NCBI GenBank assembly: GCA_964633425.1
Contig: CAZWFX010000006.1
Coordinates: forward strand, 4,955 to 68,954
Reading direction: 5' to 3'
Origin: an uncultured Candidatus Saccharibacteria bacterium
GTDB lineage: Bacteria > Patescibacteriota > Minisyncoccia > Phycocordibacterales > UBA2100
Length of the DNA: 64,000 bases
In this document: positions 1-64,000 of the stretch, one piece after another
Numbering within the stretch: the first letter of the stretch is position 1
How the letters are laid out: every line of letters begins with the position of its first letter
Program-made: the position numbers and the translations under genes
The notes under the pieces: generated by a model
Told to the model about the DNA's origin: nothing
Seen by the model: the letters and a program-made list of their open reading frames with translations, nothing else
Databases searched by the model: none

Positions 1-737
1 ACGAGCATTCGATCGATCAGGTCACCGCCCACCTCGACAGTTGATGTGAAAATCGGAACACCTCGCTTCACAACGGCAAAACCGGTGCGCGCACGTCCGA
101 AATCCACCAAGAGCGTTATCGGCTCTTCAGCGTCCGACGATGAAACCGCGCGTGCAATCGAACGCGCCTCGACCTCAAGCGAGAGCAGCGTGATACCTGC
201 GGCGGAGAATGCGTCGACGTAGGCCTGAGCCACGTCCTTTGGGAATACAACAACGCTTATTTCTTCGCTGCCGCCGTCGTCGCGTGAAAGCGTATTGTAA
301 TCATATACAGCCGCGCTCGGAGGGATGGGCACCCGACCCTCAAATTCAAATTCGATCATACCGAGCACCTGAGCGCGTGGCGTTCCGCTCGGCACCTGCA
401 TACTGAACACGTACGCAGCCTCTTCGGGCAGCGCGGCATGCGCACAATAGATCCCCTTTAACTCCTTACGCACCCCCTTGAGCACGTCTGCAAGCGCCGG
501 CACGTCATGAATGACACCGTTCATTACAATGCCTGAGCGCAGCGGAATGTCGCCGTATGTCTGCACACGAAGACCGTTCTCGGCCGAGACAAGTGTGAGC
601 CACTTAATGGATGAGTCGGAAATATCGACGCCTGCGGCACGCGGCATCAGGAGACGCGGCATCGGGAACCACCGCGTGAGGCGTCGCGAGAATGTTTCTT
701 TCGCAGCAGAAAGAGCGGTGGGATCAGAAGACCACAT
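1..737 (-). CDS. pilM: type IV pilus assembly protein PilM, N-terminal part (gene continues past window start)
   Basis: Absent from ORF track because truncated. Hand translation of minus strand from ATG 737 gives MWSSDPTALS..AAGVDISDSSIKWLTLVSAENGLRVQTYGDIPLRSGIV..ITLLVDFGRARTGFAVVKRGVPIFTSTVEVGGDLIDRML, the PilM/FtsA-like actin-fold pattern. Confidence 0.7.
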   Translation of the reverse strand, partial: MWSSDPTALSAAKETFSRRLTRWFPMPRLLMPRAAGVDISDSSIKWLTLVSAENGLRVQTYGDIPLRSGIVMNGVIHDVPALADVLKGVRKELKGIYCAHAALPEEAAYVFSMQVPSGTPRAQVLGMIEFEFEGRVPIPPSAAVYDYNTLSRDDGGSEEISVVVFPKDVAQAYVDAFSAAGITLLSLEVEARSIARAVSSSDAEEPITLLVDFGRARTGFAVVKRGVPIFTSTVEVGGDLIDRML

Positions 738-758
738 CGCTCAATTATATCAGCATTG

Positions 759-1154
759 CTACTTCAATTTCGTTCCCTGTGGAACTTCTCGCTCCGGTTG
801 TATGAGTGCGACACCCTTTTCGTCTGATGCAGCAATCAGCATGCCCTGACTCTCAACACCGCGAAGCATACGCGGCGCCAGATTTACGATGTACGGCAAC
901 TGACGACCGACCAGATCTTCAGGCTGTTTCCATTCTGCAATCCCGGAAACGATGGTGCGTGTGCCCATCGCTCCGAAATCGATCGTGCACTTGAGAAGCT
1001 TGTCGGCGTTCTCCACCTTTTCAACGGCCACGACGGTGCCGATACGTATATCAAGCTTGGCAAAATCATCGTACGAGATCTCAGCCTTCTTCTCGGGAAC
1101 CGGAGTCTGTACTTCGACGGGGGCGATATTATCTGCGGGGGTTTGTTCTGACAT
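759..1154 (-). CDS. tRNA-binding domain protein (CsaA/Trbp111/EMAP-like OB fold)
   Basis: 131 aa. DIRIGTVVAVEKVENADKLLKCTIDFG..IVSGIAEWKQPEDLVGRQLPYIVNLAPRMLRGVESQGMLIAA matches the MetG C-terminal/CsaA tRNA-binding domain. Confidence 0.75.
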   Translation of the reverse strand: MSEQTPADNIAPVEVQTPVPEKKAEISYDDFAKLDIRIGTVVAVEKVENADKLLKCTIDFGAMGTRTIVSGIAEWKQPEDLVGRQLPYIVNLAPRMLRGVESQGMLIAASDEKGVALIQPEREVPQGTKLK

Positions 1155-1161
1155 AGTCTGC

Positions 1162-1554
1162 CTAGTCTACACTTCCGGTTTTGATATCCAAATAGCGCTG
1201 CAGAATGATCGCGGCCGCAGACGCGTCGTCATGACGGTCATCCGGCGCGTAGCGGTTGGCTTCGATGGAGCTCCCCGCTTCCCACGAGGACGCAATCGGC
1301 ACGTCGAGCGTCTTTTTCAGATCCTCGACGAAATCTCGCACCTTCAACGTGATGGGGTTCGGTATCCCGCCGTAGCTTTGCGTATCACCTACCACAATGA
1401 ACCCGATCTTTTCGTCTTCGACGATCTTTTGGATCACACCGATGACTCCCCGCATGTTTGCGATGGTCTCACGCGGAAACGCGATCGTGCCCCCCTCGTC
1501 CGAGACAGCGAGTCCGATGCGCTTACCGCCGTAATCGATGCCCAAAAACTTCAT
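1162..1554 (-). CDS. ruvX: Holliday junction resolvase-like nuclease RuvX/YqgF
   Basis: MKFLGIDYGGKRIGLAVSD and C-terminal DDASAAAIILQRYL are YqgF signatures. Start moved to in-frame ATG 1554 (track ORF runs to 1593), 1 nt after the upstream stop. Confidence 0.8.
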   Translation of the reverse strand: MKFLGIDYGGKRIGLAVSDEGGTIAFPRETIANMRGVIGVIQKIVEDEKIGFIVVGDTQSYGGIPNPITLKVRDFVEDLKKTLDVPIASSWEAGSSIEANRYAPDDRHDDASAAAIILQRYLDIKTGSVD

Positions 1555-1555
1555 G

Positions 1556-2197
1556 TCAGTAATCGTACGCTGTTCCGGTCTCGATTGCATCAAACGCGAT
1601 GTTGTGGGATTTAAGGATGCCGCCGACCATTGCCGGAATAAACGCGGCGAATTGCGGGTGCAGGATCATATCGTGCACCGGGAACGCACGCTGCGGTTTG
1701 AGCATGATTGCGTAATCGATTGCCTGGGACACCTTCATCCATGGACCGGCAACCGGAAGCGCCACGATTTCCACCGGCTCTCCCGGCTCAATAAACGCAT
1801 CCCCCGGATACCAGAGGCGACCCGCGATAAGAAATCCCGTATTTTGGATGCGCGGAATGGACGAGTGGATCTCTTCGTGCACGCCGGATACGCCGGTAAA
1901 CGCAACGCCGCCGTGCTCGTGTGTCCCGTCCGTCATGGTGATGTGTTCGATGTGTTCGCGTGTGAGCAACGCAGACACCCCTTCGTTGCAGATAATCACA
2001 ACCCTCGGGTTTGTAGCCACAAGATGTTTTAACGATTCAAGGTGATAGTGGTCAGCGTGTTCGTGTGTGTAGAGAATAACGTCGATACCCGTCAGGGAGG
2101 AGTGGATGTTTGCAGTGAATGCACCGGGGTCGGTCAGGATGCGGATCCCCCGCTCTTCAATCAGCAGACAACAATGTCCGTATTTCGTTATTTTCAT
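1556..2197 (-). CDS. metallo-beta-lactamase fold hydrolase
   Basis: 213 aa with HxHxDH motif (YTHEHADHY) and downstream His/Asp ligands. Confidence 0.7.
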   Translation of the reverse strand: MKITKYGHCCLLIEERGIRILTDPGAFTANIHSSLTGIDVILYTHEHADHYHLESLKHLVATNPRVVIICNEGVSALLTREHIEHITMTDGTHEHGGVAFTGVSGVHEEIHSSIPRIQNTGFLIAGRLWYPGDAFIEPGEPVEIVALPVAGPWMKVSQAIDYAIMLKPQRAFPVHDMILHPQFAAFIPAMVGGILKSHNIAFDAIETGTAYDY

Positions 2198-2212
2198 GCG
2201 CGTAGTATAGCC

Positions 2213-2626
2213 CTATCGTTCCTGAAGTTTCGATGTTTTGTAGATTTCGGGCTGAAAGGGTTTCAATCGGACGACACGGGTGTGCAATCCTGCACGGTCG
2301 AGCTCGGCCTGCAATTCGTTTACATAAAAGCTGTGCTGATCGTAGCCGAGCCCTATCACCTCGGGATCAGCCAAAACAATATGTCCGATGAAACCCTCAC
2401 GATCTCCGAGAACGACCTCATCCACAAGATTGCAGGCCTCGACCGTCTTGAGCCGTTCAAGCTCCGTATGTTTCGGCTTCATGCCTTTTATGCGTTCGGT
2501 CGATTGATCTCTCGCTATCGAAACAATAAGCTGCGGATCCTCTACGAGCGCGCGGGCCTGACGGAACATATCGAGATGTCCCTCGTGGAGCATGTCGAAC
2601 GTACCGAATACCATTACCCGCCTCAT
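2213..2626 (-). CDS. cytidylyltransferase-family nucleotidyltransferase, candidate FMN adenylyltransferase (RibL-like)
   Basis: [21 protein letters not shown] carries the (T/H)xGH nucleotidyltransferase motif. ATGA stop/start overlap with the upstream EamA gene. Start set at 2626 rather than track 2698. Confidence 0.6.
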
Positions 2627-3576
2627 GATGCGACTTCCTCCTGATTCTCCCGACTGAGCATATAGAGCGCAAACAGAAGCAGTGCGGTGCCTGCCCACTG
2701 CCCCACAAACAGGCCAAAGTAGGTGCCCGGAGCGTTATTCCCTGCGATGAAATATGCGTTCACAAATACAGCCGCGAGCGGAAACCCGAGCTCTGCGAGC
2801 GTTGCGATGGATGCTTTCGTGAACTGCAGTCCGTAGTAGTAGATAGAGAGCGAAAAGACTCCGGAAACCATTGCCACGATTGCGATAAAGAGCCAGTCCG
2901 TGGGAGTAATCGAAGCGAACGGAGGCAACTGGTCTTGCGCCGCGGAAAGCATCATCAGAAACACAAAAGCAATACCGAAACGCAGCGCAGTGAGGGTTTG
3001 GAATGAACTTGTGCGCAGCGCGTACTTGCCCAGTACCGTTGATGCTCCCCACAAGAGCGCCGCAGCGAGCGCGAACAACACCCCGAGCATGTTGGGGTTG
3101 AACACTTCCCCTTCATACATTTGAGGTCGTATATCCGGAAAGCTGATGAGGTACGCTCCCACGATCGCAACGATCGCCCATATCCAGAAATATTTATGCA
3201 TGCGCTCTTTCAGAAAGAGCGCGGCAAGTGATATAGCGATCAACGGCTGCACTTTTTGCAGCAGAATCGCCACTGAGGGATTCACGTACGAGAACGACTG
3301 CGTGAATGCAATAGACGCGAGTGCCGAACCGCCCACCGCTATAACAACGATTGCGGCCCACTCGCGCTTGGTGAACGTTGAGAGTTCACGCCAATTGAAA
3401 AACAGCACCGGGACCACGAACAAAAGGTTTACCGCGTGTTCCGCGAGCACGATAAAGCTCGATGACAGGTCTTTTGTGAGGTAGGTGCGGAACGGTGCAT
3501 CCGTCGCCCACAACATCGCCGCGGCACAGACGAGCAGCGGACCAAAAAATGCGAGGGAACGGGTTACCTGCTTCAT
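2623..3576 (-). CDS. EamA/DMT-family transporter (about 10 TM)
   Basis: 317 aa of two hydrophobic EamA-like halves. 4-nt overlaps with both neighbouring genes. Confidence 0.75.
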
Positions 3577-3917
3577 ATGTTCAGGAAGTATGCACGAACG
3601 AGCGCCACATCGGAAGCCATGGCCGCCTTTAGATCGGCGTCGTTTTCAAACAACCGGTTGTCACGGATCTTTTCGTACACATCTATCCGCGCGGTTTTCC
3701 CGTACAGGTCCCCCGACATGTCCAGCAGGTGCGCCTCGAGCACACCGCGTTTTGCATCACGAAATGCCGCCGCCAGAAACTCCGCGCCGTCGATAACAAC
3801 TTTTGCCGGGTAGATCCCGTCGAGATCACATTCGGCGCACTCGATGTTAATGGTGGGATATCCCAAGAGCGCCGCGCGCTTCGAGCCATGGACCACTTCC
3901 CCCGTGAACGACGTCAT
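3573..3917 (-). CDS. riboflavin kinase (stand-alone RibF C-terminal-type domain)
   Basis: 114 aa. GEVVHGSKRAALLGYPTINI..LEAHLLDMSGDLYGKTARIDVYEKIRDNRLF matches the flavokinase domain. Confidence 0.7.
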   Translation of the reverse strand: MTSFTGEVVHGSKRAALLGYPTINIECAECDLDGIYPAKVVIDGAEFLAAAFRDAKRGVLEAHLLDMSGDLYGKTARIDVYEKIRDNRLFENDADLKAAMASDVALVRAYFLNI

Positions 3918-3920
3918 ATG

Positions 3921-4928
3921 TCAGTTGATTTCGATATCTATATATCGCACATGCGGACATGCACTTTTCACGCGCCCCTCGATTTCGTCGATCTTCTTTC
4001 CGATCATGCGCGGTATACGATCGGCATACCACACACAGAAACGCTTGAATGCTTCGTAGTCGTTGCTGATGTTATCGAATTCCGAGAGTAACGATTCCTG
4101 CTGGTATGCCTCGTTCATCAGCGCAGCGCCATTGAACTCAATCTCAAACTTCACGCGGTAGACGCCGATATCGAGCACGGTCGACTTGAAATCGATCACG
4201 CGCTCGATGGCCGGTTCACCGGCGAGCACGTCCATGATGGCCTCCTGATCGTCCTCGGGAATCGCACGACCGATAAGGTACGAGCGATTCTTTGCAATCA
4301 ACGCGATCGCAACAATACCCAGAAGTGTTGCGATAATGATCGAACCTACTGCGTCCCATCGAGGATTATTCGTCAGGTACGAGAGAATTATTGAGCTTGC
4401 GGCGATGATGACACCGAACACGGCAACACCGTCCTCGAGACACACGGCAAGCGTTGACGGGTCCGCAAGTACGAACCGTTCTGTCCATGACTGTTTGGGG
4501 AACGAACGTGCGAGTGATCGCAAAGCGATCCAGAGTGTGAGCGCCTCGACTACGAATGCCACCAAAAGCACCGCAAACGTAAGTGCGCTGATCTCGATGG
4601 GCTTAGGGTGCTGGAGTGCCTCAATGCCGTGATACATGGTGACCCCTGCCCCGACAAAGAAGATGCCGCACGCCGAAATGAGCGCCCAAAAGAATCGCTC
4701 GTTGCCGAATCCGTACGCGAATTCACTGGTAGGCTTTTTGTGCGAACGGGTAACGCCCACCAAAAGCAATGCCTGATTACTGGTGTCGGCAAAGCTGTGA
4801 ATGGCCTCTGAGAACATGGCGCTTGAGCCCGAGGCGGAGGCAGCCAACACTTTGAATACAGTAACGAGTGCATTCCCTATCAGGGCCGCAAGAACCGGCC
4901 AGAACCCTTTCGACTTCGCGATAGCCAT
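3921..4928 (-). CDS. cation diffusion facilitator (CDF) metal transporter
   Basis: 6-TM core (SAMFSEAIHSFADTSNQALLL, FGNERFFWALISA) plus cytoplasmic C-terminal domain. Track ORF extends to 5123. ATG 4928 (MAIAKSKGFWPV) gives a typical CDF N-terminus. Confidence 0.75.
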   Translation of the reverse strand: MAIAKSKGFWPVLAALIGNALVTVFKVLAASASGSSAMFSEAIHSFADTSNQALLLVGVTRSHKKPTSEFAYGFGNERFFWALISACGIFFVGAGVTMYHGIEALQHPKPIEISALTFAVLLVAFVVEALTLWIALRSLARSFPKQSWTERFVLADPSTLAVCLEDGVAVFGVIIAASSIILSYLTNNPRWDAVGSIIIATLLGIVAIALIAKNRSYLIGRAIPEDDQEAIMDVLAGEPAIERVIDFKSTVLDIGVYRVKFEIEFNGAALMNEAYQQESLLSEFDNISNDYEAFKRFCVWYADRIPRMIGKKIDEIEGRVKSACPHVRYIDIEIN

Positions 4929-5081
4929 TCGGACCACTCTATCATTGAGGGTACGCGTATCGCCGCACAATCTCACATGCGAGCGCGGCCCGGGAATGTC
5001 GACGTTCACCGCAGACCGCCAGAGGGCTTTGTTGAGCCCTCGTAGGAAGATATCCACCGCGGGACTTGACGTGACGTTAGT

Positions 5082-5100
5082 TAGTGTATAACCTACACTT
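5082..5100. promoter_or_regulatory. inverted repeat TAGTGTA-N5-TACACT(T), operator candidate 1
   Basis: Read directly. Lies in the divergent region between the CDF operon (-) and nadM (+). Near-identical to the site at 5147-5165. Confidence 0.45.
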
Positions 5101-5146
5101 AGTGGTCGAAACAGCGGGTACATCCCGCTCTTACTTGATCATTACT

Positions 5147-5165
5147 TAGTGTACGAAATACACTA
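5147..5165. promoter_or_regulatory. perfect inverted repeat TAGTGTA-N5-TACACTA, operator candidate 2
   Basis: 7-bp arms. Overlaps a possible nadM promoter (TTGATC 5135-5140, TACACT 5159-5164). Both sites are preceded by TTA(G/C)T. Confidence 0.45.
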
Positions 5166-5195
5166 TTTATGCTCTTTGAAATAACGGAGAAAACC

Positions 5196-6092
5196 ATGAA
5201 GAAGCTCGCCCGCATCGGAGTGGTCGTCGGCAGATTCCAAGTCGCCGCCCTCCACAAAGGACATCTGCATCTGCTGCGGCATGCCATGCGCAGCAGCGAC
5301 ACACTGCTCGTTGTGCTGGGCTCACCCGAGTTCCCTACCCCACGCAACCCGCTCTCGTTCGAGATGCGCAAGCAGATGATCGAAGAAGCATTCCCCGACG
5401 CGATCGTCGTCGAGCTTCGTGACACCCCGAAGGATGCTGACTGGATCAAGAAGCTTGATTCGCTCATCCGCGCAGTAGGCGCAGAGCGCGACGTGACGCT
5501 CTATGGATCACGCGATTCATTCCTGTCGGTTTACGCAGGCGCGTTTCGCACCGAGCTCGTACCCGAGTTGCCTGGATTCTCAGGGACCGCGGAACGCGCC
5601 AAGTGCATGACGAGCAAGCGGACATCGGCGGCATACCGTGCCGGCGTGATTCACGGATTCGTGTCCCGCCTGAAGGTCACCCGACCAATGGTGGACATTG
5701 CCGTGATGAAACGCCGCGAAGGACTTGTACTCTTGGGCGGAAAGCCAAAGGACCCGAAAGGTCTGTGGCGATTCCCCGGAGGACTCGTCGATCCGAGCGA
5801 CCCGTCGCTTGAGTACGCTGCAAGGCGTGAAGCAAGCGAAGAGTTGTCGAACATCGAAATCGACGATGTGGCCTACATCGGGTCAACGTCGACGAATGAT
5901 CGCCGCTACCGCGGCACCGGTGAATACGCGATCACCGCACTGTGTATCGCGACCTACATCTACGGCGCAGCGCGTGCGGGCGACGACCTCTCGAGAGTCG
6001 AGTGGTTCCCTGTCGCGATGCTGCCGAAGGTGCTCGTTCCCGAGCATAGGAAGCTCGGTGAAATGCTCACCAACTATCTATCCCGCGCGTAA
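5196..6092 (+). CDS. nadM: bifunctional NMN adenylyltransferase / Nudix hydrolase (NadM-Nudix type)
   Basis: N-terminal GRFQ..HKGH nucleotidyltransferase motif and C-terminal Nudix box (GGLVDPSDPSLEYAARREASEEL). GGAG upstream of ATG 5196. Confidence 0.75.
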   Translation: MKKLARIGVVVGRFQVAALHKGHLHLLRHAMRSSDTLLVVLGSPEFPTPRNPLSFEMRKQMIEEAFPDAIVVELRDTPKDADWIKKLDSLIRAVGAERDVTLYGSRDSFLSVYAGAFRTELVPELPGFSGTAERAKCMTSKRTSAAYRAGVIHGFVSRLKVTRPMVDIAVMKRREGLVLLGGKPKDPKGLWRFPGGLVDPSDPSLEYAARREASEELSNIEIDDVAYIGSTSTNDRRYRGTGEYAITALCIATYIYGAARAGDDLSRVEWFPVAMLPKVLVPEHRKLGEMLTNYLSRA

Positions 6093-6112
6093 GCGCTCCG
6101 TAGGAGGACGTC

Positions 6113-7528
6113 ATGAACGCCCATGTATCAAGTGCCTCGATGCTCGCTCAGCCGAACATCATCACGCTGACTGACAGCTACAAGGTCTCGCACTGGAAGC
6201 AGTATCCGAAGAACACGACCCGCGTCTACTCGTTCTTCGAGAGCCGCGGGGGCATGTTCCCCTCGGTCACATTCTTCGGCCTGCAGTACTACCTGATGAA
6301 GTACCTCGCCGGCGTCGTCGTGAACGAACAATTCATCAAGAAGGCCCGTCGTCGCTTCAAGGCGCACTTCGGCACCGATGAGATGTTCAACGAAGCCGGC
6401 TGGCGGTACATCATCGAGAAGCACGGCGGCAAGCTGCCGGTCCGCATCAAGGCGGTGCCTGAAGGAACGACTGTTCCGACCGGCAACGTGCTGATGACGA
6501 TCGAGAATACCGACCCCGAATGCGAATGGGACACCAACTACCTCGAGACCCTGCTCTCGATGGTGTGGTACCCCTCGACCGTGGCGACGCAGAGCCGTGA
6601 AATGCGACGGGTACTGCTCAAGTACCTGGTCATGACCGGCGATCCGTCGCTCATCGACTTCAAACTGCACGACTTCGGTTTCCGCGGTTCGACCTCGGTC
6701 GAAAGTGCGGGAATCGGCGGCGCTGCGCATCTGGTGAACTTTTTGGGCACCGATACGCTCGCCGCACTTGATGTCGCCGAAGACTACTACGACGAAGAAA
6801 GCGCCGGATTCTCAATTCCGGCAGCCGAACACTCCACGATTACCTCGTGGGGTCGCGAGAACGAGGCCGAAGCATTCGAAAACATGCTCACGCAGTTCCC
6901 GAGCGGACTCGTCGCCGTGGTGTCTGACAGCTACAACATCTACGAAGCGTGCAAGAAGATCTGGGGCGAACAGCTCCGGGAGAAAGTGCTTGCACGCGAC
7001 GGCGTACTCGTAGTGCGACCGGATAGCGGCTACCCGCCGGACACGGTCGTCGTCGTGCTGAACATCCTGGGCGAGAAGTTCGGATACACCATGAACGACA
7101 AGGGCTACAAAGTCCTGAATCCGAAGGTTCGCGTCATCCAGGGTGACGGCATCGACTACGAGATGCTCGACAAGGTGCTGGTCGCGATGAAGATCGCCGG
7201 ATGGTCGGCGGACAATGTCGCGTTCGGCTCGGGCGGCGGTCTCCTGCAGAAGGTCAACCGTGACACGCAGAAGTTCGCGATCAAGTGCTCGTATATGGAA
7301 GTCGCCGGCGAAGGTCGCGACGTGATGAAGGACCCGATCACCGACCCGGGCAAGCGCTCGAAGGCGGGCCGACTCGCGCTCGTGAAGATCGATGGCGAGT
7401 TCAAGACCGTCCGCGAGGAAGAGGCAGCCCGCCTCGGACTCAAGGATGAGCTCGAGACCGTGTTCGAGAACGGCGAGATCCTGGTCAAGCACAGCTTCGC
7501 GGACATTCGTGCCCGCGCAGCAATCTGA
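6113..7528 (+). CDS. nadV: nicotinamide phosphoribosyltransferase
   Basis: 471 aa. HDFGFRGSTSVESAGIGGAAHLVNFLGTDT and overall NAMPT/NadV architecture. Confidence 0.9.
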   Translation: MNAHVSSASMLAQPNIITLTDSYKVSHWKQYPKNTTRVYSFFESRGGMFPSVTFFGLQYYLMKYLAGVVVNEQFIKKARRRFKAHFGTDEMFNEAGWRYIIEKHGGKLPVRIKAVPEGTTVPTGNVLMTIENTDPECEWDTNYLETLLSMVWYPSTVATQSREMRRVLLKYLVMTGDPSLIDFKLHDFGFRGSTSVESAGIGGAAHLVNFLGTDTLAALDVAEDYYDEESAGFSIPAAEHSTITSWGRENEAEAFENMLTQFPSGLVAVVSDSYNIYEACKKIWGEQLREKVLARDGVLVVRPDSGYPPDTVVVVLNILGEKFGYTMNDKGYKVLNPKVRVIQGDGIDYEMLDKVLVAMKIAGWSADNVAFGSGGGLLQKVNRDTQKFAIKCSYMEVAGEGRDVMKDPITDPGKRSKAGRLALVKIDGEFKTVREEEAARLGLKDELETVFENGEILVKHSFADIRARAAI

Positions 7529-7547
7529 TTACTCCGTTTTCCCTCTT

Positions 7548-7580
7548 CCGCGCGCACTTCGGTGCGCGCGGTTCTTTGTT
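7548..7580 (+). terminator. rho-independent terminator after nadV
   Basis: CCGCGCGCAC-TTCG-GTGCGCGCGG followed by TTCTTTGTT. Confidence 0.7.
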
Positions 7581-7614
7581 GCATGAACGTTCACAGAAAA
7601 GCTACTATGCTGCC

Positions 7615-8307
7615 ATGTCTCCCCTTCTCATACTTACCTGGACCGCGGCAGTCTCCCTGTGCGCGATCGGCGCCGCGTACTACGCACGAACATCCGGCCG
7701 CGCAGATGCGATCGTCGCACTCTATGTCACGCTCGTCGTGGCCTCGAATTTAGTCGCGTCAAAGATCGTCGGTTTTGACGTCGGTGTGGCCACTCTTTTT
7801 GCACCAGGTGCGACGCTTCTGTTTTCTGTCACCTTTTTGTTGACCGACATCGTGAACGAACGATTCGGCAGACAGGAAACCCAGCGGATGATTTACATCG
7901 CCGTCTTCGCACAACTCGCATTTCTCCTCTTCGGATACATTGCTGTGTCGGCGACACCCGCTCCGTTCTTTACGGGGCAAGCGGCCTTTGAAACCGTGTT
8001 TGGGACGGTACCGCGAATCGCACTCGCCGGGCTCGTGACATTTCTTATCAGCGAATCACTCGACGCATATTTGTATCAATGGTTCCGCCTGAAAACGCAC
8101 GGCCGTAATTTGTGGCTACGAAACGCCTTCAGCTCCATACCCGCGATGCTTTTGGACAGCGCACTATTCGTGACATTGGCGTTTTACGGAACAACCGCAC
8201 TCCTGCCGCTCATCATCGGACTCACGGTTGTGAAATGGATTGTCGCCGTGATCGACATTCCGTTCATGTACGCCGCCCGCTGGGTACTCGGTACGCGCAG
8301 TTCCTAG
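7615..8307 (+). CDS. queuosine-precursor transporter family protein (YhhQ/DUF165, VUT family)
   Basis: Multi-TM protein with FLLTDIVNERFGRQETQRMIY motif. Start set to ATG 7615, 6 nt after TACTAT (track start TTG 7576). Confidence 0.7.
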   Translation: MSPLLILTWTAAVSLCAIGAAYYARTSGRADAIVALYVTLVVASNLVASKIVGFDVGVATLFAPGATLLFSVTFLLTDIVNERFGRQETQRMIYIAVFAQLAFLLFGYIAVSATPAPFFTGQAAFETVFGTVPRIALAGLVTFLISESLDAYLYQWFRLKTHGRNLWLRNAFSSIPAMLLDSALFVTLAFYGTTALLPLIIGLTVVKWIVAVIDIPFMYAARWVLGTRSS

Positions 8308-8348
8308 CAATACCGAAAAAGCCCGCATTGTGTTACAAAGTGCAGCAC

Positions 8349-8433
8349 GGAGGGGTGGCAGAGTGGTCTATCGCACCTGTCTTGAAAACAGGAGTCTCGC
8401 AAGGGACCAAGAGTTCGAATCTCTTCCCCTCCG
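8349..8433 (+). tRNA. tRNA-Ser (anticodon TGA), long variable arm, no encoded CCA
   Basis: Hand fold: acceptor GGAGGGG/CCCCTCC, anticodon stem CCTGT/ACAGG with loop CTTGAAA, variable arm AGTCTCGCAAGGGACC, T arm AAGAG-TTCGAAT-CTCTT. Confidence 0.85.
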
Positions 8434-8446
8434 CAATGATTCAAAG

Positions 8447-8468
8447 AAACGCCTTCGGGCGTTTTTTT
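8447..8468 (+). terminator. rho-independent terminator after tRNA-Ser
   Basis: AAACGCC-TTCG-GGCGTTT followed by a T run. Confidence 0.75.
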
Positions 8469-8556
8469 GATTCACCATTGCGAGCAAGGGGAAGAAACTC
8501 GAGCGTGAGCGGCGGAGGCTCCATCAGCAGATGGAGCGACTCGGACAGGTCCGAGA

Positions 8557-8584
8557 GGAGTGAGGAGTGAGGAGTGAGGAGCGA
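8557..8584 (+). repeat. 4 tandem heptads GGAGTGA GGAGTGA GGAGTGA GGAGCGA
   Basis: Read directly from sequence. Confidence 0.9.
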
Positions 8585-8627
8585 CGGCGACGAACGAGTG
8601 ATTGCCCGCATCTCTCTCTTCAAAAGG

Positions 8628-8659
8628 AAAACCGGCGCAGACAACTGCACCGGTTTTTT
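8628..8659. terminator. bidirectional terminator (candidate sRNA on + / J-domain gene on -)
   Basis: AAAACCGGCGCAG-ACAA-CTGCACCGGTTTTTT, with an A run before and a T run after. Confidence 0.7.
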
Positions 8660-8671
8660 GATTGAAAGATC

Positions 8672-9829
8672 TTATGCGGTCGGCTTATTCGACGTCTGCA
8701 GTTTTTTCGCATGCAGATCGGCAACTCGGTTGAGCTGGCTCAGAAATTCGATGCCCTGCACCGCCTTGAACCTCAGGACCGTGTAGCCGTCCCGGACAAA
8801 ACGCTCAGCCGCACTGCGGTCGTTCACATCTTCGAGCGCATCGACTCCTTCCGGCGGATCAGCAACGCGCACGCTGTTTGCGTCGAATTCCATCACAACC
8901 CATACCCACGTTCCGTCACCGAGCATGCCGAGCAGGACTTTGTCCGTGTACTCCACGGTACCCTTGTCATACTCAAGCTCCGCCGCAATCTCGAACCGTT
9001 TACCGAGGATGTCTTCCCGTTCCGCCGCGAGCGGCTCGAGCAGCGCTTTCTGCCGTTCGAAATGCTCATCCAATCGTGCGGTGTAGTGCGCGAGCACCGT
9101 ACCCACATCAACGATCTCACCCGAGCCTTCGGGCGCGGGTAGGAGTGCTTGTTCCCCTGCTGTGAGCAGAAACACCTGCCGCTCCACGTTCGTTCGCGCA
9201 AGCTCGCGCACGGCAATGAGGTGCTCTCCGACCTGTTGCCGGTATTCAAGTTTCGGCGTCGGTGAGTGATTCTTATCTCCAAGGTTGTCCCAGAGGAATC
9301 CTTCGCGAAGCGACAAATACAGGTCCCGACGTTCAAGTTGTTCCAAGTACGGCGGCTTCAGCGCATCCGGAATGCCCGCCGGCGACTCAGCCTGCGAACG
9401 GAAAAACTCGTACGTCGCCTTCTCGAACCCCGAGAACTGCAGCGCGAGCTTCTCCGCTTCGCGCTCACGCACGTCCGGATCTTCGTTCAGATGATCGACG
9501 AGCGACGCAAACGAGAAATGCGGGTCCGTGAGATCAATAACAATCTCCCCGCGGCGACTGAGCGGACGCTTCCAGTTCGCAAGCAGATTGTCGTAGCCTG
9601 CACGTCTTTCACCGTCGGAAAGGACCGCATACGCGACATTGAGCAGATTGGACTGGTGTTCAGCTTCCCGCAACAACTCGGGCGCAAGCCCTTGGAAACG
9701 GTCGGGATGGTATTGCATCTGCTTTTTGTGGTACGCCGTCGTGATTGCACTCTTATCCGCATCACGCGGGACGCCGAATAATGCGTAGTAATCTATGACG
9801 AAGTCCACGCCAAACGTTCCCGTGTTCAT
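8672..9829 (-). CDS. J-domain protein with ~300-aa uncharacterised C-terminal region
   Basis: DYYALFGVPRDADKSAITTAYHKKQMQYHPDRF (HPD motif). GGAGG 7 nt upstream of ATG 9829 (track ORF extends to 9946). Confidence 0.7.
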   Translation of the reverse strand: MNTGTFGVDFVIDYYALFGVPRDADKSAITTAYHKKQMQYHPDRFQGLAPELLREAEHQSNLLNVAYAVLSDGERRAGYDNLLANWKRPLSRRGEIVIDLTDPHFSFASLVDHLNEDPDVREREAEKLALQFSGFEKATYEFFRSQAESPAGIPDALKPPYLEQLERRDLYLSLREGFLWDNLGDKNHSPTPKLEYRQQVGEHLIAVRELARTNVERQVFLLTAGEQALLPAPEGSGEIVDVGTVLAHYTARLDEHFERQKALLEPLAAEREDILGKRFEIAAELEYDKGTVEYTDKVLLGMLGDGTWVWVVMEFDANSVRVADPPEGVDALEDVNDRSAAERFVRDGYTVLRFKAVQGIEFLSQLNRVADLHAKKLQTSNKPTA

Positions 9830-9991
9830 GGCCCTACCTCCGGAGTCAAAGGTCACACTCGCGCCAGTACACCCAAAACGCGAGCGCAAGTCAAATGGAT
9901 CCATCTCTACCATACCGAGCACTGTAGGCGGTGCGCGTATCAACATGCGCGCACAACAACAGACAACCGCGCAATGCGCGGTTGTTTTGTT

Positions 9992-10498
9992 CTAGGAGAT
10001 CCACACGAGGTTCTCGACTTCGTTCTCGACCTCTTTCATCGTGACGAACATCTGTTCGGTTTTCGTCATCTCGGTGTAGAGGTCCTTTACGGACTCTTTC
10101 AGTACAAGCAGCGCAGTGTCGGCCTCTTCGCGCGAGAGCGTGCCGTGCTCGGCGAGTAGCCGAAACACGAATTCGAGCATCGGCCTCGACTGGATCGGCG
10201 TCTGCATGATTGCCGTACCGTCATCGCAGACCAGTATCAAATGTCCGTGCTGCTCGTGCGACGTATACGGACAGACGACCGTGCCATCCTTGTCCCACGG
10301 AGCGCGCATCTCCCACACCTCTACGCACGATCGGCAAAAGCCGACATGGAACGGAAACGGATGACTCATTGGAATCCGTACCTCGCCGAGCACGAATGCC
10401 ATGCGAGGATCGACTGCGTTGAGCGGATACATGCGCGTCTGCGCAAACACCCACGGGTAGTTGATTGAAAACGTCTTCTCTTCAGACTGCGCACTCAT
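9992..10498 (-). CDS. hypothetical protein (168 aa, Cys/His-containing core)
   Basis: GAGGAG 5 nt upstream of the ATG. No family recognised. Confidence 0.5.
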   Translation of the reverse strand: MSAQSEEKTFSINYPWVFAQTRMYPLNAVDPRMAFVLGEVRIPMSHPFPFHVGFCRSCVEVWEMRAPWDKDGTVVCPYTSHEQHGHLILVCDDGTAIMQTPIQSRPMLEFVFRLLAEHGTLSREEADTALLVLKESVKDLYTEMTKTEQMFVTMKEVENEVENLVWIS

Positions 10499-10588
10499 GT
10501 GCGACTCCTCGTGCTGACTACTCTATCGACACTACTCCTCAGCCGTGACGCAGGCAAGTGCAGGGCCGATGCTACAATTGTCGTATCT

Positions 10589-11059
10589 ATGGAGGACCAT
10601 ACGGTCGTACTGAGGTGGAATGCGTACGAACACGAGCACATCGAGCGCGGAACGGAGTGGTTTTGGGCACTCGGTATTGCCGCCTCATGTGCAGCACTTA
10701 CGGCTTTTCTTTTGAGTAATATCCTGTTCGGGTTGGTGATACTCCTCGGCGCATTCACGATCGCACTCATGGCACGGCACGCGCCCGAAGTCGCCACATT
10801 CGAGATATCCGTCAAAGGGCTGCGCGTAAACAGCACACTCCACCGCTATGACGAGATCATTTCGTTCTGGGTGGAAGACGAGCATGACGGTCACCCGATG
10901 CTTTTGATCGACACGGTAAAATTTCTCTCTCCCAACCTCATCATTCCCATTCACGACATCGATCCGCAGCTCGTGCGAGCGTACCTGAAAGAACATGCGC
11001 ACGAAGTGCCCATGAAAGAACCGCTCGCACACAAAGTGCTCGAGTTCTTCGGTATTTAA
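10589..11059 (+). CDS. hypothetical 2-TM membrane protein with C-terminal soluble domain
   Basis: WFWALGIAASCAALTAFLLSNILFGLVILLGAFTIALMA hairpin TM pair. ATG 10589 lies 10 nt after TACAAT (track start GTG 10499). Confidence 0.5.
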   Translation: MEDHTVVLRWNAYEHEHIERGTEWFWALGIAASCAALTAFLLSNILFGLVILLGAFTIALMARHAPEVATFEISVKGLRVNSTLHRYDEIISFWVEDEHDGHPMLLIDTVKFLSPNLIIPIHDIDPQLVRAYLKEHAHEVPMKEPLAHKVLEFFGI

Positions 11060-11065
11060 AATTGA

Positions 11066-12208
11066 TCAGTTAGCGAGAAGCGTGGTCTTTGCTTCTTTTA
11101 CGTCGCCGTTCACACTCGTGCACGTGAGTGATACTTCGGTATCAGACGCTACGCGCGGGAGCGCGATCGCACCGCTCTGCGGAACAGGATTCCCGAAGAA
11201 CGCCGTGAGGTCGGCATTCCCTGTCGCATTGAGTTCGCATATATCCATACCTCGGGTCACCCATGCGAGCGCTTCGCCCGTAGGCGACGACTGCGATGTA
11301 AGCAGCATAAGCGGTTTTGCAACCGCGACCGCACACGTTGCGCTCACAACATTCTTTCCGTCGGAACAGCGGAGACCGTAGATCATCGTCCCGTTCGGAA
11401 GTCCCGGATCGAGCCGGACTTCAGTCGCTCCCCATAATCGTCCGCCGGTCGAGAATTCGTTGCTGGAACTCATCACTGAGTTTGCACATCCGAACGCCAC
11501 GGCTACCTTCATTCCCGACTGTGCGATCTTCGGCTGGCATGAAATCTGAGCAACCGGACCGGAGACCTGCGAAACCGGAGCGCTCTCGCTGAGTGTTTTA
11601 GAAATATACCGAATCGGAGCCGCATCGAGTCCACCCTCTTCGGCAGCATCGGCCGTTGCTTCGATGATACTTTTCACCGCATCGCGACCGCTCTGCGTGA
11701 GTGTGTCCTTAAGGAGGGGCGCAACGTCTGCTGCCGTCTCACCCTTGTCGTCTATTAGACGCGCCGCAAGAATACTTGCTGCCTGCACGGGCTGTGTTGC
11801 ATTCTGTACGGCTGTGCGGATACACACATCGCCGTTGTCAGCCGGATCACACTCGGTGAGTTTGAAACACACGCCTGCGCTCGCGTACGTCGACGGCGGA
11901 CAGTATCGAATAACACACTTTGACGACACTCCAGACACGCATGCCCCGTTCTCAGAACCTTCGGGACACTGCACTGTGCGCACCGTGCCCGCACCCGACG
12001 ACATGTTGACGGTATGCACGTCGCCCGCAACGCAAGTGGACGGAAGCGCCGTTACAACGGTCGAAGCCGCAGCTGCAGACTGCGAATCGGCGGGCTGCGA
12101 TGCGATCTTGTAGCCCGATATGAACAGTACAAAGATCGCGACAAACACGAGTGCGGCAAGGACCGAGGTACCTGCCTGTGCAGTCGGGCCCGTCTGGCGG
12201 TTGATCAT
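11066..12208 (-). CDS. N-terminally anchored Cys-rich surface protein with C-terminal Ig-like repeats
   Basis: 380 aa. TM GTSVLAALVFVAIFVLFISGY. C-terminal Cys-bracketed beta-rich modules shared with the 12570 and 25637 proteins. Confidence 0.55.
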   Translation of the reverse strand: MINRQTGPTAQAGTSVLAALVFVAIFVLFISGYKIASQPADSQSAAAASTVVTALPSTCVAGDVHTVNMSSGAGTVRTVQCPEGSENGACVSGVSSKCVIRYCPPSTYASAGVCFKLTECDPADNGDVCIRTAVQNATQPVQAASILAARLIDDKGETAADVAPLLKDTLTQSGRDAVKSIIEATADAAEEGGLDAAPIRYISKTLSESAPVSQVSGPVAQISCQPKIAQSGMKVAVAFGCANSVMSSSNEFSTGGRLWGATEVRLDPGLPNGTMIYGLRCSDGKNVVSATCAVAVAKPLMLLTSQSSPTGEALAWVTRGMDICELNATGNADLTAFFGNPVPQSGAIALPRVASDTEVSLTCTSVNGDVKEAKTTLLAN

Positions 12209-12314
12209 GTATGTATCATCGCGTTGATGTGGCTACTCCGCAATGAGAATGCGGGGATATGAACCAGCGACACAACTGGATTTCGTGCGGACTCTACGCT
12301 AGACTCCTCTCCAA

Positions 12315-12386
12315 GCTCCCGTCGTTCAACGGATAGGATGCATCCTTGCGGAGGATGTGATGTAGGTTCGATTCCTGCCGGGAGCA
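12315..12386 (+). tRNA. tRNA-Arg, anticodon read as GCG (hand fold), no encoded CCA
   Basis: Acceptor GCTCCCG/CGGGAGC, anticodon stem CATCC/GGATG with loop TTGCGGA, T arm GTAGG-TTCGATT-CCTGC. Confidence 0.8.
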
Positions 12387-12395
12387 CAATGCAAC

Positions 12396-12419
12396 AAAAT
12401 CTGCCGAAAGGCAGATTTT
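12396..12419. terminator. bidirectional terminator after tRNA-Arg
   Basis: AAAATCTGCC-GAAA-GGCAGATTTT. Confidence 0.7.
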
Positions 12420-12472
12420 GTCGTTGCACGACCGAGCAGAGTACCCGCGCGCTCTGCGTGCAGGAATCGAAC

Positions 12473-12550
12473 GTAGGAGCAATGTGAGGCCAACAGGCCG
12501 AGCAGCGAGGCGGGTTCGCGGAAATGCGTTTGCGACAGCAAATGCGCTAT
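12473..12550. repeat. structured intergenic element, divergent copy C
   Basis: GTAGGAGCAATGTG, GGCC-AACA-GGCC, GCGAGGCGGGTTCGCGG, GCGTTTGC-GACA-GCAAATGC. Collinear with copies A and B. Confidence 0.5.
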
Positions 12551-12569
12551 CCGTGACTGCACTGCTTTC

Positions 12570-15371
12570 CTATTGCACCACCTTGAATGCAGCAGATATC
12601 GGGTTGTCGATGAATTTCGGTTCCGGCAGCGAAGCGTCCTTTACTTCACCGAGGTTTGCATTCACGGGCTGGTACAGCGACGCTAAGATCGCATACGCAG
12701 CACCTGGTATGAGATCGGTACCGCATACACGCGACGACGACATGTCGCAGTCCTCGTCTTCAGTCGGGAGAGTCCATGAATACGTGCCCGACTTCGAGCG
12801 ATGACCCGCTATCAGCGCCACGGTCTTTTTTTCTTCGACGCTGTACAACCACAACGCAACGGCCGAAGCGTCAGGCGCATCCGGGAAGTTCCAGCGCAGT
12901 GTTGCCTCAGACCCGCGCACCACATCGGTACGGTTCTCGATGGAAGCACTCACTGTTCCCGGACGATACACGTCGAGCGAAATCTTTTCCTGCCGACTCT
13001 CACCGGTCACCGTTACACAGTCGACATAAAAGTCGGACCGCTCAACCATCGGGGAGGTTGTCGCTATGCCTGCGGTTGCCGTGCGTGATGCGTTGCGCGT
13101 TGTGAAGTCCTCTTGGTCGGGGCTCGAGACCGTGCACGATTTCATACCGGTGGTCACCCAACCGATCAGCGCACTGCTGCCCACTTTTACCGGATTAGGC
13201 TCGGCGCGAAGCGATATAGAAACTTTTGCGAGCTGCACCGAACACTGCGCACCTGCCGTTACGTTTCCGTCTTCACATTTAACTGCAAAATTCTTCCCAA
13301 TCGCATTCTCCGGCGCGTCGTCGAGCGTGACTGTTGTTGCCCCTGCGGTCGCACCCTTAGTATCGAATCCGAAACCGGTCGAACGTTGCGAATTTGTGCA
13401 TGTGTACGAGATTGTCACGCGCGACCCCTGTTCGGCCACTTCGGGGTTGCAGGCGATCTGTGCGGTCGGTGTCGTTGCGTTATTGGGCACACATTGCCAA
13501 ACCGGGCACACCATACCTGCACCGGACGCGGTCATTTGTCGCCACGTTCCGGTCGGACACGTTGTCGGCGACGGTTGCGCGGGAAGCTGCGGACACTGCC
13601 CGTTCCCGTCCGTCCCGTATCCCGGTCGGCACGGCTGTGGCGCGACAGGTGGCGCGACAGTGTTTGTGTAGCCGTATGAGGAATTGTTTCGCACCTGATA
13701 GTTGTATTGTTCCAGTTGGTAGTTGTACTGCTGCAACTGGTAGTTGTACTGCTGCTGGTACTGCGCATACGCCTGCGGATCAGTCGGGCATGTTTGCGCC
13801 GCTCCTTGTTGCTGCTGTTGCTGCTGCCCGACACCCAAGCCTTTCATGAGTCCACCGAGAAACGACATGAGACCGCTTGCACCTGAGCCTCCGAACGACC
13901 CGAGGCCGCCGGTGGTTTGTCGCGGAGCTGTCTGCGCATCAGGGATGGTCGAGGGCGGTTGCTGCGGCGGCGCAGCCGGAGGACCGGCCGGCGGTTTTGC
14001 CGGGGGCGGTGCCGTCGTAGACGGTTTGGTTTCTACAGGCGGCGGGCATTCGCTGCTGTTACATCCGGTCTGTAAAGCGCCGGACGCTTTTGCGTTCGCA
14101 AGCTTCGGATCACTGCCGTCCCCCATGCAATATGCATCAGCACATTCCGTCCATGTACCCTTACCGATGTCATTGATGCCGGCATCCTGCGCAAGCTTAC
14201 TGCGAGCACGTGCCGCGTCATCTTGAACCGACTGAAACTGCCCGGCTGTTTCCGCCCACTTTCCGTCAAACACCTGCGCGCGAACATCCGCACCGAGTGC
14301 GGATCGAGCGCCCGCAGCTTTCTGATCGTCCTCGTTCACGATCCGTCCGACACCGCCCTCAACCGGCTCAAACGTACTTGTTTGTAAACGAGGAGTGCCG
14401 GCATTTGTTGTCCCGGAATCCGCTCTCGGATCCAGCATGGACGCGTCGGCTTTCGGTTCTCCCCCCAAATACGTACCGCCTGCACCGGGCTCTATCTCAC
14501 CGAACTCATTAAGCTTTGCACCGCCGGTTGTTTCTGTCGGGCACGGATCCACTCCTGAACATACCGTCACGGGAGGAGTTTTCTCCTCTTGGGTTTCCTC
14601 GGGCGCCTTGAACGGCTGCTCTTCACCACAGGGGTCAACTCCCGAACATTGTGTGGTCGGCAGCTTCTGCGGCTGAGGCATCTGCTGCTGCGCGTTCGGC
14701 TGCGGAGCTTCGGGCGAACCACCGCCACCGCCACCGCCGGGAATCTGCGGCATAGGCGGCAGCCCCGCATTTTGCGAATTGGTGGTCTGACCGGCACCGA
14801 ATTCTTTTTTCGGCGCGGAGCACATCTCCTTTTGCGGCTGGCCGTCGAGCACCGGAAACGACTGACACACTTTCGTTATCATGCACTTACCTTTCGCCGC
14901 TTCACGACTCGGCTCGGTTATCGACGTGCTTGAGTCCTTAGTTATCTTTACCTCGCCCTTTCTGCCGACACAGTCGTAGTCTTCGGGCTTCTGGCTCGGC
15001 TTCTTCCCCTGTTTGATGACGCCGCCAAAACACGCGTCCATCGTCGCGTTCTGGCCTTTGTCGACGGCCGTCACTTTTGGTCCTGCCTCTTTTCCGAGCG
15101 CCGCCTTTATAGCCTCTGTGCAACTCTCCGGAGCCGGAGAGTCGTATTCTGTCTTATTCGCCTTATCGTCATATTCGCTCGTATATGCGGCCGCAGTCAT
15201 GGCTAAGGCGTCTGTTCGCTCGGGAGACGTAGCGACTACAGCCTGCGGTTGCGGTCCTACCAGTTGCAAAGAACCGGCAATGAAGCCGGCGACCACAAGG
15301 AGCGAGAACGCAGAAAGCGGCGAAATGCGTCGTTCTGCATTAAGAAAATTCGCGATGTCTTCGCGGCGCAT
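12570..15371 (-). CDS. large (933 aa) N-terminally anchored surface protein, P/Q/G-rich centre, C-terminal Ig-like repeats
   Basis: TM LSAFSLLVVAGFIAGSL. Poly-Q, PPAKPPAGPPAAPPQQPP and GGGGGG tracts. No enzymatic motif seen. Confidence 0.65.
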   Translation of the reverse strand: MRREDIANFLNAERRISPLSAFSLLVVAGFIAGSLQLVGPQPQAVVATSPERTDALAMTAAAYTSEYDDKANKTEYDSPAPESCTEAIKAALGKEAGPKVTAVDKGQNATMDACFGGVIKQGKKPSQKPEDYDCVGRKGEVKITKDSSTSITEPSREAAKGKCMITKVCQSFPVLDGQPQKEMCSAPKKEFGAGQTTNSQNAGLPPMPQIPGGGGGGGSPEAPQPNAQQQMPQPQKLPTTQCSGVDPCGEEQPFKAPEETQEEKTPPVTVCSGVDPCPTETTGGAKLNEFGEIEPGAGGTYLGGEPKADASMLDPRADSGTTNAGTPRLQTSTFEPVEGGVGRIVNEDDQKAAGARSALGADVRAQVFDGKWAETAGQFQSVQDDAARARSKLAQDAGINDIGKGTWTECADAYCMGDGSDPKLANAKASGALQTGCNSSECPPPVETKPSTTAPPPAKPPAGPPAAPPQQPPSTIPDAQTAPRQTTGGLGSFGGSGASGLMSFLGGLMKGLGVGQQQQQQQGAAQTCPTDPQAYAQYQQQYNYQLQQYNYQLEQYNYQVRNNSSYGYTNTVAPPVAPQPCRPGYGTDGNGQCPQLPAQPSPTTCPTGTWRQMTASGAGMVCPVWQCVPNNATTPTAQIACNPEVAEQGSRVTISYTCTNSQRSTGFGFDTKGATAGATTVTLDDAPENAIGKNFAVKCEDGNVTAGAQCSVQLAKVSISLRAEPNPVKVGSSALIGWVTTGMKSCTVSSPDQEDFTTRNASRTATAGIATTSPMVERSDFYVDCVTVTGESRQEKISLDVYRPGTVSASIENRTDVVRGSEATLRWNFPDAPDASAVALWLYSVEEKKTVALIAGHRSKSGTYSWTLPTEDEDCDMSSSRVCGTDLIPGAAYAILASLYQPVNANLGEVKDASLPEPKFIDNPISAAFKVVQ
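13692..13763 (-). repeat. about 3.4 tandem 21-bp units inside the CDS, encoding QQYNYQL repeats
   Basis: CAGTTGGTAGTTGTACTGCTG / CAACTGGTAGTTGTACTGCTG plus degenerate flanking units. Confidence 0.8.
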
Positions 15372-15428
15372 AACGCAATGATGCGGCCTCTTAGCCGCAT
15401 CAGCAATCGGTCCACGGGGACAAGGTGG

Positions 15429-15695
15429 CTATGCAGCGACCTTTTTGAGGGACTTTGAAAGGCGCGACTTCATGCGGGCGGCCGTGTTCTTCTTGATGGT
15501 GCCGTTCTTAGCAGCCTTATCGAGCGCCTTGTAGAGGGCCGGAAGGGACTTTTCTGCACCCTTTGCGTCCTTTGCGGCAACGAGTTTAGACACAGCCTTT
15601 ACGCTGTCCTTCATCGCCTTCTTGCGGCGCGCATTAAAAACGTAGCGTCGCTCGGACACTCGTTCTGCCTTCTTTGCCGACTTCGTATTTGCCAT
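15429..15695 (-). CDS. rpsT: 30S ribosomal protein S20
   Basis: MANTKSAKKAERVSERRYVFNARRKKAMKD..., 88 aa, basic. Confidence 0.9.
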   Translation of the reverse strand: MANTKSAKKAERVSERRYVFNARRKKAMKDSVKAVSKLVAAKDAKGAEKSLPALYKALDKAAKNGTIKKNTAARMKSRLSKSLKKVAA

Positions 15696-15788
15696 TCACG
15701 GGATACTACGCAAAAAAGCGCGCGTTTGCAAGCCCAATGCGCCGCCCACCCCCATGGCGACACGGCGACGGCGCGTTATGATTCACCC

Positions 15789-16358
15789 ATGATCGGATCA
15801 GTCACGGGACAGGTTTCGGCACTCCGTGCCGGTTTTGCGATCGTTTCCGCAGGAGGGATAGGCTACAAGATCGCCGCATCCCGCTCGACGCTCGCCGGAC
15901 TCGCCGTCGGATCCCCCGCATCGCTCTGGACCCACCTCATCGTTCGCGAGGACGTATTGGATCTCTACGGATTTTTGACCGAGGACGAAATGAAATTCTT
16001 CGAGCTACTGCTCACGGTGTCCGGTATCGGACCGAAATCGGCGCTCGCCGTACTTGATATCGCTTCTATAGAAACACTCCGCAACGCGATCGCGAGCGGC
16101 AACTACGGATATCTCACGAATGTGTCCGGTATCGGAAAAAAGACCGCTGAGAAAATCATTGTGGAGTTACGTGACAAAGTCGGGCTTATCGCGAGCGGAA
16201 CGGACGCGTCACTGCGGGGTGACGAGGACGCGCTCGAGGCCATGCGCGCACTCGGCTATTCGGCGAATGAAGCCCGCGACGCGCTGCGCAACGTCCCCTC
16301 ATCTGTTCAAAGCGGTACTGATCGTCTTCGCGAAGCGCTGAAGATAGTCGGTAAATAA
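15789..16358 (+). CDS. ruvA: Holliday junction branch migration complex subunit RuvA
   Basis: MIGSVTGQV..GGIGYKI..LYGF..E..FF..LL.VSGIGPKSALAVL..VSGIGKKTAEKIIVELRDK. ATG 15789 lies 6 nt after TATGAT. Confidence 0.85.
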   Translation: MIGSVTGQVSALRAGFAIVSAGGIGYKIAASRSTLAGLAVGSPASLWTHLIVREDVLDLYGFLTEDEMKFFELLLTVSGIGPKSALAVLDIASIETLRNAIASGNYGYLTNVSGIGKKTAEKIIVELRDKVGLIASGTDASLRGDEDALEAMRALGYSANEARDALRNVPSSVQSGTDRLREALKIVGK

Positions 16359-16363
16359 ATCGT

Positions 16364-17602
16364 ATGCTGCGCTCCATCGCATCCTCGCTCGGATTGCTTT
16401 CGCTCTATCATCTGTGCCTCGCCTACCTCGGTGCGTTCCTGTACAGCTTCCCGTCGGACCGGATGGTGGTTATCGCGGTAACGGGTACGAAGGGAAAATC
16501 GAGTACAACGGAGATGATCGCAGCGATTCTTGACGAAGCGGGCTACAAAACCGCCCTCCTCAATTCGATCCGAATCAAAGTCGGCGATGAGTCGGTGCCG
16601 AACGAAATGCGCATGTCGATGCCGGGACGAATGTACATTCAGCGATTCCTCTCTCGCGCACTGCGCGCCGGCTGTACGGCAGTCGTACTTGAAATGACTT
16701 CCGAAGGTGCTCGGCAGCACCGACACCGCGCAATCTCGCTCGATGCCCTCGTGTTCACCAACTTGGCCCCGGAGCACATCGAATCGCACGGTTCGTATGA
16801 GTCGTACGCCGACGCGAAGTTCATGCTCGGCGAAGCCTTGGTGCGGTCAAAAAAACGCCCGCGCATCATGATTGCGAATGCGGACGACGCACAAGGCGCG
16901 CGCTACCTTGCCCTCCCCGTGGAGATTCCGATCGGTTTTGCTCTCAAGAACTTTATTCCCTACGAATCAAACGACCGGAGCGGATACTTTACGCTCGATC
17001 ATGTGCGCGTACCCGTTGCACAGCCCGGTGATTTTTCCCTGCAGAACGGGCTCGGGGCCGCGCTCGTTACACGAACCCTCGGCGTCCCCGCGCAAACGAT
17101 CGCGACCGCGCTCGGTACATTGCACACCATACAAGGCCGCGCCGAACGTATCGAAGCCGGGCAAGACTTCACCGTGATCGTCGACTACGCACACACGCCG
17201 GACTCGCTCGAAGCACTCTACAAAGCGTTTCCGATGCGAAAAGTCTGCGTACTCGGATCGACCGGTGGCGGACGCGACACGTGGAAGCGTCCGGTGATGG
17301 GTGGGAAAGCGGATGAATACTGCGACTACGTGATACTCACCAATGAAGACCCGTACGACGAAGACCCGGGCGCAATCGTGAGCGCACTTGCAGCAGGTAT
17401 GAAAAAGAAACCGGAAATCATTATGGATAGACGTGCCGCGATCGCAAAAGCACTCTCGCTTGCGCAACCCGGGGATGCGGTGCTCATTACCGGCAAAGGG
17501 ACTGATCCGAATATCGCCGGACCGAACGGTACAAAGACACCCTGGAGCGATGCGGCAGTAGCACGTGAAGAGATCCAGAAACTCGCGTCACGCTCGGTAT
17601 AA
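16364..17602 (+). CDS. Mur ligase family protein (MurE-like, lacking the N-terminal domain)
   Basis: VIAVTGTKGKSSTTEMI P-loop, EMTSEGARQHR, FTNLAPEHIESHGSYESYADAKF. Confidence 0.65.
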   Translation: MLRSIASSLGLLSLYHLCLAYLGAFLYSFPSDRMVVIAVTGTKGKSSTTEMIAAILDEAGYKTALLNSIRIKVGDESVPNEMRMSMPGRMYIQRFLSRALRAGCTAVVLEMTSEGARQHRHRAISLDALVFTNLAPEHIESHGSYESYADAKFMLGEALVRSKKRPRIMIANADDAQGARYLALPVEIPIGFALKNFIPYESNDRSGYFTLDHVRVPVAQPGDFSLQNGLGAALVTRTLGVPAQTIATALGTLHTIQGRAERIEAGQDFTVIVDYAHTPDSLEALYKAFPMRKVCVLGSTGGGRDTWKRPVMGGKADEYCDYVILTNEDPYDEDPGAIVSALAAGMKKKPEIIMDRRAAIAKALSLAQPGDAVLITGKGTDPNIAGPNGTKTPWSDAAVAREEIQKLASRSV

Positions 17603-17609
17603 TACGTTC

Positions 17610-18572
17610 ATGGTCCTTTCGATCCTGAAGTGGGTAGCGATCGCGATGGTCTTGTCACTCTTTGCGCTGTGGTTATGGCAGGGAGGCTATTGGAAAATCG
17701 CGAACTACGCACAGATCATTCCGAATCCGCTCGACGCAACATCAACGAGCGGAGGCTTGTATCAACTACCGGGGCAACCTGATTTTTTTACAATCGACGA
17801 CACAACGTCCGCTCCGGATGAAATGGAGTACGGGGCGGCTGACTACGGCAACGCGAGTGACGCGCTCTACCAGGGCGGTACGTATGATCCGAACGCGACA
17901 CGTTCACCCTATGCTGGATTCATCGAGCTGCAGATCGGCGGCGCTGATCGACCGGACGTGAACGGCGAGTATGTGGTGATCCGCGCGTCCGACTTCGTGA
18001 CACTCCCCATCCCTGTTTCCGGTTGGTCCCTGAAAAGCGCATACACGGGTCGTCGTGCGATCGTACCGCTCGCAGCGTCGCCCTTTTACCAGGGAGTCGT
18101 GAATACTGTTGAGCCTATCGAGCTCTCATCCGGTGAAAGCGTGATCCTTTCAACAGGGGTATCCCCCGTCGGCGTGTCGTTCCGCGAAACTGTTTGTACC
18201 GGATACCTCGGCCAAACACAGCAGTTCTCGCCCGCTCTCTCGAACAGCTGCCCGCGTCCGACCGATCTGATGCCGCGCTCGAACGAAAATGCGGCACGGT
18301 ACGGCGCACGTTGCCTCGACTATGTAGAACGTCTGCCGCAATGCAGTTTCCCGACTATCTTTCCGAGCGATCTGAGCGATGCATGCCGAAGCTTTCTGAC
18401 GACCGCATTTACGTACAACGGATGCACGCAGGTATACGGCTCGCGGAGCGGCAGCGCCATGAGCACATGGCGCGCCTATTACGCTTCGGGCGAAGAACTG
18501 TGGCAGAACGAGCACGATTCGATCGTGCTCACCGACGAACAAGGTCGTACGGTCGCATCTGTCAGTTACTGA
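17610..18572 (+). CDS. secreted protein with lamin-tail-like (LTD) domain and Cys-rich C-terminus
   Basis: N-terminal TM. GFIELQIGG..NGEYVVIRAS..VSGWSLKS resembles the LTD pattern. ATG 17610 lies 6 nt after a perfect TATAAT. Confidence 0.5.
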   Translation: MVLSILKWVAIAMVLSLFALWLWQGGYWKIANYAQIIPNPLDATSTSGGLYQLPGQPDFFTIDDTTSAPDEMEYGAADYGNASDALYQGGTYDPNATRSPYAGFIELQIGGADRPDVNGEYVVIRASDFVTLPIPVSGWSLKSAYTGRRAIVPLAASPFYQGVVNTVEPIELSSGESVILSTGVSPVGVSFRETVCTGYLGQTQQFSPALSNSCPRPTDLMPRSNENAARYGARCLDYVERLPQCSFPTIFPSDLSDACRSFLTTAFTYNGCTQVYGSRSGSAMSTWRAYYASGEELWQNEHDSIVLTDEQGRTVASVSY

Positions 18573-19045
18573 GCGATCGTTCCGAACAGAGCCACTCCTG
18601 CTGCGACAGATACGTTCAGTGATTCCTTAGAGCCATACATGGGGATTTCGATGAGCGTGTCACACGCTGCACAAAGCGCCGGAGAAAGGCCGCGCACTTC
18701 GTTGCCGAACAGATAGAGTGTTGTGCCGGTCCTTTTGAATACTCGGTAGTCGATTGAGCGCGCGTGCTGCTCGACGCCCACCACATGCACACCGTCGGCC
18801 TTGAGACGCTTGATCACAGGCATCGGTGTTTTTACATACCGCCACGGAATGGAGTGTTCCGCACCGAGAGCGGTCTTTGCAATATCTTTCTGCGGACGGC
18901 CGAATCGGTCTACCGGAGACGGTGTGTAGCCGGAGAGAATGATCTCGCTCACCCCCGCACCGTCTGCAGTCCGGAAAATTGAACCGACATTATGTGCGCT
19001 ACGAATATTGTGAAGGAGAACGATGCGTTTTTGCATACGAGACAT
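18566..19045 (-). CDS. TrmH/SpoU-family RNA 2'-O-methyltransferase
   Basis: HNIRSAHNVGSIFRTADGAGV..LFGNEVRGLS..IEIPMYGSKESLNVSVAAGVALF. Start uncertain (19045 or 19036; track 19144). Confidence 0.75.
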   Translation of the reverse strand: MSRMQKRIVLLHNIRSAHNVGSIFRTADGAGVSEIILSGYTPSPVDRFGRPQKDIAKTALGAEHSIPWRYVKTPMPVIKRLKADGVHVVGVEQHARSIDYRVFKRTGTTLYLFGNEVRGLSPALCAACDTLIEIPMYGSKESLNVSVAAGVALFGTIAQ

Positions 19046-19067
19046 CGCGCACTGTATACTAAACGCC

Positions 19068-19412
19068 ATGCTTAGTCTCCTGCCGCAGATCCTGTTCCTC
19101 GGAACACTTGCGCCGTCGGTCATTCGACTGACACTTGCCGGCATGCTCGCCTACAGCGCCTGGAAGAACGCTTCGCGCGGTGCGATCGATGTGCGCGCAT
19201 TCTCGTTGTTCGAGACTGCGGTCGCGGCATCGCTTGTACTTGGTGCATGGACGCAACTCTTTGCGATGGTGGGATCGCTTATACTTGCGCTGTCCCTCTA
19301 CCTGCCGCAATTCCGCGTATGGCCGCGCTCGTCCGTCGCACTTATGCTCGTCATGATGCTCACGCTCATCGTGACCGGACCGGGCGCGTTTGCGTTCGAC
19401 CTTCCTCTCTAA
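19068..19412 (+). CDS. small 4-TM membrane protein (DoxX-like topology)
   Basis: ATG 19068 lies 7 nt after TATACT. Hydrophobic throughout. Confidence 0.45.
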   Translation: MLSLLPQILFLGTLAPSVIRLTLAGMLAYSAWKNASRGAIDVRAFSLFETAVAASLVLGAWTQLFAMVGSLILALSLYLPQFRVWPRSSVALMLVMMLTLIVTGPGAFAFDLPL

Positions 19413-19415
19413 CCT

Positions 19416-19799
19416 ATGGATGAACGTGAACCCATCGGAAGCGGACTCGCGTTCGCGCTTATCGCATTCGGCATAATGATCGATCTCGTACAGCTCCTAC
19501 TCACCTTTTTGATGGTGGGATTTGTACTCAATCCGGTACTCGACCTGTTCGCAATGGGAGTTTTTTGGATCATGCTCTATCATCACGGTCAAAAAGTGCT
19601 CTCGCGCCGCGGTATGTCGTTCGGTTTTTCTGCCCTCATTGAACTGATACCCGGTCTCGATGCGATACCGGTGTGGACCGTCTTTGCGATCTACACCGTG
19701 GTGAAAGACCATTCGGAAGCACTGAGTGAAGGTATGGAGGACGACCCGGATAACAACCCGGGGCCCCCGACGAGGAGCACGTGGTCGAGGGTCTTATAG
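19416..19799 (+). CDS. hypothetical membrane protein
   Basis: 127 aa with 3-4 TM. Starts 3 nt after the previous stop. Confidence 0.45.
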   Translation: MDEREPIGSGLAFALIAFGIMIDLVQLLLTFLMVGFVLNPVLDLFAMGVFWIMLYHHGQKVLSRRGMSFGFSALIELIPGLDAIPVWTVFAIYTVVKDHSEALSEGMEDDPDNNPGPPTRSTWSRVL

Positions 19800-19847
19800 G
19801 TGAATCGTGGCGAGTGCGCCGATTGGGTGGTATAAATCACATCACTT

Positions 19848-19923
19848 GCGCTCATAGCTCAGTTGGTAGAGCAGCTCCCTTTTAAGGAGACGGTCCCAGG
19901 TTCAAATCCTGGTGGGCGCACCA
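19848..19923 (+). tRNA. tRNA-Lys (anticodon TTT), CCA encoded
   Basis: GCGCTCA..TGGGCGC acceptor, loop CTTTTAA, T arm CCAGG-TTCAAAT-CCTGG. TATAAA 11 nt upstream. Confidence 0.9.
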
Positions 19924-19927
19924 GATA

Positions 19928-20055
19928 GAAAAACAGCACCTGCGTGCTGTTTTTCTTTACTGGTGCGGGCCGGAGCGATGTCCCGCAAGCTTGCGGGACC
20001 GCGAGGCGGGGCCTGCGACCAAAACTTTGCGACGGCAAAGTTTTGAGTTGTGGGC
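19928..20055. repeat. structured intergenic element, copy A (terminator-like hairpin + two covarying hairpins + conserved linkers)
   Basis: See findings. Collinear with 62661-62786. Confidence 0.7.
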
Positions 20056-20210
20056 CACGTGTGCGAGCTGGAGGCGCGGCGACCGCGAGTCGGGGTCGCG
20101 GAATTTCGAGGCCGACGGGCCGAGAAATATCTGTGACACATGTTTATTACCCCGATAAACACCCCTCGCCTTTCCCTACCCGAGTGATACCGTCTCCGTG
20201 GAACCACTCA

Positions 20211-20876
20211 ATGGAGGCCCGCATGCCGGCCAACTTTCCGAGCTTTGATGTATACCGCTCGCTCTATCGCAGGAATTACCACGGTCGCAGTATCGATGAG
20301 TTTTTCGAGTTATCCGGCTCGCTTGTCGGTCGTACGGTGCTGGATTTGTGCGGCGGAGACGGCAGTCTCTCGCAAAAGGCGCTGAAGTTCGGTGCCTCGC
20401 GAGTGGCGCTCGTCGACGAACAAGAGGCTATGATCCCGCCCGAGGTGGAGGCAAATCCGAATATCGACGTCCACATCTCGAGTGCGGAAGCGTTTCTCTC
20501 CGGCACCAAGGCGGGAGGCTTCGATCGGATTTTCTGCCGTCAGGCGATGAACTACTGGTTTAACGAGCGGAGTGCAGCACGGCTTGCACACGCGCTCTCG
20601 CTCGACGGCGTGCTCGTGTTCAACACGTTCAACCAAAAGCCGCCGGTTGAGCCGTTCGTGAATCGATACGAACTCGACGGGCGGCGGTACGTGGAGACGA
20701 GCTGGCTCGTCGACAACGACGTGCACCATGTGCAGTTGTGCGAGGGCTTCCCCGCTCACTACTCGTGGTGCCGCTGGATCGCACCCGAGGAGTATCTTCG
20801 AGCACTGTCGCCGTATTTTGATGTGCGCGTGACGTCTCACGAAAAAGCGAGCCTGTATCGGTGCACGAAGCGCTGA
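20211..20876 (+). CDS. class I SAM-dependent methyltransferase
   Basis: VLDLCGGDGSL (motif I) and D-E acidic loop. The track ORF start at 19944 runs through the noncoding repeat, so ATG 20211 or 20223 is preferred. Confidence 0.65.
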   Translation: MEARMPANFPSFDVYRSLYRRNYHGRSIDEFFELSGSLVGRTVLDLCGGDGSLSQKALKFGASRVALVDEQEAMIPPEVEANPNIDVHISSAEAFLSGTKAGGFDRIFCRQAMNYWFNERSAARLAHALSLDGVLVFNTFNQKPPVEPFVNRYELDGRRYVETSWLVDNDVHHVQLCEGFPAHYSWCRWIAPEEYLRALSPYFDVRVTSHEKASLYRCTKR

Positions 20877-20885
20877 TCAAAACAA

Positions 20886-20915
20886 AACGCCGCGCAATGC
20901 GCGGCGTTGTCTTTT
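20886..20915. terminator. bidirectional terminator
   Basis: ACGCCGCGC-AAT-GCGCGGCGT then TGTCTTTT. Shares the 15-nt core CCGCGCAATGCGCGG with the hairpin at 9963-9985. Confidence 0.6.
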
Positions 20916-20922
20916 GGGGCAA

Positions 20923-21186
20923 TCAGTCCTCACTCGGACTGTCGCTACGAACACTTCGGAAATGATCCATCGCACGCTGCATATCGGCTTCACTCGGGGG
21001 CGGCGGTCGCTCGGGCTTGAGGTCAACCACCTCGCCCTCGGCGAGCAGCTTCACGCCTTTCTTCTCACAGCATTCGATGCAGGTGATCGACTGAATCGAC
21101 TGGTGCGGCGTTCCCCACGACGTCACGTCAACGACGAACGCACGCTCACACAGTCCGCATGAGAGCCGCAACTGATAGTGCTGCAT
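20923..21186 (-). CDS. small Cys-containing protein (CxxC..CxxCC, zinc-ribbon-like)
   Basis: 87 aa. Start is 5 nt after the upstream stop (translational coupling). Confidence 0.45.
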   Translation of the reverse strand: MQHYQLRLSCGLCERAFVVDVTSWGTPHQSIQSITCIECCEKKGVKLLAEGEVVDLKPERPPPPSEADMQRAMDHFRSVRSDSPSED

Positions 21187-21191
21187 CGCGA

Positions 21192-21374
21192 CTACCAGAT
21201 CTCGCGGTGACGGCCGGCGCCGATGTAATTCGCGTCGGTGATTTTCTTGGGAACCGTTCCGTCAGCCGACGGGATGTCGATTTTTTCTCCCTCGCCCATC
21301 TGCGCGATCTGATGTTTGATCGCAGCGGTCGACGGCGGCGGTATGACACGGCCGAAACGCTTGGTCTCTTTCAT
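21192..21374 (-). CDS. small hypothetical protein (60 aa)
   Basis: GAGGAG 6 nt upstream of the ATG. Confidence 0.5.
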   Translation of the reverse strand: MKETKRFGRVIPPPSTAAIKHQIAQMGEGEKIDIPSADGTVPKKITDANYIGAGRHREIW

Positions 21375-21436
21375 CGGTCTCTCCTCTTGTTTCCGATATC
21401 ACCCTACCCACGTACGCAGCATGCGTCAACGATTGC

Positions 21437-22204
21437 CTAATACGCCTCGCTCGCGTCCCATAGACCCTCGAAAAGGGCCTCGAACATGCCGTTGAGCTCC
21501 TGAGAGGTAATAAGAATGGCCGACGGCTTATCGAACGACGAAAAGATAGCGATCTTGTCGTCGAACAGGAACATCATGGATTTGAATTTCCCGTGCATAA
21601 CCCACGGCATGAGTCTCGGATTTCGCTCGTGACGCTCCTCGTCGGTGAGTGTGCGACTGGTACGCATACCGTCCTCCCACAAGGTGCGCGATGTGATGCC
21701 GTAGTGCTTTCGTGCGCGCAGGTAGCGGTCGGCGTACTCACGGTCGTACTCACGTAAAAAGTTCTGATACGGGGCGATGATGTCCCATTTCTTTGATTTA
21801 CAGTAAAAGGCTATGTCCATCACGAGCTTCATGCCGTCGATACCGCTGTACTGCACAACGCTCGCCCCGTCGCCGTCGGGTTTTATTTGCGAGACAAGCA
21901 ACGGGATAAGTTCCTCGAGCTTCTTTGATCGAGCTTCCAGTTCCTGACGCTGCTCTTCGACGAGTCCGCGGATGGTATCGGGCGGACACATTGAATACCT
22001 GATTTTCCCGCCTTTCTTTCGCTCGGATACAAGCCCCTTCTCGGTCAGCGTCCCGATCGCGTGATAAATAGTCGGTCGCTTAATCTTTGTCTTGTGTCCG
22101 ATCTCCTGCACGGTAAGCGCATCGGATGCGAGCCCCGCGAGATAGATCTTTGCCTCGGTGCGCGTGAGACCAAGACCAATAAGCGCGTCCTCAGTTTCGC
22201 TCAT
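21437..22204 (-). CDS. TrmB-family transcriptional regulator
   Basis: N-terminal wHTH LGLTRTEAKIYLAGL..LTVQEIGHKTKIKRPTIYHAIGTLTEKGLV. Promoter TTGACA-16-TATTGT-6-ATG. Confidence 0.7.
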   Translation of the reverse strand: MSETEDALIGLGLTRTEAKIYLAGLASDALTVQEIGHKTKIKRPTIYHAIGTLTEKGLVSERKKGGKIRYSMCPPDTIRGLVEEQRQELEARSKKLEELIPLLVSQIKPDGDGASVVQYSGIDGMKLVMDIAFYCKSKKWDIIAPYQNFLREYDREYADRYLRARKHYGITSRTLWEDGMRTSRTLTDEERHERNPRLMPWVMHGKFKSMMFLFDDKIAIFSSFDKPSAILITSQELNGMFEALFEGLWDASEAY

Positions 22205-22378
22205 AGGGGCACAATACGCGCGAGCGCCGTTATGTCAACGTGCTTTTAAACATTATTAGTCATGTTTTGAGCCAATTATTACTCTGTGTTCATCACGATT
22301 ATAAACAACCATTGGCAATTCTCTCCTACGCAATACGCTTACCAAAAGAGATCTTTGACAGCAAGAACTACGGTCTGT

Positions 22379-22493
22379 GCCTTGGTAGCTCAGTGGTAGA
22401 GCGTCGGAATTACACCTGCGAATCTGAAGTAGGTTGTGTAGCCGAAAAAGAGACGCAGTCCGAAGGTCAGGGGTTCGATCCCTCTCCAAGGTG
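22379..22493 (+). tRNA. tRNA-Val(TAC)-like gene interrupted by a 43-nt insertion (22416-22458) 3' of the anticodon loop
   Basis: Removing 22416-22458 leaves a 72-nt cloverleaf. It has acceptor GCCTTGG/CCAAGGT (G1.U72), D arm GCTC-AGTGGTA-GAGC, anticodon stem TCGGA/TCCGA with loop ATTACAC, variable AGGTC, and T arm AGGGG-TTCGATC-CCTCT. Confidence 0.55.
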
Positions 22494-22526
22494 CCCATCT
22501 TCTCTACAACCATGAAAGGAACAGCT

Positions 22527-23789
22527 ATGACCAACAAAGTCGTACATGTTATCGGCGGAGGCACTCGCGCTCGCATCGAGATTGACTCGCACGTCTACGT
22601 CGAGCTGGGTTCGAAGGCAACGGGCCCGACCGCACGAAGAATCGCGGAGCTCTGTCGCGAACACAACACCACCATGGACGTCCGGCTCCACCTCACGAAT
22701 ATGGCGGATCCGCAGAGCGGGATCGACACGAATGCCGACCTGAAGGAATTCGTACAGAGTCTCACCCGCGACATGACGACGAAGATCGTCTTTATGAACG
22801 CCGCGGTGCTCGACTTCGACCCGAGTTTTCCGAACGCAGTTGTCGGCAAAGAAGCCGGCCGACTGCGCACTTCGGACAATTCCGGCAAGCCGATCGAATA
22901 CGACTACACACTGCACCTCTCACCGAGCGAAAAGATCGTGCGACTCATCCGCGCCGAGCGGAAAGACATCTTTCTGGTGGCGTTCAAGCAGACCGACGGT
23001 GCAAGCACCGACGAGCAGTACCGTCTCGGACTGAACATGCTGAAGGCGGCGAGCGCGAACCTCGTACTCGCGAACGATCGCGCATCGAGGGCCAACATGA
23101 TCATCGTGCCGGAGGAAGCCGCGTACCACGTAACGACCGACCGCGAAGCGGCGCTGCGCAGTCTCGTCGAGATGGCGTACCTGCGCAGCCACCTCACATT
23201 CACTCGCTCAACGGTCGTTTCCGGCGAACCTGTTCCCTGGGAGTCAGACATCGTTCCGCCTGCGTTGCGTGCGGTGGTTGACCACTGTATCGATCGCGGC
23301 GCGTACAAAACGTTCCGCGGTGTGACCGCAGGTCACTTTGCGGTGAAGGTCGACGACACGACGTTCCTGACGTCGCGTCGCAAGACAGACTTCAACGACA
23401 TGAAGCGCGTCGGTCTGGTGAAGGTTCGCACCGACGGACCGGACTCCGTCATCGCCTACGGCTCGAAGCCGTCGGTCGGCGGACAGTCGCAGCGGATCGT
23501 GTTCGAAGAGCATCCGGACGCGGACTGCATCGTGCACTTCCACTGCCCCAAGAAGGCGGGTTCAGATGTGCCGACGGTTTCGCAGCGCGAGTATGAGTGC
23601 GGCAGCCACGAGTGCGGTCGCAATACGTCGCGGGGACTCCGGCGGTTCGGTAACCTGCTCGCCGTGTATCTCGACGAACACGGTCCGAATATCGTCTTCA
23701 ACAAGTCGATCGATCCGAAGGAGGTGATCGACTTCATCGAAACAAACTTCGTGCTCGAGGACAAAACGGGCGGATACGCGATCTCGTAA
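22527..23789 (+). CDS. fusion protein: CoaB/PPCS-like N-terminal domain + class II aldolase/adducin-like C-terminal domain
   Basis: N-terminal: VIGGGTRARIEID..KIVFMNAAVLDF..FLVAFKQTDG..ANLVLAND. C-terminal: GHFAVKVDDTTFLTSRR..SKPSVGGQSQRIVFEEHPDADCIVHFHCP. AAAGGA upstream of ATG 22527 (alternative 22512). Confidence 0.6.
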   Translation: MTNKVVHVIGGGTRARIEIDSHVYVELGSKATGPTARRIAELCREHNTTMDVRLHLTNMADPQSGIDTNADLKEFVQSLTRDMTTKIVFMNAAVLDFDPSFPNAVVGKEAGRLRTSDNSGKPIEYDYTLHLSPSEKIVRLIRAERKDIFLVAFKQTDGASTDEQYRLGLNMLKAASANLVLANDRASRANMIIVPEEAAYHVTTDREAALRSLVEMAYLRSHLTFTRSTVVSGEPVPWESDIVPPALRAVVDHCIDRGAYKTFRGVTAGHFAVKVDDTTFLTSRRKTDFNDMKRVGLVKVRTDGPDSVIAYGSKPSVGGQSQRIVFEEHPDADCIVHFHCPKKAGSDVPTVSQREYECGSHECGRNTSRGLRRFGNLLAVYLDEHGPNIVFNKSIDPKEVIDFIETNFVLEDKTGGYAIS

Positions 23790-23795
23790 ATATGT

Positions 23796-23830
23796 CGCCG
23801 CGGCCCACGGGCCGCGGCGTTTCTCTTTCT
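23796..23830 (+). terminator. rho-independent terminator or attenuator between the fusion gene and the MaoC gene
   Basis: CGCCGCGGCC-CACG-GGCCGCGGCG then TTTCTCTTTCT. Confidence 0.6.
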
Positions 23831-23845
23831 GAAGGAGGACATCCT

Positions 23846-24331
23846 ATGGATACCGGCCGAAAGACCATTCCGTTTACGGATCACGACGCTATCTCGAGCA
23901 TGTCGACCGGCGACACGTGGAGCACATGGAGCGAGCCGAAACTCATTACGAGCGACGCGGTCGCGGCATTCGGTGGAATCACCGATAACCATCAGTGGAT
24001 TCACGAAGATCCGACACGATGCATACGGGAAAGTCCGTACGGACGACAGATTGTCCACGGTTTATTCCTGGTAGCGCTGATCCCCTCACTCCTACCGGAC
24101 GAAGGATTCACCATAACCGGGAATCGAGTTCGCATCGTACGCGGTTTCGACCACCTGCGACTACCGTCCCCCGTATTCCCGGACGAATCCGTACGCGAAC
24201 GCATTCGACGGATGCACGCCTATCCTGCAGAAAGCGGAAAGGGCACCATAATTGAGCGCAAGGTCGAGGTGTGGGCGTTGCACGGCAAAAAACCCGCCGC
24301 ATGCGGGATCCTGAAGCTGCAATATTTTTAA
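23846..24331 (+). CDS. MaoC-like (R)-hydratase/dehydratase, hotdog fold
   Basis: FGGITDNHQWIHEDP (DxNxxHxD-type motif) and QIVHGLFL. GAAGGAGGA 6 nt upstream of ATG 23846. Confidence 0.7.
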   Translation: MDTGRKTIPFTDHDAISSMSTGDTWSTWSEPKLITSDAVAAFGGITDNHQWIHEDPTRCIRESPYGRQIVHGLFLVALIPSLLPDEGFTITGNRVRIVRGFDHLRLPSPVFPDESVRERIRRMHAYPAESGKGTIIERKVEVWALHGKKPAACGILKLQYF

Positions 24332-24335
24332 GACA

Positions 24336-24366
24336 AAGGGCGGATCACTCCGCCCTTCTTGTTTGC
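24336..24366 (+). terminator. rho-independent terminator
   Basis: GGGCGGA-TCAC-TCCGCCC then TTCTTGTTTG. Confidence 0.65.
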
Positions 24367-24411
24367 AAAACGATCACGCGGATACCAGGAAAATGATGGT
24401 AGAGTTTTTTT

Positions 24412-24870
24412 ATGGACATGCTGATTATGTTTGCGGCTCGCTACCTCATCCTGCTGCTTCCCATTGCACTGCTTCAGCAAATCTGGATGCTTAGTCCGAA
24501 GGAAAAGTTCAGCTTCATAGCTCACACGCTACTCACACTCCTTATCGCGTTTGCACTCGCAAAACTCGGCACACAGCTGTACGACAACCCTCGACCGTTC
24601 GTCGTCGGACAGTTCGAACCGCTGGTGCCCCACGGTATTGAGAACGGATTCCCGTCGCTCCACACCTTATTCGCCGCAACGATGGCTGCGCTGATTTTCA
24701 CGAAACACCGGTACCTCGGAATCGCCATGTTCTTTGTCGCCATCCTCATCGGTACCGCACGTGTACTCGCGGGCGTGCATCACGGCCTCGATGTGTTCGC
24801 GAGCCTGTGCATTTCGATAGCCGCCCTCTACATTGCGCGACAACTGCTGGGAATTCGTATATACAGATAG
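24412..24870 (+). CDS. PAP2-family phosphatase (BcrC-like undecaprenyl-diphosphatase candidate)
   Basis: KLGTQLYDNPRP, PSLH and ARVLAGVHHGLD, the three PAP2 motifs. Confidence 0.7.
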   Translation: MDMLIMFAARYLILLLPIALLQQIWMLSPKEKFSFIAHTLLTLLIAFALAKLGTQLYDNPRPFVVGQFEPLVPHGIENGFPSLHTLFAATMAALIFTKHRYLGIAMFFVAILIGTARVLAGVHHGLDVFASLCISIAALYIARQLLGIRIYR

Positions 24871-24872
24871 CT

Positions 24873-25640
24873 ATGCATTTTTTTGACGCTGTAATCTTGG
24901 GAGTGGTTGAGGGCATCACTGAATTTCTACCCATCTCCTCTACCGGCCACCTTATTCTCGCAAACGAATTACTCGGTATTCCCGCAACGGATTTCACGAA
25001 AAGTTTTGAGATCGCGATACAGCTCGGAGCAATGTGTGCAGTGCTCGCACTGTACTTCAAATCGTTCTTCGACATTGAGATATTGAAACGACTGATAGTC
25101 GGTTTCATTCCGACCGGCATCATCGGATTCGCCGTCTACCCGTACGTCAAAGCGATACTGCTCGGTAGCCCGCTTGTTGTCGTTATTGCGCTCGCATTCG
25201 GCGGGTTCGTCCTCATAGCATTCGAGTTATTCAACGTGCAGGCAGACGATACCCGAGGGGACCTACGAGCAATGCCCTACAGCCGTGCCGCCCTCATCGG
25301 ACTCGCTCAGTCCGTCGCAGTCGTGCCTGGCGTATCTCGGTCTGCAGCAACGATCGTAGGCGGTCTCGTCATGAAAATGCCGCGAGCAGCCATTGTTGAG
25401 TTCTCTTTTTTGCTCGGCGTACCGACGATTGCTGCAGCAACCGCGCTCGACCTCCTGAAGAGTTATAAAACCTTCGCAGGTGCGGACATACTCCCGTTTG
25501 TTACCGGGTTTGTCGTCGCTTTTTTCGTTGCGCTCGCAAGTTTACGATTTTTGTTGCGATACGTGCGCAATCACACCTTCATTGCGTTCGGCGTCTACCG
25601 GATCGTGATAGCGCTCGCCTTTCTCTTTTTCGTGCTCTAA
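24873..25640 (+). CDS. uppP: undecaprenyl-diphosphate phosphatase
   Basis: AVILGVVEGITEFLPISSTGHLIL and GVSRSAATIVGG BacA motifs. ATG 24873. Confidence 0.85.
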   Translation: MHFFDAVILGVVEGITEFLPISSTGHLILANELLGIPATDFTKSFEIAIQLGAMCAVLALYFKSFFDIEILKRLIVGFIPTGIIGFAVYPYVKAILLGSPLVVVIALAFGGFVLIAFELFNVQADDTRGDLRAMPYSRAALIGLAQSVAVVPGVSRSAATIVGGLVMKMPRAAIVEFSFLLGVPTIAAATALDLLKSYKTFAGADILPFVTGFVVAFFVALASLRFLLRYVRNHTFIAFGVYRIVIALAFLFFVL

Positions 25641-27436
25641 AGCGCGATCTGTACGGTCACTGAGTCCGTAACGTGAGACCCGTTCGGCGCGATGCACGAA
25701 ATAGTGAATGTGGTCGGCTGCGTAAGCGGCACCGTTGACGCGCCGCCTTTCAAGGTTGTCTGGGTAAAGCTCCCGTCCGGCGAAGTTTCGATGCAGTCAG
25801 TAACACCCTGCGTGTTCCAGAAGATCGAGGTTCGAGCACCGAGCGGTACGGTCGTGGGAGACGCCCAGATATCCACTTTTGCATTCAGCGGCTGCGCCGT
25901 GGTTGTTGTGGCCTTCGCAGGTGTTGTTTTGGTACCGCCGACAGTCGTCTTGGTAACCACCGGCTGCGTGGCGGGTGTCGTTGTCTTTGTGGTCACGACA
26001 GGTGCCGTGCTCGGACCCACCGCGTAACCGCGCCATGTGCACAAAGAATCAAAGAACGACGGCGGAATGATGTAGGACAGGAAATTCTTTGACCACGGAC
26101 GGTTGGTGCACATCTTCGCGACTGCACTTGTACCACTGGTAGAGTTGGTCCCGAAGAATCCCGCAACCTCGGTTTTACCTTCGCGGACGCCCGCGATAAT
26201 CGTTGTTCCGTTTGAGAGAATCTTTACATCGCCATATGCTCCCGGCGGGAGATTCTTCGCAACGATCGACTGCACAATCGACTGCGGTGAGTTGAAGTTG
26301 AGCGATGCACCGGCATCGTTGGTGCCGCCGGTCGAGGCCGAGATACCCGTCGATCCGTTACCGAGTGCTGCGCTCCCGCCGGTGGAAGCAGAGCCTCCGG
26401 TCACACTGCCTGAGTTATTCAAATTAGTGAGCGGTGTCGTAAAGAGCGGTGCGCTCGCGTTCGAATTGGAACCGCCGGTTCCCGTCGTAACACCGGTCAC
26501 GTTCGTGCTCGAGCCGCCGTTCGTGCCACCCGTTCCCCCGTTTCCGCAGGCGGTGGCGCTCCCGCCGGTGCCGGTCGTTCCGCCGACGCAATCCTGTCCG
26601 TTGTTCGGGCTTGGATTCGCGCCCGCTGCAATCGTGAGATTCACGCCACCACGGATATCTCCGGTAGAAGCGATCTTCAGGCGAGCGGCGAACGACCCTG
26701 CAGCGGAGTACGTGTGATCAACTGTCTCTTGAATACTGCGGCACCCGTCTTCCGCATGAACGGGCACGTTGTATTTCGCGCCGTCTGCGTAGTCGAGCTC
26801 AAGCTCCGGAGTGTTACAGCCTGTCGTACCGTTGGTGTACGCAAATGTGACCTTGAGCGGCGTTTCTCCTTCGGTCGGGTTTGCCACTAGGCCGCCCGAC
26901 GGATCAGTCTGATTTTCCTTGCTGGTCGGGTCGCTCGCGGGATTGTAGAAGTAACACATAGGATTACTTTCGGCCATCGCGCGATCGCCGGTCGGCTGCA
27001 TGGTGGTACACATACCGGTATTCGGGTCTGTCGGCGAGCCGCCGCCTCCCCCGCCATCTTTACCCTTGAGAGCTTCCATCAACTTGCCGAGCATTTCGCC
27101 GAGCTTCGACATACCCTGATCGAGCTTGCCGTCACTGGTCGACTTTGCTTCGCATTTATTCGGAGCGATACAGGTACCGGGAACACTGAAACCGTTCGTA
27201 TTATCAATGCAGATTCCGGGCGGGCACATGAACTTATTCATTCCCGGTTTACAACCCCCCTTTCCGTCGGGAACGGTCATGCACTTACAGGTTGGAATCA
27301 CAATGTCACACATAGCGTCCGCCATTGTCCCCACTGCATTTGTGACCGCCGGCGCAAAAATCAAAACAGATATCACCGCGACTCCCAGTTTTTTAAGGAG
27401 ACTTGTAGTCGACATACGATACCGAAATGGTATCAC
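25637..27436 (-). CDS. anchored surface protein (599 aa) with PKD-like module, G/T/S-rich linker and C-terminal Ig-like module
   Basis: N-terminal TM, Cys-rich head, PLKVTFAYTNG..DHTYSAAGSFAARL (PKD-like). Confidence 0.6.
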   Translation of the reverse strand: MIPFRYRMSTTSLLKKLGVAVISVLIFAPAVTNAVGTMADAMCDIVIPTCKCMTVPDGKGGCKPGMNKFMCPPGICIDNTNGFSVPGTCIAPNKCEAKSTSDGKLDQGMSKLGEMLGKLMEALKGKDGGGGGGSPTDPNTGMCTTMQPTGDRAMAESNPMCYFYNPASDPTSKENQTDPSGGLVANPTEGETPLKVTFAYTNGTTGCNTPELELDYADGAKYNVPVHAEDGCRSIQETVDHTYSAAGSFAARLKIASTGDIRGGVNLTIAAGANPSPNNGQDCVGGTTGTGGSATACGNGGTGGTNGGSSTNVTGVTTGTGGSNSNASAPLFTTPLTNLNNSGSVTGGSASTGGSAALGNGSTGISASTGGTNDAGASLNFNSPQSIVQSIVAKNLPPGAYGDVKILSNGTTIIAGVREGKTEVAGFFGTNSTSGTSAVAKMCTNRPWSKNFLSYIIPPSFFDSLCTWRGYAVGPSTAPVVTTKTTTPATQPVVTKTTVGGTKTTPAKATTTTAQPLNAKVDIWASPTTVPLGARTSIFWNTQGVTDCIETSPDGSFTQTTLKGGASTVPLTQPTTFTISCIAPNGSHVTDSVTVQIAL

Positions 27437-28062
27437 ACAGCCGACAATACAAAGTGCTCCAGTGCGTATTCGAGTTCAAAACCCTGGCGACGCGCTTCGT
27501 GCGGTAACTCCGCGAGCATGGCAACAAGTTTGCGCGCACGAGCATCCGTCGGTCTGCGTAACAACGCATCCTTTGCCGCATAGAACAACATGCCGTGAAC
27601 CGCTTCAGGCTTACTCCCCGCCTGCAGCTCTCGCTGGTATGCGACCCATAAATCTTTTTTCTTTCCGTCCTGCAACGGACGCACGACGCCAAATATGCTG
27701 TCCCGTGCTTTTGCTTTTACCGACTCAAACTTTTCGGACGACTCCGCGTATTTTTCAATCTGCTTTTTGGTCGCGGCATCGACCGCTGTCTCGTATATAT
27801 AGTATGTATCCGACGCCGCTTTCAGGCTCGGTAGTCGATCGAGCACAATGCCGCGCATTTCGTCGTGCGTGAGCGTGCTGTCCAAGACCACCGTGCGCGC
27901 ACCCCCGAACATCCCTCCGCCCATGAGTGCAGCCTCAAGGTCGGCAAGTGTGTGGGCATCGGTGATGCGGAACACATCGGTTCCCGCACCCGCTAGTTCG
28001 ACAGCGGCATTCAGTTTTGCGCGCGCCGTGTCTCTGTCGGTACCGTAGTAGAGATACAACAT
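27433..28062 (-). CDS. short DNA polymerase III delta subunit-like protein
   Basis: MLYLYYGTD..FGGARTVVL..HDEM pattern and position immediately downstream of polA. Weak similarity call. Confidence 0.45.
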   Translation of the reverse strand: MLYLYYGTDRDTARAKLNAAVELAGAGTDVFRITDAHTLADLEAALMGGGMFGGARTVVLDSTLTHDEMRGIVLDRLPSLKAASDTYYIYETAVDAATKKQIEKYAESSEKFESVKAKARDSIFGVVRPLQDGKKKDLWVAYQRELQAGSKPEAVHGMLFYAAKDALLRRPTDARARKLVAMLAELPHEARRQGFELEYALEHFVLSAV

Positions 28063-28065
28063 GGT

Positions 28066-30564
28066 TTAGCCGTGCTTCACTCGTTCGACGTTCCCCCAGT
28101 TTGTTCCGACCGACATCTCGGCGATGATCGGCACACCGGAGAGCAGCGCAGGATCAACAACCTTCTCCATGACTTCGCGGATTGCCTCACCGATCTCGAG
28201 TGCGTCGTTCTCGTCGATCTCGTAGACGAGTTCGTCGTGCACCTGCAAGAGGAGCTTCGCCTTTTCGCGCCACCCTCTTTGTTCGATCATCTCGTCTGCG
28301 ACGACCATTGCACGCTTAATGATGTCTGCCTGCGTACCCTGGATGGGAGCATTAATTGCCATGCGTTCAGCCTGCGCCTTGATGTTCGGCAGCGGTGACT
28401 GGAATCCGGGAAAATATCGACGACGGCCGTACAGCGTTTCAGTGAACCCCTGTCGCTGCGCCTCGGCCTTCGTCTTTTCTATATAGCGTGCTACGCCGGC
28501 AAAGTTCTTGAAGTATTCGGTCAGGAATGTCGCTGCTTCGTCGCGCGATATACCCTCGCCCAGGTTCTGGCGAAGTGCGTTCACCCCCATGCCATAGAGT
28601 ATGCCGAAGTTGATGACCTTGGCTCGACGACGCATTTCTTTATCGACGTGCTCGGGCGGCACGCCGAACACCTGCGCCGCAGTCGCGGCGTGCACGTCTT
28701 CGCCGCGTCGGAATACATCCGTGAGGATCGGGTCACCGGAGAGACCCGCCGCAATGCGAAGCTCGATCTGTGAGTAGTCGATCGCTACAAATCTTTTGCC
28801 CTTCGCAGCAACAAAACCGGTGCGGATACGACGACCGTTCTCGGTTTTGATGGGAATGTTCTGGAGGTTCGGGTCCTGGCACGACATGCGACCCGTGGCC
28901 GATCCGTTCTGAACGAATTCCGTTCGGAGTCGCCCGTCTTTTCCGACAAGTGCCGGCATTTTTTCGATATAGGTACCGAGCAGCTTCTGCAGCTCACGAT
29001 ATGAAAGCACGTCCATGATGATCGGATGCTGATCCGCCATTTTTAGAAGCTCTTCTTCTTTTGTGGTGCGTGCGCCGGTCGCTGTTTTCTTTTGCTTTTC
29101 CAGTGTGATCTTAAGCTCGTCATACAACACGTCACCCAGCTGTTTCGGTGAGTTTATATTGAACTCATGTCCCGCATATCCGAAAATTCTCAGTCCTATT
29201 TTGGAGAGTTCTGATGCGTATTCCCGCTCGAGCGACTTCATGTACTTCACGTCGAGCTCGATACCCGTGTCGTTCATACGGTTCACGACCGCAATGAGCG
29301 GCTGCTCGATCTCTTTGAAAACCAGACCGAGCCTGCCCGTGACTTCGAGCTGCTTAAATATCACATCGTGTGCCTCGTCAAAGTTGTCCGTCTTAGCAAA
29401 ACTAAGGATGTCCTGCACGCTCGGCGACGTGAGATCGCTCTTTAAAAGCCACGCCGCGATACCGAGCTCTTTTACATCGTCAGCCGTCGCGACAACGTCA
29501 CTCTCACCGACTGTTTGCACAGTCGCCTCGGAAAGCCCGAGCGCCCCCTTGAGTCGCTGGCGTATCGAATGGAATTCGTACTTTTCGAGCACGGGACCGA
29601 TGGTCTCCGCGAATTCCTTCATGTGGTAGTGGTTGGTCGGCAGTTTGAAACCGATTGGAAGGTCGGTGTGAATGGTTGCGAGGTCCCTGGAAAATTCCGC
29701 CTGACTCTGGTTTGCCGCGACAAGTTCTACGTACTGTCGACGGACTCCTGATTCCTTCGAGACCGCTTCGACACCTTTTTTATGCAGTGCTTCGTAGATT
29801 TTGGCCAGCCCGCCGTACTTGATGATGAGTTTACTCGCGCTTCCTGCACCGACACCGGGCACACCGGGAATGTTGTCGGATGTATCGCCGACGATTCCTT
29901 TGTAGTCGATGACGTACTCGGGACCGAACCCGTATTTATTGACGACCTCGGTCTCGTCGTAAATGACCGTGTCCGAGATTCCGGTACGGATCATGAATAC
30001 GCGCGTCCGCGGCCCGACCAATTGAAGCGTGTCGCTGTCGCCGGTAGCGATGATGGTCTCAAGGTCGCTCCGTTTACTTGTCTCGCGAGCGATAGTGCCG
30101 AGCATGTCGTCAGCCTCGTACCCGGGCTTTTCGTAAACCGGAATGCCGAACGCTTCGAATATTTCGGGAGCCTGGTTGAGTTGTGTGATGAGCGCGTCGT
30201 CGATCTGCGCACGCGTTGCTTTGTACGATTCAAACGCTTCATGACGGACGGTTTTTCCGGGCAGGTCTCGTGTGGCGATGATGTAGTCAGGCTTCAGCGT
30301 GTCGCTGATCTTGAGCAGCATGAGAATCAGGCCGTACAGGGCCCCTGTTGGTTCCCCGTTCGCTTTCGAAAATTCCGGTAGCGCGTGATACGCGCGGTGG
30401 AGAATTGCATGAGAGTCGAGCAGCACCACTCGTGTCGGTTTCCCGGCATCTTTCGGCAACTCCTTCCCCATCCGACCCACCGCCTTGCCCGGCTTTGTCG
30501 CTTTTTCGGATCGAGCGTTATCCGGTGCTTTCGTGACTGTTTTCTTTGCCGCCTTCTTTGCCAT
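28066..30564 (-). CDS. polA: DNA polymerase I (5'-nuclease + polymerase domains)
   Basis: LLDSHAILHRAYHA, GDSDTLQL, DYSQIELR, QVHDELV. Start uncertain: ATG 30564 (overlaps tsaE by 47 nt and gives a Lys-rich tail) or ATG 30471. Confidence 0.9.
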   Translation of the reverse strand: MAKKAAKKTVTKAPDNARSEKATKPGKAVGRMGKELPKDAGKPTRVVLLDSHAILHRAYHALPEFSKANGEPTGALYGLILMLLKISDTLKPDYIIATRDLPGKTVRHEAFESYKATRAQIDDALITQLNQAPEIFEAFGIPVYEKPGYEADDMLGTIARETSKRSDLETIIATGDSDTLQLVGPRTRVFMIRTGISDTVIYDETEVVNKYGFGPEYVIDYKGIVGDTSDNIPGVPGVGAGSASKLIIKYGGLAKIYEALHKKGVEAVSKESGVRRQYVELVAANQSQAEFSRDLATIHTDLPIGFKLPTNHYHMKEFAETIGPVLEKYEFHSIRQRLKGALGLSEATVQTVGESDVVATADDVKELGIAAWLLKSDLTSPSVQDILSFAKTDNFDEAHDVIFKQLEVTGRLGLVFKEIEQPLIAVVNRMNDTGIELDVKYMKSLEREYASELSKIGLRIFGYAGHEFNINSPKQLGDVLYDELKITLEKQKKTATGARTTKEEELLKMADQHPIIMDVLSYRELQKLLGTYIEKMPALVGKDGRLRTEFVQNGSATGRMSCQDPNLQNIPIKTENGRRIRTGFVAAKGKRFVAIDYSQIELRIAAGLSGDPILTDVFRRGEDVHAATAAQVFGVPPEHVDKEMRRRAKVINFGILYGMGVNALRQNLGEGISRDEAATFLTEYFKNFAGVARYIEKTKAEAQRQGFTETLYGRRRYFPGFQSPLPNIKAQAERMAINAPIQGTQADIIKRAMVVADEMIEQRGWREKAKLLLQVHDELVYEIDENDALEIGEAIREVMEKVVDPALLSGVPIIAEMSVGTNWGNVERVKHG

Positions 30565-30982
30565 ACGTGAATGTGATGATACGCCCCTCGCCCTCAATGT
30601 CGAATCTGATAGCAATCGCAGTATCGGGGATCGCACCCGGCACAGCCTCAGGCCACTCGAGTACGATGAGATTGTGGGGGTCTGCAAGAATGTCGTTCCA
30701 CCCGATCGTGACGAGTTCCTGCATGCTTTTCAATCGGTACGTATCGATATGGATCAGCTTCTTGTACAGCTGGTCCTTGAGATCGTAGGTCTTTTGGATG
30801 ACGAACGTGGGACTCGCAACGGTTTCGTCGACACCGAGTGCTCGTGCAATCCCTTTGGTAAACGTGGTCTTCCCAGCCCCCAGGCTCCCCGAGAGAGTAA
30901 CAACAGTCGCGGTCGCACCGGGACGAAGCCCCGCCACGAAATCCGCTGCCGCTTTCGGCATGTCTGATTCAAGCACGTTCAT
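30518..30982 (-). CDS. tsaE: tRNA t6A37 biosynthesis ATPase TsaE
   Basis: LSGSLGAGKTTFTKGIARALGV..VASPTFVI..HIDTYRL. Confidence 0.8.
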   Translation of the reverse strand: MNVLESDMPKAAADFVAGLRPGATATVVTLSGSLGAGKTTFTKGIARALGVDETVASPTFVIQKTYDLKDQLYKKLIHIDTYRLKSMQELVTIGWNDILADPHNLIVLEWPEAVPGAIPDTAIAIRFDIEGEGRIITFTYGKEGGKENSHESTG

Positions 30983-31049
30983 CTGCTGATTCTACTCTTT
31001 CACGGTTCCCGACGAAACCGGAGTCGGCGGTGCGATACAATAATCGTAC

Positions 31050-32741
31050 ATGACGACGTTCAACGAAAAGAAACAGGACGAACGCCTGCACGAACTGCGC
31101 CTCAAAGAGGAAGAGCAGCTTGCGGAAATGCTCGCGCACAAATACAGCGTTGACTACGTGGATCTGACGTCGAAATCGATCGACACCGATGCGCTCGGCT
31201 TGTTGCCCGAGGCGGATGCACGAGCAGCTGAAGTGGCGGCGTTCAAACGAATCAACAAGCAGATCATGGTCGCCATGCGCAGCCCCGACCGGCCCGATGC
31301 ACTGAAACAGTGCGAAGCGATCGAACACAAGGGCTACCAAGTTCGGCGTTTCATCGCCTCGCGAGCCTCGCTCGAACACGCATGGGATCGTTACCACGAC
31401 ATCTCATACGCTACACAGACCGAGGCGGGCGTACTCACCCTCTCCAACGAAACTATCCAGGAAATGCTCGGCAAGCTTCACACACTCGAGGATGTGAAGA
31501 CTCAGATCAATGAGAACACCTCTTCCAAGGACTCGCATCGCATCTCTCACGTGCTCGAAGTACTGATGGCCGGCGCGCTCGCGCTCGGCGCCTCCGACGT
31601 ACACCTTGAGCCGCAAGACGACGCGGTGGGCATGCGATACCGCATGGACGGTGTGCTGTTGCAGGTGATGATGTTCGACATTGCGACCTACGCGCTCATC
31701 TCGGCGCGACTAAAACTTCTCTCGGGGCTGAAGCTCAATATCAAGAACATGGCACAGGACGGACGATTCTCGATCGTTGTCGGCGGCAAAGAGATCGAGA
31801 TACGTACATCGGTGCTCCCTGGTGCGTACGCAGAAACGATTGTGATGCGTATTCTCGATCCGTCGACAATTGCACTCCCCATGGAAGTGCTCGGCTTCGA
31901 TAAATATCTGATGGATATTTTCAAACACGAGATCGCAAAACCAAACGGCATGATCCTGAACACCGGACCGACCGGATCGGGTAAGACGACGACACTCTAC
32001 GCATTCTTGCGCGGTGTGCTCTCGTCTGAAATCAAGATCGTCACGATCGAAGACCCCATCGAATACCACCTTGCCGGCGTCGTACAAACGCAGGTCTCGA
32101 AAGACTACACATTCGCACAGGGGCTGCGCTCTACACTCCGGCAGGACCCGGACGTGATCATGGTGGGCGAGATCCGAGACGGCGAAGTCGCATCAACGGC
32201 GGTCAACGCGTCGCTCACGGGTCACCTGGTGTTCTCGACGCTTCACACCAACGACGCAGGCGGCACCTTCCCCCGACTGGTAGACATGGGTGTGTCTCCC
32301 GACATTTTGGGCGCCGCTGTTACGACGGCGATGGCCCAGCGACTCGTGCGCCGACTCTGTCCGCATTGTCGCGAAGCAGTACCGATCACCGGAGCCGACC
32401 GCGCAACGATGGATAAACTTTTGAATAACATCCCGCACGCCGACGAGCTGCCGGAAAATAAGGACACTATGTGGAAAGCAAAGGGCTGCGATAAATGCGG
32501 CGGTATCGGTTACAAAGGACGAATCGCGGTCGTGGAAGTCATTTTGATGGATAAAGAAGTCGAAGAATGCATCCGACACACGTCGTCGGAGCGAGAGATC
32601 TGGGCGGCCGCAAAACATCAACGCATCCGCCGCATGGCACAGGATGGTGCCGTGAAGGTGCTCCAGGGCATCACCACACTCGATGAGCTTTCGCGCGTGG
32701 TCGACCTCAACGACGAGGTCATGCTCTCTACTATTGAGTAG
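31050..32741 (+). CDS. pilB: type IV pilus/type II secretion ATPase (PilB/GspE family)
   Basis: GPTGSGKTTTLYA Walker A, DPDVIMVGEIRD, LTGHLVFSTLHTND, tetracysteine CPHC..CDKC. Confidence 0.85.
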   Translation: MTTFNEKKQDERLHELRLKEEEQLAEMLAHKYSVDYVDLTSKSIDTDALGLLPEADARAAEVAAFKRINKQIMVAMRSPDRPDALKQCEAIEHKGYQVRRFIASRASLEHAWDRYHDISYATQTEAGVLTLSNETIQEMLGKLHTLEDVKTQINENTSSKDSHRISHVLEVLMAGALALGASDVHLEPQDDAVGMRYRMDGVLLQVMMFDIATYALISARLKLLSGLKLNIKNMAQDGRFSIVVGGKEIEIRTSVLPGAYAETIVMRILDPSTIALPMEVLGFDKYLMDIFKHEIAKPNGMILNTGPTGSGKTTTLYAFLRGVLSSEIKIVTIEDPIEYHLAGVVQTQVSKDYTFAQGLRSTLRQDPDVIMVGEIRDGEVASTAVNASLTGHLVFSTLHTNDAGGTFPRLVDMGVSPDILGAAVTTAMAQRLVRRLCPHCREAVPITGADRATMDKLLNNIPHADELPENKDTMWKAKGCDKCGGIGYKGRIAVVEVILMDKEVEECIRHTSSEREIWAAAKHQRIRRMAQDGAVKVLQGITTLDELSRVVDLNDEVMLSTIE

Positions 32742-32820
32742 CCTGTGCACGTGGCGCTCTTGACCGGGCTCCCGCTCGGGCGTACTACTATCTGCGGACA
32801 ACCCCAGCTGGAGCAAGACG

Positions 32821-33168
32821 ATGCGACATGTGATTCCCCCGAATGACGCACACGTGCTTTCGTGTGCAGATCGTGCCCGTATGGGCTTCGATCGCCTTTC
32901 ACGACGGTTCGGCCGCGCAGCCACACTGCAGGCCGCGCGCACGCCCCATCTCGATATCGACGATTCGCGCAAGTGCATGGTCGCTATCGCGAGCGGCACG
33001 GGCAGCTACGAGCAGGGCTGCAAGATGTTGGGCATCCAGAAAGACGGCGTCGAAGCAGTCATGCTCGGATTCTGGATGACAAATGACGGCGGTCCCGACT
33101 ACGATGCGTACCAGCAAGAGTCGCTCGACCTGCGCGACGAATTCCGCGCGCTCGCCTACGCGGCGTAA
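32821..33168 (+). CDS. hypothetical protein, paralogue of 33292..33699
   Basis: GGAG upstream and terminator at 33192-33218. Shared core C.(V/P)IA..G.....Y..(G/A)C..(L/M)GI. Confidence 0.5.
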   Translation: MRHVIPPNDAHVLSCADRARMGFDRLSRRFGRAATLQAARTPHLDIDDSRKCMVAIASGTGSYEQGCKMLGIQKDGVEAVMLGFWMTNDGGPDYDAYQQESLDLRDEFRALAYAA

Positions 33169-33191
33169 CGGGACAAATCGGACTCTGTGCG

Positions 33192-33218
33192 AAGGCGCCG
33201 TGTATCGGCGCCTTTTTG
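33192..33218 (+). terminator. rho-independent terminator
   Basis: AAGGCGCCG-TGTAT-CGGCGCCTT then TTTG. Confidence 0.7.
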
Positions 33219-33291
33219 CTTTCGATATGACTGCTGCAGTTTCATTGACACCATGAAGCTGTTTGTGTACGACGTACGCAGGAGGTGACAC

Positions 33292-33699
33292 ATGAAGCGA
33301 AATGATGAGCATCGACTGAGCATCGAACGGCGCGCGCGGCGGTTCCTGCGGTACATGGACCGGACGTTCCCGCTCGAGAAGAGTAACTGGGTACCGTGGC
33401 ATCACTGCATCCACCTCGAGACAATGCGCGTCGAGGACGCCACGACATGCCCAATTGCCCAGGTAGTCGGCGTCGCAGGCGGCGACTTCTACGCAGCGTG
33501 CGAGCGCATGGGTATCAACGTGAAGGACGAACGCGAGCTCCAGCACGCCGGACTGCTGCCCTATAACTCGCCGAGCGACGACAAGCCGTGGACGGTGGAT
33601 TATCGCGCGCTCGAGATTGCGAAGCTCAATGTGGCACTCAGAGCGAAGGTCGCTGAGCGCTACCGTCACCGGCCGAAACGCATCAGCTTGATCGCGTAA
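33292..33699 (+). CDS. hypothetical protein, paralogue of 32821..33168
   Basis: AGGAGGTG 6 nt upstream of the ATG. Terminator at 33717-33747. Confidence 0.55.
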   Translation: MKRNDEHRLSIERRARRFLRYMDRTFPLEKSNWVPWHHCIHLETMRVEDATTCPIAQVVGVAGGDFYAACERMGINVKDERELQHAGLLPYNSPSDDKPWTVDYRALEIAKLNVALRAKVAERYRHRPKRISLIA

Positions 33700-33716
33700 C
33701 TGTGGTACGGACCCGG

Positions 33717-33747
33717 CGCGCCGACTTGATCGGCGCGTCTTTTTTTA
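33717..33747. terminator. bidirectional terminator
   Basis: CGCGCCGA-CTTGA-TCGGCGCG then TCTTTTTTT. Confidence 0.7.
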
Positions 33748-34275
33748 TTCTTTCTTTTTGTATACCCGCTCGAACAGCCGGGCTCCCCGTTCGGTAACTT
33801 CTCTCAACGTTTTCGGGACAACACCGCTGTCGATTGATCCGGCGCTTGCAATGAGAATACCTCCGGGTTTCAAGACTCGCGCAATATCTTCGAACATCAT
33901 CGCCTGGTCCTGTGCATAGACGTCGGTATCAAATACTGCGATCCCGATAACTACATCGAATGAGTCGTTTGCAAACGGCAGCTGCTCTACACGCGCGGCA
34001 ACTTGCGGACCGCTCTCACCTCGCGGTCGCGCATCGACGCCGACTATATCGACACCGTTGTCGTGCAGACCCTTGAGATGGTCGCCGTTACCGCTTCCGA
34101 TTTCGAGAACCTTCGTATCTTTAGTGAGTATCATGCCCTCTTGCTTGAGCTTGAACTTGAACATCTCGTAGGCAGAGTCGCCGCCGTGATTCAAATTTTC
34201 CCACCAACCGCCGCCGGCATCGCCATACCTGCGCACATCGCCGGTCGGAACCTTCCTGTGTCGCTCTATGCTCAT
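33745..34275 (-). CDS. class I SAM-dependent methyltransferase
   Basis: VLEIGSGNGDHL (motif I), GVDA, LKPGGILI. Confidence 0.65.
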   Translation of the reverse strand: MSIERHRKVPTGDVRRYGDAGGGWWENLNHGGDSAYEMFKFKLKQEGMILTKDTKVLEIGSGNGDHLKGLHDNGVDIVGVDARPRGESGPQVAARVEQLPFANDSFDVVIGIAVFDTDVYAQDQAMMFEDIARVLKPGGILIASAGSIDSGVVPKTLREVTERGARLFERVYKKKE

Positions 34276-34559
34276 GCGGTAAATTTACACCACAAAACCC
34301 GATTGCACGGAGGCAATCGGGTGTTATGGTTCGGGAAGTCCCCGATCGTCTACATGGGTGGAGATGCACAATTTCGGGCGATGCTTTTGTAGGAAAAGTT
34401 GCAGTTGAGATCTAAGGATAGTAAGAGCCGAAACTTTTACGTCCTCGAAGAAACCGCCATCGCCCGAAGCTATGCGTCTCTATCCCCTATGTAGAGAAAA
34501 AGCGCTCTGTTGGGCGCTTTCTGAGGGGGAATATATCATATTAAAACCACTTGTCAAGT

Positions 34560-35576
34560 ATGGTGAATACCGACGATTCCGCGACCCAGAAGGGCTCCCG
34601 GACCCTCGATCAAGCCCTGCGACCGGATTCCTGGACAGAATATGTGGGCCAAGGCCCCATCAAAGAGAACCTTCGCATCCTCCTCACGGCCGCAAAAGGC
34701 CGCAACCATCAGCCTGAGCACGTGCTTTTGTATGGTCCGCCCGGTTTAGGCAAGACAACACTCGCACACCTCATTGCAAAAGAAGTCGGAGCAAATTTAC
34801 GCACGACATCCGGCCCCGCGATTGAGCGCGTGGGCGATCTCGCATCCATCCTCACCAACCTCTCCCCCGGTGATGTGCTGTTCATCGATGAAATTCATCG
34901 CCTGAACCGCACGATTGAAGAGGTGCTCTACCCTGCGATGGAGGCGGGCGTTCTCGATATTGTTATCGGTAAAGGACCGGCCGCGCGTACCGTACAGTTG
35001 GAACTCCCGCCGTTCACACTCATCGCCGCAACCACGCGCATATCAATGCTCTCGGCACCGCTACGCTCCCGATTTTCGGGGGGCACATTCCGACTGCAGT
35101 ACTACACCGACGAAGAGATTGCGGAAATTCTGCGACGATCAGGGAAGATTCTTGGCATTGAGACCGACATGGACGCACTGATGGAAATAGCGAAGCGCTC
35201 GCGCTCGACTCCCCGAACAGCCAACTACCTTTTGAAACGCGCCCGCGATTACGCCGCAGTGTCCGAGCAGGCACTTGATATAAAAGCCGTAAAGCGCTCG
35301 CTCGCGATGCTCGAGATTGATGAGGCGGGACTCAACCAGACGGACCGCGACATTCTGACACTGCTCATAGAGAAGTACGCCGGAAATCCGGTGGGCTTGA
35401 AAACGATCGCCGCTGCTCTTTCCGAGGAAGAAGCGACCATTGAAGAAGTGAACGAGCCGTATCTGATGCAGACCGGTCTGATAGACCGCACCCCCCGCGG
35501 ACGTGTCGCCACAAAAAAGGCGTACCTGCACATGGGTTTTAAACCACCGGCCGAAGAGCCGTCGCTCGGTTTATAG
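34560..35576 (+). CDS. ruvB: Holliday junction DNA helicase RuvB
   Basis: [42 protein letters not shown]. Track start TTG 34551, first ATG 34560. Confidence 0.92.
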
Positions 35577-35637
35577 CTTGACCCCACCACCCTTTTGAGG
35601 ATAATCCCCCGCAGATAAACCAACGGGGGTATTCCCA

Positions 35638-36567
35638 ATGACTGAAGCAGCTGAACGGACGGGCGTATGGCGTGCGGTGCGAGACGAGGAGAAGTCTGAG
35701 GCGGTGAAACGGATCGAGCGGTCGCTCGACCTCATCGACGACAATCTCGCGATCAACTCGGTCTTCACCGTGCTGAGGCGGTACGGCATTCGCCTGAAGT
35801 CGTTCAGGGCGCCGAAGTGCTCCGTTACGAAGGAGGCGTACACGCCGCGTGGCAGCAAGTTCCTGATCTGTGGCAGTGCGTCGCGCGACGAATTCAAGAT
35901 CCATGAGCCCGGCGTGCATCAGCGCGAAGAGCGCGGCGCGAACTACCTACTCACCCTCCTGCATGTGTACTTCCACGAGTACACGCACATGCTCGAGGGC
36001 GAGTACCAAACGAAACAGAAGGAGCTGTCGGTCGGCGGGATGCGGTTCATGGGCTCGAAGCGGGTGAGCGGATACATGACGCGTGTCGTGTTCAATCTGC
36101 CCAAGGAATTCGAATTCCGAGAAGGCACGCTCGTGACGAACTCGATGCTCAACGAGGCCGTGACGGAATCGTTTGCGCGAGAGTGTGTTGCCGAGTATCT
36201 GCGTCTCGATCCGGATTTCGGCGGTGTGGGAGAGGTGGCGATCTCGATCCACCGCGAACTCATGGAGAGCGACTCCGACCTCGTGTTCTACCCCGAACCC
36301 GTGCAGTTCCTCACCATGCTTTCGCAAGAGCTCAAGCAGGCGCTCGGTTCCGAGCGGGACGTGAAGCGGCTGCTGTACGGCGGCTACTTCAAAGGAACCG
36401 ATGTGCTTCGGAGCCGTAAGTGGAAACGGATTCTCAAGCAGTGCGACCTCTACGGAATCATGCAGGCGTGTGCCGGAGAACTGCCCGCCCATGCCTACAA
36501 ATTGATCGCACAGCTCCACTCGGAGATGCGGAAGATCGAGACGGTTCACCTGAAGGTTGTTCGTTAA
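35638..36567 (+). CDS. hypothetical protein with HExxH zincin motif
   Basis: 309 aa with YFHEYTHMLEG and downstream NEAVTESFA. No signal peptide. Confidence 0.5.
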   Translation: MTEAAERTGVWRAVRDEEKSEAVKRIERSLDLIDDNLAINSVFTVLRRYGIRLKSFRAPKCSVTKEAYTPRGSKFLICGSASRDEFKIHEPGVHQREERGANYLLTLLHVYFHEYTHMLEGEYQTKQKELSVGGMRFMGSKRVSGYMTRVVFNLPKEFEFREGTLVTNSMLNEAVTESFARECVAEYLRLDPDFGGVGEVAISIHRELMESDSDLVFYPEPVQFLTMLSQELKQALGSERDVKRLLYGGYFKGTDVLRSRKWKRILKQCDLYGIMQACAGELPAHAYKLIAQLHSEMRKIETVHLKVVR

Positions 36568-36571
36568 AACC

Positions 36572-36605
36572 ATGCCGCCGGCCACTCGCCGGCGGCATTT
36601 GTTTT
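36572..36605 (+). terminator. rho-independent terminator
   Basis: ATGCCGCCGGC-CACTC-GCCGGCGGCAT then TTGTTTTG. Confidence 0.7.
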
Positions 36606-36668
36606 GCGAAAAGTTGCGCTGCGCGCGGATGTGATTAGGATGCAGATAGACAACAAAGGGAGTGTGTC

Positions 36669-37397
36669 ATGGGACTCGCTGAATTAGCGCTTGTTAACGC
36701 CCCGCACGGTAAAAGCAAACTGATCGTGGACTGCACCTACCGCCGTACACGGTTCAATCCGACCAGGGATAAAGGTAGACCGATCGCAGCAAAGTTCGCC
36801 TACTCGATGGCGGCACATCTGCTGAAACTTGATGCCGGCCACAGCGAGCAAGAGATCGCATCGCAGCTCGAGTGTTCGGAATCGCAAGCGAAAACATTCG
36901 TTGAATACGGTGCACACGTCGTGAACCGCTCCGGCGAAGCCCAGGAACTGCTCGCCACGATACGCGACGACGTGCATTCGAGACTCGAGAAGGTCGGTAT
37001 GCAGTTCATGCTGGACTCGGTCGACATGGAACCGCCACCGCCGACGACCCTCGAAATTCCGGACGAGGTGCCGAAGATCATTGCACTCGTTGCGAGAATA
37101 CTGGGTGTTGCGCCCGGTCTCCTGACGGGAAAGTCAAAGCGCTTCCCTGAGATGCATGCGCGCCACATCGCTGTGGCGATTGTGCAGTTCAAGAAGCCTA
37201 CGATGTCGCGTCCGAAGATCGGCTCGTACTTCGGCAAGCGCGACAACACGACGATACTGTCGTCTCTCCAAAAGATCGACCGGATCGTCCGAGGCGAGGA
37301 CGACGACCCTGTACTGTTCAAAAAGATCGAACATGTGCGCGAAAAACTGGGTCTGGATATTAGCGCGTTCTATTTTGTTCCAAAGAAACCTGCGTGA
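36669..37397 (+). CDS. DnaA domain IV (Bac_DnaA_C HTH)-only paralogue with novel N-terminal region
   Basis: The C-terminal ~95 aa, IIALVARILGV..KSKRFPEMHARHIAVAIVQFKKPTMSRPKIGSYFGKRDNTTILSSLQKIDRIV, parallels the DnaA DNA-binding domain. AAGGGAG upstream of the ATG. Confidence 0.6.
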   Translation: MGLAELALVNAPHGKSKLIVDCTYRRTRFNPTRDKGRPIAAKFAYSMAAHLLKLDAGHSEQEIASQLECSESQAKTFVEYGAHVVNRSGEAQELLATIRDDVHSRLEKVGMQFMLDSVDMEPPPPTTLEIPDEVPKIIALVARILGVAPGLLTGKSKRFPEMHARHIAVAIVQFKKPTMSRPKIGSYFGKRDNTTILSSLQKIDRIVRGEDDDPVLFKKIEHVREKLGLDISAFYFVPKKPA

Positions 37398-37885
37398 ACT
37401 TTCGGCGGCCTCGCGGCCGCCGTACGTCTCCACACAAAACACAAAGGCTTCCGTGAAGGAAGCCTTTTGCATGCGCGGCGATTTCGGATCGACGACCGTT
37501 GTTGCTTGGATTGATATGATCTCCCCTCGCCACAACCGTCGCCCTGGAGCTCTCGCAGCCTATTCCCGCTCCTTCTTCCGGCTGTTACCCCGGCGTAGGT
37601 CCTGGGAACTGATCTCCGGGATGCTTGGCGTTGCCGCCACCCCCTTGAAACCGACTGACACACGGTAAAGCGCATCAGTACTACGGAGTATACGGTGCTG
37701 TTTTTATGTGCACATGAGATCAATATCGGTATTTTTGCGGATTCCGTATGTATAAGTGTGTGGAAAACCATGTGAATAGTCGTTCTATGGCTCGGCCACG
37801 TGGTATTCCCCGCTGTTGATAACTGCAGATATACACAGCCTGCCCCGGATGAAGAGACGTATGATACGAGGGACACACGGTAACG

Positions 37886-37916
37886 AAAAAGCCTCGGATC
37901 GCTCCGGGGCTTTTTT
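37886..37916. terminator. bidirectional terminator-like hairpin inside the gene-free region
   Basis: GAAAAA GCCTCGGA-TCGC-TCCGGGGC TTTTTT. Confidence 0.6.
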
Positions 37917-38286
37917 CGTTCTCGGTTATTGAGGACCTGTTCTGCGGGTGTGAAAGGTTTGATACGATCGCACCTTACTCGAGCTGGAGCACCACACTTG
38001 CGCATGGCAACCCCGACCGCAAAACCACTAACCTAACCGACAGTTCCTTCAGTTCGTACCGCTTTCGCAATACTGGGATCCAAGGAACGTTGAGGGACGT
38101 GTCGTTCTTGCGAACGGTCGACCCCTCGGTGCTGACACACGGTAAGGAATGTCAGAAGCTCCATACTAGCCCCATGTAAATGGGTCATATATTGAGAAAT
38201 CCCCCGTTTCGGGGGATTTCTCGTGCGTAACTATGGGGATAGTGCAGTGGATAACCCGGTGGATATCCTGCTCCCCCATTCGGAGA

Positions 38287-38751
38287 CTAGGCGTGAGCCG
38301 GGACGCTCTGATCGTGGTCGTCTTTGCAGGTCATTCCCCCGCAGCCACGGCACTCGCATGCCCATACCGACCAGCGGCCGGAACCGGCAAACGCGATACC
38401 AAGCGAGAGGAGGAAGAGCACGACTTCGAGCTCGTGCTGACCATATCCGTTGGCAAAGTGACCTGTAACCCAGATTGCCACCACCATTTCGATCGCGAAG
38501 AGAATCGCGAAGAGTCGCGGGATGATACCGAGAATAATCGCCGCCCCGCCGATAAGTTCGAGGTATGTGATGAATTCAGCGGTTCCCGTCGGGAAGCCCA
38601 TGCCGGAGAACATACCGCCGATCATGTCGGCGTTGTTGAACTTCATCCAGCCGTGCATTACGAACACGAGGCCGGTTGCAACACGTATTAAAAGTAGTCC
38701 GAGCGACGGCTTGTACATCATCCGCCCGCATGTATCCATGAGTCCTTTCAT
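38287..38751 (-). CDS. DoxX-family membrane protein with Cys-rich C-terminal tail
   Basis: LLLIRVATGLVFVMHGWMKF..YLELIGGAAIILGI. Tail WACECRGCGGMTCKDDHD. Confidence 0.7.
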   Translation of the reverse strand: MKGLMDTCGRMMYKPSLGLLLIRVATGLVFVMHGWMKFNNADMIGGMFSGMGFPTGTAEFITYLELIGGAAIILGIIPRLFAILFAIEMVVAIWVTGHFANGYGQHELEVVLFLLSLGIAFAGSGRWSVWACECRGCGGMTCKDDHDQSVPAHA

Positions 38752-38833
38752 GTAAATAAGCCTTAACTGTTATATGTACAGTATAGCGCCTCATGAAGTT
38801 TGCCATCCACCGGCAAACGAATAGAATTCGTCC

Positions 38834-39367
38834 ATGTCCGGTCATAACAAATGGTCACAAATTAAGCACCGCAAGGGAGCTGCAGACAAGGCGAAATCGA
38901 ACGTGTGGGGCAAACTCGCCAAGCGCATCATCGTCGAGAGCAAGCTCGCAAACGGCGACCCCAACTCCCCTACGCTTCGCACCATGATCGAAAAGGCGAA
39001 GAAGGAGAACATGCCGAAAGAGAACATCGAGCGCGCCATCAAAAAAGGCATTTCCGCCGACGCCGGCTCCATGGAAAGCATCATGTACGAAACCTATGGC
39101 CCCGGCGGTGCCGCAATCCTCATTTCCACAGTTACCGACAGCAAGAACCGCACCGCGCAGGAGATAAAACACCTCCTTACCAAAAACGGTCTCGCACTTG
39201 CCTCACAAGGCTCGGCTATGTGGGCGTTTCAAAAAGACACAGAGGGCGGCTTCGCCGCGACAACAACTGTTCCCCTGAACGAGTCCGACAACGAGGCGCT
39301 CATGAAGATCCTCGAAGAGATCGACGCCCATGACGACGTCGAGGATGTTTATACCAACGCGGAGTAA
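38834..39367 (+). CDS. YebC/PmpR-family protein (short form)
   Basis: MSGHNKWSQIKHRKGAADKAKS..MPKENIERAIKKG..YETYGPGGAAILI. Confidence 0.85.
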   Translation: MSGHNKWSQIKHRKGAADKAKSNVWGKLAKRIIVESKLANGDPNSPTLRTMIEKAKKENMPKENIERAIKKGISADAGSMESIMYETYGPGGAAILISTVTDSKNRTAQEIKHLLTKNGLALASQGSAMWAFQKDTEGGFAATTTVPLNESDNEALMKILEEIDAHDDVEDVYTNAE

Positions 39368-39379
39368 CAACAGGCCGGT

Positions 39380-39859
39380 TTAGAGAACCGAATGTGCGAT
39401 AGCGCCGATGATGGCGCCGGCTGCCGCAACATATGCCATGTGGTATGCGCTTTTCCAGACTGCGCGACCGGTGTGACCGCTCCAGAGTCCGAGAATGAAT
39501 GCAAAGGCAAACGAGCACACGATAGCGCTCGTAAAGGCACCGCTCACGTCCATAAGCATGTACGGAAGCAGCGGCACGATACCCGCAACGATATAGAACA
39601 GACCCATCATGATGCTCTCGGTCACCAGCGGTTTAAGTGAGGCACCCTCTTCGATCTCTGACTGACGGGCGAGCATGTTCCGTGCTGCTGCGGAAACCGC
39701 GGCGGTGCACACGAAAATAGTTCCCACGAGCACAATGGTTGCGCTTGATATACCGGCAATCGCGCAGCCCGAAAGCAGCCCGACGGTCAGAACCAATCCC
39801 TCCTCGATGTTGTGTACGAGGGAGATAACGAATCGCGGCTCGCGCGGGTTAAATGTCAT
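39380..39859 (-). CDS. VIT1/CCC1-like membrane protein (putative Fe/Mn transporter, short)
   Basis: 159 aa, 4-5 TM with acidic loop. Weak family call. Confidence 0.5.
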   Translation of the reverse strand: MTFNPREPRFVISLVHNIEEGLVLTVGLLSGCAIAGISSATIVLVGTIFVCTAAVSAAARNMLARQSEIEEGASLKPLVTESIMMGLFYIVAGIVPLLPYMLMDVSGAFTSAIVCSFAFAFILGLWSGHTGRAVWKSAYHMAYVAAAGAIIGAIAHSVL

Positions 39860-39943
39860 GCGCGGTAGACTACCCTATTGCCTAAATTCGTCAAGCGTGG
39901 TCTCGTTTTTATCCCACGAGAGCGGGTCTTGGTCTTCATTTAC

Positions 39944-39953
39944 GGGGTATACT
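39944..39953 (+). promoter_or_regulatory. GGGGTATACT promoter-like 10-mer, 8 nt upstream of ATG 39962
   Basis: Identical 10-mer at 55887-55896, 61311-61320 and 62246-62255 (all minus strand). Confidence 0.5.
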
Positions 39954-39961
39954 GGCGCGAT

Positions 39962-40114
39962 ATGGAAGGAACCTGTAACCGATGTCATACCGATCTCGCG
40001 GGCGGCGGCATCCTTTTTACTCCCCCGGGCGACAATCAGATGTCGCAGAACCTCTGCATGAAATGCTTCGAGAGCATGAACAGCGGCGACATACAGCCCG
40101 AGCAGGCGGTCTAG
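39962..40114 (+). CDS. 50-aa zinc-ribbon protein (CxxC-18-CxxC)
   Basis: MEGTCNRCHTDLAGGGILFTPPGDNQMSQNLCMKCFES.. The ATG is placed 8 nt after GGGGTATACT. Preferred over the antisense GTG-initiated ORF 39875..40129. Confidence 0.5.
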   Translation: MEGTCNRCHTDLAGGGILFTPPGDNQMSQNLCMKCFESMNSGDIQPEQAV

Positions 40115-40854
40115 TCTATCGCCCGCCACAACATATCGAAATACGAGCGCCGCGTTTTAGCTAACGCGGTGCTTTCGATGACGATGATCATGTCATCCGG
40201 TCGCGGTGAAATGAGGGCGGTGAATTCTTCCCCGATAACTTCCGTGTAGGGCAGCGCGTAGCCCTTGGGCAAAAACTTCGACACCCGGTTCTCTGTCGGA
40301 TCTTTGCGGACGATCATACGCGCGTACGGAGAATCAACGATGAGCTGCATGCTCTGCAGTTTGCGTATCTTCTTTGCCTTAATGATCTCGTCGAGAATGT
40401 ACTTTTCGGATACGAAATCCAGGAAGTTCTCCCCTTCCGTGATGATGCGATACCCGTCTCGCGACTCAAAGATGCGGTCCCATACCGCCTTGAACCCAGA
40501 CGGTCCGTGAAAAAAGTACACCCCGGGTTTTTTGTAGTGAGAGAGTACGAGCGCATCAAGCGCAGGCAAGGATTCCTCGAACATCTGTAATCGCTCGCGC
40601 GCCCGTTTCAAAAGCACCGACGGCGGGCATGCACGCAGATACTCGCGCTTCGCGCGTTTTACCTCCTGGAACGCACCTGCATCCAAAAGCTCCTCGAGTA
40701 CATAGTATGCGGTCGTGCGTTTGATTCGAGCGCGACGTGCGAGCTCCAGGATCGTGCACTCCCCGAGTTCCAGCCCAGCGCGGTAGAGACGTGCGGCCTT
40801 TTCGGATAGTCCGGCTCCTCGAATCGCTTCATCAATGGAATAGGCCTTGGCCAT
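40111..40854 (-). CDS. TrmB-family transcriptional regulator
   Basis: GLSEKAARLYRAGLELGECTILELARRARIKRTTAYYVLEELLDAGA. GATACT 8 nt upstream of the ATG. Confidence 0.7.
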   Translation of the reverse strand: MAKAYSIDEAIRGAGLSEKAARLYRAGLELGECTILELARRARIKRTTAYYVLEELLDAGAFQEVKRAKREYLRACPPSVLLKRARERLQMFEESLPALDALVLSHYKKPGVYFFHGPSGFKAVWDRIFESRDGYRIITEGENFLDFVSEKYILDEIIKAKKIRKLQSMQLIVDSPYARMIVRKDPTENRVSKFLPKGYALPYTEVIGEEFTALISPRPDDMIIVIESTALAKTRRSYFDMLWRAID

Positions 40855-40874
40855 TACCCCACAGTATCAAAATG

Positions 40875-40891
40875 TGTCGAAAAAATCGACA
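40875..40891. promoter_or_regulatory. inverted repeat TGTCGA-N5-TCGACA just upstream of the TrmB -10 element (operator candidate)
   Basis: Read directly. Lies between divergent genes 40854(-) and 40957(+). Confidence 0.35.
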
Positions 40892-40956
40892 GAATGTGCG
40901 GCTTTTCGCGTGCGAAAGCCCTACGCTTACATACGGAACATACAGAGGAGGTTCCT

Positions 40957-41340
40957 ATGCTCCAACTGATTGCGCACCTGATCGGCGACTACATGCTTCA
41001 GAGCGGATGGATGGCGAACAACAAGACGAAGCGGCACTTCCCTGCGCTCGTACACGCACTCGTCTACTTTGTGCCGTTCTACCTGATCTTCAACCCGTCG
41101 CCGCTTGCGGCGAGCGTGATGGTCGGCACGCACTTTGTGATCGACCGGTGGCGGCTCGCGCGATATCTCGCCTTTTGCAAAGAGTTCATTGCACCGCCGA
41201 AAAATTGGCCGCACTGGGCAGACCACGCGGAGACGGGATTCCACAAGGACACGCCCGCGTTCCTTGCGGTGTGGCTGATGATCATCGTCGACAACGGGAT
41301 GCATCTGGTCATCAACTATCTGTGTCTCACGTATCTGTAA
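40957..41340 (+). CDS. DUF3307-family membrane protein
   Basis: MLQLIAHLIGDYMLQSGWMA (HxxGDYxLQ). AGAGGAGG upstream of ATG 40957. Confidence 0.65.
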   Translation: MLQLIAHLIGDYMLQSGWMANNKTKRHFPALVHALVYFVPFYLIFNPSPLAASVMVGTHFVIDRWRLARYLAFCKEFIAPPKNWPHWADHAETGFHKDTPAFLAVWLMIIVDNGMHLVINYLCLTYL

Positions 41341-41399
41341 CCGCGCCATCAAGGGGGCCCGCATCTGCGGGCCCCTCGTTTGTACCCTATACTGAGGCC

Positions 41400-41900
41400 A
41401 TGAAAGTGCTCGCGATCGATCCGGGATACGGCAGGTGCGGCATGGCGGTTGTGGAGCGAGTCGGAACCAAAGACGTGCTCCTGTATTCAACGTGCGTCGA
41501 GACAGACGCGAAGACTGAATTCCCCGAACGACTCCGCGAGGTTGTTGCACGCTGCGAATCGCTCCTTGCAGAACACACCCCGGACCACATGGCGATGGAA
41601 AAACTGTTCTTCAAAGCGAACCGCACGACCGCACTAAAAGTCGCGGAGGTCCGCGGCGCAATCATCAATGCCGCAGCAGTTCATGCGGTACCGGTACACG
41701 AGTATTCACCCGCCGAAGTAAAGAGCGCGACAGCGGGCTGGGGAGGTGCCGATAAAAAACAGATAGCAACCATGATCCACGCACTCGTAAAGATCGAAAA
41801 GCCGATCAAGCACGATGACGAATACGACGCGATCGCGGTCGGCGTCACGCATCTTGCGTGTTACCGGAGTCTATTGACGCGACAAGGCAAGGTGGCATAG
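41400..41900 (+). CDS. ruvC: crossover junction endodeoxyribonuclease RuvC
   Basis: MKVLAIDPGYGRCGMAVV..MAMEKLFF..YSPAEVK..DEYDAIAVGVTH. The track ORF start at 40737 is an upstream read-through artefact. Confidence 0.85.
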   Translation: MKVLAIDPGYGRCGMAVVERVGTKDVLLYSTCVETDAKTEFPERLREVVARCESLLAEHTPDHMAMEKLFFKANRTTALKVAEVRGAIINAAAVHAVPVHEYSPAEVKSATAGWGGADKKQIATMIHALVKIEKPIKHDDEYDAIAVGVTHLACYRSLLTRQGKVA

Positions 41901-41939
41901 TTCCCGCGGACAACACGGTAACTCACAGGGAGATCTCAC

Positions 41940-42764
41940 ATGACCGCATCAGGTAGGGCGTTCGACGTCGTTATGGCGTTGCCGCAGAGTACGACCGCAT
42001 TCGTTCGTGCACATATCGGGGGTATCCTCGGAATCTTCGTCGTGCTGTCGCTCGGAGCCACGCTCCTCAAGGCGAGCATGTTCGGCGACAAACTTAGTAT
42101 TTTGACGCTGGTCATCGTCGGCTTCGGCTGGATCGTGCCCATGATCGGACGCGACCAGGAAAAAAAAGAGACAGACGAGGACTACGCCGTGCGTATGGCC
42201 GGTAAGCGCCTCATCACACGAGTGTGGCAGGTCGTCTCGATCGGAGTATTTCCGGCGATCTTCGTACTGTTTCCGCCGATCAACCACGACCGCTATCCGG
42301 AAAGTGTCTGGGTCCGTGCGTACGACGGCGCAACATCGCTCTCGGGGGGAACACTCTTCATCAACCCCTTTCGCACGGTCGTGTACGACGTAAGCATGTC
42401 GCAGGGATTTTCCGTCACCACACGAGCGACGTCACGCGACGGAATACCGCTGCAATGCAACGCAATAGTCGGCGGCGTCGTGCTCGACAGACGCACACCC
42501 GCCGAGCTCGAGACGTTTCTTTCGTCACTCGCCCGGAAGGGCAACCCGGGCACGCTGATCCAGAGCGAGCTCAAGCAGGCAGCGACCGCGTCGCTTGCAG
42601 CTGTCGTCTCGTCGAAGACAGCCGAAGAGATTGCGTCGCCGGTGAGCAAGTTCACGATTCCCTACGCCGTCGGCACTCCGCTCTACGAGGTGCTCGCACG
42701 AATGCGGCTGCAGTTCAGCGGTGGCAGCGTGCAACCGAGTTGCCGAATACTGTTCGAGAGTTAA
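41940..42764 (+). CDS. hypothetical 3-TM membrane protein with C-terminal alpha/beta domain (possibly SPFH-like)
   Basis: AGGGAGA upstream of the ATG. Terminator at 42791-42825. Confidence 0.5.
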   Translation: MTASGRAFDVVMALPQSTTAFVRAHIGGILGIFVVLSLGATLLKASMFGDKLSILTLVIVGFGWIVPMIGRDQEKKETDEDYAVRMAGKRLITRVWQVVSIGVFPAIFVLFPPINHDRYPESVWVRAYDGATSLSGGTLFINPFRTVVYDVSMSQGFSVTTRATSRDGIPLQCNAIVGGVVLDRRTPAELETFLSSLARKGNPGTLIQSELKQAATASLAAVVSSKTAEEIASPVSKFTIPYAVGTPLYEVLARMRLQFSGGSVQPSCRILFES

Positions 42765-42790
42765 CGATTCGCTGTCGTTCTTTCATGATC

Positions 42791-42825
42791 ACGCGCCCCG
42801 CTTGTTCGGGGCGCGTTCTTTTTTT
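42791..42825 (+). terminator. rho-independent terminator
   Basis: ACGCGCCCCG-CTTGTT-CGGGGCGCGT then TCTTTTTTT. Confidence 0.75.
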
Positions 42826-42855
42826 GAAAGCGGAAAAAAGATACAATGCCCCGTA

Positions 42856-45285
42856 ATGAGCAGACTCCGTGAAGTGCGTCGTCGCACCGGTTATCACTTT
42901 AATCGCCTCCCCGAGTGGGTGCGTCTATCGCTGACCCTACTCGCCGCTCTCACCTTCTTCGGTCTCGGCGGCATAATCGCATGGGCCACGTTCATGCCGA
43001 TCCCTGATATCAATAGCTTCGAGAACCGACAGGTTGCCGAGAGCACCAAAATCTACGATCGCACCGGCAATATCGTGCTCTACGATGTGCACGGATCGGT
43101 GCGCCGAACATCGGTTCCCCTCGAGCAGATCTCACCGAACATCCAAAAAGCGACTATCGCGATCGAGGACGCGTCGTTCTACGAACACCACGGCTTCCGT
43201 CCGACCCGCTTCCTCCTTGCCGCGTGGGCCGACGTGACGACCGGATCGTTCGGTCAGGGCGGCTCAACGATCACACAACAGGTCGTTAAGAATGCGCTCC
43301 TCACGCGCAAAAAGACCCCGACCCGAAAACTACAAGAGATTATTCTTGCCGTCCGTCTAGAGCGCGTGTATTCAAAAGACGAGATTCTGAGTGTCTACCT
43401 CAACGAAAACCCGTACGGCGGCACGATCTACGGCGTTGAAGAGGCGGCACAGTACTTCTTTGGCGTTGATGCAAACAACGTATCGCTCGCACAGGCTGCA
43501 TACCTTGCGGCCCTTCCGCAGGCACCGACCTACTATTCTCCCAACGGTAACCATCGTGATGCACTTGATGCTCGAAAAGACCGGGTGCTGTTCGAGATGC
43601 TTGATCACAAAATGATCACTCAAGAGGAGTACAACGAGGCGAAAGCGGAGCAGGTGCAGTTCCTCGACGTGGCCGAGGCAGGTATTAAAGCCCCGCACTT
43701 CGTGTTCTATATCCGCGAGTACCTCGAGAGTAAGTACGGCGTGGACTCGGTGCAAAAAGAAGGTCTCAAAGTAATTACTACCCTCGACTACGACCTGCAG
43801 AAAAAGGCGGAAGAAACGGTCGCCGCATATGCACCCGGAATGGAAAAGAATTTCGACGCATCAAACGAAGGCATGGTTGCGATTGAGCCAAAAACCGGTC
43901 AAATCCTCACGATGGTCGGCTCGCGCGGATACTTCGACGACTCAATCGACGGAAAAGTGAACGTTGCGGTCGCGCACCGCCAGCCGGGCTCCTCCTTCAA
44001 ACCCATCGTCTACGCCACCGCATTCCAAAAGGGCTACACGCCGGAAACCGTCGTGTTCGACCTCAAAACACAGTTCTCGACCACGTGTGGTGTGCAGGAT
44101 GTACTTAACGACGAGCCGCCGTGTTACAGCCCCGAGAACTTCGACGGCAAGTTCCACGGCCCTATCTCACTGCGTAATGCGCTCGCGCAGTCCATGAACA
44201 TCCCCGCCGTAAAAACGCTCTACCTTGCGGGCGTCGAAGACTCAATCGCGATGGCACAGAAGCTCGGCATAACCACACTGACCGACGCGTCACGCTATGG
44301 TCTCACGCTGGTACTCGGAGGCGGCGAAGTGACACTCCTCGAAATGACGGGCGCGTACAGTGTGTTCGCAAACGACGGATTGAAAAATCCTCCCACCGGA
44401 ATCTTGCGTGTCGAAGACCGCGACGGCGCCGTGCTCGAGGAATACAAAGACACATCTGAACAGGTACTCGACCCCGAGATCGCCCGTCAGGTAAACGACG
44501 TACTCTCTGACAACGCGGCAAGAACGCCCGAATTCGGTGCCGACTCACCGCTCAACTTCTCTGAATTCAAGGTGGCGGACAAAACAGGTACAACAAACGA
44601 TTTCCGCGACGTGTGGATCATCGGATATACCCCGGGTATTTCGGTCGGTGCGTGGGCGGGTAACAACGACAACAGCCAGATGCAGAAAAAGATTGCCGCG
44701 TTCATCATCGCACCGATGTGGCACGAATTCATGTCGTACGCGATGAAAAAATACCCTGCGGAACCGTTCACTGAGCCCGCTCCTGTTGCCGACATAGATT
44801 CGCTGCCCCCAGTTCTACGTGGAGAGTGGAATACGAACCCTTCGCAAGGTGTCCACGAGATCTTGTACTGGGTGAACAAAGAAAACCCTCGCAGCGGCAG
44901 CGGAGGAAGCACAAATGACTCGCAGTTCCGCTATTGGGACTACCCGGTGCAGTTGTGGGCAAGCGGACAGGTTGCTTCATCCACCGGATCAAGCGGGCCG
45001 GTCGAGGGTATTCCCGAGAGCGTGTCAGCGTTCCGTGTTCTCTCTCCTACTGCAGGATCATTCGTCCCGGTAGGCCGACCGATGACAATCACTTCGTACT
45101 ACCCGAATCCCGGTAATGTCATACAGATCACGTACCTGATCAACGGAATTCCGGTCGGAACCGCCAACCAGCCCCCGTTTTCGGTCACCCATGTACCGAA
45201 TATCCCCGGACCATCGAGTCTCCAGGCGATCGTGCAAACGACAGCCGGCACGGAAACCTCGCAGATACCGTTCACTGTTCAGTAA
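42856..45285 (+). CDS. class A penicillin-binding protein (GT51 transglycosylase + transpeptidase) with C-terminal Ig-like extension
   Basis: EDASFYEHHGF, GGSTITQQ, RKLQEI, SSFKP, KTGTT. ATG 42856 lies 8 nt after TACAAT. Confidence 0.85.
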   Translation: MSRLREVRRRTGYHFNRLPEWVRLSLTLLAALTFFGLGGIIAWATFMPIPDINSFENRQVAESTKIYDRTGNIVLYDVHGSVRRTSVPLEQISPNIQKATIAIEDASFYEHHGFRPTRFLLAAWADVTTGSFGQGGSTITQQVVKNALLTRKKTPTRKLQEIILAVRLERVYSKDEILSVYLNENPYGGTIYGVEEAAQYFFGVDANNVSLAQAAYLAALPQAPTYYSPNGNHRDALDARKDRVLFEMLDHKMITQEEYNEAKAEQVQFLDVAEAGIKAPHFVFYIREYLESKYGVDSVQKEGLKVITTLDYDLQKKAEETVAAYAPGMEKNFDASNEGMVAIEPKTGQILTMVGSRGYFDDSIDGKVNVAVAHRQPGSSFKPIVYATAFQKGYTPETVVFDLKTQFSTTCGVQDVLNDEPPCYSPENFDGKFHGPISLRNALAQSMNIPAVKTLYLAGVEDSIAMAQKLGITTLTDASRYGLTLVLGGGEVTLLEMTGAYSVFANDGLKNPPTGILRVEDRDGAVLEEYKDTSEQVLDPEIARQVNDVLSDNAARTPEFGADSPLNFSEFKVADKTGTTNDFRDVWIIGYTPGISVGAWAGNNDNSQMQKKIAAFIIAPMWHEFMSYAMKKYPAEPFTEPAPVADIDSLPPVLRGEWNTNPSQGVHEILYWVNKENPRSGSGGSTNDSQFRYWDYPVQLWASGQVASSTGSSGPVEGIPESVSAFRVLSPTAGSFVPVGRPMTITSYYPNPGNVIQITYLINGIPVGTANQPPFSVTHVPNIPGPSSLQAIVQTTAGTETSQIPFTVQ

Positions 45286-45291
45286 ATCTCA

Positions 45292-45327
45292 AAACAAAAC
45301 GACTCCCGGAAGGGAGTCGTTTTGTTT
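45292..45327. terminator. bidirectional terminator between PBP (+) and dnaN (-)
   Basis: 16-bp stem AAACAAAACGACTCCC-GGAA-GGGAGTCGTTTTGTTT. Confidence 0.8.
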
Positions 45328-45338
45328 GTATGGGTACA

Positions 45339-46436
45339 TTAGCGATTGAGTGGCATCACGAGGTACATGAATGATGCGTCGGATGCGCCACGGATAACGA
45401 GCGGACGACCCGGCCCCGCAAACGAGAGCACTACACTGTCACTTTCTACACTCGGGAGACATTCGGAGAGGTAGCCAATATGAAAGTTAATGTCTAGGTC
45501 CTCACCGGTAAGCGCTGCGTCAATCGAATCGGACATCTCGCCCACATCATTCGAGCGTGCAGTCGCTGTGAATATCTTTTTCTTCGGATACACATGGAGA
45601 CCTACGTGCTGGTCATTACCAGAAAAAACGCGTGCCTTGCGAAGCATTTCAGACAGATCGGCCTTCAGGAGTGTTGCCTCGGTTGCCGTAGTCTTTGGCA
45701 CGATCTCTTTGTAGTTCGGGAATGTTGCGTCTACGACACGGGAAACGAATCGTACGCCGCCCCCGGAGAGCACCAGCTGTGCATCCTCTGTCGCGATCGT
45801 AACCGTGTCGTCATCGATCTTATCGAGGATGTGTGTGAGCTCAAGCGCGTGCTTGAGCGGAATGAGGAGCTCACTTTCCTCGCTCGCTCCGACACCGGTT
45901 ATCGTCTTTTCGGCAAGACGGAACGAATCAGTCGCTACGGATACCATCGAACCGTCTTTGATGACGATATAGATGCTTCCGAGGTCAGGACGGATCATTG
46001 AGGGTGATGCTGCATAGCTAACAGCCTGTAATCCGCGTGTAATTCGCTCCCTATTCATCGTAATACCCTTTTTAGATGTCGTGGTAGGGAGTACCGGGAA
46101 TTCAGCTTGTGGCACGGCTTTTATGAGGGTTTTCGTTCCGCGTGATTCGATCAATAAGTTTCCATCCTCTGCCGAGAGCGTAACGGTATCGCCGTTGATG
46201 GATCGGATCGTCTGAGAAAGAATCGTTGCCGGCACTGCGATCGTTCCCTTTTCCTGAATATCAGCAGGTACCGTGATCTCAACCCCTGCTTCAAGATTAG
46301 TTGCACGTATCACCAGTTCTTTATCCGCATCGATAAGGATGCACGAAAGTATCGGGAGTGATTCTTTTTTCCCCACTACCCTCTCCGCGATCAGAATCGC
46401 ATTTAGGATTTTTTCTTTCGTCGTTCCTATCTTCAT
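45339..46436 (-). CDS. dnaN: DNA polymerase III beta sliding clamp
   Basis: 365 aa with three-domain clamp pattern, located directly downstream of dnaA. Confidence 0.92.
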   Translation of the reverse strand: MKIGTTKEKILNAILIAERVVGKKESLPILSCILIDADKELVIRATNLEAGVEITVPADIQEKGTIAVPATILSQTIRSINGDTVTLSAEDGNLLIESRGTKTLIKAVPQAEFPVLPTTTSKKGITMNRERITRGLQAVSYAASPSMIRPDLGSIYIVIKDGSMVSVATDSFRLAEKTITGVGASEESELLIPLKHALELTHILDKIDDDTVTIATEDAQLVLSGGGVRFVSRVVDATFPNYKEIVPKTTATEATLLKADLSEMLRKARVFSGNDQHVGLHVYPKKKIFTATARSNDVGEMSDSIDAALTGEDLDINFHIGYLSECLPSVESDSVVLSFAGPGRPLVIRGASDASFMYLVMPLNR

Positions 46437-46673
46437 ACTTATTTAATTAAAGACTATTACTACTACTAGTGACTGGGATAACGGGATAACTCAGAAAGAG
46501 CTAGGAAATACGCGATAATTTCTGTCTCCGACACCCGTGGATAACTGCTGCGCGAGGACTGTGTCGTCTGTGGACGAACGTGCGTTGGAGAAGTACACCG
46601 TGCTATTCATTGAGACTTCATAGTGTTGTACCCTGCGTTCTTCCCCTGTTTGTGCAGGTGATATCCACATAGG
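46437..46673. other. dnaA-dnaN spacer with DnaA-box-like sites and AT-rich tract (possible second half of a bipartite oriC)
   Basis: CGTGGATAA 46536-46544 and ATATCCACA 46661-46669 (each 8/9 to TTATCCACA). AT-rich 46439-46470. Confidence 0.4.
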
Positions 46674-48038
46674 CTAGGCGTGAATCAGCGCGCGAATGTG
46701 GTCGAGCTCCTGTTCGAGCGAGCTCGAATTTTTCATCTCCTCCTTAATTTTCTCGCACGAGTGAATAACTGTCGTGTGATCGCGGCCGCCGAGCTTCTCG
46801 CCGATCGACGGATATGAGACTGCGAACTCTTCGCGCAATACGTACATAATGATCTGGCGGGGCTTCACGACCTCTTTCTTGCGAGTTTTCTCGTAGATGC
46901 TCTTCTCCGGCACTTCGTAGTACTGCGCGATACGGCGCACGACTTCGTCGATAGAGACTCCGCGGTTCGGTTTTACGTTGTGTTTGATGAGTGCACGCAC
47001 ATCCGCGTGCGAGATAGCCTTCCCTTTCAGTTGGGACTTACAGACGATCATATTGAGTACTCCCTCGAGCTCACGGATGTTACCTCGTACGTTCTCGGCA
47101 ATGTACTGAATGATGTCTGCGGGAATGGAAAAGCCGTGTTGCTCGATTTTTGCGCCTATGATGGCGGTTCGGCTCTCTACATCAGGCTCAGGGATCTCTG
47201 CAATCATGCCACCCGAGAACCGTCCTTTCAGGCGGTCTTCAAAGCCCGGCAACAGTGCCGGATGCTTGTCTGACGAGAAAACGATCTGTTTATTGTTGTC
47301 GCGCAGAGCGTTGAAGAGGTGGAACAGTTCCTCCTGGGTCTTCTCTGTATTTGCGATGAACTGGACGTCGTCCATGATGAGCACGTCGTACTGGCGGTAC
47401 TGGTCCTTGAAGTTATTGGCGTGACCCGCACGTACCGCGTTGATGTAGTCGATCGCGAAGCGCTCAGACGTTACGTAGAGCACCTTCTTGTTCGCGTGTG
47501 ACTTCTTGAAGTAGTTCCCTATCGCCTGGATAAGGTGAGTCTTTCCGTGACCGGTCGATCCGTAAATAAAAAGCGGGTTATATGCGAGTCCCGGGCGCTC
47601 AAGTACGGCCTTGGCCGCAGCGTGAGCGAGCTGGTTAAACGGGCCCACGACGAATGTCTCAAATGTGTAACGCGGGTTCAGGTTGTCGCGCTTGTCTATA
47701 TAGAGCGACTGGAGGTCGAACGAGGCGTTCTGAGGTGCCTCCTGCTTTTGTGGCTTGCGATCCTGCTGCGGTGCTGTGCGGTGCACTACGTATTCGACCG
47801 TTCGGATGGACGAATCGAGCGAGCGAAGCGCTTTCATGATGAGCTTGTGATGCTTGTCGGAGAGCCATTCCTTCACGATCTTGGACGGAACGGCGACCTG
47901 CACTGTTCCCCCGTCGCGGTGAGCGACATCAGTATTACGAAACCATGTTCGGAACGATGCTTCAGAAGTGCCCAACTCTATCTGTACGAGTGCGTTCTGC
48001 CATAGTTCACGGTTTGTCATCATAATTGTGGGGTACAT
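46674..48038 (-). CDS. dnaA: chromosomal replication initiator protein DnaA
   Basis: GSTGHGKTHL, IMDDVQF, RGNIRELEG, C-terminal ..IGEKLGGRDHTTVIHSCEKI. Confidence 0.95.
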   Translation of the reverse strand: MYPTIMMTNRELWQNALVQIELGTSEASFRTWFRNTDVAHRDGGTVQVAVPSKIVKEWLSDKHHKLIMKALRSLDSSIRTVEYVVHRTAPQQDRKPQKQEAPQNASFDLQSLYIDKRDNLNPRYTFETFVVGPFNQLAHAAAKAVLERPGLAYNPLFIYGSTGHGKTHLIQAIGNYFKKSHANKKVLYVTSERFAIDYINAVRAGHANNFKDQYRQYDVLIMDDVQFIANTEKTQEELFHLFNALRDNNKQIVFSSDKHPALLPGFEDRLKGRFSGGMIAEIPEPDVESRTAIIGAKIEQHGFSIPADIIQYIAENVRGNIRELEGVLNMIVCKSQLKGKAISHADVRALIKHNVKPNRGVSIDEVVRRIAQYYEVPEKSIYEKTRKKEVVKPRQIIMYVLREEFAVSYPSIGEKLGGRDHTTVIHSCEKIKEEMKNSSSLEQELDHIRALIHA

Positions 48039-48218
48039 CGTCTATGCAGTGAGAACAATGCTCCGCATTATACGCACTTCGTGCTCGTATGGAATCTTGA
48101 CCGAGGGTCTCGGGGGTGTTCACAACTATGTGGATAACGCGGGGATATGTTTTTTTGCTCTCGTTGAATTTTTTTTCGCACGTTGCGTTTTTCATCTGCC
48201 TGTCGCATACTGCGCCGC
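48039..48218. other. putative oriC (dnaA-rpmH spacer)
   Basis: Perfect DnaA box TGTGGATAA at 48129-48137, followed by the T/A-rich tract TATGTTTTTTTGCTCTCGTTGAATTTTTTTT (48146-48176). Gene strand bias switches here. Confidence 0.6.
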
Positions 48219-48359
48219 ATGTCGACCAAGCGAACATATCAACCCAAGAAGCGAAAGCGTGTAAAGACGCACGGTTTCCGAGCGCGCACAAAGTCTGCGA
48301 CCGGTAAGGCCGTACTCGTCCGCCGCCGCCGCAAGGGCCGAGCGAAGCTCACGGTCTAA
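48219..48359 (+). CDS. rpmH: 50S ribosomal protein L34
   Basis: Below the ORF-track size cutoff. Hand translation: [46 protein letters not shown]. Confidence 0.9.
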
Positions 48360-48373
48360 GACCGTTCCTGGCC

Positions 48374-48700
48374 ATGCCTAAAAAGCAGCGGCTTACAGGG
48401 GGCGAAATTCGTCGCCTCAAACCTGAAAAAAGGCTTGTTTCAAGCCTTTTTTCGCTTTCGTATGCGCGCGATACGGGTGCCGGGAAGGCTGCGTGTGTAG
48501 TGTCTAAAAAGGTCTCCGTCCGCGCGGTCGACCGCAATACCGTGAAGCGTCGGATGCGAGCTGCTTTGCGGGCGCTCGCTCCCCTACCCCCGCATGTCTC
48601 TATGGTAATAGCCGCCAAGAAGGCGGTGACCGCGGTCTCGTACAAGGAGCTTCACACAGATCTCGAAGCGCTCATCGGACGCGTTCATAGCGGGAAATAA
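48374..48700 (+). CDS. rnpA: ribonuclease P protein component
   Basis: 108 aa, basic, KKVSVRAVDRNTVKRRMRAALR. Canonical position after rpmH. Confidence 0.85.
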   Translation: MPKKQRLTGGEIRRLKPEKRLVSSLFSLSYARDTGAGKAACVVSKKVSVRAVDRNTVKRRMRAALRALAPLPPHVSMVIAAKKAVTAVSYKELHTDLEALIGRVHSGK

Positions 48701-48727
48701 TCTCAGAGAGTACAATACGCGAACCAT

Positions 48728-49462
48728 ATGATCTCCTCAGCATTTCACGCGGCCGTGTATCTCCCGATCTATAACGCACTTGTCTACTTTGTCGACGTAG
48801 TGCCGACGCACGATATCGGCATCGCGGTCATCATCGTCACGATCATTGTGCGCCTGATCCTCTTCCCGCTTGCACGCCGGGCTATCAAGTCTCAGATGGC
48901 TATGAAGGCGGTTGCCCCAGAGATTGAGGAGCTTAAGAAAAAATACAAGGATAAGCCGGAAGAACAGGGTCGCGCTATGTTTGCGCTATACCGGGAGCGT
49001 AAGGTGAATCCGTTCTCAGGGTTCTTGCTCCTGTTGCTCCAGCTCCCAATCCTGCTCGGTCTCTACTGGGTATTCGCTCGTGGCGGGTTTCCGGTGGTAA
49101 AGCCGGAAATGCTCTATTCGTTCGTCGCGGTGCCGGAGGCAGTGAACATGCACTTCGTAGGCCTCATTGATATGGGAGGAAAAAGCATCCTTTTGGCCGT
49201 TTTAGTGGCTATAACACAGGCTATTTACACCCGTCTCTCCATGGGTCCTCAGGGCACCATAACCCAGACCGAAGCATCGTTCTCGGACGAAATGGCGAAG
49301 AGCTTCGATGTCCAGGCGCGTTACGTGCTGCCTGTCGTCATTGGAATCGTGTCCTACTTTGTTGCCGCCGCCGCACCGTTGTACTGGGTCACCAGCAACG
49401 TTTTTATGATCGGACAAGAGATTTTCGTCGGTCGCCGCTTTCACGGCCGTCACGTGCAGTAA
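48728..49462 (+). CDS. yidC: membrane protein insertase YidC (short form)
   Basis: ILFPL..KSQMAMKAVAPEIEELKKKYKD..NPFSGFLLLLLQLPIL. Confidence 0.85.
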   Translation: MISSAFHAAVYLPIYNALVYFVDVVPTHDIGIAVIIVTIIVRLILFPLARRAIKSQMAMKAVAPEIEELKKKYKDKPEEQGRAMFALYRERKVNPFSGFLLLLLQLPILLGLYWVFARGGFPVVKPEMLYSFVAVPEAVNMHFVGLIDMGGKSILLAVLVAITQAIYTRLSMGPQGTITQTEASFSDEMAKSFDVQARYVLPVVIGIVSYFVAAAAPLYWVTSNVFMIGQEIFVGRRFHGRHVQ

Positions 49463-49525
49463 AAGCATCACGTTTGATTGGGCGTCAAGTCGCGCACCGT
49501 TTGAATTGAGAGTATAGTGCCCTTC

Positions 49526-49993
49526 ATGCACGCAACGGTTGAAACAATTTTGAAGGAACTGCTTGCCTCGATGGGGCTTGGGACCGCCAAAGTCAGCCAC
49601 GCAGAAGTCGCCGGTCAGGCCATTTTTTCCATACAGACTGAGGATCCGGCCGAGGCTCGAGCACTCATCGGGGCGCACGGCGATACGGTTCACGCTATCG
49701 ATATGTTGGTAAAGAAGATCGCAGAAAAGCGACTCTCTGCCGAGGACTCCGAGAATATGCACTTCCTTGTGGATGTGAACGACTACCGAGTGAAGCAGAT
49801 CAAGGACCTGCAGACCAAGGCTCTTATGATGGCGGAGCGCGCCCGATCATTCCAGTACGACGTTGAGCTCTCCCCCATGAGCGCTTACGAGCGACTCATC
49901 GTGCACACGACGCTCCAGGATGCCCCGAATGTAAAGACCGAATCAGCCGGCGAAGGCCGAAATCGTCGCGTAGTGATCAAATACGCTGCGTAA
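49526..49993 (+). CDS. jag: Jag/KhpB-like RNA-binding protein (KH + R3H)
   Basis: C-terminal LSPMSAYERLIVHTTLQD (R3H). ATG 49526 lies 7 nt after TATAGT. Confidence 0.75.
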   Translation: MHATVETILKELLASMGLGTAKVSHAEVAGQAIFSIQTEDPAEARALIGAHGDTVHAIDMLVKKIAEKRLSAEDSENMHFLVDVNDYRVKQIKDLQTKALMMAERARSFQYDVELSPMSAYERLIVHTTLQDAPNVKTESAGEGRNRRVVIKYAA

Positions 49994-50004
49994 CGCCCTG
50001 AAAA

Positions 50005-50037
50005 CAAGAAGACGGCACGACGGTGCCGTCTTTTTGT
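50005..50037. terminator. bidirectional terminator (jag + / T4SS-like operon -)
   Basis: AAGAAGACGGCAC-GACG-GTGCCGTCTTTTT. Confidence 0.75.
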
Positions 50038-50051
50038 TTGGAGTACCGTAC

Positions 50052-50507
50052 TTATTTGGAACCGATACCCCCCTGCCCCAGCGGTGTCGTCTGTTTGGGT
50101 GTCACGTATTTGATATTGAGCTGTGTGAGTTGCGGGTTGATCTGGTTCAGGATGAGATACACGCTCAAAAGCAGCAAGAGTCCGATCATTACGTCGCCTA
50201 GTATCTCTTTGGCGTGCGACTTCTCCCCCCATGCGTCTGACGACATGTATTGCCATCCGGCGTAGCCGATGCGGAGTACTGCGAGGATCGCTCCGATCGA
50301 AAGTGCGACCTTAAATGCGGAACCAACGAACGAGCCTAGGTCATTGAAGCCGGAACTGTTGACGCTGTTCACGCCGAAGATCTTAGAAAAATCGGCATTC
50401 TTGGTGAGCGGCACAAAGCCTCCCTGCGCGTGCGAGAGCACGGGAACGGCAAGAGCGAGCGCAAACAGGATCAGAAATGTGAATGTGAGAGTTCGCGTGA
50501 TGCGCAT
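50052..50507 (-). CDS. VirB2/TrbC-like pilin candidate
   Basis: Signal peptide MRITRTLTFTFLILFALALAVPVLSHA plus two hydrophobic helices separated by a short loop. ATG 50507. Confidence 0.5.
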   Translation of the reverse strand: MRITRTLTFTFLILFALALAVPVLSHAQGGFVPLTKNADFSKIFGVNSVNSSGFNDLGSFVGSAFKVALSIGAILAVLRIGYAGWQYMSSDAWGEKSHAKEILGDVMIGLLLLLSVYLILNQINPQLTQLNIKYVTPKQTTPLGQGGIGSK

Positions 50508-50514
50508 AGGTACA

Positions 50515-51747
50515 TTATTCACTGATTCTGAGCAGCCAGAGTGACTTATCCGCAGCATCGCGGAATCCGATCGCTGAGCCCGTTTCGTCCATCATCGGCT
50601 CCTCTACATCAAAGTCGGTGCGAGTATCCGGTACGAAGAACCGTGTCGCTGTTCCGGCTGCAGCTTCCACTCGCCACCAGATATCGTGCGTATGAACTGC
50701 CCCTGCGTACCAGCCGGCAAGGTACCCGTTCTTCGGAGATTCCGCCGGCACTGCGCAGTACGCTATGAGTCCGGCACCCGGTGCCCATACGCATTTGTCC
50801 GCCGTCGTCTCGAGCGGCAGTCTGATAGCATCGCTACCCTCGTTCTTTACATAGAGTGCGAGCTTGCCGTCCTCGACCGCCCCGTAGAGATAGGCCTCTG
50901 CGGTGTCATGGTAGCGAACGGTCAGGCCGTTCACGTTCGAGACGAGCGGCTTCATGGTGCCTGACGGCGAGACGATGAACGAGTACCCCGATGCGGTGTC
51001 CGATGCAGCCTGGACGATAACAGCTCGACCGTCGGCAAGCGCCTGCGCCCTCCACTGATACAGCGGTGAGACGAAAATCTTTTTTGTGTTTGTCCCCTTC
51101 CAGCCCGAAGAGACGCCGATCGAGCCCCCTTCTGCAAGTTTTGCGATGTAGAAAATATTCTTTGCGGTCGTCTGGTAGTTGGGAGTGTCCAAGGCAACGA
51201 TATTCTGCGGCAGGTACGTGCCTTCGAGCACATTCGGTGTCGAGGTCGAGGTGATCACGCTGGTCGTTGCAATGGAAGCGGCGAATGTTGTCACCACGTC
51301 CTGCTCGTTGGTCGTGCGCAGTATCACGTCACCCGAGCGGCTGAACCGCGCATCCATAATCTTCGGCATGAGTGTGTTCGTGAGACGAATGATGCTGCTC
51401 GTGTTGGGGTCGGCTCGCATGATGTTACCCGTTGCTCGCTCTGCGATGTAGATTGATGCTCCGGACGGACCGAATCCGAACCCTGCGATCGGAGTGCGGG
51501 TCACATGCCACAGGCGCGGTGCGCGGCTTCCGATCTCAGAGGTGGACGTACCGGTATCCCCCGAGATGTTCTGGTAGGTGCTTCCGGCACCGCCCGAGAA
51601 CGAGGCCTCTTCGGTGTTGCCTCGTGCGGTGATCTCGGAGGACGTCTCTGCAGTCTTGTTCTTTATAAAAAAGTACCACCCGGCGGAGCCGCCGATGATC
51701 ACGACCAACAGTGCGACGAGCGTGAATTGAATGATTGAGTTACGCAT
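50515..51747 (-). CDS. anchored extracytoplasmic protein, beta-propeller-like
   Basis: N-terminal TM, then repetitive beta-strand-rich sequence. Start ATG 51747 abuts the upstream stop. Confidence 0.5.
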   Translation of the reverse strand: MRNSIIQFTLVALLVVIIGGSAGWYFFIKNKTAETSSEITARGNTEEASFSGGAGSTYQNISGDTGTSTSEIGSRAPRLWHVTRTPIAGFGFGPSGASIYIAERATGNIMRADPNTSSIIRLTNTLMPKIMDARFSRSGDVILRTTNEQDVVTTFAASIATTSVITSTSTPNVLEGTYLPQNIVALDTPNYQTTAKNIFYIAKLAEGGSIGVSSGWKGTNTKKIFVSPLYQWRAQALADGRAVIVQAASDTASGYSFIVSPSGTMKPLVSNVNGLTVRYHDTAEAYLYGAVEDGKLALYVKNEGSDAIRLPLETTADKCVWAPGAGLIAYCAVPAESPKNGYLAGWYAGAVHTHDIWWRVEAAAGTATRFFVPDTRTDFDVEEPMMDETGSAIGFRDAADKSLWLLRISE

Positions 51748-51748
51748 A

Positions 51749-52759
51749 TTATTTGCCGGTGAACGGGTCAACGCTCGCTCCGGATTGCGTGGAGCCGCCG
51801 AGTGTACCGAATGTCACGTTCCAGAGTCCGTGTGCGTCGAGACGGAAGTTTTTCTTATGAGTGAGCGACAGCTCTATGAGACCGACGCCGCCTTCCGCCC
51901 CGGCGTTGATTGTGAGCGTTGCCGGACGTTCTTTGTTGGCTTCTACGGGGGCCTTGTTCACACGCCAGATGTAGGTGAACTGTTTGTCGTTCGGACCGTC
52001 AGCAAATGCAAAGTACGGGATTGCAGTGAATGTCATTTCGGTGTCTCCGAGGGAGGTCTCGGCGGGCACCGCATTGTGATACATGGTTCCGTAGAGCGGA
52101 TGCTCGAAATACAACTGCGTCATTGGTACAACGGTTGCGATCGCTGCAGTACGGTCGGCGCCGAGCGTCCGGTCGGATGTCGTTACGCTGACGCTGATGG
52201 TGTTGGTTTGTGAAAATTCCGCAACCGGCACGCTGAGCGAGGTCTTTCCGCGTCCGCTCAAGAGCGTCTCCCCGCTCTGTGTCCATGTGTAGACGAGCTG
52301 CGACGCCGGGATCTCTACGCCATCCTTTGCAAAATGCGGCAATGCCTGCAGGGTGATCGAAGCGCCGAGGCTCGGAAGATGACGTCCGCGGTAGAGGCCC
52401 GGTGCGTAGGTATTTGCTTCCCAGAGCAGATCGACAGACAGCGGTATTATGGAAAGCGAAGCGTCGCCGTCCACGCCGTCCACGCGGACCGACATATCGG
52501 CACGCTCTCCGCTTTGCGGCGCCTTCATTTTGAATACAGTCTCACCCTCCCCTTCCGCAACAATAGTTCCGCTGTTGCGCCACGAGATCTGGCGCTGTGT
52601 AAGATCCATCACCGGGCTCTGTACCGTAAGTGTGACCGCTTCACCCGGGCGCGGGTACTGCGGCGTGACGGAAACGAACAACCTCGGTCCATTGAACAGC
52701 TCCTGTGCCGAAGCCGGAAGTGCAAGGAGCAACACGACGAGAAAGACGATGTACCTCAT
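51749..52759 (-). CDS. secreted protein (336 aa), Ig-like beta-rich
   Basis: Signal peptide MRYIVFLVVLLLALPASA. ATGA overlap with virB4. Confidence 0.5.
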   Translation of the reverse strand: MRYIVFLVVLLLALPASAQELFNGPRLFVSVTPQYPRPGEAVTLTVQSPVMDLTQRQISWRNSGTIVAEGEGETVFKMKAPQSGERADMSVRVDGVDGDASLSIIPLSVDLLWEANTYAPGLYRGRHLPSLGASITLQALPHFAKDGVEIPASQLVYTWTQSGETLLSGRGKTSLSVPVAEFSQTNTISVSVTTSDRTLGADRTAAIATVVPMTQLYFEHPLYGTMYHNAVPAETSLGDTEMTFTAIPYFAFADGPNDKQFTYIWRVNKAPVEANKERPATLTINAGAEGGVGLIELSLTHKKNFRLDAHGLWNVTFGTLGGSTQSGASVDPFTGK

Positions 52760-54708
52760 ACGATACCGGGAGCGACCGCAGGCTCTGCCGGCGAAGCCGG
52801 AGCCGGTGTTCCGCCGGTTTTCGGGAGCGCGGCTGCGGCGAGTGTTGCGGCTGCCTGCTGTGTCGCTTCGCGCTGTTCGTTGATCTGTGCGTCGGTCGAG
52901 TTTTGGAGGTCCTGTTTTGCCTTCTTGATGGCGAGAATCTGTGACGGGTCCGATGTGATGATCTGGTCTTCCGTATACGACGCGATAACCTTGATCGCGA
53001 CGTGCTTCAGTCCGGCAAAGAAGATTCCCTCACCCACATCCGATTCAAGCAGGAGGTATTTCTCTTCGTCAGAGAGCTTGAAGGTCTGCTGGACGAGGTC
53101 AACGGACGTCGGTGACTGTCGCAGGAGCATCTGGATCGATGAGTTTGTGATCATCGGTACACCGTAGGGTGAGTTCAAGAAGTCGGATACGTCCTGTGTG
53201 ATCGTCGAGATGCCGAGGAAGTATTTTCGTCCGCGCTTTGCGATCGAGAAGAGGAAGGATGCAGTGTCCTCGGATCGCATCATCCACCAGGCCTCGTCGA
53301 TGATGAGAAGTCGTTTGCGGAGCTCCTTTCGCACCGTGTTCCAAATGTGGTGCGTAATGATGTACATCGCCACCGGCTTGAGGTCGTCTTCCATGTCTCG
53401 GACTGAAAACACGACCAGTTTCTTGTTCATGTCGACGTTGGTCGGACGATTCATGAATCCGGACCATGTGCCCTTGGTGTACTTGGAGAGTCGCTGCACA
53501 AGCGACTCAGATCCGTCCATGCCGGAGAGCACGAGTTCGAAGTCGGAAAGGAGCGGCGGTTCGACGGCTGCAAAGTTCGCGTCCGCGGTAATGTCCTTCA
53601 GTGCGTAGGTCTCCGTAATGGCGCGGTCGATAACGGCATCCTCTTCAGGGGTCAGGCCGCCGAGCATGATGCGGAAGAGTCCGACGAGCGTGATGATGTT
53701 ATTACGAAGGACGTCCGACGGCGACTCGTCTTCGCGCGGAATCGGCAGGTCGAACGGGTTAATGTGGTGCTCCGACGAGAGCGAGATATTGAAGTATCGC
53801 CCGCCGACCGTTTCCGCGAGGTATTCGTACTCGCGTTCAGGGTCGATGACGATCACTTCAGTGTCGAACATGAGCGAGCGAAGAATCTCCAGCTTGGTGG
53901 TGTAGGACTTACCGGCACCGGATTTCGCGAAGGTAACGGAGTTGTAGTTCTCGAGCGAGAAACGGTCGAACAGAATGAGGGACGAGTTGTGGCGGTTGAT
54001 GCCGTAGAGAATGCCTCGATCCGAGGTTAGGTCGAATGAGATGAACGGAAAGATCGATGAGAGCGGAGCGGAGTTGAGCTTTGTGTGTACATCGAGCTCA
54101 TCGGTCGCGATCGGAAGAACAGATCGGAAGCCCTGCTCCTGCTGAAAGAGGGCCGGACGGATGTACACGAGTCGTGATTCAAGGACGGATCGGATTTCGC
54201 TTTCGGTCTTGTCGACTTGTTCACGCGTAGCGCCGTAGATTGTGAGGTACAAGCCGACGTCGAATATCTTTTCCTGAGCCTGCTGCAAAGAGTCGCGCAG
54301 CTGTTCGAGGTCGGAGTACGCGGTGTCGAGCATCGGGTCGCGCACCATCCCTTTCTCTTCGCGTGTCGAGATCTGGCTTTGTACTTCGGCCACTTTTTTC
54401 TGGAACTTTCGGAGCATTTCGTTGGTATCCATCGGGTGGATGAAGATCGAAATATCGAGCACCTTGTCCATGTTGATGATCGGCGCGAACCAGCCTGTTG
54501 TGAGGAATCGCGGGTACGAGATCACGAAGAAGGTTCGTGCAATCTTTTCCCCGAGGTCGAGCTCGTGCGACGAAATCTTGAGGGCGTGCGGTGCGATGAC
54601 ATCCTGGAGATCAAGTACGCCCGTCTGATAAATTTCCTCCGGCAGAACCGGGAGCACATTCGGCCCCTGCTCCTGCTTTTTTCCCAATAGTGAGTCGAAA
54701 AGTCCCAT
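52756..54708 (-). CDS. virB4: VirB4/TraC/TrbE-family type IV secretion ATPase
   Basis: FAKSGAGKSYTTK Walker A, LLIIDEAWWMM Walker B, and N-terminal VirB4 membrane-associated domain. ATG 54708 (track 54879). Confidence 0.85.
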   Translation of the reverse strand: MGLFDSLLGKKQEQGPNVLPVLPEEIYQTGVLDLQDVIAPHALKISSHELDLGEKIARTFFVISYPRFLTTGWFAPIINMDKVLDISIFIHPMDTNEMLRKFQKKVAEVQSQISTREEKGMVRDPMLDTAYSDLEQLRDSLQQAQEKIFDVGLYLTIYGATREQVDKTESEIRSVLESRLVYIRPALFQQEQGFRSVLPIATDELDVHTKLNSAPLSSIFPFISFDLTSDRGILYGINRHNSSLILFDRFSLENYNSVTFAKSGAGKSYTTKLEILRSLMFDTEVIVIDPEREYEYLAETVGGRYFNISLSSEHHINPFDLPIPREDESPSDVLRNNIITLVGLFRIMLGGLTPEEDAVIDRAITETYALKDITADANFAAVEPPLLSDFELVLSGMDGSESLVQRLSKYTKGTWSGFMNRPTNVDMNKKLVVFSVRDMEDDLKPVAMYIITHHIWNTVRKELRKRLLIIDEAWWMMRSEDTASFLFSIAKRGRKYFLGISTITQDVSDFLNSPYGVPMITNSSIQMLLRQSPTSVDLVQQTFKLSDEEKYLLLESDVGEGIFFAGLKHVAIKVIASYTEDQIITSDPSQILAIKKAKQDLQNSTDAQINEQREATQQAAATLAAAALPKTGGTPAPASPAEPAVAPGIV

Positions 54709-54709
54709 A

Positions 54710-55369
54710 TTATTGCTGTTCGAGCGACATCGGCTTAGAGTCCTCGCCCGGATTGAACATCTTGTACAACAGTTCGATCGCCTCTTCGGTACCGAGCTGC
54801 ACCGTGCGTACACCTGTTCGCACGAGTCCCTGCTGCACAATTGAGATGCGCTGCTCGAGCTGCGTAGCCTGCTCTTCAAAGGTACGGTTCTCTTCCGCAG
54901 CGTCAGTTTTCTTCTTCCCGAACGGGAAGATCGAGCCTCCGGAGCTTGTCTGAATAACAGCCGGCGTATACGGCACTACGATGAAGAAGTTCTTAGTCAT
55001 GATGTTGGCCGCCTCAGTGAAGCTTTTGATGAACTCGATGTATTCGCGGATCTGAATCCGCATCAGGTCATCGAGCTGGCCTTTATAGGCCTCTTCGAGT
55101 GTTGCGATGTAGGGGCGAATGTCGAGTTGTCGGGACTGCACGAAGATCTGGCATGAAAAGTCGAGTGAGTTCAGGAAGTTCTGAAATTGCACGATGAAGG
55201 CGGTCTGTTCGTCCTCGGACTTCAGTGCAAAGTTGATCGACGATGCGAGCAGGATCGCGCGCAGACCGTTGTCTTTCATGACCACGATACCGTCGCGCAC
55301 CTCCTTGATCGGCACGAACTCCTGTGTCGACTTGTTCTCGCTGCGCGTACTGTTCTGGGTCTGCGGCAT
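54710..55369 (-). CDS. stand-alone VirB4 N-terminal-domain-like protein
   Basis: FVPIKEVRDGIVVMKDNGLRAILLASSINFALKSEDEQTAFIVQFQNFLNSLDFSCQIFVQS parallels the N-terminus of Gram-positive-type VirB4 and of the adjacent virB4. Confidence 0.55.
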   Translation of the reverse strand: MPQTQNSTRSENKSTQEFVPIKEVRDGIVVMKDNGLRAILLASSINFALKSEDEQTAFIVQFQNFLNSLDFSCQIFVQSRQLDIRPYIATLEEAYKGQLDDLMRIQIREYIEFIKSFTEAANIMTKNFFIVVPYTPAVIQTSSGGSIFPFGKKKTDAAEENRTFEEQATQLEQRISIVQQGLVRTGVRTVQLGTEEAIELLYKMFNPGEDSKPMSLEQQ

Positions 55370-55371
55370 AG

Positions 55372-55878
55372 TTATTGTGTGAGTGCTTTCAGGGCTTCAC
55401 GAGGTGTACGGATGCCGCGTGCCATGTCTTCGCTTCGTACAGCATCGCGGTCACGCTCGTTACCTGTTCCGGCGGCGATACGCTCCTTGATGTCGAGACT
55501 CCAGGCCAGTTCGTGGAGTCTGCTGTCGTTGAGTCTCGGCACGTAGAGGTTCTCCTGCGGCATGAGTGGGTTCTTTTTTGCTTCAGCGATACGTTTTTTT
55601 GTCTTGTTGTTCCACAAGTAGAGCTTGGAGTGGATGAGATAGAAGAATGCGGTTTCAAGCGCGACCATGAAAGGGCGGCCGTTGTACTGCATGAACGCGA
55701 GCGCAACCGAGAAACCGACTACCATCATCGCGATCGGTGCCGCTATAAACGACGGGAGTAGTCGCCACACAAGGTATGCGAGACCTAATCCGCCCGCCAT
55801 GTAGACGAACTGTTTGAATGTGAACGGTCCGAAGATTTTATCTTCGACCTCAATGAATTGAGGTACCTGAAACTGCAT
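55372..55878 (-). CDS. PrgI/VirB3-like membrane protein
   Basis: MQFQVPQFIEVEDKIFGPFTFKQFVYMAGG followed by 2 TM, the PrgI-family pattern. Confidence 0.6.
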   Translation of the reverse strand: MQFQVPQFIEVEDKIFGPFTFKQFVYMAGGLGLAYLVWRLLPSFIAAPIAMMVVGFSVALAFMQYNGRPFMVALETAFFYLIHSKLYLWNNKTKKRIAEAKKNPLMPQENLYVPRLNDSRLHELAWSLDIKERIAAGTGNERDRDAVRSEDMARGIRTPREALKALTQ

Positions 55879-55886
55879 GCAGTATT

Positions 55887-55896
55887 AGTATACCCC
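55887..55896 (-). promoter_or_regulatory. GGGGTATACT promoter-like 10-mer, 8 nt upstream of ATG 55878
   Basis: Plus strand reads AGTATACCCC. Confidence 0.5.
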
Positions 55897-55951
55897 GCGT
55901 CGAACGCTGCCCGCTGCGCTTTTCACAGTCGTAACCGTGATGCGCGCGTAA

Positions 55952-56539
55952 TTACGACAGTTGTTCGCGGTACGGATCACCCTCGATACTTTTTCGTTCG
56001 TGACTTGCGCTCGCGCTGTATGTTTGCGGTATCTGGGCGCGCACTGCTTTTTCTTCCGGTGCGGGCGCCGGGGGTGTTGCAGGGACGACAGCCGGCGTGG
56101 GCGGCTCGACTGGTATGCCGACTTCGGGTGTATCCCCCGACGAGCCCTCTGCGTGGAGTGTTTCAGCTCGCAGAGTGTCGACGTCTGATATTGCCTGCTG
56201 CACTGCCGTCGGGTGACTGAGCGAGCGTTCCATTTCGCCGCGGATCGGCTTGAATACGATGTCTGAGACGCTCTGAGAAAGTTCGGTTGCGACCTCTGCC
56301 GTCACGTTGAGGTCTTTTTCGAGCCGGGTCGGCAACTCTGCGACCGGCTGGAAGCCAAGGAGCGTCAGCATTACGTTATTCTCGAGCACCTGCCACTGAT
56401 CAACGTGAAGTTTGTGACCTTCCGCGAGGTCGCGCATATGCTTTTGAACGTCTGCAGACGTTATTGCATCCTGGACGACCTTCGGGAGGGTTGCGAACCG
56501 CTCTGCAAACTGTGCCGACATGTCCTGTTCTGTGTCCAT
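55952..56539 (-). CDS. hypothetical cytoplasmic protein (195 aa)
   Basis: Helical N-terminal domain and P/A-rich tail. Embedded in the T4SS-like operon. Confidence 0.45.
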   Translation of the reverse strand: MDTEQDMSAQFAERFATLPKVVQDAITSADVQKHMRDLAEGHKLHVDQWQVLENNVMLTLLGFQPVAELPTRLEKDLNVTAEVATELSQSVSDIVFKPIRGEMERSLSHPTAVQQAISDVDTLRAETLHAEGSSGDTPEVGIPVEPPTPAVVPATPPAPAPEEKAVRAQIPQTYSASASHERKSIEGDPYREQLS

Positions 56540-56542
56540 ATA

Positions 56543-58861
56543 TTAGGTGGTTGTTCCGCTCGAGCCGCCGGATTTGAGCGAGGCCTGAATATCCTTAAAG
56601 ACGCTCGACGGTGAGTCTTTCTTCGTATACTTGGTGAACGACTTTTCGATGATGGCTTTGCCTACATCGCCTCCTTGCGCGTGGTGTGACGTTTCTTCTG
56701 CAAGGTGGCTGATACCGCTCTTGACCCCCTCCTCCGCCTTTTTGACGCGAGCCTCCAGCTTTTCTTTGATATCGCGCTGCATTTGCGACGAGACGGCATT
56801 TGCTTCCTTGCGCGCCTTGGTAACCAGGGTGTTCTTTTCGGCATGCGTTCGCTGTGCCGCTGCAAGTCGGGTCTGTGCATCGGTCTTCGGTCGGTCGATC
56901 TCGGCGTTGATGGTCGTAAGCTTCTGGTGTGCCTCCTTGATGCGCTGTGTTTCTTTGCCGAGCGCCTCCTGCTTCTCTGCGCGCGCTTTGACGAGTTCTT
57001 GCTGAGCCTTCTGGCGTTCTGCTGCTGCGAGCGTCTGATCGTTGGATCGGTGTTCGTGTTGTGCGATGACGCTGTCGTATCGCGTGTTGACGTCGCGCTG
57101 GTGTTCCTCGTGCGCCGCCTCCACTTCCTTGGTGACGGTCTCCACCTCGCCCTTCCGTGCATCGCGATTCGAATCTGCCTGTGCGCTTGCTGCGGCAAGT
57201 TCCTTCTCTGCCGTCTGCATGCTGTCGCGAGCGATCTCGAGTTCTTTCTCTGCTGCTTCCTTTGCCTTTGCCTTTGAGTCGGCTTCGTTGCCGTACTGCT
57301 TCGCAATTTCTTCTTCGGTCTCCTTCTTCATCTTTGCCTTGTCGTCGGCGGTCAGCGCCATCGCCTTTGCCTTTTCTTCGTTGTGTTCGGCGTGCGCATT
57401 CATGTTGCTAACAAAGCCACCCTTGGTCTCGCCCACGCCCTTGAGTCCGGCGCTGCCGGCGATCGCCTTGCCGAGTGCGGTGTTCATAAAGTTGTAGCTG
57501 CGGTCCGCCTTCTTCTCGAGTTCGGCCTTCTGCTTGCGGAGCTTATCGAATGCCGCCCAATCGCTCTTGAGGCCCGTTTCCATCGCCTTGCGCTTCGCCT
57601 TGTCGACGCCCTCGTTCATGTTCTGTGCACGACGCGCATTGTTCCAGCCGAGGGTTCGCTGACCGAGGCCCGCACCGAGGAGTGCTCCGCCGATCAGCGG
57701 GAGCCCGGCGGCCATTTGTCCCGCACGTACACCGCTGATCGATCCGGCGAGCGAGCTTGAGAGGCGGAATGATGCAAACAGCATGCCGGTGCCGATGATG
57801 TAGAGGAACAGAACACGCCACCCGTCGGCGAGTACCTGCTGCTGCGGCGCGTTCAAAAGTGCACCGAACGTATCGTTGCCGGTTACACGCAGCGACGCTT
57901 CCTGCATCACGAGGATCGAGATAGAGAGGAACACCATCAAAAGAGGTGCAAACGCTGCGTTGTTGATGAGTGACTTCCACCACGCGGTCCACCCGAAACG
58001 GCTCGCTTCGAAGTGCGGAGAGAGGTAGGTAGCGTACGCGATGGGTGCGGTAAGCATGAGGATGAAAAACCAGATCGCGCGCGCGATGATGAGAAATGCC
58101 CCGTAGAGGATCACGAGCGCGAGCGCTGAAAGAATGAAGAAGCCGAACAGTCCGAACAGGAAGGCTTTCATTGCTCCCCCGTCGGTCTGCTGTGCGACGC
58201 GAAGTGCAAGTGCGGATGTATCCCATACACCGGTTACGTGCAGTGGTGAGAGAATCTTGTCTGCGATCGAGAACTGAGGCACCGCGCCGCCGTTCGGTAC
58301 ACGGGCTGTTTGTGAGTAGATCGAGTACGCCATGAAGTTCGAGGCGTCGATAACAATCTTTGTGAACAAGAGACTGAAGTTCATCAAAACGGCGATCACG
58401 AGCACGCGAGCGATCATGCGCTTTTGGCCGTATTCCTTAAGACCGAGGATGAGACTGATCGCGATGAATACAAAGATGCCGATCATCAGTATGTTCGCGA
58501 TATCGCGGAAGAACGTCCATCCGCTGTTGATGATCGGGACCAACGACATCGAATCAAGCGTGTTCTTGAAGTCCATGATGGCGCGGTTCACGCCGAAATC
58601 GAATATCGATCCGGCGAATCGCAAAATACCTCCGCCCATCGAGAGCATTGCGGAACTCGCCCAGAGTGTGACGGGGACTGCAACGCAGCGCGCGAACTGG
58701 AAGTTGTACCAGCAGCCGCTGGGGTTCTGCAGGGCCTGACTTGCGTCTTTCGTGCCCCCTGCTGCGGCTTGCGCGAGCGCACTCTGAGGGATCAGGGTGA
58801 ACGCGAGCGTCACGATGATTGTGAGGAGTGCGATTGTCCAGGTTGTACGAGAGAGAGTCAT
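56543..58861 (-). CDS. VirB6/TrbL-like polytopic membrane protein with ~330-aa charged coiled-coil C-terminus
   Basis: Signal/TM then at least 7 TM segments. K/E/A-rich C-terminal tail. ATG 58861 (track 58918). Confidence 0.6.
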   Translation of the reverse strand: MTLSRTTWTIALLTIIVTLAFTLIPQSALAQAAAGGTKDASQALQNPSGCWYNFQFARCVAVPVTLWASSAMLSMGGGILRFAGSIFDFGVNRAIMDFKNTLDSMSLVPIINSGWTFFRDIANILMIGIFVFIAISLILGLKEYGQKRMIARVLVIAVLMNFSLLFTKIVIDASNFMAYSIYSQTARVPNGGAVPQFSIADKILSPLHVTGVWDTSALALRVAQQTDGGAMKAFLFGLFGFFILSALALVILYGAFLIIARAIWFFILMLTAPIAYATYLSPHFEASRFGWTAWWKSLINNAAFAPLLMVFLSISILVMQEASLRVTGNDTFGALLNAPQQQVLADGWRVLFLYIIGTGMLFASFRLSSSLAGSISGVRAGQMAAGLPLIGGALLGAGLGQRTLGWNNARRAQNMNEGVDKAKRKAMETGLKSDWAAFDKLRKQKAELEKKADRSYNFMNTALGKAIAGSAGLKGVGETKGGFVSNMNAHAEHNEEKAKAMALTADDKAKMKKETEEEIAKQYGNEADSKAKAKEAAEKELEIARDSMQTAEKELAAASAQADSNRDARKGEVETVTKEVEAAHEEHQRDVNTRYDSVIAQHEHRSNDQTLAAAERQKAQQELVKARAEKQEALGKETQRIKEAHQKLTTINAEIDRPKTDAQTRLAAAQRTHAEKNTLVTKARKEANAVSSQMQRDIKEKLEARVKKAEEGVKSGISHLAEETSHHAQGGDVGKAIIEKSFTKYTKKDSPSSVFKDIQASLKSGGSSGTTT

Positions 58862-58872
58862 ACAGGTGGTCG

Positions 58873-60462
58873 TTATAGTGCTTGCGGGCACGCCGCTCCG
58901 GACCAACATGCGGTCCATTCTTCTTTTACTGCCGGCGCCGCCGTCTCAGAGAGATTGCACCAACCCTTCACCGGGTCAGGGTCCTCTTTCCATTTCTTGA
59001 CCGCATTCTCGACGATTTTGGGCAGCATCTGCCTGAATGACTCGTACGTCGTGCTTTCGTTCGAGGCGCTGTGGAGCGTGATCGCGTTCAGTGCCGCCTG
59101 GGCGATCGTTTGCTGAGCGGCGGTCGGGTTTGCGATCAGGGCGTCGCGGACCAGCGTGATGGCTGTGATATTTGTATCGGCCGGACCGAGCTTCTGGGTT
59201 GTTGCGAGTGCGCTTGCACGGAAATTGTCTTCGATGACCTTCTGCGAGAACTTCGTTTCTTTGATGAACGTAAGCGTACCGCCGGCAGTCGCTGTGCACG
59301 ACGTCTCATTAATGGTGCCCGCCTGGCAAACCGCGTTCGCGATATCGGTGTAGCACTGGGCTTCCTGCGTTCGTAGCTCGGTGCTGTTCGTGCTGAAAAG
59401 CGCGATCGTGTCAGTGATTACCTTTTTATAGGCGGTTTCCTGCGCGATCGCGTTTCGCAGGAGATCGAGTGTAAAGTTGCCCGTCTGTGTGACAAGCGAG
59501 CCTCCAGCGGATTGTTTGACCTGCTCCATGTACGAAAGTGCGCCGCTGATCGCCTGGGTGATGGCTGAGAGTCCGCCCGTGCTTCCTGCTGTGCCGCCGG
59601 ATCCGCTGCCGAGTGTACCGCCGGTAAGCACCTGATTCGAGATACCGGCGTACAATCCTTCGGTCATCTCACCAATGTCGTCGGCTTCGCGTGCCTGAAC
59701 GTACCCGGACTGCACCGACTGAATACCGTTTGCGAGCACGATGGCGCCCGGCGTATCGGTCACATGGAAACCGTCTTCGTCGTAATGGAATACGTCGGTT
59801 ATACCCTGCCCCCAGTTGAGCCGTTCATGTTGTTTGTATAGCTCGTACGCGCTCTGCTGCTCAATGGCGTTGTATGCGAGTACCGATGCGGAAAACACAC
59901 TGCATGCCGGATTATCAGTGACTGCATCGAACGCATCCCAGTAGTTACCGCTCGGCGTGCCGCTGTAGACCTGGTTGAGGTCGCCTGTATATTTACATTC
60001 AAATCCGAGACGAGGGTCGCGGGCATAGTTATATGCCTGACCGATCCAGTTCTTTACCTTACCCTCGATCGTATCGTTGAAGTTCGAGAGCGAATCGTTG
60101 CGGAGGTATCGGTTGACGGTGCGGTCATTTAAAAACACATCTTCCTTACCCATTTCTCGCGACGGGTAACTGTTGAACTGTTTCAAAACTTCTGTGTCGA
60201 GTGCCGCAAGAGCTGCCTTGCGCTTCGCGGTTACGATCTCGCGCAGGACACATTCTTTATAGACAAGAAGCCCCGTGTTCAATTCAACCGCATAGTCGGC
60301 TACCGGAACGTACGGACCGCCGAGCGGTCGAGTGGATCCTGCACCAGTCGTCGCCTGTCCGCTTGTATTGCAGTTGTAAATATCGTCCGGTCCTGCGAGC
60401 GCAACAATCGGAGTGGCTCCGACGCAAAACGCGATGACCGCTAAGAGGATCGACTTTTTCAT
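58873..60462 (-). CDS. secreted protein (529 aa), no recognised domain
   Basis: Signal peptide MKKSILLAVIAFCVGATPIVALA. ATGA overlap with the upstream gene. Confidence 0.5.
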   Translation of the reverse strand: MKKSILLAVIAFCVGATPIVALAGPDDIYNCNTSGQATTGAGSTRPLGGPYVPVADYAVELNTGLLVYKECVLREIVTAKRKAALAALDTEVLKQFNSYPSREMGKEDVFLNDRTVNRYLRNDSLSNFNDTIEGKVKNWIGQAYNYARDPRLGFECKYTGDLNQVYSGTPSGNYWDAFDAVTDNPACSVFSASVLAYNAIEQQSAYELYKQHERLNWGQGITDVFHYDEDGFHVTDTPGAIVLANGIQSVQSGYVQAREADDIGEMTEGLYAGISNQVLTGGTLGSGSGGTAGSTGGLSAITQAISGALSYMEQVKQSAGGSLVTQTGNFTLDLLRNAIAQETAYKKVITDTIALFSTNSTELRTQEAQCYTDIANAVCQAGTINETSCTATAGGTLTFIKETKFSQKVIEDNFRASALATTQKLGPADTNITAITLVRDALIANPTAAQQTIAQAALNAITLHSASNESTTYESFRQMLPKIVENAVKKWKEDPDPVKGWCNLSETAAPAVKEEWTACWSGAACPQAL

Positions 60463-61304
60463 AGGGATTTTCGTGCGAACAATGATCGCATGCGGTCGAA
60501 GGAATCATAAATGCCCTGCTCTTTCTCGTTGTAGGTGCGCAAGAGTGCGACAGATGCATACGGGTCGTCGCCGTGGCTCACGAGTCCGTCGAGTACGGCA
60601 GCGAATGCGCGGAGAGAATTCAGCAGCTCCCGGTGATAGTTGATCGCGTCCTGCGGAACACGGATCTGTGCCCCCGCATCGGCCGATGCTCGGTACGCGG
60701 CAGCTGCGTCGGTCAGTTGTGTCAGGTATTTGGGATCACTCGTTTCGACGTAGTGGCCGTAGATCACATATTCGGCGCTCGGAATGCTTGAGAGCGGCTT
60801 GAGAGCCTCCTGTAACTGGTCGCGGTATACGCGCACTCGCTCGGCCGAGGAGTCCGGATCTATCGTGAAGTCGCTGTTCTCGAACGCGTCGTACGCGACC
60901 GCTGCTTTCATGCGCTCGGCGATACGTGCCGCAGCTTGGCGCAGGTCTTCTTTTGTGTAGTCCTGTCCGCTATCAAGAATGCGTGCGTACGTACCCAACA
61001 TCTCGCCCGCAATCATCGGTCCGATCAGCGACAAATGATCGTTGGTCGTCGTTGCATCGAGATCTGTCGAATCAGACATACCGAGGAGAACCATTGACTG
61101 CTGATCGAACGAATCGAGGGGTACCGGCGTGGTATCTGACGGTGTTGTAGCGTCTACAGCTGCGACTACCGCAGGTTCCGCCGGAGCCGGTCGCAGGGCA
61201 AGTGTTATACGGACAACCGAAACGCTCAGCAGCAGCGCAATCGACAAGAGTGCAGTCACTGCAATAGGAGAAAAGCCGCCGAATACCGCGCGTAATTTCT
61301 GCAC
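60459..61304 (-). CDS. bitopic membrane protein (short cytoplasmic N-terminus, 1 TM, ~230-aa external helical domain)
   Basis: Start proposed at GTG 61304, 6 nt after GGGGTATACT. The track start GTG 61349 is the alternative. Confidence 0.45.
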   Translation of the reverse strand: MQKLRAVFGGFSPIAVTALLSIALLLSVSVVRITLALRPAPAEPAVVAAVDATTPSDTTPVPLDSFDQQSMVLLGMSDSTDLDATTTNDHLSLIGPMIAGEMLGTYARILDSGQDYTKEDLRQAAARIAERMKAAVAYDAFENSDFTIDPDSSAERVRVYRDQLQEALKPLSSIPSAEYVIYGHYVETSDPKYLTQLTDAAAAYRASADAGAQIRVPQDAINYHRELLNSLRAFAAVLDGLVSHGDDPYASVALLRTYNEKEQGIYDSFDRMRSLFARKSL

Positions 61305-61310
61305 ACTAAA

Positions 61311-61320
61311 AGTATACCCC
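61311..61320 (-). promoter_or_regulatory. GGGGTATACT promoter-like 10-mer
   Basis: Plus strand reads AGTATACCCC. Confidence 0.45.
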
Positions 61321-61369
61321 AGTGAAACGGCGGCGCGTGGCTCAAACACGGGAAAAAATGGGATAGCAA

Positions 61370-62239
61370 TCAGTTTCTGCGGAAGCTGAACGCAGAACCG
61401 GCATCGGTCTCGTCGAACGTGACGTCGTGTGTAGAAAACAGATTCACCATGCCGACAAAAGCGAGGGTGAACGCGTCGGCCTTGTTGTTGTATGAGGTAA
61501 TAGCGCCGATGAACGCCTGGTCATCGCTTGCCCGCGGGACTGCAGCGAGTGCTGTTCCGAGGTTTACATATGAGTCCCCGAGCGCTTTATGGGCTGCTTC
61601 GGCGCTCACGGGTACATCGTGAAAGCTCAGGATACCCTCTCCGAGCGCTTTGTACCGGTTTCCGAGTTCGATAACGGCGTCCGCATAGGTTTTATTGTCA
61701 CGGTGGGTCGCTTGATTGACGACCGTTTGAGACATATTCGGGTTAACGGCCGCGAAAGCCTGTACCCTGCGACCGATTTCATTTCCATAGGCGAACAAGA
61801 GCTCCTGTTCCGGGGTGCGGGCGGGTGCGGCGGTCGCCTGCCTGCTCGGAACGAACGTGAACGCGCCGATTAGCTCTTCGTAGGTCTTTGCGGTCTGCGG
61901 ATGAGTGGGGGCCTCATCGTGTGCGAGTCGGGCAAGCAGTGCGTTGTAGTCAAATGACTCGTCACCTGGCTTTTCTATGATTTTTGCGGTCACGCCCGTG
62001 GACGGTTTCGGGATGACGAGCTTCTCGGGCGCAGGTTCCGAGGCGGTCTCCGGAATCTCATGCTCGGGCACTGTGGCTTCGGTGGTCGGTGTCGGTTCGA
62101 TGTATCCGTTCACTGTGTCCCATGAAGAATTGCTGCCGGTGGGGGCAACAGCTCGCTGGCGTTCGACGAAATACAGGCCTGCGAGGACGAGCACGAGCGC
62201 AGCAACGAGTGTAAGGAGGACCGGATGCCTCAAATTCAT
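61370..62239 (-). CDS. bitopic membrane protein, probable paralogue of 60459..61304
   Basis: MNLRHPVLLTLVAALVLVLAGLYF. ATG 62239 lies 6 nt after TATACT (track GTG 62245). Confidence 0.45.
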   Translation of the reverse strand: MNLRHPVLLTLVAALVLVLAGLYFVERQRAVAPTGSNSSWDTVNGYIEPTPTTEATVPEHEIPETASEPAPEKLVIPKPSTGVTAKIIEKPGDESFDYNALLARLAHDEAPTHPQTAKTYEELIGAFTFVPSRQATAAPARTPEQELLFAYGNEIGRRVQAFAAVNPNMSQTVVNQATHRDNKTYADAVIELGNRYKALGEGILSFHDVPVSAEAAHKALGDSYVNLGTALAAVPRASDDQAFIGAITSYNNKADAFTLAFVGMVNLFSTHDVTFDETDAGSAFSFRRN

Positions 62240-62245
62240 GATCAC

Positions 62246-62255
62246 AGTATACCCC
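62246..62255 (-). promoter_or_regulatory. GGGGTATACT promoter-like 10-mer at the head of the T4SS-like operon
   Basis: Plus strand reads AGTATACCCC. Confidence 0.5.
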
Positions 62256-62320
62256 GCAGCCTTTGTACGTATGCCACATATCCTCTTTTTGCGGGCGCAT
62301 CTCCTCGGGTCGAGGCGGGT

Positions 62321-62662
62321 ATGTCGTATACTTCATACATGCGTGCGATCGCAGGTACACTCGCGGGGATCATACTGCTTATGGCCCCTACCGCTGTAGT
62401 GGCACAAACGAACCCCTTCGGCGGACCGATCACGCAGATCATTTTTTGCTACAACCAGGCGATTTGGACGACCGTCGGCCCCCCGGTGGGAGGCATCTAT
62501 ATATGGACGCCCTCGACGGTTACATACCAGTTCGGACCGCCGGCACATGTGGGCCAGTACCTGCTCGGGCTCTACGGTGCCCCCTACTACTGCCTCGTAT
62601 CGATCGTTCCGATCATCGTGTTTGCAGGCATCTCCATAACCATGATGGGCAGTAGCCAATGA
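62321..62662 (+). CDS. small secreted/membrane protein (113 aa)
   Basis: Signal peptide AGTLAGIILLMAPTAVVA and C-terminal TM. GAGGCGGG upstream of ATG 62321. Confidence 0.45.
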   Translation: MSYTSYMRAIAGTLAGIILLMAPTAVVAQTNPFGGPITQIIFCYNQAIWTTVGPPVGGIYIWTPSTVTYQFGPPAHVGQYLLGLYGAPYYCLVSIVPIIVFAGISITMMGSSQ

Positions 62663-62786
62663 AAAAGAGTGCTTGAGCACTCTTTTTCTTTAGGCTACTG
62701 AGCCGGAGCGATGTCGCCAAAGCTTTGGCGACCGCGAGGCGGGGCCTGCGACCGAGTCGCGCGACGGCGCGACGAGAGTTGTGGGC
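62661..62786. repeat. structured intergenic element, copy B
   Basis: Collinear with 19928-20055. See findings. Confidence 0.7.
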
Positions 62787-62801
62787 GCAGTCAGTAAACT
62801 C

Positions 62802-63578
62802 CTACCCCACCAACGTCCTCGTGATGGTCTTCCAGCTTTCTATTCCGATATCCTCCGCCCGCGCTTTTTCTGAAATTCCTGTCTGCGCAAGTGCGGAAAG
62901 AGCCTTTTCTTTCCCGAACGTGACTGCAAGATTGTTCGCCACCATCTTTCGCTTCGAAGCAAAACCGGCGTGCGCGACTTTGAAAAAGCCCTCCTCTGTT
63001 ATGTCGCTGAAGAATTTTTTCGATACGTTGTCGATGACGAGGATCGCAGAATCCACGTTCGGTGCCGGAGAAAAATGTTTTGCGGGAACTTTATCCGTGA
63101 TGCGCGGCGTACCGTACGCCTTTATCGACAGTGAAAGCAGGCTTTCTTTTTTGGAAACGGCGCGTTGTGCGACTTCCTTTTGTACCAGGAGTGCGAGTGC
63201 GCGCGGCTGTACCGGTGCAGTCAGGAACTGCCGGATAATTTCCCCTGTTATGTAATACGGAATATTCGCTGCGACGACATACGACGAAAGCCCGAGCGAC
63301 TCTGCCGACACGTTACGGACGTCGTCTTCGACGAGTCGAAACGTTCCCGCAGCGATCTCGCTCGCGAACATTGCTTCAAGTTTCGGTATAAGCTCGGGAT
63401 CTTTCTCGACAGCGACCGTGCGCCCGAGTGTGAGCAACTCCTTCGTAAGGATGCCCTTGCCCGGACCGATCTCAAGGTAGGTCTCGCCGTCGTTCAATGG
63501 CACCGCGTGCGCAAGCGCCCGCGCTGCCCACGAGTGAATGAGAAAGTGTTGTCCGAGTTTTGCGCCGCCCCGCTTCAT
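62802..63578 (-). CDS. rsmA: 16S rRNA (adenine1518/1519-N6)-dimethyltransferase RsmA/KsgA
   Basis: LGQHFL, LEIGPGKGILT, ANIPYYITG. Confidence 0.88.
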   Translation of the reverse strand: MKRGGAKLGQHFLIHSWAARALAHAVPLNDGETYLEIGPGKGILTKELLTLGRTVAVEKDPELIPKLEAMFASEIAAGTFRLVEDDVRNVSAESLGLSSYVVAANIPYYITGEIIRQFLTAPVQPRALALLVQKEVAQRAVSKKESLLSLSIKAYGTPRITDKVPAKHFSPAPNVDSAILVIDNVSKKFFSDITEEGFFKVAHAGFASKRKMVANNLAVTFGKEKALSALAQTGISEKARAEDIGIESWKTITRTLVG

Positions 63579-63587
63579 AGGGCGACA

Positions 63588-64000
63588 TTACCGAATGATG
63601 TCGTCGTCGTCGAGGAGTGAGCGTTTGCGGGCGACTGTCTTGAGGAGGCGCGCATCGATGTCGTCTATGAATTCCGATGGGATCGCGTATTCGCGCGACC
63701 CGTATTTCATGCGCTCCGCAGCGTACGAAAGGAACAGTTGTTTGCGTGCACGCGTGAGCGCCACGTAAAACAGACGCCGTTCTTCTTCATCGTCGCGGGT
63801 ACTGTCACCCTGGCGGATCGAGGGAAACAGACCCTGCTCGAGTCCGCTCACGAACACGGCATCGAATTCCAGACCCTTCGACGCATGTATTGTCATGAGC
63901 GAGACGGCGTCCTGTTTTTCTTCGAGTTCGTCCTGGTCGCTCTGGAGCGCGGCCTCTTCGAGCAGCTTTTCAATGCCCGTCGGCGGCTGCTCAAAATCGT
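63588..64000 (-). CDS. UvrD/PcrA-family helicase, C-terminal part (gene continues past window end)
   Basis: TIHASKGLEFDAVFV..RRLFYVALTRARKQLFLSYA. The reading frame is open to the window edge. Confidence 0.8.
   Translation of the reverse strand, partial: DFEQPPTGIEKLLEEAALQSDQDELEEKQDAVSLMTIHASKGLEFDAVFVSGLEQGLFPSIRQGDSTRDDEEERRLFYVALTRARKQLFLSYAAERMKYGSREYAIPSEFIDDIDARLLKTVARKRSLLDDDDIIR

Follow-up and report, generated by a model that had tools for sequence, protein, structure and literature searches.

A family of two-armed, covarying hairpin units behind tRNA genes and their terminators in Paceibacterota

The hairpin-rich intergenic stretch behind a tRNA-Lys gene in the window (the whole 64-kb stretch of DNA that was analysed) raises the question of what kind of element it is, in which molecule it folds and on which strand. 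The first-pass annotation had described two collinear copies, A and B, with shared unpaired blocks and fully compensated stems, and all six of the points on which this description was based held in the sequence and in the alignment. Both copies start with GAAAAA, a 6-bp stem, a 4-nt loop and TTTTTCTTTA; both then carry GCCGGAGCGAT and a perfect 20-nt palindrome around AGCT, whose two arms both change at 3 of the 5 variable pairs. A and B have the 20-mer CGCGAGGCGGGGCCTGCGAC in common without a single difference, a hairpin with a GACG loop is present in both (stem of 11 bp in A and 7 bp in B), and both terminate in AGTTGTGGGC. Within the window the 20-mer occurs at 20000 and 62733 only, against a chance expectation of 0.05 even when 3 mismatches are allowed. 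Compared with shuffled sequences, the fold z-scores were -8.1 for A and -6.7 for B.

A consensus structure was derived from 12 units with RNAalifold, and a covariance model (R1) was built from that consensus. With the filters off, cmsearch with R1 recovered exactly four units in the window (A1, A2, B and C), all on the + strand, together with 18 further units at other loci, often in tandem, which makes 22 in all. The degenerate second unit that had been suspected after copy A is real, as the model scored it at 44.6 bits. The element as a whole consists of two modules, namely a strand-symmetric A-tract/hairpin/T-tract terminator and one to four tandem units of ~95 nt. The features of the window referred to below are as follows.

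8349-8625, + strand: tRNA-Ser(UGA) gene (8349-8434), terminator hairpin and structured trailer (sequence, fold, TRF)
12315-12387, + strand: tRNA-Arg(GCG) gene (ARAGORN)
12394-12421, + strand: terminator hairpin of tRNA-Arg, ACAAAATCTGCC-GAAA-GGCAGATTTTGT, with a short extension, to 12432 (hairpin scan, fold)
12458-12563, + strand: unit C, diverged (cmsearch match 12464-12563, 52.6 bits)
19848-19923, + strand: tRNA-Lys(UUU) gene (ARAGORN; Rfam tRNA, 70 bits; fold)
19917-19967, strand-symmetric: terminator module of A (sequence; fold of -33.8 kcal/mol; cognate versus non-cognate test)
19960-20058, + strand: unit A1 (cmsearch match 19960-20061, 101.6 bits; fold; consensus structure)
20059-20143, + strand: unit A2, a type-2 unit (cmsearch match 20064-20143, 44.6 bits; indel relative to locus L013)
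45339-46436: dnaN
46674-48038: dnaA
62650-62700, strand-symmetric: terminator module of B (sequence; fold of -31.9 kcal/mol; orthologues)
62693-62799, + strand: unit B (cmsearch match 62693-62792, 86.8 bits; folds)
62802-63578, minus strand: ksgA (Pfam RrnaAD)

Each unit usually begins with GUGCG and folds into two arms. Arm 1 comprises 3 unpaired nucleotides, P1 (GCC/GGC), a near-invariant GGA/GA internal loop with tandem G-A potential, P2 (GCG/CGC), an AU bulge and P3, the variable 'palindrome' hairpin with a variable loop. After a GG junction, arm 2 is formed by a G-U-rich basal stem of 9-10 bp, a bulged A, a variable distal stem and a GACG, GGCG or GACA loop, and it is followed by a 3' tail, AC, that resembles the A73-C74 tail of the neighbouring tRNAs. 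The unpaired bases G13, G16 and C47 were invariant in 16 of 16 units across species, and the GRCG loop was found in 15 of the 16. In A1, arm 1 (19969-20007) shows these elements from P1 onwards, with the 20-nt palindrome at 19980-19999, whereas arm 2 occupies 20010-20056 after the GG, ahead of the AC tail, and consists of the basal stem GGCCUGCGAC/GUUGUGGGCC with three G-U pairs, the 11-bp distal stem and the GACG loop at 20031-20034. This revises the earlier picture, in which the 'linker' GCCUGCGAC and the 'end' GUUGUGGGC were unpaired: in the + strand fold the two segments are paired, with three G-U wobbles, which makes the second hairpin a long helix in two parts. Its stems, which had been called unrelated between A and B, represent two sub-lineages (CAAAAC.. 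and CGAG..), each of which recurs in other genomes.

The remaining units of the window vary this scheme. A2 has the basal stem GUCGCGGA/UCUGUGAC and a GACG loop at 20114-20117, and unit B is of the A1 type with different stems. The diverged unit C carries GGAG at 12476-12479 and a GACA loop at 12527-12530, and at its 5' side (12460-12475) it matches the T-arm of the adjacent tRNA-Arg in inverted orientation at 15 of 16 positions (z of 5.8). The trailer of tRNA-Ser (8470-8625) is also strongly structured (fold z of -6.1) and contains a unit-like block, GGAG-hairpin(AGCA loop)-GA, plus (GAGGAGT)x3.9 as detected by TRF; with only 7.8 bits in cmsearch, it is at best a distant relative of the units. 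A helix closing the whole unit (P0, 5' GUG.. with ..CAC 3') is plausible in several units, with candidates in B (UACUGA/UCAGUA, the possible closing strand UCAGUA lying at 62791-62796), in C (GUGCAG at 12458-12463 with CUGCAC at 12557-12562, from the duplex test) and in L015 (UUUUG/CAAAA). However, pairing was 57.5% vs 48.7%, a level reached in 23 of 500 shuffles (permutation p of ~0.03), and with this weak statistical support P0 was dropped as a firm feature.

Relatives were sought with scans that were blind to genomic context. Six true hits, in four Paceibacterota MAGs (L007-L011 and L013), came from a scan of one genome per species with the 20-mer; three further matches, in high-GC coding DNA, were set aside as chance. 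A 22-mer scan of metagenomes added four more loci (L015-L018) on only four short contigs. Syntenic ksgA loci were also collected from relatives with 67-90% protein identity (L001, L004, L019, L020, L021 and L022); the closest named homologues of the ksgA in the window are found in Candidatus Kaiserbacteria and Paceibacterota, which assigns the window to a CPR bacterium. All ten of the true pattern hits have a tRNA gene upstream on the same strand and start 36-40 nt behind it; the tRNAs are Lys, Arg, Ile, Val, Leu, Ala and, at four loci, Glu. In the window, tRNA-Lys precedes A and tRNA-Arg precedes C. The A-tract/hairpin/T-tract fills the ~37 nt that separate the gene from the first unit. Every copy had been said to abut such an A5-hairpin-T5 element, which is true of the first unit of an array but does not extend to the later ones. 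Arrays are common: L008 has three units and a fragment, and L007, L009, L011 and L017 have two or more units each.

A protein gene lies upstream only at the B locus and its orthologues L001, L004 and L019, where the ORF product of ~107 aa has a signal peptide and a C-terminal membrane helix, and T4SS-like genes are adjacent. Unit B is flanked by convergent genes, the small secreted-protein ORF and ksgA; C, L007, L008 and L017 are likewise sited between convergent genes, and a terminator belonging to the convergent gene precedes the units at L017 and L008. The gene that follows copy A, only 80 nt away, has the same orientation and no predicted promoter of its own. One close relative, found through methyltransferase homologues, has the tRNA-Lys gene inverted and carries no unit. 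The placement 36-40 nt after tRNA genes, the tandem arrays and the pairing of post-terminator bases with the 3' end of the gene (see below) had not featured in the first-pass annotation.

The claim that the structure is selected, rather than the trace of a recent duplication, was borne out by the covariation. In the RNAalifold consensus of 12 units, compensatory changes were found in 26 of the 31 pairs. A further set of 16 units from ten loci, all outside the window, showed standard pairs in 93.0% of the cells, compared to 66.5 +/- 1.5% after column shuffling, with 0 of 500 shuffles reaching the observed value; as the alignment of these 16 units was fitted to the model, the pairing figures are somewhat inflated, but the difference is a wide one. 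When the 3' partner was slid by 1-3 columns, 34-41% of the cells were paired. Changes on both sides were present in 27 of 31 pairs, and all five helices contributed to them.

The same material identifies the folded strand. The + strand fold was more stable in 22 of 22 units, by 10.6 kcal/mol on average, and paired positions held 38 G-U/U-G vs 3 A-C/C-A combinations; this excess of G-U over A-C indicates that the sense strand is the folded one. In every unit, the orientation is that of the upstream gene. Moreover, dnaA, dnaN and the minimum of the cumulative GC skew place the replication origin at ~46-48 kb, so that A and C lie to its left and B to its right, on opposite replichores, and all of them are sense to their upstream gene. 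Orientation therefore tracks transcription and not replication, which favours exposure of the folded strand by transcription (RNA) over exposure by replication (ssDNA). Selection clearly acts on the sense-strand fold.

The terminator module behaves differently. In module A, the hairpin is formed by A5 (19929-19933), the stem CAGCAC/GTGCTG with a CTGC loop (19934-19949) and T5CTTTA (19950-19959), and it is enclosed by a further helix between X0 (CGCACCAG, 19917-19924) and X' (CTGGTGCG, 19960-19967), every pair being Watson-Crick. The 5' strand of this extended stem, X0, is the 3'-terminal CGCACCA of tRNA-Lys. In module B, the hairpin A5-GAGTGC-TTGA-GCACTC-T5 (62662-62687) is enclosed by X0 (CAGTAGCC, 62650-62657), which corresponds to the last codons of the ORF at 62225-62662, and by X' (GGCTACTG, 62693-62700). 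The stem was extended in this manner in all cases, the last bases of the gene (X0) pairing with the first bases after the T-tract (X'); at tRNA-Ser, ~15 nt at the 3' end of the tRNA are paired in the extension, and in L010 the hairpin is perfect over 24 bp. Many units begin with GUGCG right after the terminator, and this motif changes to match the tRNA end (GUGCC, GUGGA, UUGAC). Examples of the two strands are given below.

tRNA-Lys (window): X0 CGCACCAG, X' CUGGUGCG
tRNA-Arg (L007): X0 GGCAC, X' GUGCC
tRNA-Ala (L011): X0 UCCAC, X' GUGGA
tRNA-Glu loci: X0 GUCA, X' UGAC
ORF locus (window): X0 CAGUAGCC, X' GGCUACUG
ORF locus (L001): X0 GAGCUCAC, X' GUGAGCUC
ORF locus (L004 and L019): X0 CAGUUCUC, X' GAGA(G/A)CUG

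Cognate X0:X' duplexes had a mean of -12.2 kcal/mol compared to -6.3 kcal/mol for non-cognate combinations, and the observed mean was reached in none of 20000 permutations. Across four genomes, synonymous changes in the last Ser codons of the ORF locus are mirrored in X'. The extension is also present behind a tRNA-Val without a unit (L010), which assigns X' to the terminator and not to the unit. With 5 G-U in 378 pairs, the terminator modules are nearly pure Watson-Crick structures and hence strand-symmetric, unlike the unit bodies. Since the extension lies outside the hairpin and U-tract in both directions, it would have no effect on termination, and only read-through RNA or DNA would allow it to form. 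Further downstream, longer stretches from the 3' part of the tRNA recur in inverted orientation in L009 (18/18 nt) and in the window at 12460-12475 (15/16 nt). The A5-hairpin-T5 anatomy was recognised by eye at every locus; a consensus terminator scanner called none of them, because the T-run is absorbed into the stem.

Gain and loss of units were evident among close relatives. A2 is absent at the orthologous tRNA-Lys locus L013, where a block of 98-100% identity to the window stops exactly at the A1/A2 border and is followed by 87-90% identity. The identity of A1 in L013 was rejected as a sign of conservation, as it is part of this recent block and is thus uninformative on constraint. At the B site, the window, L004 and L019 carry a unit, L001 has a decayed one, and L022 and L021 have none; in L022 (80% KsgA identity), the two stop codons abut at the empty site. 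One unit sub-type was found behind different tRNAs in different genomes, and hairpin variants combine as mosaics among units. Unit ends in L008 alternate (CACAAA, CACUUG, CACAAA) rather than repeat, and target-site duplications were discarded on this ground.

Searches against known families and classes were also carried out. In line with the first-pass annotation, which had not recognised a known RNA family, Rfam 15 at the gathering threshold gave four tRNA matches only across the whole window. At E<=10, the best match for the two copies was the KDPG-aldolase RNA (19.9 bits vs a gathering score of 54.6), the rest being miRNA noise on the terminator hairpin, and RtT (RF00391) was not listed for either copy. 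ARAGORN called no tRNA in the units on either strand, and they lie outside the tRNA-like/tmRNA class of the RF00005 type. Two pattern scans of viral contigs gave 0 hits, and blastn against phages and plasmids gave no match; a 38-nt blastn match in a Rhizobium treZ gene was attributed to chance. A promoter scan found no sigma-70-like promoter near A, B or C. Full-text literature searches found no description of the element.

Several further assignments were considered and rejected. A MITE was discarded since there are no terminal inverted repeats beyond the weakly supported 3-6-bp GUG/CAC complement and the flanks in L008 alternate; an integron attC array, as there was no GTTRRRY core site, no cassettes and no integrase domain in the scanned ORFs; and a group IIC intron (which inserts after terminators and starts with GUGYG), as the units are only ~95 nt long, had no group II match in Rfam and vary their GUGCG with the end of the tRNA. 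The position of B, C, L007, L008 and L017 between convergent genes spoke against a riboswitch or 5' leader. The candidate tandem G-A pairs of the GGA/GA loop between P1 and P2 have a 1-nt bulge, not the 3 nt of a kink-turn, and resemblances to loop E, SRP, hammerhead and group II elements did not stand up to inspection by eye. Clear inverted T-arm or acceptor pieces were seen in C and L009 only, the canonical units being without such similarity, so whole inverted tRNA copies were dismissed. The open frame at 19944-20876 was not taken as coding through the element, given that homologues start at 20223 and that the stem substitutions are compensatory.

The reading that we favour, tentatively and with a probability of roughly 45%, is that the units are lineage-specific structured RNA modules of the sense strand in Paceibacterota (Kaiserbacteria-like CPR bacteria), placed behind tRNA terminators, made by read-through, processed and bound by a factor; the family also sits behind at least one small and possibly highly expressed protein gene. 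As the units lack promoters of their own, we infer that they are probably made by read-through of the terminator and bound by a trans-acting factor. RNA polymerase would pass the terminator of a very strongly transcribed gene, and in the resulting RNA the extended stem would form a 20-26-bp duplex over the discriminator and the trailer. A double-strand endonuclease, conjecturally RNase III, could cut this duplex and separate the tRNA from the units. Once released, the units would be stable and would offer a trans-acting protein or RNA their invariant unpaired bases (GGAG, CGAG-GCGGGG, GRCG), and the number of binding sites would be multiplied in arrays. Against this model, a good terminator between the promoter and the units makes for an odd route of expression, and the gain and loss of A2 and of the B-site unit among close relatives suits a dispensable or selfish element.

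A rival explanation is a selfish or neutral interspersed DNA repeat (REP/BIME, BOX or MITE-like) that settles behind terminators and has no RNA function, its hairpins being kept by an ssDNA-binding transposase encoded elsewhere or by template switching across palindromes. We regard this as unlikely, but it is the explanation to which we would turn next. It would account for a multi-copy, modular element with mosaic combinations of hairpin variants, for tandem arrays of variable length that are present or absent between close relatives, and for the occurrence of one sub-type behind different tRNAs in different genomes. The terminator module in particular, with its 5 G-U in 378 pairs and inverted gene-end copies of up to 18/18 nt (L009), is the exact product expected of palindrome-extending template switching. 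The unit bodies, however, are strand-asymmetric (38 G-U vs 3 A-C), contain long-range nested pairs (P1, P2) and invariant unpaired bases that are not palindromic, and are oriented with the upstream gene on both replichores. They also have no terminal inverted repeats and no consistent target duplication, as the alternating L008 ends illustrate; a Pfam scan of 50 window ORFs revealed no transposase, integrase or reverse transcriptase, and there was no phage or plasmid match. Also unlikely, in our view, is a cis-acting device in which folded RNA or non-template DNA forms a second barrier behind very strong promoters, stopping or slowing read-through polymerase or blocking exonucleases and thereby shielding the convergent or downstream gene in a compact genome. 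The location directly behind the terminator of a tRNA or small secreted-protein gene in all cases, mostly between convergent genes, fits such a role, and the effect of successive units would sum. Yet the second hairpin has no U-tract after it, a simple block needs neither invariant unpaired bases nor a conserved GRCG loop, and the next gene after copy A, 80 nt away on the same strand, has no predicted promoter.

A further possibility combines the terminator extension and the units into one device in tRNA precursors, giving rise to small RNAs that mimic tRNAs or to a self-processing ribozyme array. The post-terminator bases would then act as an 'anti-acceptor' that competes with the tRNA 5' strand for the discriminator and the 3' acceptor end, arm 2, in which a long helix precedes A-C, would mimic the acceptor end of a tRNA, and the tRNA 3'-processing machinery might excise the units and possibly add CCA to them. 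We consider this improbable. More improbable still is the version put forward in the first-pass annotation, a minus-strand small RNA of 100-130 nt ending at the bidirectional terminator. An A-tract on one side of the hairpin and a T-tract on the other could indeed terminate such an RNA, and at B and C transcription of the convergent gene must run antisense through the unit. Against this, minus-strand folding is weaker by ~10.6 kcal/mol in all 22 units, the G-U pairs conserved in the basal stem would turn into A-C mismatches (38 vs 3), unit orientation is that of the upstream gene, and in L017 and L008 the convergent gene terminates before the units.

The family is previously undescribed, and its fold and its linkage to tRNA genes are robust. 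The genomes of CPR/Patescibacteria are very small and contain little non-coding DNA, and their non-coding RNAs are almost wholly uncharacterised; here, units take up ~100-400 nt behind many tRNA genes and show covariation as strong as that of established RNA classes. The invariance of their unpaired bases across species suggests that some trans-acting factor probably reads them. Terminator stems that track the tRNA 3' end base for base may bear on tRNA maturation in CPR bacteria, and this tracking, which includes synonymous codon changes at the end of the ORF, points either to quality control or processing of read-through transcripts or to unusually active palindrome growth by template switching. 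If the improbable combined device in tRNA precursors were to prove true, it would represent a new RNA class that couples tRNA maturation to another process in these bacteria.

Among known systems, several share part of this organisation. Bosl and Kersten reportedly described rtT RNA and the tyrT-distal repeats of E. coli in 1991. The rtT repeats (rttR; 178-bp tyrT-distal repeats) and the present units are alike in forming tandems directly behind a tRNA gene, in its orientation, and in containing sequence akin to the tRNA 3' end. In rtT, however, the tRNA-derived piece is a direct copy, while it is inverted here; the units are ~95 nt long, have another fold, are separated from the tRNA by a terminator hairpin and follow many different tRNAs instead of belonging to one operon. 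Small RNAs that are made from a tRNA promoter and freed by tRNA-processing enzymes are also found in 3'ETS-leuZ of E. coli and in tRNA-snoRNA and tRNA-miRNA dicistrons. The AC tail after arm 2, with its resemblance to A73-C74 of a tRNA, recalls these systems, but such RNAs precede the terminator or have none in between, whereas the units lie behind it. For rtT RNA itself, processing from repeat units behind tyrT and release from the tRNA primary transcript have been described (PMC3318445; bioRxiv 10.1101/2024.07.17.603846).

Judged by eye, the A5-GC stem-T5 hairpin has the same classical, strand-symmetric anatomy as bidirectional intrinsic terminators, from which the present stem differs by an extra 8-24 bp that include the last tRNA or ORF bases and reach beyond the U-tract. 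REP/BIME and BOX elements resemble the units in being intergenic, located behind gene 3' ends or terminators, hairpin-forming, modular and variable in copy and tandem number. REPs are single imperfect palindromes of 20-40 nt with a conserved 5' GTAG, often in inverted pairs, and the RAYT Y1 transposase gene is flanked by them. By contrast, the units are two-armed and strand-specific, contain G-U pairs, lack a GTAG head, form direct tandems, are tied to tRNA genes and keep unpaired bases invariant across species; no RAYT was seen in the window, where no Y1_Tnp domain was found among the ORFs scanned. The units belong neither to rtT RNA, their closest functional parallel, nor to the REP/BIME and BOX elements, their closest anatomical ones.

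The window was compared with GCA_964512835.1, the relative whose orthologous tRNA-Lys locus does not carry unit A2. The two sequences share 98-100% identity at least from position 19023 up to the end of unit A1, while downstream of A1, within the compared interval 19023-20222, identity drops to 87-90%. On sequence comparison, this drop marks an apparent recombination breakpoint, and its position coincides precisely with the border of the unit behind which the window has A2 and the relative does not.

Several features of the terminators and tRNA flanks were also recorded. At the tRNA-linked locus L010 (4072-4144, minus strand), the terminator hairpin of tRNA-Val reaches into the tRNA 3' end (CCCA/UGGG) and has no unit behind it; the tRNA terminators of this lineage seem to be extended in this way as a rule. 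The GACG loop also occurs in an ordinary terminator with no unit behind it (AAGACGGCAC-GACG-GTGCCGTCTT, window 50009-50032), which stands behind an R3H-domain gene (49517-49993). Further, the 3' part of the adjacent tRNA (acceptor strand and T-arm) is copied in inverted orientation 70-150 nt downstream at two loci:

L009 (tRNA-linked locus) 2704-2721: inverted copy, 18/18 positions matching
Window 12460-12475: inverted copy behind tRNA-Arg, 15/16 positions matching

The structured trailer of tRNA-Ser contains a perfect tandem repeat, (GAGGAGT) x3.9, at window 8555-8581, amounting to four Shine-Dalgarno-like GGAG motifs. GGAG is common to this repeat and to the units, where it is an invariant motif.

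A T4SS-like gene cluster spans window 50515-62662, in which PrgI-like and TraC-like homologues were assigned by synteny with L001, the ksgA locus of a relative. Its last gene, preceding unit B, encodes a small signal-peptide/TM protein that may be a pilin-like subunit. In L021, a Kaiserbacteria ksgA site without a unit, a Phage_rep_O-like gene neighbours one for a large serine recombinase, and the T4SS-like cluster there includes a bAvd/23S_rRNA_IVP gene of the DGR accessory type.

Window 52756-54879: VirB4/TraG-like ATPase of the T4SS-like cluster
L021 1191-2945: large serine recombinase
L021 17748-18119: bAvd/23S_rRNA_IVP gene

The replication-origin neighbourhood lies at window 44000-48100, where the cumulative GC-skew minimum is found alongside two genes:

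45339-46436, minus strand: dnaN
46674-48038, minus strand: dnaA

A separate ORF (36669-37397) carries, of DnaA, the C-terminal helix-turn-helix domain alone. In the ORF at 40737-41900 (387 aa), the RuvC domain is confined to residues 224-372; the N-terminal 220 residues, which had no match in Pfam, could be an extension or reflect a mis-set start.

Finally, Rfam detected an interrupted tRNA-like gene at which ARAGORN made no call:

Window 22379-22493, plus strand: tRNA-Val(UAC)-like gene, 54 bits

Its cloverleaf is normal except that the anticodon loop holds, on its 3' side, an inserted hairpin of ~43 nt (CUGCG...CGCAG). The tRNA-Val(tac) genes of relatives are uninterrupted, and their acceptor stems differ from that of the window gene. 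Group I introns have been reported in Patescibacteria tRNAs; the insertion is too short to be one of them.

Follow-up and report, generated by a model that had tools for sequence, protein, structure and literature searches.

Gene organization of the locus

The DNA analyzed was a 64,000-nt window, in which all positions given here are counted, from a Saccharibacteria-like CPR bacterium; the initial annotation of this DNA had also assigned the host to the CPR. A 115-nt tRNA-like element with an inserted block is located at 22379-22493 of the plus strand (Table 1). The adjacent gene encodes a fusion of DFP-like and aldolase-like domains that starts with an ATG at 22527, which agrees with the 33-nt distance first reported, and the MaoC, PAP2 and BacA genes come after it. 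More than 3200 homologues of this fusion were detected, mostly from CPR. A gene encoding a TrmB-family regulator adjoins the operon on the other side in loci with and without the element, according to the gene tables.

Table 1. Features of the tRNA-like element and its surroundings.
Feature	Position	Strand	Basis or content
TrmB-family HTH regulator	21437-22204	-	Pfam; divergently transcribed
Minus-strand promoter TTGACA-16-TATTGT	22238-22211	-	
Conserved regulatory leader	22287-22360	+	Alignment A1 of 10 loci
Palindrome TGTTCAT-N7-ATAAACA	22287-22307		
Putative -35, TTGGCA	22312-22317	+	Assigned by eye
Putative -10, TACGCT	22334-22339	+	Assigned by eye; 16-nt spacer
Conserved box TCTTTGACA	22352-22360		
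5' half of tRNA-like gene	22379-22415	+	Acceptor 5' strand, D arm, UCGGA, full 7-nt loop; Rfam alignment and sequence
Anticodon stem UCGGA/UCCGA (5 bp)	22404-22408/22459-22463	+	
Anticodon loop AUUACAC (UAC at 22411-22413)	22409-22415	+	
Insert	22416-22458	+	43 nt at the 38/39 loop-stem boundary; folds, conservation, single copy
P1, CUGCG/CGCAG (insert ends)	22416-22420/22454-22458	+	Folding
AGUA/GAA	22428-22431/22444-22446	+	Flank the hairpin
Hairpin GGUU-GUGU-AGCC	22432-22443	+	
GUGUA	22436-22440	+	Complementary to UACAC
3' half of tRNA-like gene	22459-22493	+	UCCGA, AGGUC, T arm, acceptor 3' strand, discriminator G73 (22493); Rfam alignment
Trailer CCCA	22494-22497	+	3' of the element
DFP (CoaB-like) and class II aldolase-like fusion	22527-23789	+	Pfam; 33 nt 3' of the tRNA-like gene
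rnpA, RNase P protein subunit	48374-48700	+	Pfam PF00825, E = 1e-17

The leader upstream of the element comprises a palindrome, a putative plus-strand promoter and a conserved box. T22312, G22314, C22316, A22317, A22335 and T22339 were invariant in the 10 loci of the alignment. The plus-strand promoter was assigned by eye, as an automated scan gave the minus-strand promoter only. In relatives without the tRNA-like gene, the ribosome-binding site follows straight after TTTGACA. The element occupies the 5' leader of the operon, between the conserved promoter with its TTTGACA box and the ribosome-binding site. No terminator-like site was detected in 22100-22700.

The tRNA-like gene and its detection

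The element scored 54.2 bits with the Rfam tRNA covariance model (RF00005), whose gathering score is 29, and the corresponding elements of its relatives scored 49.8-54.4 bits. The alignment spanned model positions 1-71 and left a block of 45 nt unaligned in the anticodon loop. All four arms were present, and the element scored as a canonical bacterial tRNA. A contiguous 7-nt anticodon loop is absent from the gene, in which the strands of the anticodon stem lie 50 nt apart. After deletion of the 43-nt insert, 72 nt remained that form a clean tRNA with a UAC anticodon. The exons displayed G1.U72, U8, A14, G18G19, the variable loop AGGUC, the T-loop UUCGAUC and G73, and the tRNA part was intact at every tertiary-pair nucleotide, at U33 and in having a purine at position 37. 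The initial annotation had described a 72-nt cloverleaf, an insert with paired ends and a GTGTA complementary to the anticodon region, all of which agreed with the sequence. The 3' end together with its trailer reads GCCCA in the window and in loci L002 and L020, and GCCA in L001; CCA is not encoded by most tRNAs of this lineage.

ARAGORN did not call the element with default settings. With intron detection, a search that the initial annotation had proposed, the element was found with a 43-nt intron, placed at 34/35 and labelled tRNA-Ala(UGC). The intron mode also reported, at 21327-21494 on the minus strand, a tRNA-Pro(GGG) containing a 74-nt intron, which had no Rfam support and was taken as a false positive. 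For four complete Saccharimonadia genomes (GCA_010202845.1, GCA_013099015.1, GCA_016699105.1 and GCA_016699895.1), the published ARAGORN count of tRNA-Ala exceeds that of tRNAscan-SE by one (PMC13011429, Table S2).

Splice register and isotype

The splice register is ambiguous, as 43 nt can be removed at several positions. Removal at 38/39 generates the loop AUUACAC and removal at 35/36, 36/37 or 37/38 the loop AUUACAG, both of which read as Val(UAC), while removal at 34/35, the choice of ARAGORN, generates AUUGCAG and reads as Ala(UGC). The tRNA-Ala reading was rejected. It lacks the G3:U70 identity pair, since positions 3 and 70 form C:G, and the 8-bp acceptor stem drawn by ARAGORN lacks conservation: at position -1, the window and L001 have U, whereas L002 and L020 have G. 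With the Ala register failing on C3:G70, tRNA-Val(UAC) is the best isotype reading, as it had been in the initial annotation.

The identity nucleotides A35 and C36 of tRNA-Val are present in registers 35/36 to 38/39, but the discriminator is G73 in all four variants. A73 is an identity element for ValRS, and G73 is a poor substitute. The tRNA-Val(GAC) of locus L011 from Patescibacteria carries A73, and its anticodon loop likewise ends in ACAC. The other tRNAs in the window showed canonical discriminators (Ser G73, Arg A73, Lys A73). G73 and G1.U72, which had been recognized at the outset as atypical for Val, are indeed anomalous, together with A32, whereas the genome's other tRNAs examined were canonical.

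Other identities were also considered. In BLAST searches against annotated phage and plasmid tRNAs, the spliced form matched tRNAs of mixed isotypes. An Asn or Asp identity, suggested by G73 and by the matches to phage tRNA-Asn, is impossible, as the anticodons GUU and GUC do not arise in any register. The 9-nt apical loop of a second predicted fold contains CUG in the window and CCA in L002. As these would give the two lineages different identities, a T-box-like specifier or alternative anticodon at this site was judged coincidental.

Structure and uniqueness of the insert

The paired ends of the insert form P1, a helix of 5 bp followed by a 7x7 purine-rich internal loop. Beyond this loop, AGUA and GAA flank the terminal hairpin and would form a motif of the sarcin-ricin (loop-E) type. 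The GUGUA of the hairpin is the complement of UACAC, which comprises the anticodon and 2 further nt. The insert is located such that excision restores a perfect 7-nt loop, and its paired ends juxtapose the exon ends. The predicted folds showed that the arm stacks on the anticodon stem or alternatively competes with it, and that the anticodon can be masked. No covariation favoring any particular fold was detected. A K-turn in the internal loop was rejected, as the G.A pair is lost in L002 and L020. A hammerhead-like reading of CUGAAGUA...GAAA was likewise rejected, since L002 and L020 have CCAAAGUA and no ribozyme was detected with Rfam.

Among Rfam families, only tRNA matched 22300-22560 at E<=1, and none matched 22400-22475 at E<=10. 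The insert occurs once in the window, and no further copy was found in 275 kb of related DNA, which consists of the window and 24 loci. Phage, plasmid and viral collections gave no match, and metagenome scans, anchored on the exons with a free gap or using the 3' half alone, found nothing. A dispersed palindromic repeat, MITE or RPE-like element was therefore rejected, the insert being single-copy and without match in the viral, phage and plasmid collections.

Conservation and inheritance of the element

A comparison of orthologous loci, also proposed in the initial annotation, identified the same 115-nt element in three additional lineages, in each case upstream of the DFP-like/aldolase fusion gene. 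As five independent assemblies contained the same 115 nt, the element is not an assembly artefact. The element-bearing loci are monophyletic, forming one clade. Their sister clade (L003, L019, L022 and L024) lacks the element and keeps the same regulator, promoter, leader and gene. The history of the element is thus a single gain followed by vertical retention. One homologue, P0003 (JGI), showed 77% identity and a 280-nt spacer.

In three independent lineage pairs, the insert differed at 0/43, 2/43 and 0/43 positions, while the four-fold sites of the adjacent gene had diverged by 18%, 54% and 46%, respectively (P about 1e-7 to 1e-12). The whole element showed 1-5 differences in 115 nt, with 2/43 variable positions in the insert and 3/72 in the exons. 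The only variable positions of the insert are 22425-26, where UG is replaced by CA in L002 and L020. Among the exon variants, G26A (22403, L001) and U16C (22394, L020) fall on structurally neutral positions, and A43G (22463) in L002 and L020 is accommodated opposite U27 by a G.U wobble. The flanks immediately beside the element have diverged in both sequence and length. These results show that the whole 115 nt are under purifying selection as one unit.

A disabled tRNA pseudogene had been considered in the initial annotation, and a pseudogene or mobile-element scar would explain an insertion in the anticodon loop as well as the atypical G73 and G1.U72. However, a pseudogene should evolve almost neutrally, and 0-2 changes in 43 nt against 18-54% four-fold divergence rule out a decaying copy; exons and insert alike are under very strong purifying selection. 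Recent transfer between lineages could make such a scar look conserved, but with the flanks diverged such a transfer would need to have exchanged the 115 nt and nothing else. Moreover, the phylogeny fits vertical descent, and the insert is no repeat. We regard a pseudogene or scar as highly improbable.

The extreme conservation of the DNA near a regulated promoter might also suggest that the 43 bp act at the DNA level, as a protein-binding or recombination site within a tRNA gene. This has very little probability in our view, as the insert bears no likeness to the operator palindrome, relatives regulate the same operon without the element, and the paired ends, hairpin and anticodon complementarity reveal a clear organization at the RNA level.

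Comparison with known introns and intervening sequences

In the literature examined, bacterial tRNA genes are interrupted only by self-splicing group I and, rarely, group II introns. The interruption in the present element, short and strongly conserved, belongs to neither type, and the insert is as unusual for a bacterium as first stated.

Group I tRNA introns, including the 35/36 class of Patescibacteria (PMC13011429; bioRxiv 10.1101/2020.01.27.920355), resemble the present case in interrupting the anticodon loop, in belonging to the same phylum and in causing register and isotype confusion of the same kind in ARAGORN. Their published sizes are 184-894 nt (PMC13011429). A group I intron was expected to have about 180 nt or more, a P3-P9 core detectable with RF00028, a U at -1 and a terminal omegaG. 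The insert has 43 nt, no catalytic core and no RF00028 signal, and U-1 was combined with a terminal G in 0/8 possible registers. It is therefore far too short for a group I intron, as the initial annotation had held, and without Rfam match.

The initial annotation had also noted a resemblance to archaeal and eukaryal tRNA introns, which contain a bulge-helix-bulge (BHB) and are processed by EndA/TSEN with RtcB or Trl1. Both are short insertions in the anticodon loop with a sequence complementary to the anticodon, and removal restores a canonical tRNA. The insert differs in its most natural boundary (38/39, not 37/38), its bacterial host, the absence of EndA from the window and its conservation, which equals that of the exons. 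A BHB was defined by both splice sites lying in 3-nt bulges 4 bp apart. An exhaustive script found no such motif, hBHBh' or relaxed, whose cuts regenerate the tRNA. For the canonical 37/38 BHB, only 1/4 pairs forms between positions 32-35 and intron positions -3 to -6. The resemblance is thus superficial, as there is no exon-compatible BHB motif. A literature search on bacterial BHB introns, EndA/RtcB in Patescibacteria and follow-up of the Lak introns found no relevant report.

The 'enigmatic' tRNA introns of Lak megaphages (PMC6784885, Table S6) are likewise short, Rfam-negative, highly conserved and located beside the anticodon in a bacterial system. They are AT-rich, have 79-114 nt and are located at 37/38, and their splicing mechanism is unexplained (PMC6784885). 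Together they make up a family with common motifs, among them a nested minihelix like an acceptor and T arm (GGTTCGAATCC), a 5' hairpin and AUUAAAC (PMC6784885). The present insert is chromosomal, has no T-loop motif in its hairpin and shares no sequence similarity with them; BLAST of the insert against phage records gave none either.

Intervening sequences (IVSs) offer another comparison. Saccharibacteria rRNA genes contain mostly short, non-intron insertions that are thought to be IVSs excised by RNase III and are common in the 23S rRNA (PMC11270868). They share with the insert a short structured hairpin, paired ends, a stable-RNA host gene and the lack of intron hallmarks. By analogy, RNase III or another housekeeping nuclease might excise the hairpin without religation, with the tRNA halves held together by base pairing. 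However, an IVS would be expected to end in a long, mostly regular duplex (~20 bp or more), and the short P1 with its irregular arm is a poor substrate for RNase III. The host gene here is a tRNA, in which fragmentation of the anticodon arm should abolish decoding; a molecule nicked at the junction of anticodon loop and stem is not expected to decode. Excision would also leave the sequence-level conservation of the whole insert unexplained, and we consider an IVS very unlikely.

A tRNA-derived RNA or a new type of intron

The element is either a tRNA-derived RNA of a new kind or a bacterial intron of a new type.

For the latter, the gene would be a genuine tRNA-Val(UAC) whose 43 nt are a short bacterial intron, neither BHB nor group I, with precise excision and religation. 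An endonuclease might recognize the hairpin and cut at the base of P1 or 1-3 nt earlier in the loop, followed by rejoining by an RNA ligase, or a very small RNA-catalyzed reaction might perform both steps. The product, a tRNA of 72 nt with AUUACAC or AUUACAG as its loop, would serve as the cell's tRNA-Val(UAC). The intact cloverleaf with its 54 bits, the normal tRNA-Val(UAC) obtained in registers 35/36 to 38/39, the pairing of the insert ends and of the anticodon with GUGUA, the strong purifying selection on exons whose changes are all neutral, and the ACAC end of the L011 loop are in agreement with an intron. GUA makes up 16% of Val codons, and Saccharimonadia genomes have only 2-4 tRNA-Val genes each. 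The Lak megaphages provide a precedent for unclassified conserved tRNA introns, and tRNA introns are unusually frequent in Patescibacteria (PMC13011429).

Nevertheless, BHB and group I features are both lacking, and there is no known bacterial machinery for protein-dependent tRNA splicing (PMC13011429). Among the ~64 ORFs of the 64-kb window, none encoded EndA, RtcB or an RNA ligase. The gene is the only interrupted one among ~25 tRNAs in the 275 kb of related DNA, so a dedicated splicing pathway would serve one substrate. G73, G1.U72 and A32 are atypical for Val, the insert is conserved as strongly as the exons, and transcription of an essential tRNA would rely on a promoter beside the operator of a regulator. 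Thus, we consider an intron of this kind possible but rather unlikely. Splicing of the element would mean that bacteria possess a tRNA-splicing route that depends on proteins or on a novel RNA reaction, with implications for how tRNA introns originated and for the 'enigmatic' phage tRNA introns.

We tentatively favor a selectively maintained, unspliced, RNase P-processed RNA derived from tRNA-Val(UAC), in which the inserted arm disables decoding. Non-decoding RNAs or processing signals derived from tRNAs include the tRNA-like domain of tmRNA, bacterial YrlA and the RNase P/Z punctuation of the mascRNA type, and the tufB operon of E. coli yields a tRNA-mRNA co-transcript. In the former, the anticodon arm of a tRNA fold is replaced or extended; in the latter, the tRNA precedes an mRNA, and cleavage by RNase P and at the tRNA 3' end also processes the mRNA. 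The element differs from such RNAs in its canonical D arm, T arm, acceptor stem and anticodon loop and its normal tRNA termini, and it did not match the tmRNA and YrlA models of Rfam.

According to this model of a tRNA-derived RNA, a tRNA gene copy would have entered the DFP-like/aldolase operon, within its short 5' leader, in an ancestor shared by one Saccharibacteria-like clade. This copy carries the 43-nt structured arm at 38/39, with P1, the purine-rich internal loop, the AGUA/GAA motif and the anticodon-complementary hairpin loop. The element would make up the initial portion of the operon transcript. Cuts by RNase P on the 5' side of G22379 and by a nuclease for tRNA 3' processing near 22493 would release a stable, tRNA-shaped RNA of 115 nt and leave a processed mRNA 5' end ~30 nt before the start codon. 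As the inserted arm would keep the RNA off the ribosome and offer a binding surface, the RNA may serve as a leader-processing or regulatory module, as a trans-acting tRNA-like RNA, or as both.

Insert conservation equal to that of the exons is expected of one functional unit and not of a disposable spacer. G73, G1.U72 and A32 are wrong for a working tRNA-Val, and no known splicing route fits, either by motif or by the genes of the window. The element is promoter-proximal in the leader, without a terminator before the coding sequence, and rnpA is present in the window. Against a non-decoding RNA stand the fully intact tRNA part, the placement and paired ends of the insert, which are intron architecture, the anticodon-insert complementarity typical of pre-tRNA introns, and the GUA usage and low number of tRNA-Val genes. 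The short, unclassified phage introns (PMC6784885) likewise mean that other splicing routes may exist. The initial annotation had listed a tRNA-like RNA upstream of the CoaB-like/aldolase gene only as an alternative; it now appears no less likely than a true intron, because the block is located in a conserved 5' leader and G73, G1.U72 and A32 are anomalous where the other tRNAs are canonical.

If the element is unspliced, it represents a clean, recent case of a tRNA gene copy turned into a structured RNA in an operon leader, and a tractable example of the birth of a non-coding RNA in a minimal genome. For genome annotation, the miss by default ARAGORN or the tRNA-Ala label of its intron mode distorts the tRNA inventories of CPR.

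Sequence features of the tRNA-like element

The Rfam tRNA model matched 22379-22493 (+) over 115 nt with 54.2 bits (gathering score 29; model positions 1-71), and about 45 nt within the anticodon loop remained unaligned. The features listed in the initial annotation, which had proposed a split tRNA-Val(UAC), were all borne out by direct reading of the sequence (Table). The element was not called by ARAGORN in a default run, while in intron mode it was called as tRNA-Ala(UGC) with a 43-nt intron at 34/35, so that the splice register is ambiguous. Removal of 43 nt at 38/39 gives the loop AUUACAC, removal at 35/36, 36/37 or 37/38 gives AUUACAG and removal at 34/35 gives AUUGCAG. The tRNA-Ala reading fails, since 3:70 is C:G instead of G:U, and the extra acceptor pair of ARAGORN is not conserved among relatives. 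The intron mode also called a tRNA-Pro(GGG) with a 74-nt intron at 21327-21494 (-), which overlaps the TrmB-family ORF at its 3' end. This call had no Rfam support and is almost certainly a false positive.

Table. Positions of the element, its leader and other features in the window
Feature	Position	Strand	Basis or remark
Identity and tertiary features of the element	G1.U72, U8, A14, G18G19, G73	+	sequence
T-loop UUCGAUC; variable loop of 5 nt	within 22379-22493	+	sequence
Anticodon stem, 5 bp	UCGGA 22404-08 / UCCGA 22459-63	+	sequence
Intact 7-nt loop AUUACAC	22409-15	+	sequence
43-nt insert, paired ends CUGCG/CGCAG	22416-22458	+	sequence
GUGUA, complementary to UACAC	22436-40	+	sequence
ATG of next gene	22527, 33 nt downstream of element	+	sequence
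7x7 purine-rich internal loop	beyond P1		predicted fold; holds both variable positions
5'-AGUA-3' and 5'-GAA-3', flanking hairpin	22428-31 and 22444-46	+	predicted fold
Hairpin GGUU-GUGU-AGCC	22432-43	+	predicted fold
Palindrome TGTTCAT-N7-ATAAACA	22287-22307		conserved, ten-locus alignment
Invariant T.G.CA (TTGGCA in window)	22312-17		ten-locus alignment
Spacer, 16-17 nt	between TTGGCA and TACGCT		ten-locus alignment
Invariant TA...T (TACGCT in window)	22334-39		ten-locus alignment
Conserved box TCTTTGACA	22352-60		ten-locus alignment
dnaN	45339-46436	-	origin region
dnaA	46674-48038	-	origin region
rnpA, yidC, Jag/R3H gene	48374-49993	+	origin region; rnpA 48374-48700
VirB4-like ATPase	52756-54879	-	within block 50052-62245
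PrgI-family protein	55372-55878	-	within block 50052-62245

Distribution and selective constraint

Relatives were found by using the downstream gene as query against GTDB species genomes and a large protein collection. An identical type of 115-nt element was detected upstream of the orthologous gene in four loci from independent assemblies, L001, L002, L020 and L021, whose adjacent proteins show 97%, 81% (over the aligned region), 79% and 79% identity to that of the window. Four equally close loci (L003, L019, L022 and L024; 76-77% identity) and the more distant ones are without the element and keep the divergent TrmB-family regulator, the upstream motifs and the downstream gene. A neighbour-joining tree built from the adjacent protein united the four element-bearing loci in one clade, with the element-less close relatives as sister. 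The simplest history is a single gain followed by vertical inheritance. Two metagenome scans for the element gave no match, and the comparison covers four distinct element sequences, all from one clade.

Between the window and L001, the adjacent gene diverged by 18% at four-fold sites and the insert by 0 of 43 positions; the values were 54% and 2 of 43 between the window and L002, and 46% and 0 of 43 between L002 and L020. So few changes in the insert have a binomial probability of about 1e-7 to 1e-12. The two variable positions lie side by side (22425-26). Across the clade, the exons differ at three sites: G26A, U16C (D loop) and A43G, which leaves a G.U wobble with U27. Each of these changes is neutral for the structure. 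The constraint on the insert is as tight as that on the tRNA body, and a disabled pseudogene, the alternative raised in the initial annotation, is ruled out by so few insert changes (0-2) at this four-fold divergence. A pseudogene could look conserved through recent transfer, but transfer of just these 115 nt is unlikely because the adjoining flanks differ among relatives in sequence and length. Even taken jointly with excision without ligation and a function at the DNA level, this possibility is improbable. These comparisons show an RNA gene derived from a tRNA, functional and inherited vertically, whose 43-nt insert is under selection at the sequence level.

Predicted folds of the insert

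In the minimum free energy fold of the window sequence, P1 (CUGCG/CGCAG) stacks directly on the anticodon stem and AUUACAC forms a 7-nt bulge. The AGUA and GAA strands beside the hairpin resemble in primary sequence the sarcin-ricin (loop-E) bulged-G motif, whose consensus is AGUA/GAA. GUGUA consists of the hairpin loop and the next base, contains the Val codon GUA and is able to pair with the anticodon. An alternative fold has nearly the same energy and is the minimum-energy structure of L002 and of the consensus of the four sequences. In it, the middle of the insert base-pairs with the anticodon-stem 5' strand, with the anticodon and with the beginning of the insert itself (raw positions 26-29:64-67, 33-36:57-60 and 37-41:51-55), and both variable positions lie in the apical loop. 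Neither fold is proven because the four near-identical sequences contain no compensatory changes.

Comparison with known introns

Genes in the window for DNA polymerase I, a PBP1A-type peptidoglycan synthase, PilB, a VirB4-like ATPase, RuvABC, DnaA/DnaN and rnpA-yidC-jag identify the host as a bacterium. Among genome records, the nearest are MAGs that carry the label Candidatus Saccharibacteria or Paceibacterota, in agreement with the CPR host assumed initially, and a short tRNA insert in such a host cannot be explained away as an archaeal intron of the usual kind. Two surveys devoted to bacterial tRNA introns list group I introns and, in a few cases, group II introns only, and state that bulge-helix-bulge (BHB) introns are restricted to Archaea and Eukarya (PMC13011429; bioRxiv 10.1101/2020.01.27.920355). 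An exhaustive search for BHB geometry yielded no motif whose cuts regenerate a tRNA, and the canonical 37/38 arrangement forms one of four central base pairs; the suggested likeness to archaeal and eukaryotic intron pairing is thus superficial. Group I introns of bacterial tRNAs measure 184-894 nt (PMC13011429), whereas the insert has 43 nt, and none of its registers combines U-1 with a terminal G. Rfam searches returned only the tRNA in 22300-22560 (E<=1) and no match in 22400-22475 (E<=10). The insert occurs once in the window, and no further copies were detected in 275 kb (window and relatives' loci), viral contigs, or phage or plasmid records. The window and 24 loci together contain about 25 tRNAs, of which only this element is interrupted. 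Insertions in Saccharibacteria rRNA genes are mostly short and not introns, and are thought to be intervening sequences excised by RNase III (PMC11270868). The nearest precedent is the 'enigmatic', highly conserved and Rfam-negative tRNA introns of Lak megaphages, which are 79-114 nt long, are inserted at 37/38, include a nested T-arm-like minihelix and have no known splicing mechanism (PMC6784885); the insert has neither their motifs nor their size. By these comparisons, it belongs to no known intron class.

Evidence for and against a working tRNA-Val

A spliced tRNA-Val(UAC) gene with the 43 nt as a true intron would be in accordance with the paired insert ends, the complementarity to the anticodon, the Lak precedent, the exact restoration of a tRNA by insert removal and the requirement for a tRNA that reads GUA. 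The element retains an intact cloverleaf with every tertiary-pair position, as well as U33 and A37, and GUA codons occur at 11.6 per 1000 (16% of Val codons). In complete Saccharimonadia genomes, tRNA-Val genes number only 2-4 (PMC13011429 Table S2), so spare copies are not the rule. However, splicing would need an unknown excision-ligation system, apparently for one substrate. EndA, RtcB and RNA-ligase families were represented by none of the about 64 ORFs in the 64-kb window, and no published reports of EndA- or RtcB-based tRNA splicing in Patescibacteria were found. Against a working tRNA-Val, G73, G1.U72 and A32 are kept in all variants. A73 is an identity element for ValRS, and G73 substitutes poorly. 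In the other tRNAs of the window, the discriminator is as expected (Ser G73, Arg A73, Lys A73), and L011 has a Patescibacteria tRNA-Val(GAC) with A73. The hypothetical spliced form had mixed Val, Ala, Asn and Arg neighbours in BLAST against annotated phage tRNAs, and similarity therefore does not settle the isotype. Overall, we place splicing second among the readings, as the main rival, and consider it rather unlikely.

Two other tRNAs in the relatives' loci are unusual. The tRNA-Val(GAC) of L011 (7767-7839, +) has the loop UCGACAC, with C at position 33 instead of the near-universal U33. The tRNA at 63-136 (+) of L002, compared with its orthologues (window 19848-19923; L001 3399-3474), has the loop CUUUAAA instead of the CUUUUAA of the window tRNA-Lys(UUU) and an otherwise identical body. 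Its anticodon UUA would read the stop codon UAA; this could be a sequencing error (5-kb MAG contig of ~5x coverage) or, if real, an ochre-suppressor-like tRNA.

The operon leader and a proposed unspliced RNA

The leader motifs aligned from ten loci form a putative operator and promoter, assigned by eye. Where relatives are without the element, the box TCTTTGACA is followed directly by the ribosome-binding site and ATG. The element-bearing clade has a block of ~150-175 nt between TTTGACA and the ribosome-binding site, in which the 115-nt element is preceded by a short leader and followed by a trailer of ~20 nt. The one promoter detected by an automated scan was that of the regulator gene, on the minus strand, and a terminator scan of 22100-22700 found none. 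As the element is downstream of the putative promoter with no terminator found, it is most likely transcribed, from an inferred start, as the first part of the operon transcript, ahead of the DFP-like/class II aldolase-like fusion, MaoC, PAP2 and BacA.

The region 22230-22360, between the regulator gene and the operon, is conserved in the window, L001, L002, L005, L006, L008, L010, L019, L020, L022 and L024. It contains an inverted pair TGTCAA(AG)...(CT)TTGACA, ~120-130 nt apart, a TTTAAGCCA box, the palindrome TGTTCAT-N7-ATAAACA and an invariant -35 TTGnCA / -10 TAnnnT pair; this is probably the set of operator and promoter sites belonging to the TrmB-family regulator.

We tentatively rank first an unspliced tRNA-like RNA. 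A tRNA gene copy would have landed in the operon leader and acquired an arm masking or displacing the anticodon. RNase P, available since rnpA is present, and 3' processing would release the 115-nt RNA by an inferred cleavage that would also set the mRNA 5' end. An unspliced RNA is placed first because no unknown enzymes have to be invoked and because it agrees with the anomalous identity nucleotides, with an insert conserved to the same degree as the exons and with the location in a regulated leader; it also has an easier evolutionary path, a duplicate copy being free to change.

In four complete Saccharimonadia genomes with 3-4 Val tRNAs each (GCA_010202845.1, GCA_013099015.1, GCA_016699105.1 and GCA_016699895.1), ARAGORN counted one more tRNA-Ala than tRNAscan-SE (PMC13011429 Table S2). 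Since ARAGORN mislabels the present element as Ala(UGC) with an intron, these genomes may carry a similar interrupted gene; if true, its presence beside a full Val set would favour the unspliced RNA.

Other features of the window

The chromosomal origin region lies at 45339-49993, and the cumulative GC skew has its minimum at ~44-46 kb. The block 50052-62245 (-) consists mostly of family-less ORFs around a VirB4-like ATPase and a PrgI-family protein and looks like a type IV secretion/conjugation-like cluster. T4SS-pilin/TrbC-like genes were also observed in L019, near its copy of the operon.

Follow-up and report, generated by a model that had tools for sequence, protein, structure and literature searches.

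A CoaB-type fold joined to a class II aldolase fold in CPR bacteria, bacterial predators and large phages

In a 64-kb stretch of DNA from an uncultured Candidatus Saccharibacteria bacterium (hereafter the window, meaning the whole stretch analysed), one gene appears to join a half resembling CoaB, the phosphopantothenoylcysteine synthetase (PPCS) of the CoA pathway, to a half resembling class II aldolases. A first-pass annotation had singled out this combination as an oddity and, from its context (Table 1), had suggested a CoA-, pantetheine- or sugar-phosphate-type modification pathway. The locus raises two questions: whether the fusion is a real protein, and what two such domains could accomplish in one chain.

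Table 1. Features of the fusion locus, in window coordinates
Feature	Position	Strand	Details
TrmB/TrmBL2-like winged-helix regulator	21437..22204	-	255 aa; divergent; Pfam TrmB
Sigma-70-like promoter match	22211..22238	-	TTGACA-16-TATTGT, 10/12 positions; directly upstream of TrmB start codon
Interrupted tRNA-Val	22379-22493		Rfam 54 bits; 45-nt insertion
Fusion gene	22527-23789	+	ATG start; 420 aa; stop codon 23787-23789
CoaB/DFP-fold domain	22527..23192	+	residues 1 to ~222; Pfam DFP, PHROG 35624, Foldseek
Class II aldolase-fold domain	23223..23786	+	residues 233-420; Pfam Aldolase_II, Foldseek
Terminator-like hairpin and T-rich tail	23796..23829	+	terminator scan; between fusion and MaoC genes
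MaoC-type single hotdog (R)-hydratase-like gene	23846..24331	+	161 aa; Pfam MaoC

The fusion gene and its family

Residues 3-188 of the protein match Pfam DFP (PF04127; E 1.4e-6, 28.7 bits versus a cut-off of 22), and residues 264-341 match Aldolase_II (PF00596; E 1e-8, 35.7 bits versus 22.2), the latter aligned over the first half of the model only (positions 16-93 of 183). Since both scores exceed their gathering cut-offs and the AlphaFold model (pLDDT 91.7, pTM 0.88, with the inter-domain arrangement also confident) has CoaB and YgbL/FucA as its best PDB matches, the gene product is a bona fide two-domain enzyme in a single chain, of CoaB/DFP-type and class II aldolase folds, as had been proposed. 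Its ATG lies 6 nt after an AAAGGAA; a longer, TTG-started ORF from 22434 was rejected, as it overlaps the tRNA and homologues align from the ATG.

That a frameshift or mis-assembly joined two separate genes has a negligible chance of being right and is ruled out for practical purposes by homologue, genomic, viral and conservation data: N-domain proteins do stand alone in 70 of the 150 top clusters of an N-domain profile search (some of them fragments) and in cultured Pseudomonas and Caulobacter phages, but hundreds of independent assemblies, spanning several phyla as well as phages, encode this architecture at 400-450 aa, the inter-domain segment (EMAYLRSHLTFTRSTV) ranks with the best-conserved stretches of the protein, and the domains are packed together in the model.

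The fusion is by no means confined to the source genome, and the architecture defines a large family. A full-length search returned 3202 matches, with more than 120 full-length homologues at 59-100% identity, and the N-domain profile returned 239 clusters at 50% identity with E below 1e-30; complete fusions make up 66 of the top 150 such clusters. The fusion family has 102 genomic matches and 48 viral contigs, and it is sporadic in CPR bacteria, in Bdellovibrio-, Micavibrio- and Polyangiaceae-like predators and in large phages. Public records label it only as a 'class II aldolase/adducin family protein' or a ribulose-5-phosphate 4-epimerase/fuculose aldolase, in keeping with the view of an uncharacterised family, and the architecture went unmentioned in full-text literature searches and in a targeted reading of a NAD-ADPr virus survey, a jumbo-phage survey and the NARP3 paper. 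PADLOC gave no match to known anti-phage defence for either the fusion protein or MaoC, and Foldseek against viral structures (BFVD) gave nothing below E 0.1.

The family is under strong constraint. Across 131 members, 46-77% identical to the window protein, about 75 positions in both domains are at least 97% conserved. The motifs first read by eye (GGGT, NAAVLDF, LVLAND, FLTSRRK, KPSVGGQ and HFHCP) were all found and are kept across the family; the exception is the 'RIEID' stretch, an insertion specific to the window protein's sub-clade. An earlier hand count of 69 G/C-ending codons among the first 91 proved exact. Whole-gene GC3 is 0.774, versus 0.66 +/- 0.06 for the 34 long ORFs of the window; at 1.8 sd above the mean it is high yet no outlier, because two window ORFs are higher, and base composition is weak evidence of recent transfer. 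The label 'accessory' for the surrounding block is upheld by the sporadic distribution across phyla and phages, but base composition supports it weakly.

What the two domains keep and lose

Foldseek of the N-terminal half against the PDB placed CoaB structures on top (2gk4 of S. pneumoniae, E 5e-10; 6th2 of M. smegmatis; 1u7z of E. coli), with the same Rossmann-like fold and a target-normalised TM-score of 0.68. The first 40 matches were all CoaB, CoaBC or Cab2 chains, and human PPCS ranked 49. Identity to CoaB is ~15-20%; in a PDB sequence search the full protein alone returned noise and the family profile 2gk4 only. PHROG 35624 matches the domain at E 3.5e-33. The motif order is that of CoaB (GGT loop, AAxxD-F with its cation-binding Asp, GF..T and (L)AND strand), and residues conserved in at least 97% of the 131 members include G11-G12-T13, G33, D96, K136, R142, R145-K146-D147, K154, T156, K173, N178, N183-D184, P195-E196, Y200 and R206. 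D96 sits in the motif NAAVLD96F97; in M. smegmatis CoaB, D281 of the AAxAD(F/Y) motif binds cation and triphosphate (PMC7794376).

Other hallmarks of CoaB are gone. In the M. smegmatis enzyme, R207 and N211 are needed for the second half-reaction, the cysteine attack, and a K-X-K-K loop of CoaB contacts the CTP triphosphate (PMC7794376). In the family-profile alignment to 2gk4 the R207/N211 positions are Leu and Ala, neither conserved; KxKK is absent from every aligned family member, the corresponding stretch being sGK108xAxR112L(r)T; and the N-x-S-S-G-K phosphate loop reads ApAyGxTA in most members. The window's sub-clade has ..LGSKATG.., nearer the CoaB loop but still without Asn and Arg. 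The NCBIfam PPCS equivalog cut-offs were all missed by a wide margin (NF005231 23.5 versus 265; TIGR02114 13.3 versus 217.2; TIGR00521 11.2 versus 219.7), and in two alphaproteobacterial loci (L065 and L073) the fusion gene adjoins a canonical coaBC with all CoaB motifs, including KIKK.

The N-domain is therefore a CoaB paralogue that keeps the nucleotide/Mg2+ framework (GGT loop, AxxD-F as the counterpart of CoaB D281/F282, GFKxT and AND) and that, judged from its sequence, no longer has the residues with which CoaB handles phosphopantothenate and cysteine. Because the second-half-reaction residues and KxKK are gone, the scores are low and canonical coaBC adjoins the gene in two loci, the fusion protein is predicted not to be a CoA-pathway PPCS; residues and scores rule out that identity, and a role in CoA synthesis is unlikely. 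The CoaB-like description of this half holds for the fold, as seen by Pfam and Foldseek, but not for the PPCS-defining residues. The domain probably uses CoaB-type chemistry, that is, NTP-dependent activation followed by coupling.

For the C-terminal half, Foldseek against the PDB matched YgbL/OtnC, pyruvic oxime dioxygenase and FucA (E ~1e-5, ~185 columns), and its aldolase-like character is borne out. Residues conserved in at least 97% of members include H270, S283, R285, P315-R323 (PSVGGQSQR), H337, H339, Q353, E357-C358-G-S-H361-x-C363-G and H385-G-P-N388. The class II aldolases (OtnC/YgbL, FucA, MtnB, AraD and pyruvic oxime dioxygenase) share the fold, the H-x-H pair with a third His, and the K-P-S-x-G phosphate loop ~20 residues ahead of H-x-H. 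H337 and H339 fall at Pfam model positions ~89-91, and with H385 they would form the three-histidine metal site of these enzymes, a prediction from residue conservation. The domain keeps the phosphate-binding P-S-x-G loop and differs in adding the invariant E-C-G-S-H-x-C-G motif.

The invariant P-S-V-G-G-Q-S-Q-R stretch contains no acidic residue. At the loop position that we take, from motif spacing and FucA numbering and not from superposition, to be that of catalytic Glu73 in E. coli FucA, the acid/base Glu appears to be missing (PSVGGQ), and the chemistry of the C-domain is therefore not readable from homology. All aldolase equivalog models score below 18 bits versus cut-offs of 137-308, the best results for characterised sub-families being OtnC 17.7 versus 250, MtnB 15.1 versus 226 and FucA 11.9 versus 308.

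CoaBC (Dfp) resembles the fusion in that a single polypeptide carries both a CoaB-fold domain and another enzyme presumed to serve the same pathway. However, the partner in CoaBC is the flavoprotein CoaC, an FMN-binding decarboxylase, whereas the partner here has a metal-dependent aldolase fold; the domain order is reversed, and the catalytic residues of the CoaB half differ.

Gene neighbourhoods

In the window, the fusion gene is flanked by TrmB, tRNA, MaoC, PAP2-like and UppP-like genes, the last two being ORFs read as PAP2-like (from motifs) and as UppP, the undecaprenyl-diphosphatase; no NAD or ADP-ribose gene lies beside it. The divergent regulator is supported by Pfam TrmB (PF01978; E 1.1e-12, 48.1 bits versus 25.6). 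Its closest solved relative is TrmBL2, of equal length (E 2.5e-4 over residues 14-110), a protein without the sugar-binding domain; beyond residue ~110 the regulator has no match to the C-terminal sugar-binding domain of TrmB/TrmBL1, and the TrmB and TrmBL1 equivalogs score 12-22 bits versus cut-offs of 500-650. The sigma-70-like site is a consensus match only, with 1 found versus 1.9 expected in shuffles. Across a comparison of 136 loci, 43 of them CPR, a TrmB homologue lies at most 3 kb from the fusion gene in 41 (34 of the 43 CPR loci), as a rule divergently oriented and 60-240 nt upstream, and is the most conserved, family-wide partner of the gene in CPR bacteria. The interrupted tRNA-Val, which Rfam supports as first described, ends close by, the fusion gene beginning 34 nt after it. 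No tRNA was found in the corresponding intergenic region of relatives scanned by ARAGORN, with L005 set aside as not judgeable because the program also misses the window's copy.

Downstream, the reported hairpin is well founded: its stem (23796-23819) has 10 bp, all G:C, with a 4-nt loop, followed by TTTCTCTTTC, and the region folds with a minimum free energy of -29.5 kcal/mol (z -4.2). A second helix pairs UUCUCUUU with AAGGAGGA, and pairing of the T-rich tail with the MaoC Shine-Dalgarno sequence is possible as well. The next ORF (23792-24331) is a MaoC-type hotdog hydratase, as annotated (PF01575, E 3e-11, 43.4 bits versus 27; closest solved relative Rv0130, E 3.6e-13), and its start is more likely, from the sequence context, the ATG at 23846 behind AAGGAGG than 23792. 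MaoC is directly downstream of the fusion gene in only 8 of the 136 loci, all in the window's Paceibacteria-type sub-clade and with differing outer flanks; a strong stem-loop of different stem sequence occupies the same place in seven of these eight. TrmB, fusion gene and MaoC thus move as a unit within that sub-clade. Conserved neighbours, then, do include the MaoC gene there, but elsewhere it is absent and TrmB is the CPR-wide partner.

Neighbourhoods elsewhere point away from a pantetheine-type pathway and towards NAD/ADP-ribose and phosphatase genes. Three Saccharimonadia loci (L027, L030 and L049) carry NrtR, TrmB, the fusion gene, His_Phos_1, ADP-ribosylglycohydrolase, a PncA-like isochorismatase and NAPRTase; of these, NrtR regulates NAD genes in response to ADP-ribose (PMC2330246). 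NrtR, PncA/PncB, ADP-ribosylglycohydrolase, Macro, PARP, Nudix and histidine phosphatases are the neighbours in Saccharimonadia and many viral loci, with Macro in nine viral loci, ADP-ribosylglycohydrolase in seven and PARP+WGR in five. For example, viral locus L117 has a same-strand run of DSP phosphatase, Macro, fusion gene, His_Phos_1, BtpA-like barrel and cREC, in which several ORF ends overlap, with Nudix upstream and 2H downstream. According to one survey, the Macro, ARG (ADP-ribosylglycohydrolase group), 2H and cREC superfamilies process ADP-ribose derivatives, and Nudix extracts AMP from NAD or ADP-ribose (PMC9503650).

In an unbiased bacterial census, His_Phos_1 was the most recurrent neighbour domain (4 of 146 dereplicated clusters; NUDIX 3 of 146), and it ranked among the leading families of the viral census too, where each ADP-ribose-related family reached only 2 of 130 dereplicated clusters; both censuses are heterogeneous. 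Many viral loci come from few related lineages, and large phages tend to cluster auxiliary genes. Recurrent partners with no obvious NAD link are a cytosolic M23-like protein (14 loci), a 110-aa protein (28), MaoC (8) and HIT (4, close by). The 110-aa partner ('small4') has 340 homologues, all hypothetical, no Pfam family and a model (pLDDT 84) with no significant PDB match; in large phage contigs it adjoins T4 Rnl1-like and Pnkp-like genes. In large-phage loci L137 and L139, its immediate upstream neighbours were rejected as stand-alone N-domains (hhalign probability below 1%) and are NT5C-like and PRAI-like.

Candidate functions

The best explanation, which we put forward tentatively, is that the enzyme processes a phosphorylated NAD/ADP-ribose-derived metabolite in two steps. 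Both domains would be catalytic and would handle the same phosphorylated small molecule one after the other. Through enediolate-type chemistry, as an aldolase, epimerase, decarboxylase or dehydratase, the metal domain would hold or rearrange a phospho-sugar or phospho-keto-acid portion, and the CoaB-like domain, with CTP or ATP, would turn a carboxylate into a nucleotidyl intermediate for amine coupling; conceivably, the activated group is instead an anomeric or phosphate oxygen. The substrate pool would most likely be NAD/ADP-ribose-derived because of the gene neighbourhoods in relatives, and the reaction could be, for example, a NadE-like amidation of nicotinate nucleotide or a reactivation of ADP-ribose or ribose phosphate, with histidine phosphatases trimming the product. 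In the source genome, the divergent TrmBL2-like regulator would control the fusion gene, and the clade-specific hotdog hydratase follows behind the conserved terminator-like hairpin. MaoC and the divergent coaBC of the two alphaproteobacterial loci fit a CoA-related role equally well, which counts against a NAD/ADP-ribose substrate.

Such a role in CoA or pantetheine metabolism, the idea preferred in the first-pass annotation, is improbable in our estimate. The CoaB-like domain would ligate a pantothenate-like phospho-acid, the aldolase-fold domain would serve as a non-flavin decarboxylase in a reversed analogue of CoaBC, and the MaoC hydratase would act on the resulting CoA- or pantetheine-thioester. 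CoaB is indeed the closest fold and sequence family of the N-domain, the decarboxylase OtnC/YgbL is among the closest relatives of the C-domain, MaoC-type enzymes use CoA thioesters and are linked in the eight loci despite their differing flanks, and a canonical coaBC is the divergent neighbour in the two alphaproteobacterial loci. However, CoaB R207, N211 and the KxKK loop are not conserved and PPCS models score about 10-fold under their cut-offs; the fusion gene coexists with full coaBC in genomes and is therefore no replacement for it; MaoC is missing from 128 of the 136 loci; phages hold the fusion or the lone N-domain amid nucleotide, RNA-repair and ADP-ribose genes; and decarboxylation of the cysteine moiety is known to need flavin chemistry. 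A six-frame motif scan of the window for CoaD/NadD-, CoaE-, CoaC- and CoaB-type signatures found none, an outcome of little weight given how small a share of the genome 64 kb represents.

A low probability also attaches to sugar-phosphate catabolism (by an aldolase, epimerase or dehydratase) under TrmB-type sugar control, in which the CoaB-like domain would do no more than serve as a nucleotide-binding regulatory or oligomerisation module. The TrmB family is classically sugar-responsive and supplies the most conserved CPR neighbour, the public labels name class II aldolase or ribulose-5-phosphate 4-epimerase/fuculose aldolase, and the three-histidine site and phosphate loop are conserved. On the other hand, the N-domain has invariant active-site-type residues, including the Mg/triphosphate Asp, several Lys and Arg, and occurs alone in phages; the regulator resembles TrmBL2, the form without a sugar-binding domain; neither sugar transporter nor kinase genes recur near the fusion gene in the 136 loci or the bacterial census; and aldolase-family equivalog scores all lie far under their cut-offs.

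More improbable again is repair or modification of RNA (tRNA), with the enzyme acting on an RNA end or a modified nucleoside, or clearing a repair by-product, for example ADP-ribose 1''-2'' cyclic phosphate. Genes of the Thg1-like, 2H, cREC, Macro and phosphoesterase kinds are among the viral neighbours, the 110-aa partner lies beside T4 Rnl1-like and Pnkp-like genes, and the window's fusion gene closely follows an intron-bearing tRNA-Val. Yet Pfam and NCBIfam detected no RNA-binding domain in the fusion protein, the tRNA is missing at the corresponding place in the relatives scanned, and such neighbours occur in few viral lineages only. RNA repair overlaps heavily with the ADP-ribose reading, and the two are not separable from the available data.

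Returning to the NAD/ADP-ribose explanation, a broader, joint reading of the family, which we consider doubtful, is that of an unrecognised NAD+/ADP-ribose-network enzyme of host-dependent bacteria (CPR epibionts and predators) and large phages. CoaB-type nucleotidyl activation and a metal-dependent sugar-phosphate step would rebuild or re-route a pyridine- or ADP-ribose-derived metabolite, perhaps by a route analogous to NadE or Adps or in the clearance of ADP-ribose derivatives; in phages this could be a counter-measure to NAD-depleting immunity, and the system would also include the stand-alone N-domain, the cytosolic M23-like protein and the 110-aa protein. NAD/ADP-ribose metabolism is a central battleground between bacteria and phages, three phage NAD-rebuilding pathways having been found since 2024, and NadE activates a carboxylate as an acyl-nucleotide before amidating it, which is the CoaB type of reaction. 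NadE and the phage pathways NARP1 (Adps/Namat), NARP2 and NARP3 are functional analogies only: the fusion enzyme is unrelated in sequence or fold to NadE, PRPP-synthetase-like Adps, NAMPT-like Namat and PnuC/NadR, and none of the viral loci examined had a recognisable NARP gene next to the fusion gene. One report does place Macro-type ADP-ribose-1''-phosphate phosphatases in NARP operons, like many fusion loci (10.64898/2026.01.28.702374).

Should the inference hold, a widespread, undescribed architecture would have newly joined two familiar catalytic folds in just those organisms that live at the expense of other cells (CPR bacteria, predators and large phages), giving phages a fourth, unrelated NAD-rebuilding chemistry and adding a regulated salvage function to very small CPR genomes. 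Read most cautiously, the results still correct the database label 'class II aldolase/adducin family protein' and show the N-domain to be a distinct CoaB paralogue, which metabolic reconstructions must not count towards the CoA pathway. Members of PHROG 35624, for example from Pseudomonas phage PPSC2 (orf72), Astolliot (UOL48623) and Caulobacter phage CcrBL9 (gp053c), are direct N-domain homologues (28-36% identity by tblastn) that stand alone at 200-320 aa without the aldolase-fold domain and are all annotated 'hypothetical protein'. In Astolliot, an M23-like gene comes after the N-domain gene, an arrangement shared with several bacterial fusion loci.

The fusion protein, its residues and its reach

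The fusion gene has been shown to encode a protein in which a CoaB-type nucleotide site is joined, by a tightly conserved linker, to a His3 site of the class II aldolase type. The first half of the protein would work in the manner of CoaB, and the second half in that of a class II aldolase-family enzyme. Both domain assignments, first made from the sequence, hold: Pfam places DFP (PF04127, the CoaB domain) at residues 3-188 and Aldolase_II (PF00596) at residues 264-341, each above the gathering cut-off, and a confident AlphaFold model (pLDDT 91.7, pTM 0.88), built on an alignment of 38 homologues, recovered the same folds. In Foldseek searches of the PDB, ranks 1-40 were CoaB structures (2gk4, E 5e-10), and YgbL/OtnC, pyruvic oxime dioxygenase, and FucA followed for the C-terminal half. 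The NCBIfam models for PPCS (phosphopantothenoylcysteine synthetase), OtnC, MtnB, and FucA match very weakly, all at least 10-fold under their curated cut-offs, and the protein falls outside PPCS and every characterised aldolase sub-family by their membership tests.

The residues that are kept or lost were read from a profile alignment of the N-domain to S. pneumoniae CoaB against a published description of CoaB (PMC7794376). The GGT loop, the GF(K)xT strand, and the AND strand are kept, as is D96 in NAAVLD-F, which corresponds to the Asp holding the cation and triphosphate in CoaB (PMC7794376). In contrast, the KxKK loop is lost, together with the Arg and Asn needed in the cysteine-dependent second half-reaction. 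The C-domain shares H337, H339, H385, and the K-P-S-x-G phosphate loop with class II aldolases; this loop reads PSVGGQSQR without variation and contains no acidic residue, and the domain bears an additional invariant E357-C-G-S-H361-x-C363-G motif. The novelty lies in a CoaB paralogue of a distinct kind, in a fusion not described in the literature searched, and in a new accessory motif. Every motif named in the first-pass annotation is present, and its comparison with GGTxExID worked because of a two-residue insertion at residues 13-19 (window 22563-22583), giving "RIEID" in the window protein and its closest relative, P0002, where most family members have GGGTvSHvRtHLAL.

The ORF listing offers a 451-codon frame from 22434 that would start inside a tRNA. 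The start was set at the ATG at 22527, since AAAGGAA lies 6 nt upstream and homologue alignments begin there. The earlier count (69 G/C-ending codons in the first 91) proved exact; at 0.774, the gene's GC3 is on the high side yet within the window's range (0.66 +/- 0.06).

A word-indexed protein search gave 3202 matches, the best 120 of which are 360-451 aa long and 59-100% identical, nearly all with full-length coverage, and, wherever a source is given, belong to Paceibacteria, Kaiserbacteria, and Vogelbacteria. In a genomic scan limited to one genome per species, 102 copies turned up, mostly in Patescibacteria. Copies at 46-55% identity, all from MAG records with some doubtful labels, occur in Polyangiaceae/Myxococcales, Bdellovibrionales, Micavibrio and other Alphaproteobacteria, a Rickettsiales MAG, Gammaproteobacteria, and a few others. 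Moreover, the gene is carried by 48 viral contigs of IMG/VR, several of 200-570 kb, and by a 595-kb "uncultured phage" record. When the N-domain by itself served as the profile, 1207 clusters at 50% identity were matched (239 with E < 1e-30), and the best 150 of these comprise 66 complete fusions, 14 with a cut C-domain, and 70 with the N-domain only. Stand-alone N-domains, which form PHROG 35624, are known from cultured phages of Pseudomonas (Otagovirus) and Caulobacter (Bertelyvirus); carriers include Pseudomonas phages PPSC2 (orf72) and phiPsa374 and Caulobacter phage CcrBL9 (gp053c).

The fusion suspected from the sequence is therefore real, as the genomic and viral copies attest. Across both domains and the linker, conservation over 131 full-length members reaches at least 97% at some 75 positions, which indicates that both halves are under selection and excludes an artificial fusion created by assembly. 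The domain combination had seemed unfamiliar, and no paper in the literature searched mentions a CoaB-like/aldolase-like fusion architecture; it is not unique to its source genome, and the sequences are already public under a generic name. The most interesting outcome is this family-level picture, which lay beyond the reach of an annotation made from one sequence.

Partners on either side of the fusion gene

Neighbourhoods were compared by clustering the ORFs of 136 loci and iterating profiles. The dominant partner in CPR bacteria is a divergent TrmB-like regulator of 255 aa (34 of 43 CPR loci, 41 loci overall), as had been recognised in the window; its closest solved relative is TrmBL2. MaoC, in comparison, directly follows the fusion gene in only eight of the 136 loci, each closely related to the window protein. 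Since the outer flanks of these eight differ, TrmB, fusion gene, and MaoC travel together within the clade, and the link proposed to MaoC stands there as a clade-specific one. The most likely MaoC start in the window is the ATG at 23846. Between the two genes, at 23796-23819, lies a strong stem-loop of 10 G:C pairs (z -4.2), and pairing is possible between its T-rich tail and the Shine-Dalgarno sequence of MaoC. Seven of the eight MaoC-bearing loci have a stem-loop of different stem sequence in the same place, so the suspected attenuator is a conserved terminator or attenuator-like element.

Upstream, the anticodon loop of tRNA-Val carries an insertion of about 45 nt, which forms a stem of its own (CUGCG...CGCAG). 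From the tRNA's 3' end to the start of the fusion gene is 34 nt, a spacing at which co-transcription of the pair is possible. In nine related loci, ARAGORN gave no tRNA call between TrmB and the fusion gene; since the program does not call the copy in the window either, the interrupted tRNA may be present as well in a 97%-identical locus, L005. The TTA-anticodon tRNA of L006, a locus that has MaoC, may be an ochre-suppressor or recoding tRNA.

Elsewhere, the slot directly downstream is taken by a cytosolic M23-like protein (14 loci) or by a partner of about 110 aa, small4 (28 loci). The M23-like protein (180-225 aa; no evident signal peptide, by eye, in the cluster representative) occurs in Paceibacteria, Alphaproteobacteria, the 595-kb phage, and Pseudomonas phage Astolliot, where it lies beside an N-domain-only CoaB-like gene. 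Its second zinc motif is HLH in some copies and HLE in others. Small4, which often overlaps the fusion gene, is found in Alphaproteobacteria, Myxococcota, and Bdellovibrionota, as well as in a few CPR and some viral loci, phages included. Its invariant residues are E-G, W, H-N, H-P, Q, H-D, and T-x-P; each of its 340 homologues is annotated as hypothetical, and it has neither a Pfam family nor a PDB fold match.

Coordinates of the fusion gene and of associated features (L handles are compared loci)
Feature	Locus	Coordinates	Strand	Remarks
Fusion gene	Window	22527-23789	+	420 aa; AAAGGAA 6 nt upstream; homologue alignments
tRNA-Val (anticodon UAC)	Window	22379-22493	+	Rfam 54 bits; without ARAGORN call
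tRNA, anticodon TTA ("tRNA-Stop")	L006	63-136	+	ARAGORN call; Paceibacterota contig with TrmB-fusion-MaoC trio
Canonical coaBC	L065	4401-5681	-	All CoaC and CoaB motifs
Canonical coaBC	L073	4411-5622	-	All CoaC and CoaB motifs
M23/LytM-like protein	L001	9353-9913		
M23/LytM-like protein	L087	5597-6274		
M23/LytM-like protein	L088	4878-5486		
M23/LytM-like protein	L062-L081			Directly after fusion gene
small4	L062	7784-8134		
small4	L068	6510-6890		
small4	L040	7245-7571		
small4	L134	3184-3513		
small4	24 other loci			
ORF run	L117 (IMG/VR contig 3300031788_000446)	407-6947		Dense, same-strand; several overlapping ends

NAD and ADP-ribose genes, and the possible reaction

In three Saccharimonadia loci (L027, L030, and L049, the last in a different order), NrtR, TrmB, the fusion gene, a histidine phosphatase, an ADP-ribosylglycohydrolase, a PncA-like isochorismatase, and NAPRTase (PncB) form one compact NAD-salvage island within about 3 kb on each side of the fusion gene. 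NrtR is a Nudix-related, ADP-ribose-responsive regulator of NAD genes (PMC2330246). Four other Saccharimonadia loci have a HIT-family gene 15-720 nt after the fusion gene. Neighbours in viral loci include Macro (9), ADP-ribosylglycohydrolase (7), PARP+WGR (5), His_Phos_1 (8), and calcineurin-like phosphoesterases (8). For example, the run in viral locus L117 reads Nudix, HNH, DSP-type phosphatase, Macro, fusion gene, His_Phos_1, BtpA-like TIM barrel, cREC, and 2H phosphoesterase, with an IGPS-like barrel beyond, and looks like a putative pathway processing ADP-ribose or cyclic phosphates. A published survey (PMC9503650) places Macro, ARG (the ADP-ribosylglycohydrolase group), 2H, and cREC together as domains that process ADP-ribose derivatives.

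For the viral loci, Pfam families were counted without bias in the two genes closest to the fusion gene per side, after dereplication; ADP_ribosyl_GH, Thg1, His_Phos_1, Macro, M23, and Metallophos were among the most recurrent. In the bacterial census, His_Phos_1 came first (four clusters), followed by NUDIX (three) and then methyltransferases, CoaBC (two), MaoC, and TrmB. Independent arrangements agree in the NAD/ADP-ribose signal, but it is modest, given that the majority of neighbours show no relationship among themselves; at the locus in the window, no NAD or ADP-ribose gene is present.

The substrates of CoaB and OtnC are acids bearing a terminal phosphate. It is conceivable, and tentatively our preferred reading, that the fusion protein is a two-step NTP-dependent and metal enzyme acting on a phosphorylated substrate derived from NAD or ADP-ribose. 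By the chemistry of its parent families, it would perform an NTP-dependent activation and coupling step and a metal-enediolate step on one such substrate. Gene context suggests that this substrate would come from the NAD/ADP-ribose pool, with the histidine phosphatases acting on product or substrate. One possibility would be NadE-like amidation of nicotinate nucleotide, another nucleotidyl activation of ADP-ribose or ribose phosphate. The protein is unrelated to three published phage NAD-reconstitution pathways.

A CoA- or pantetheine-related role, as first proposed, has the MaoC partner and the adjacency of coaBC in its favour, and is nonetheless unlikely given the failed PPCS test and the missing KxKK, Arg, and Asn. 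In two alphaproteobacterial MAGs (L065 and L073), canonical coaBC is the divergent neighbour, 86-130 nt away, so the fusion gene is no substitute for it; that CoaBC has every CoaB motif for which the fusion protein was tested, a direct side-by-side contrast. A plain sugar-phosphate enzyme, its CoaB-like domain being regulatory, seems equally improbable. A role linked to RNA repair is more doubtful still. In large-phage loci L137-L139, small4 follows NT5C-like or PRAI-like genes instead of the fusion gene, and T4 Rnl1-like, Pnkp-like, and Acb2/Tad1-like genes lie nearby.
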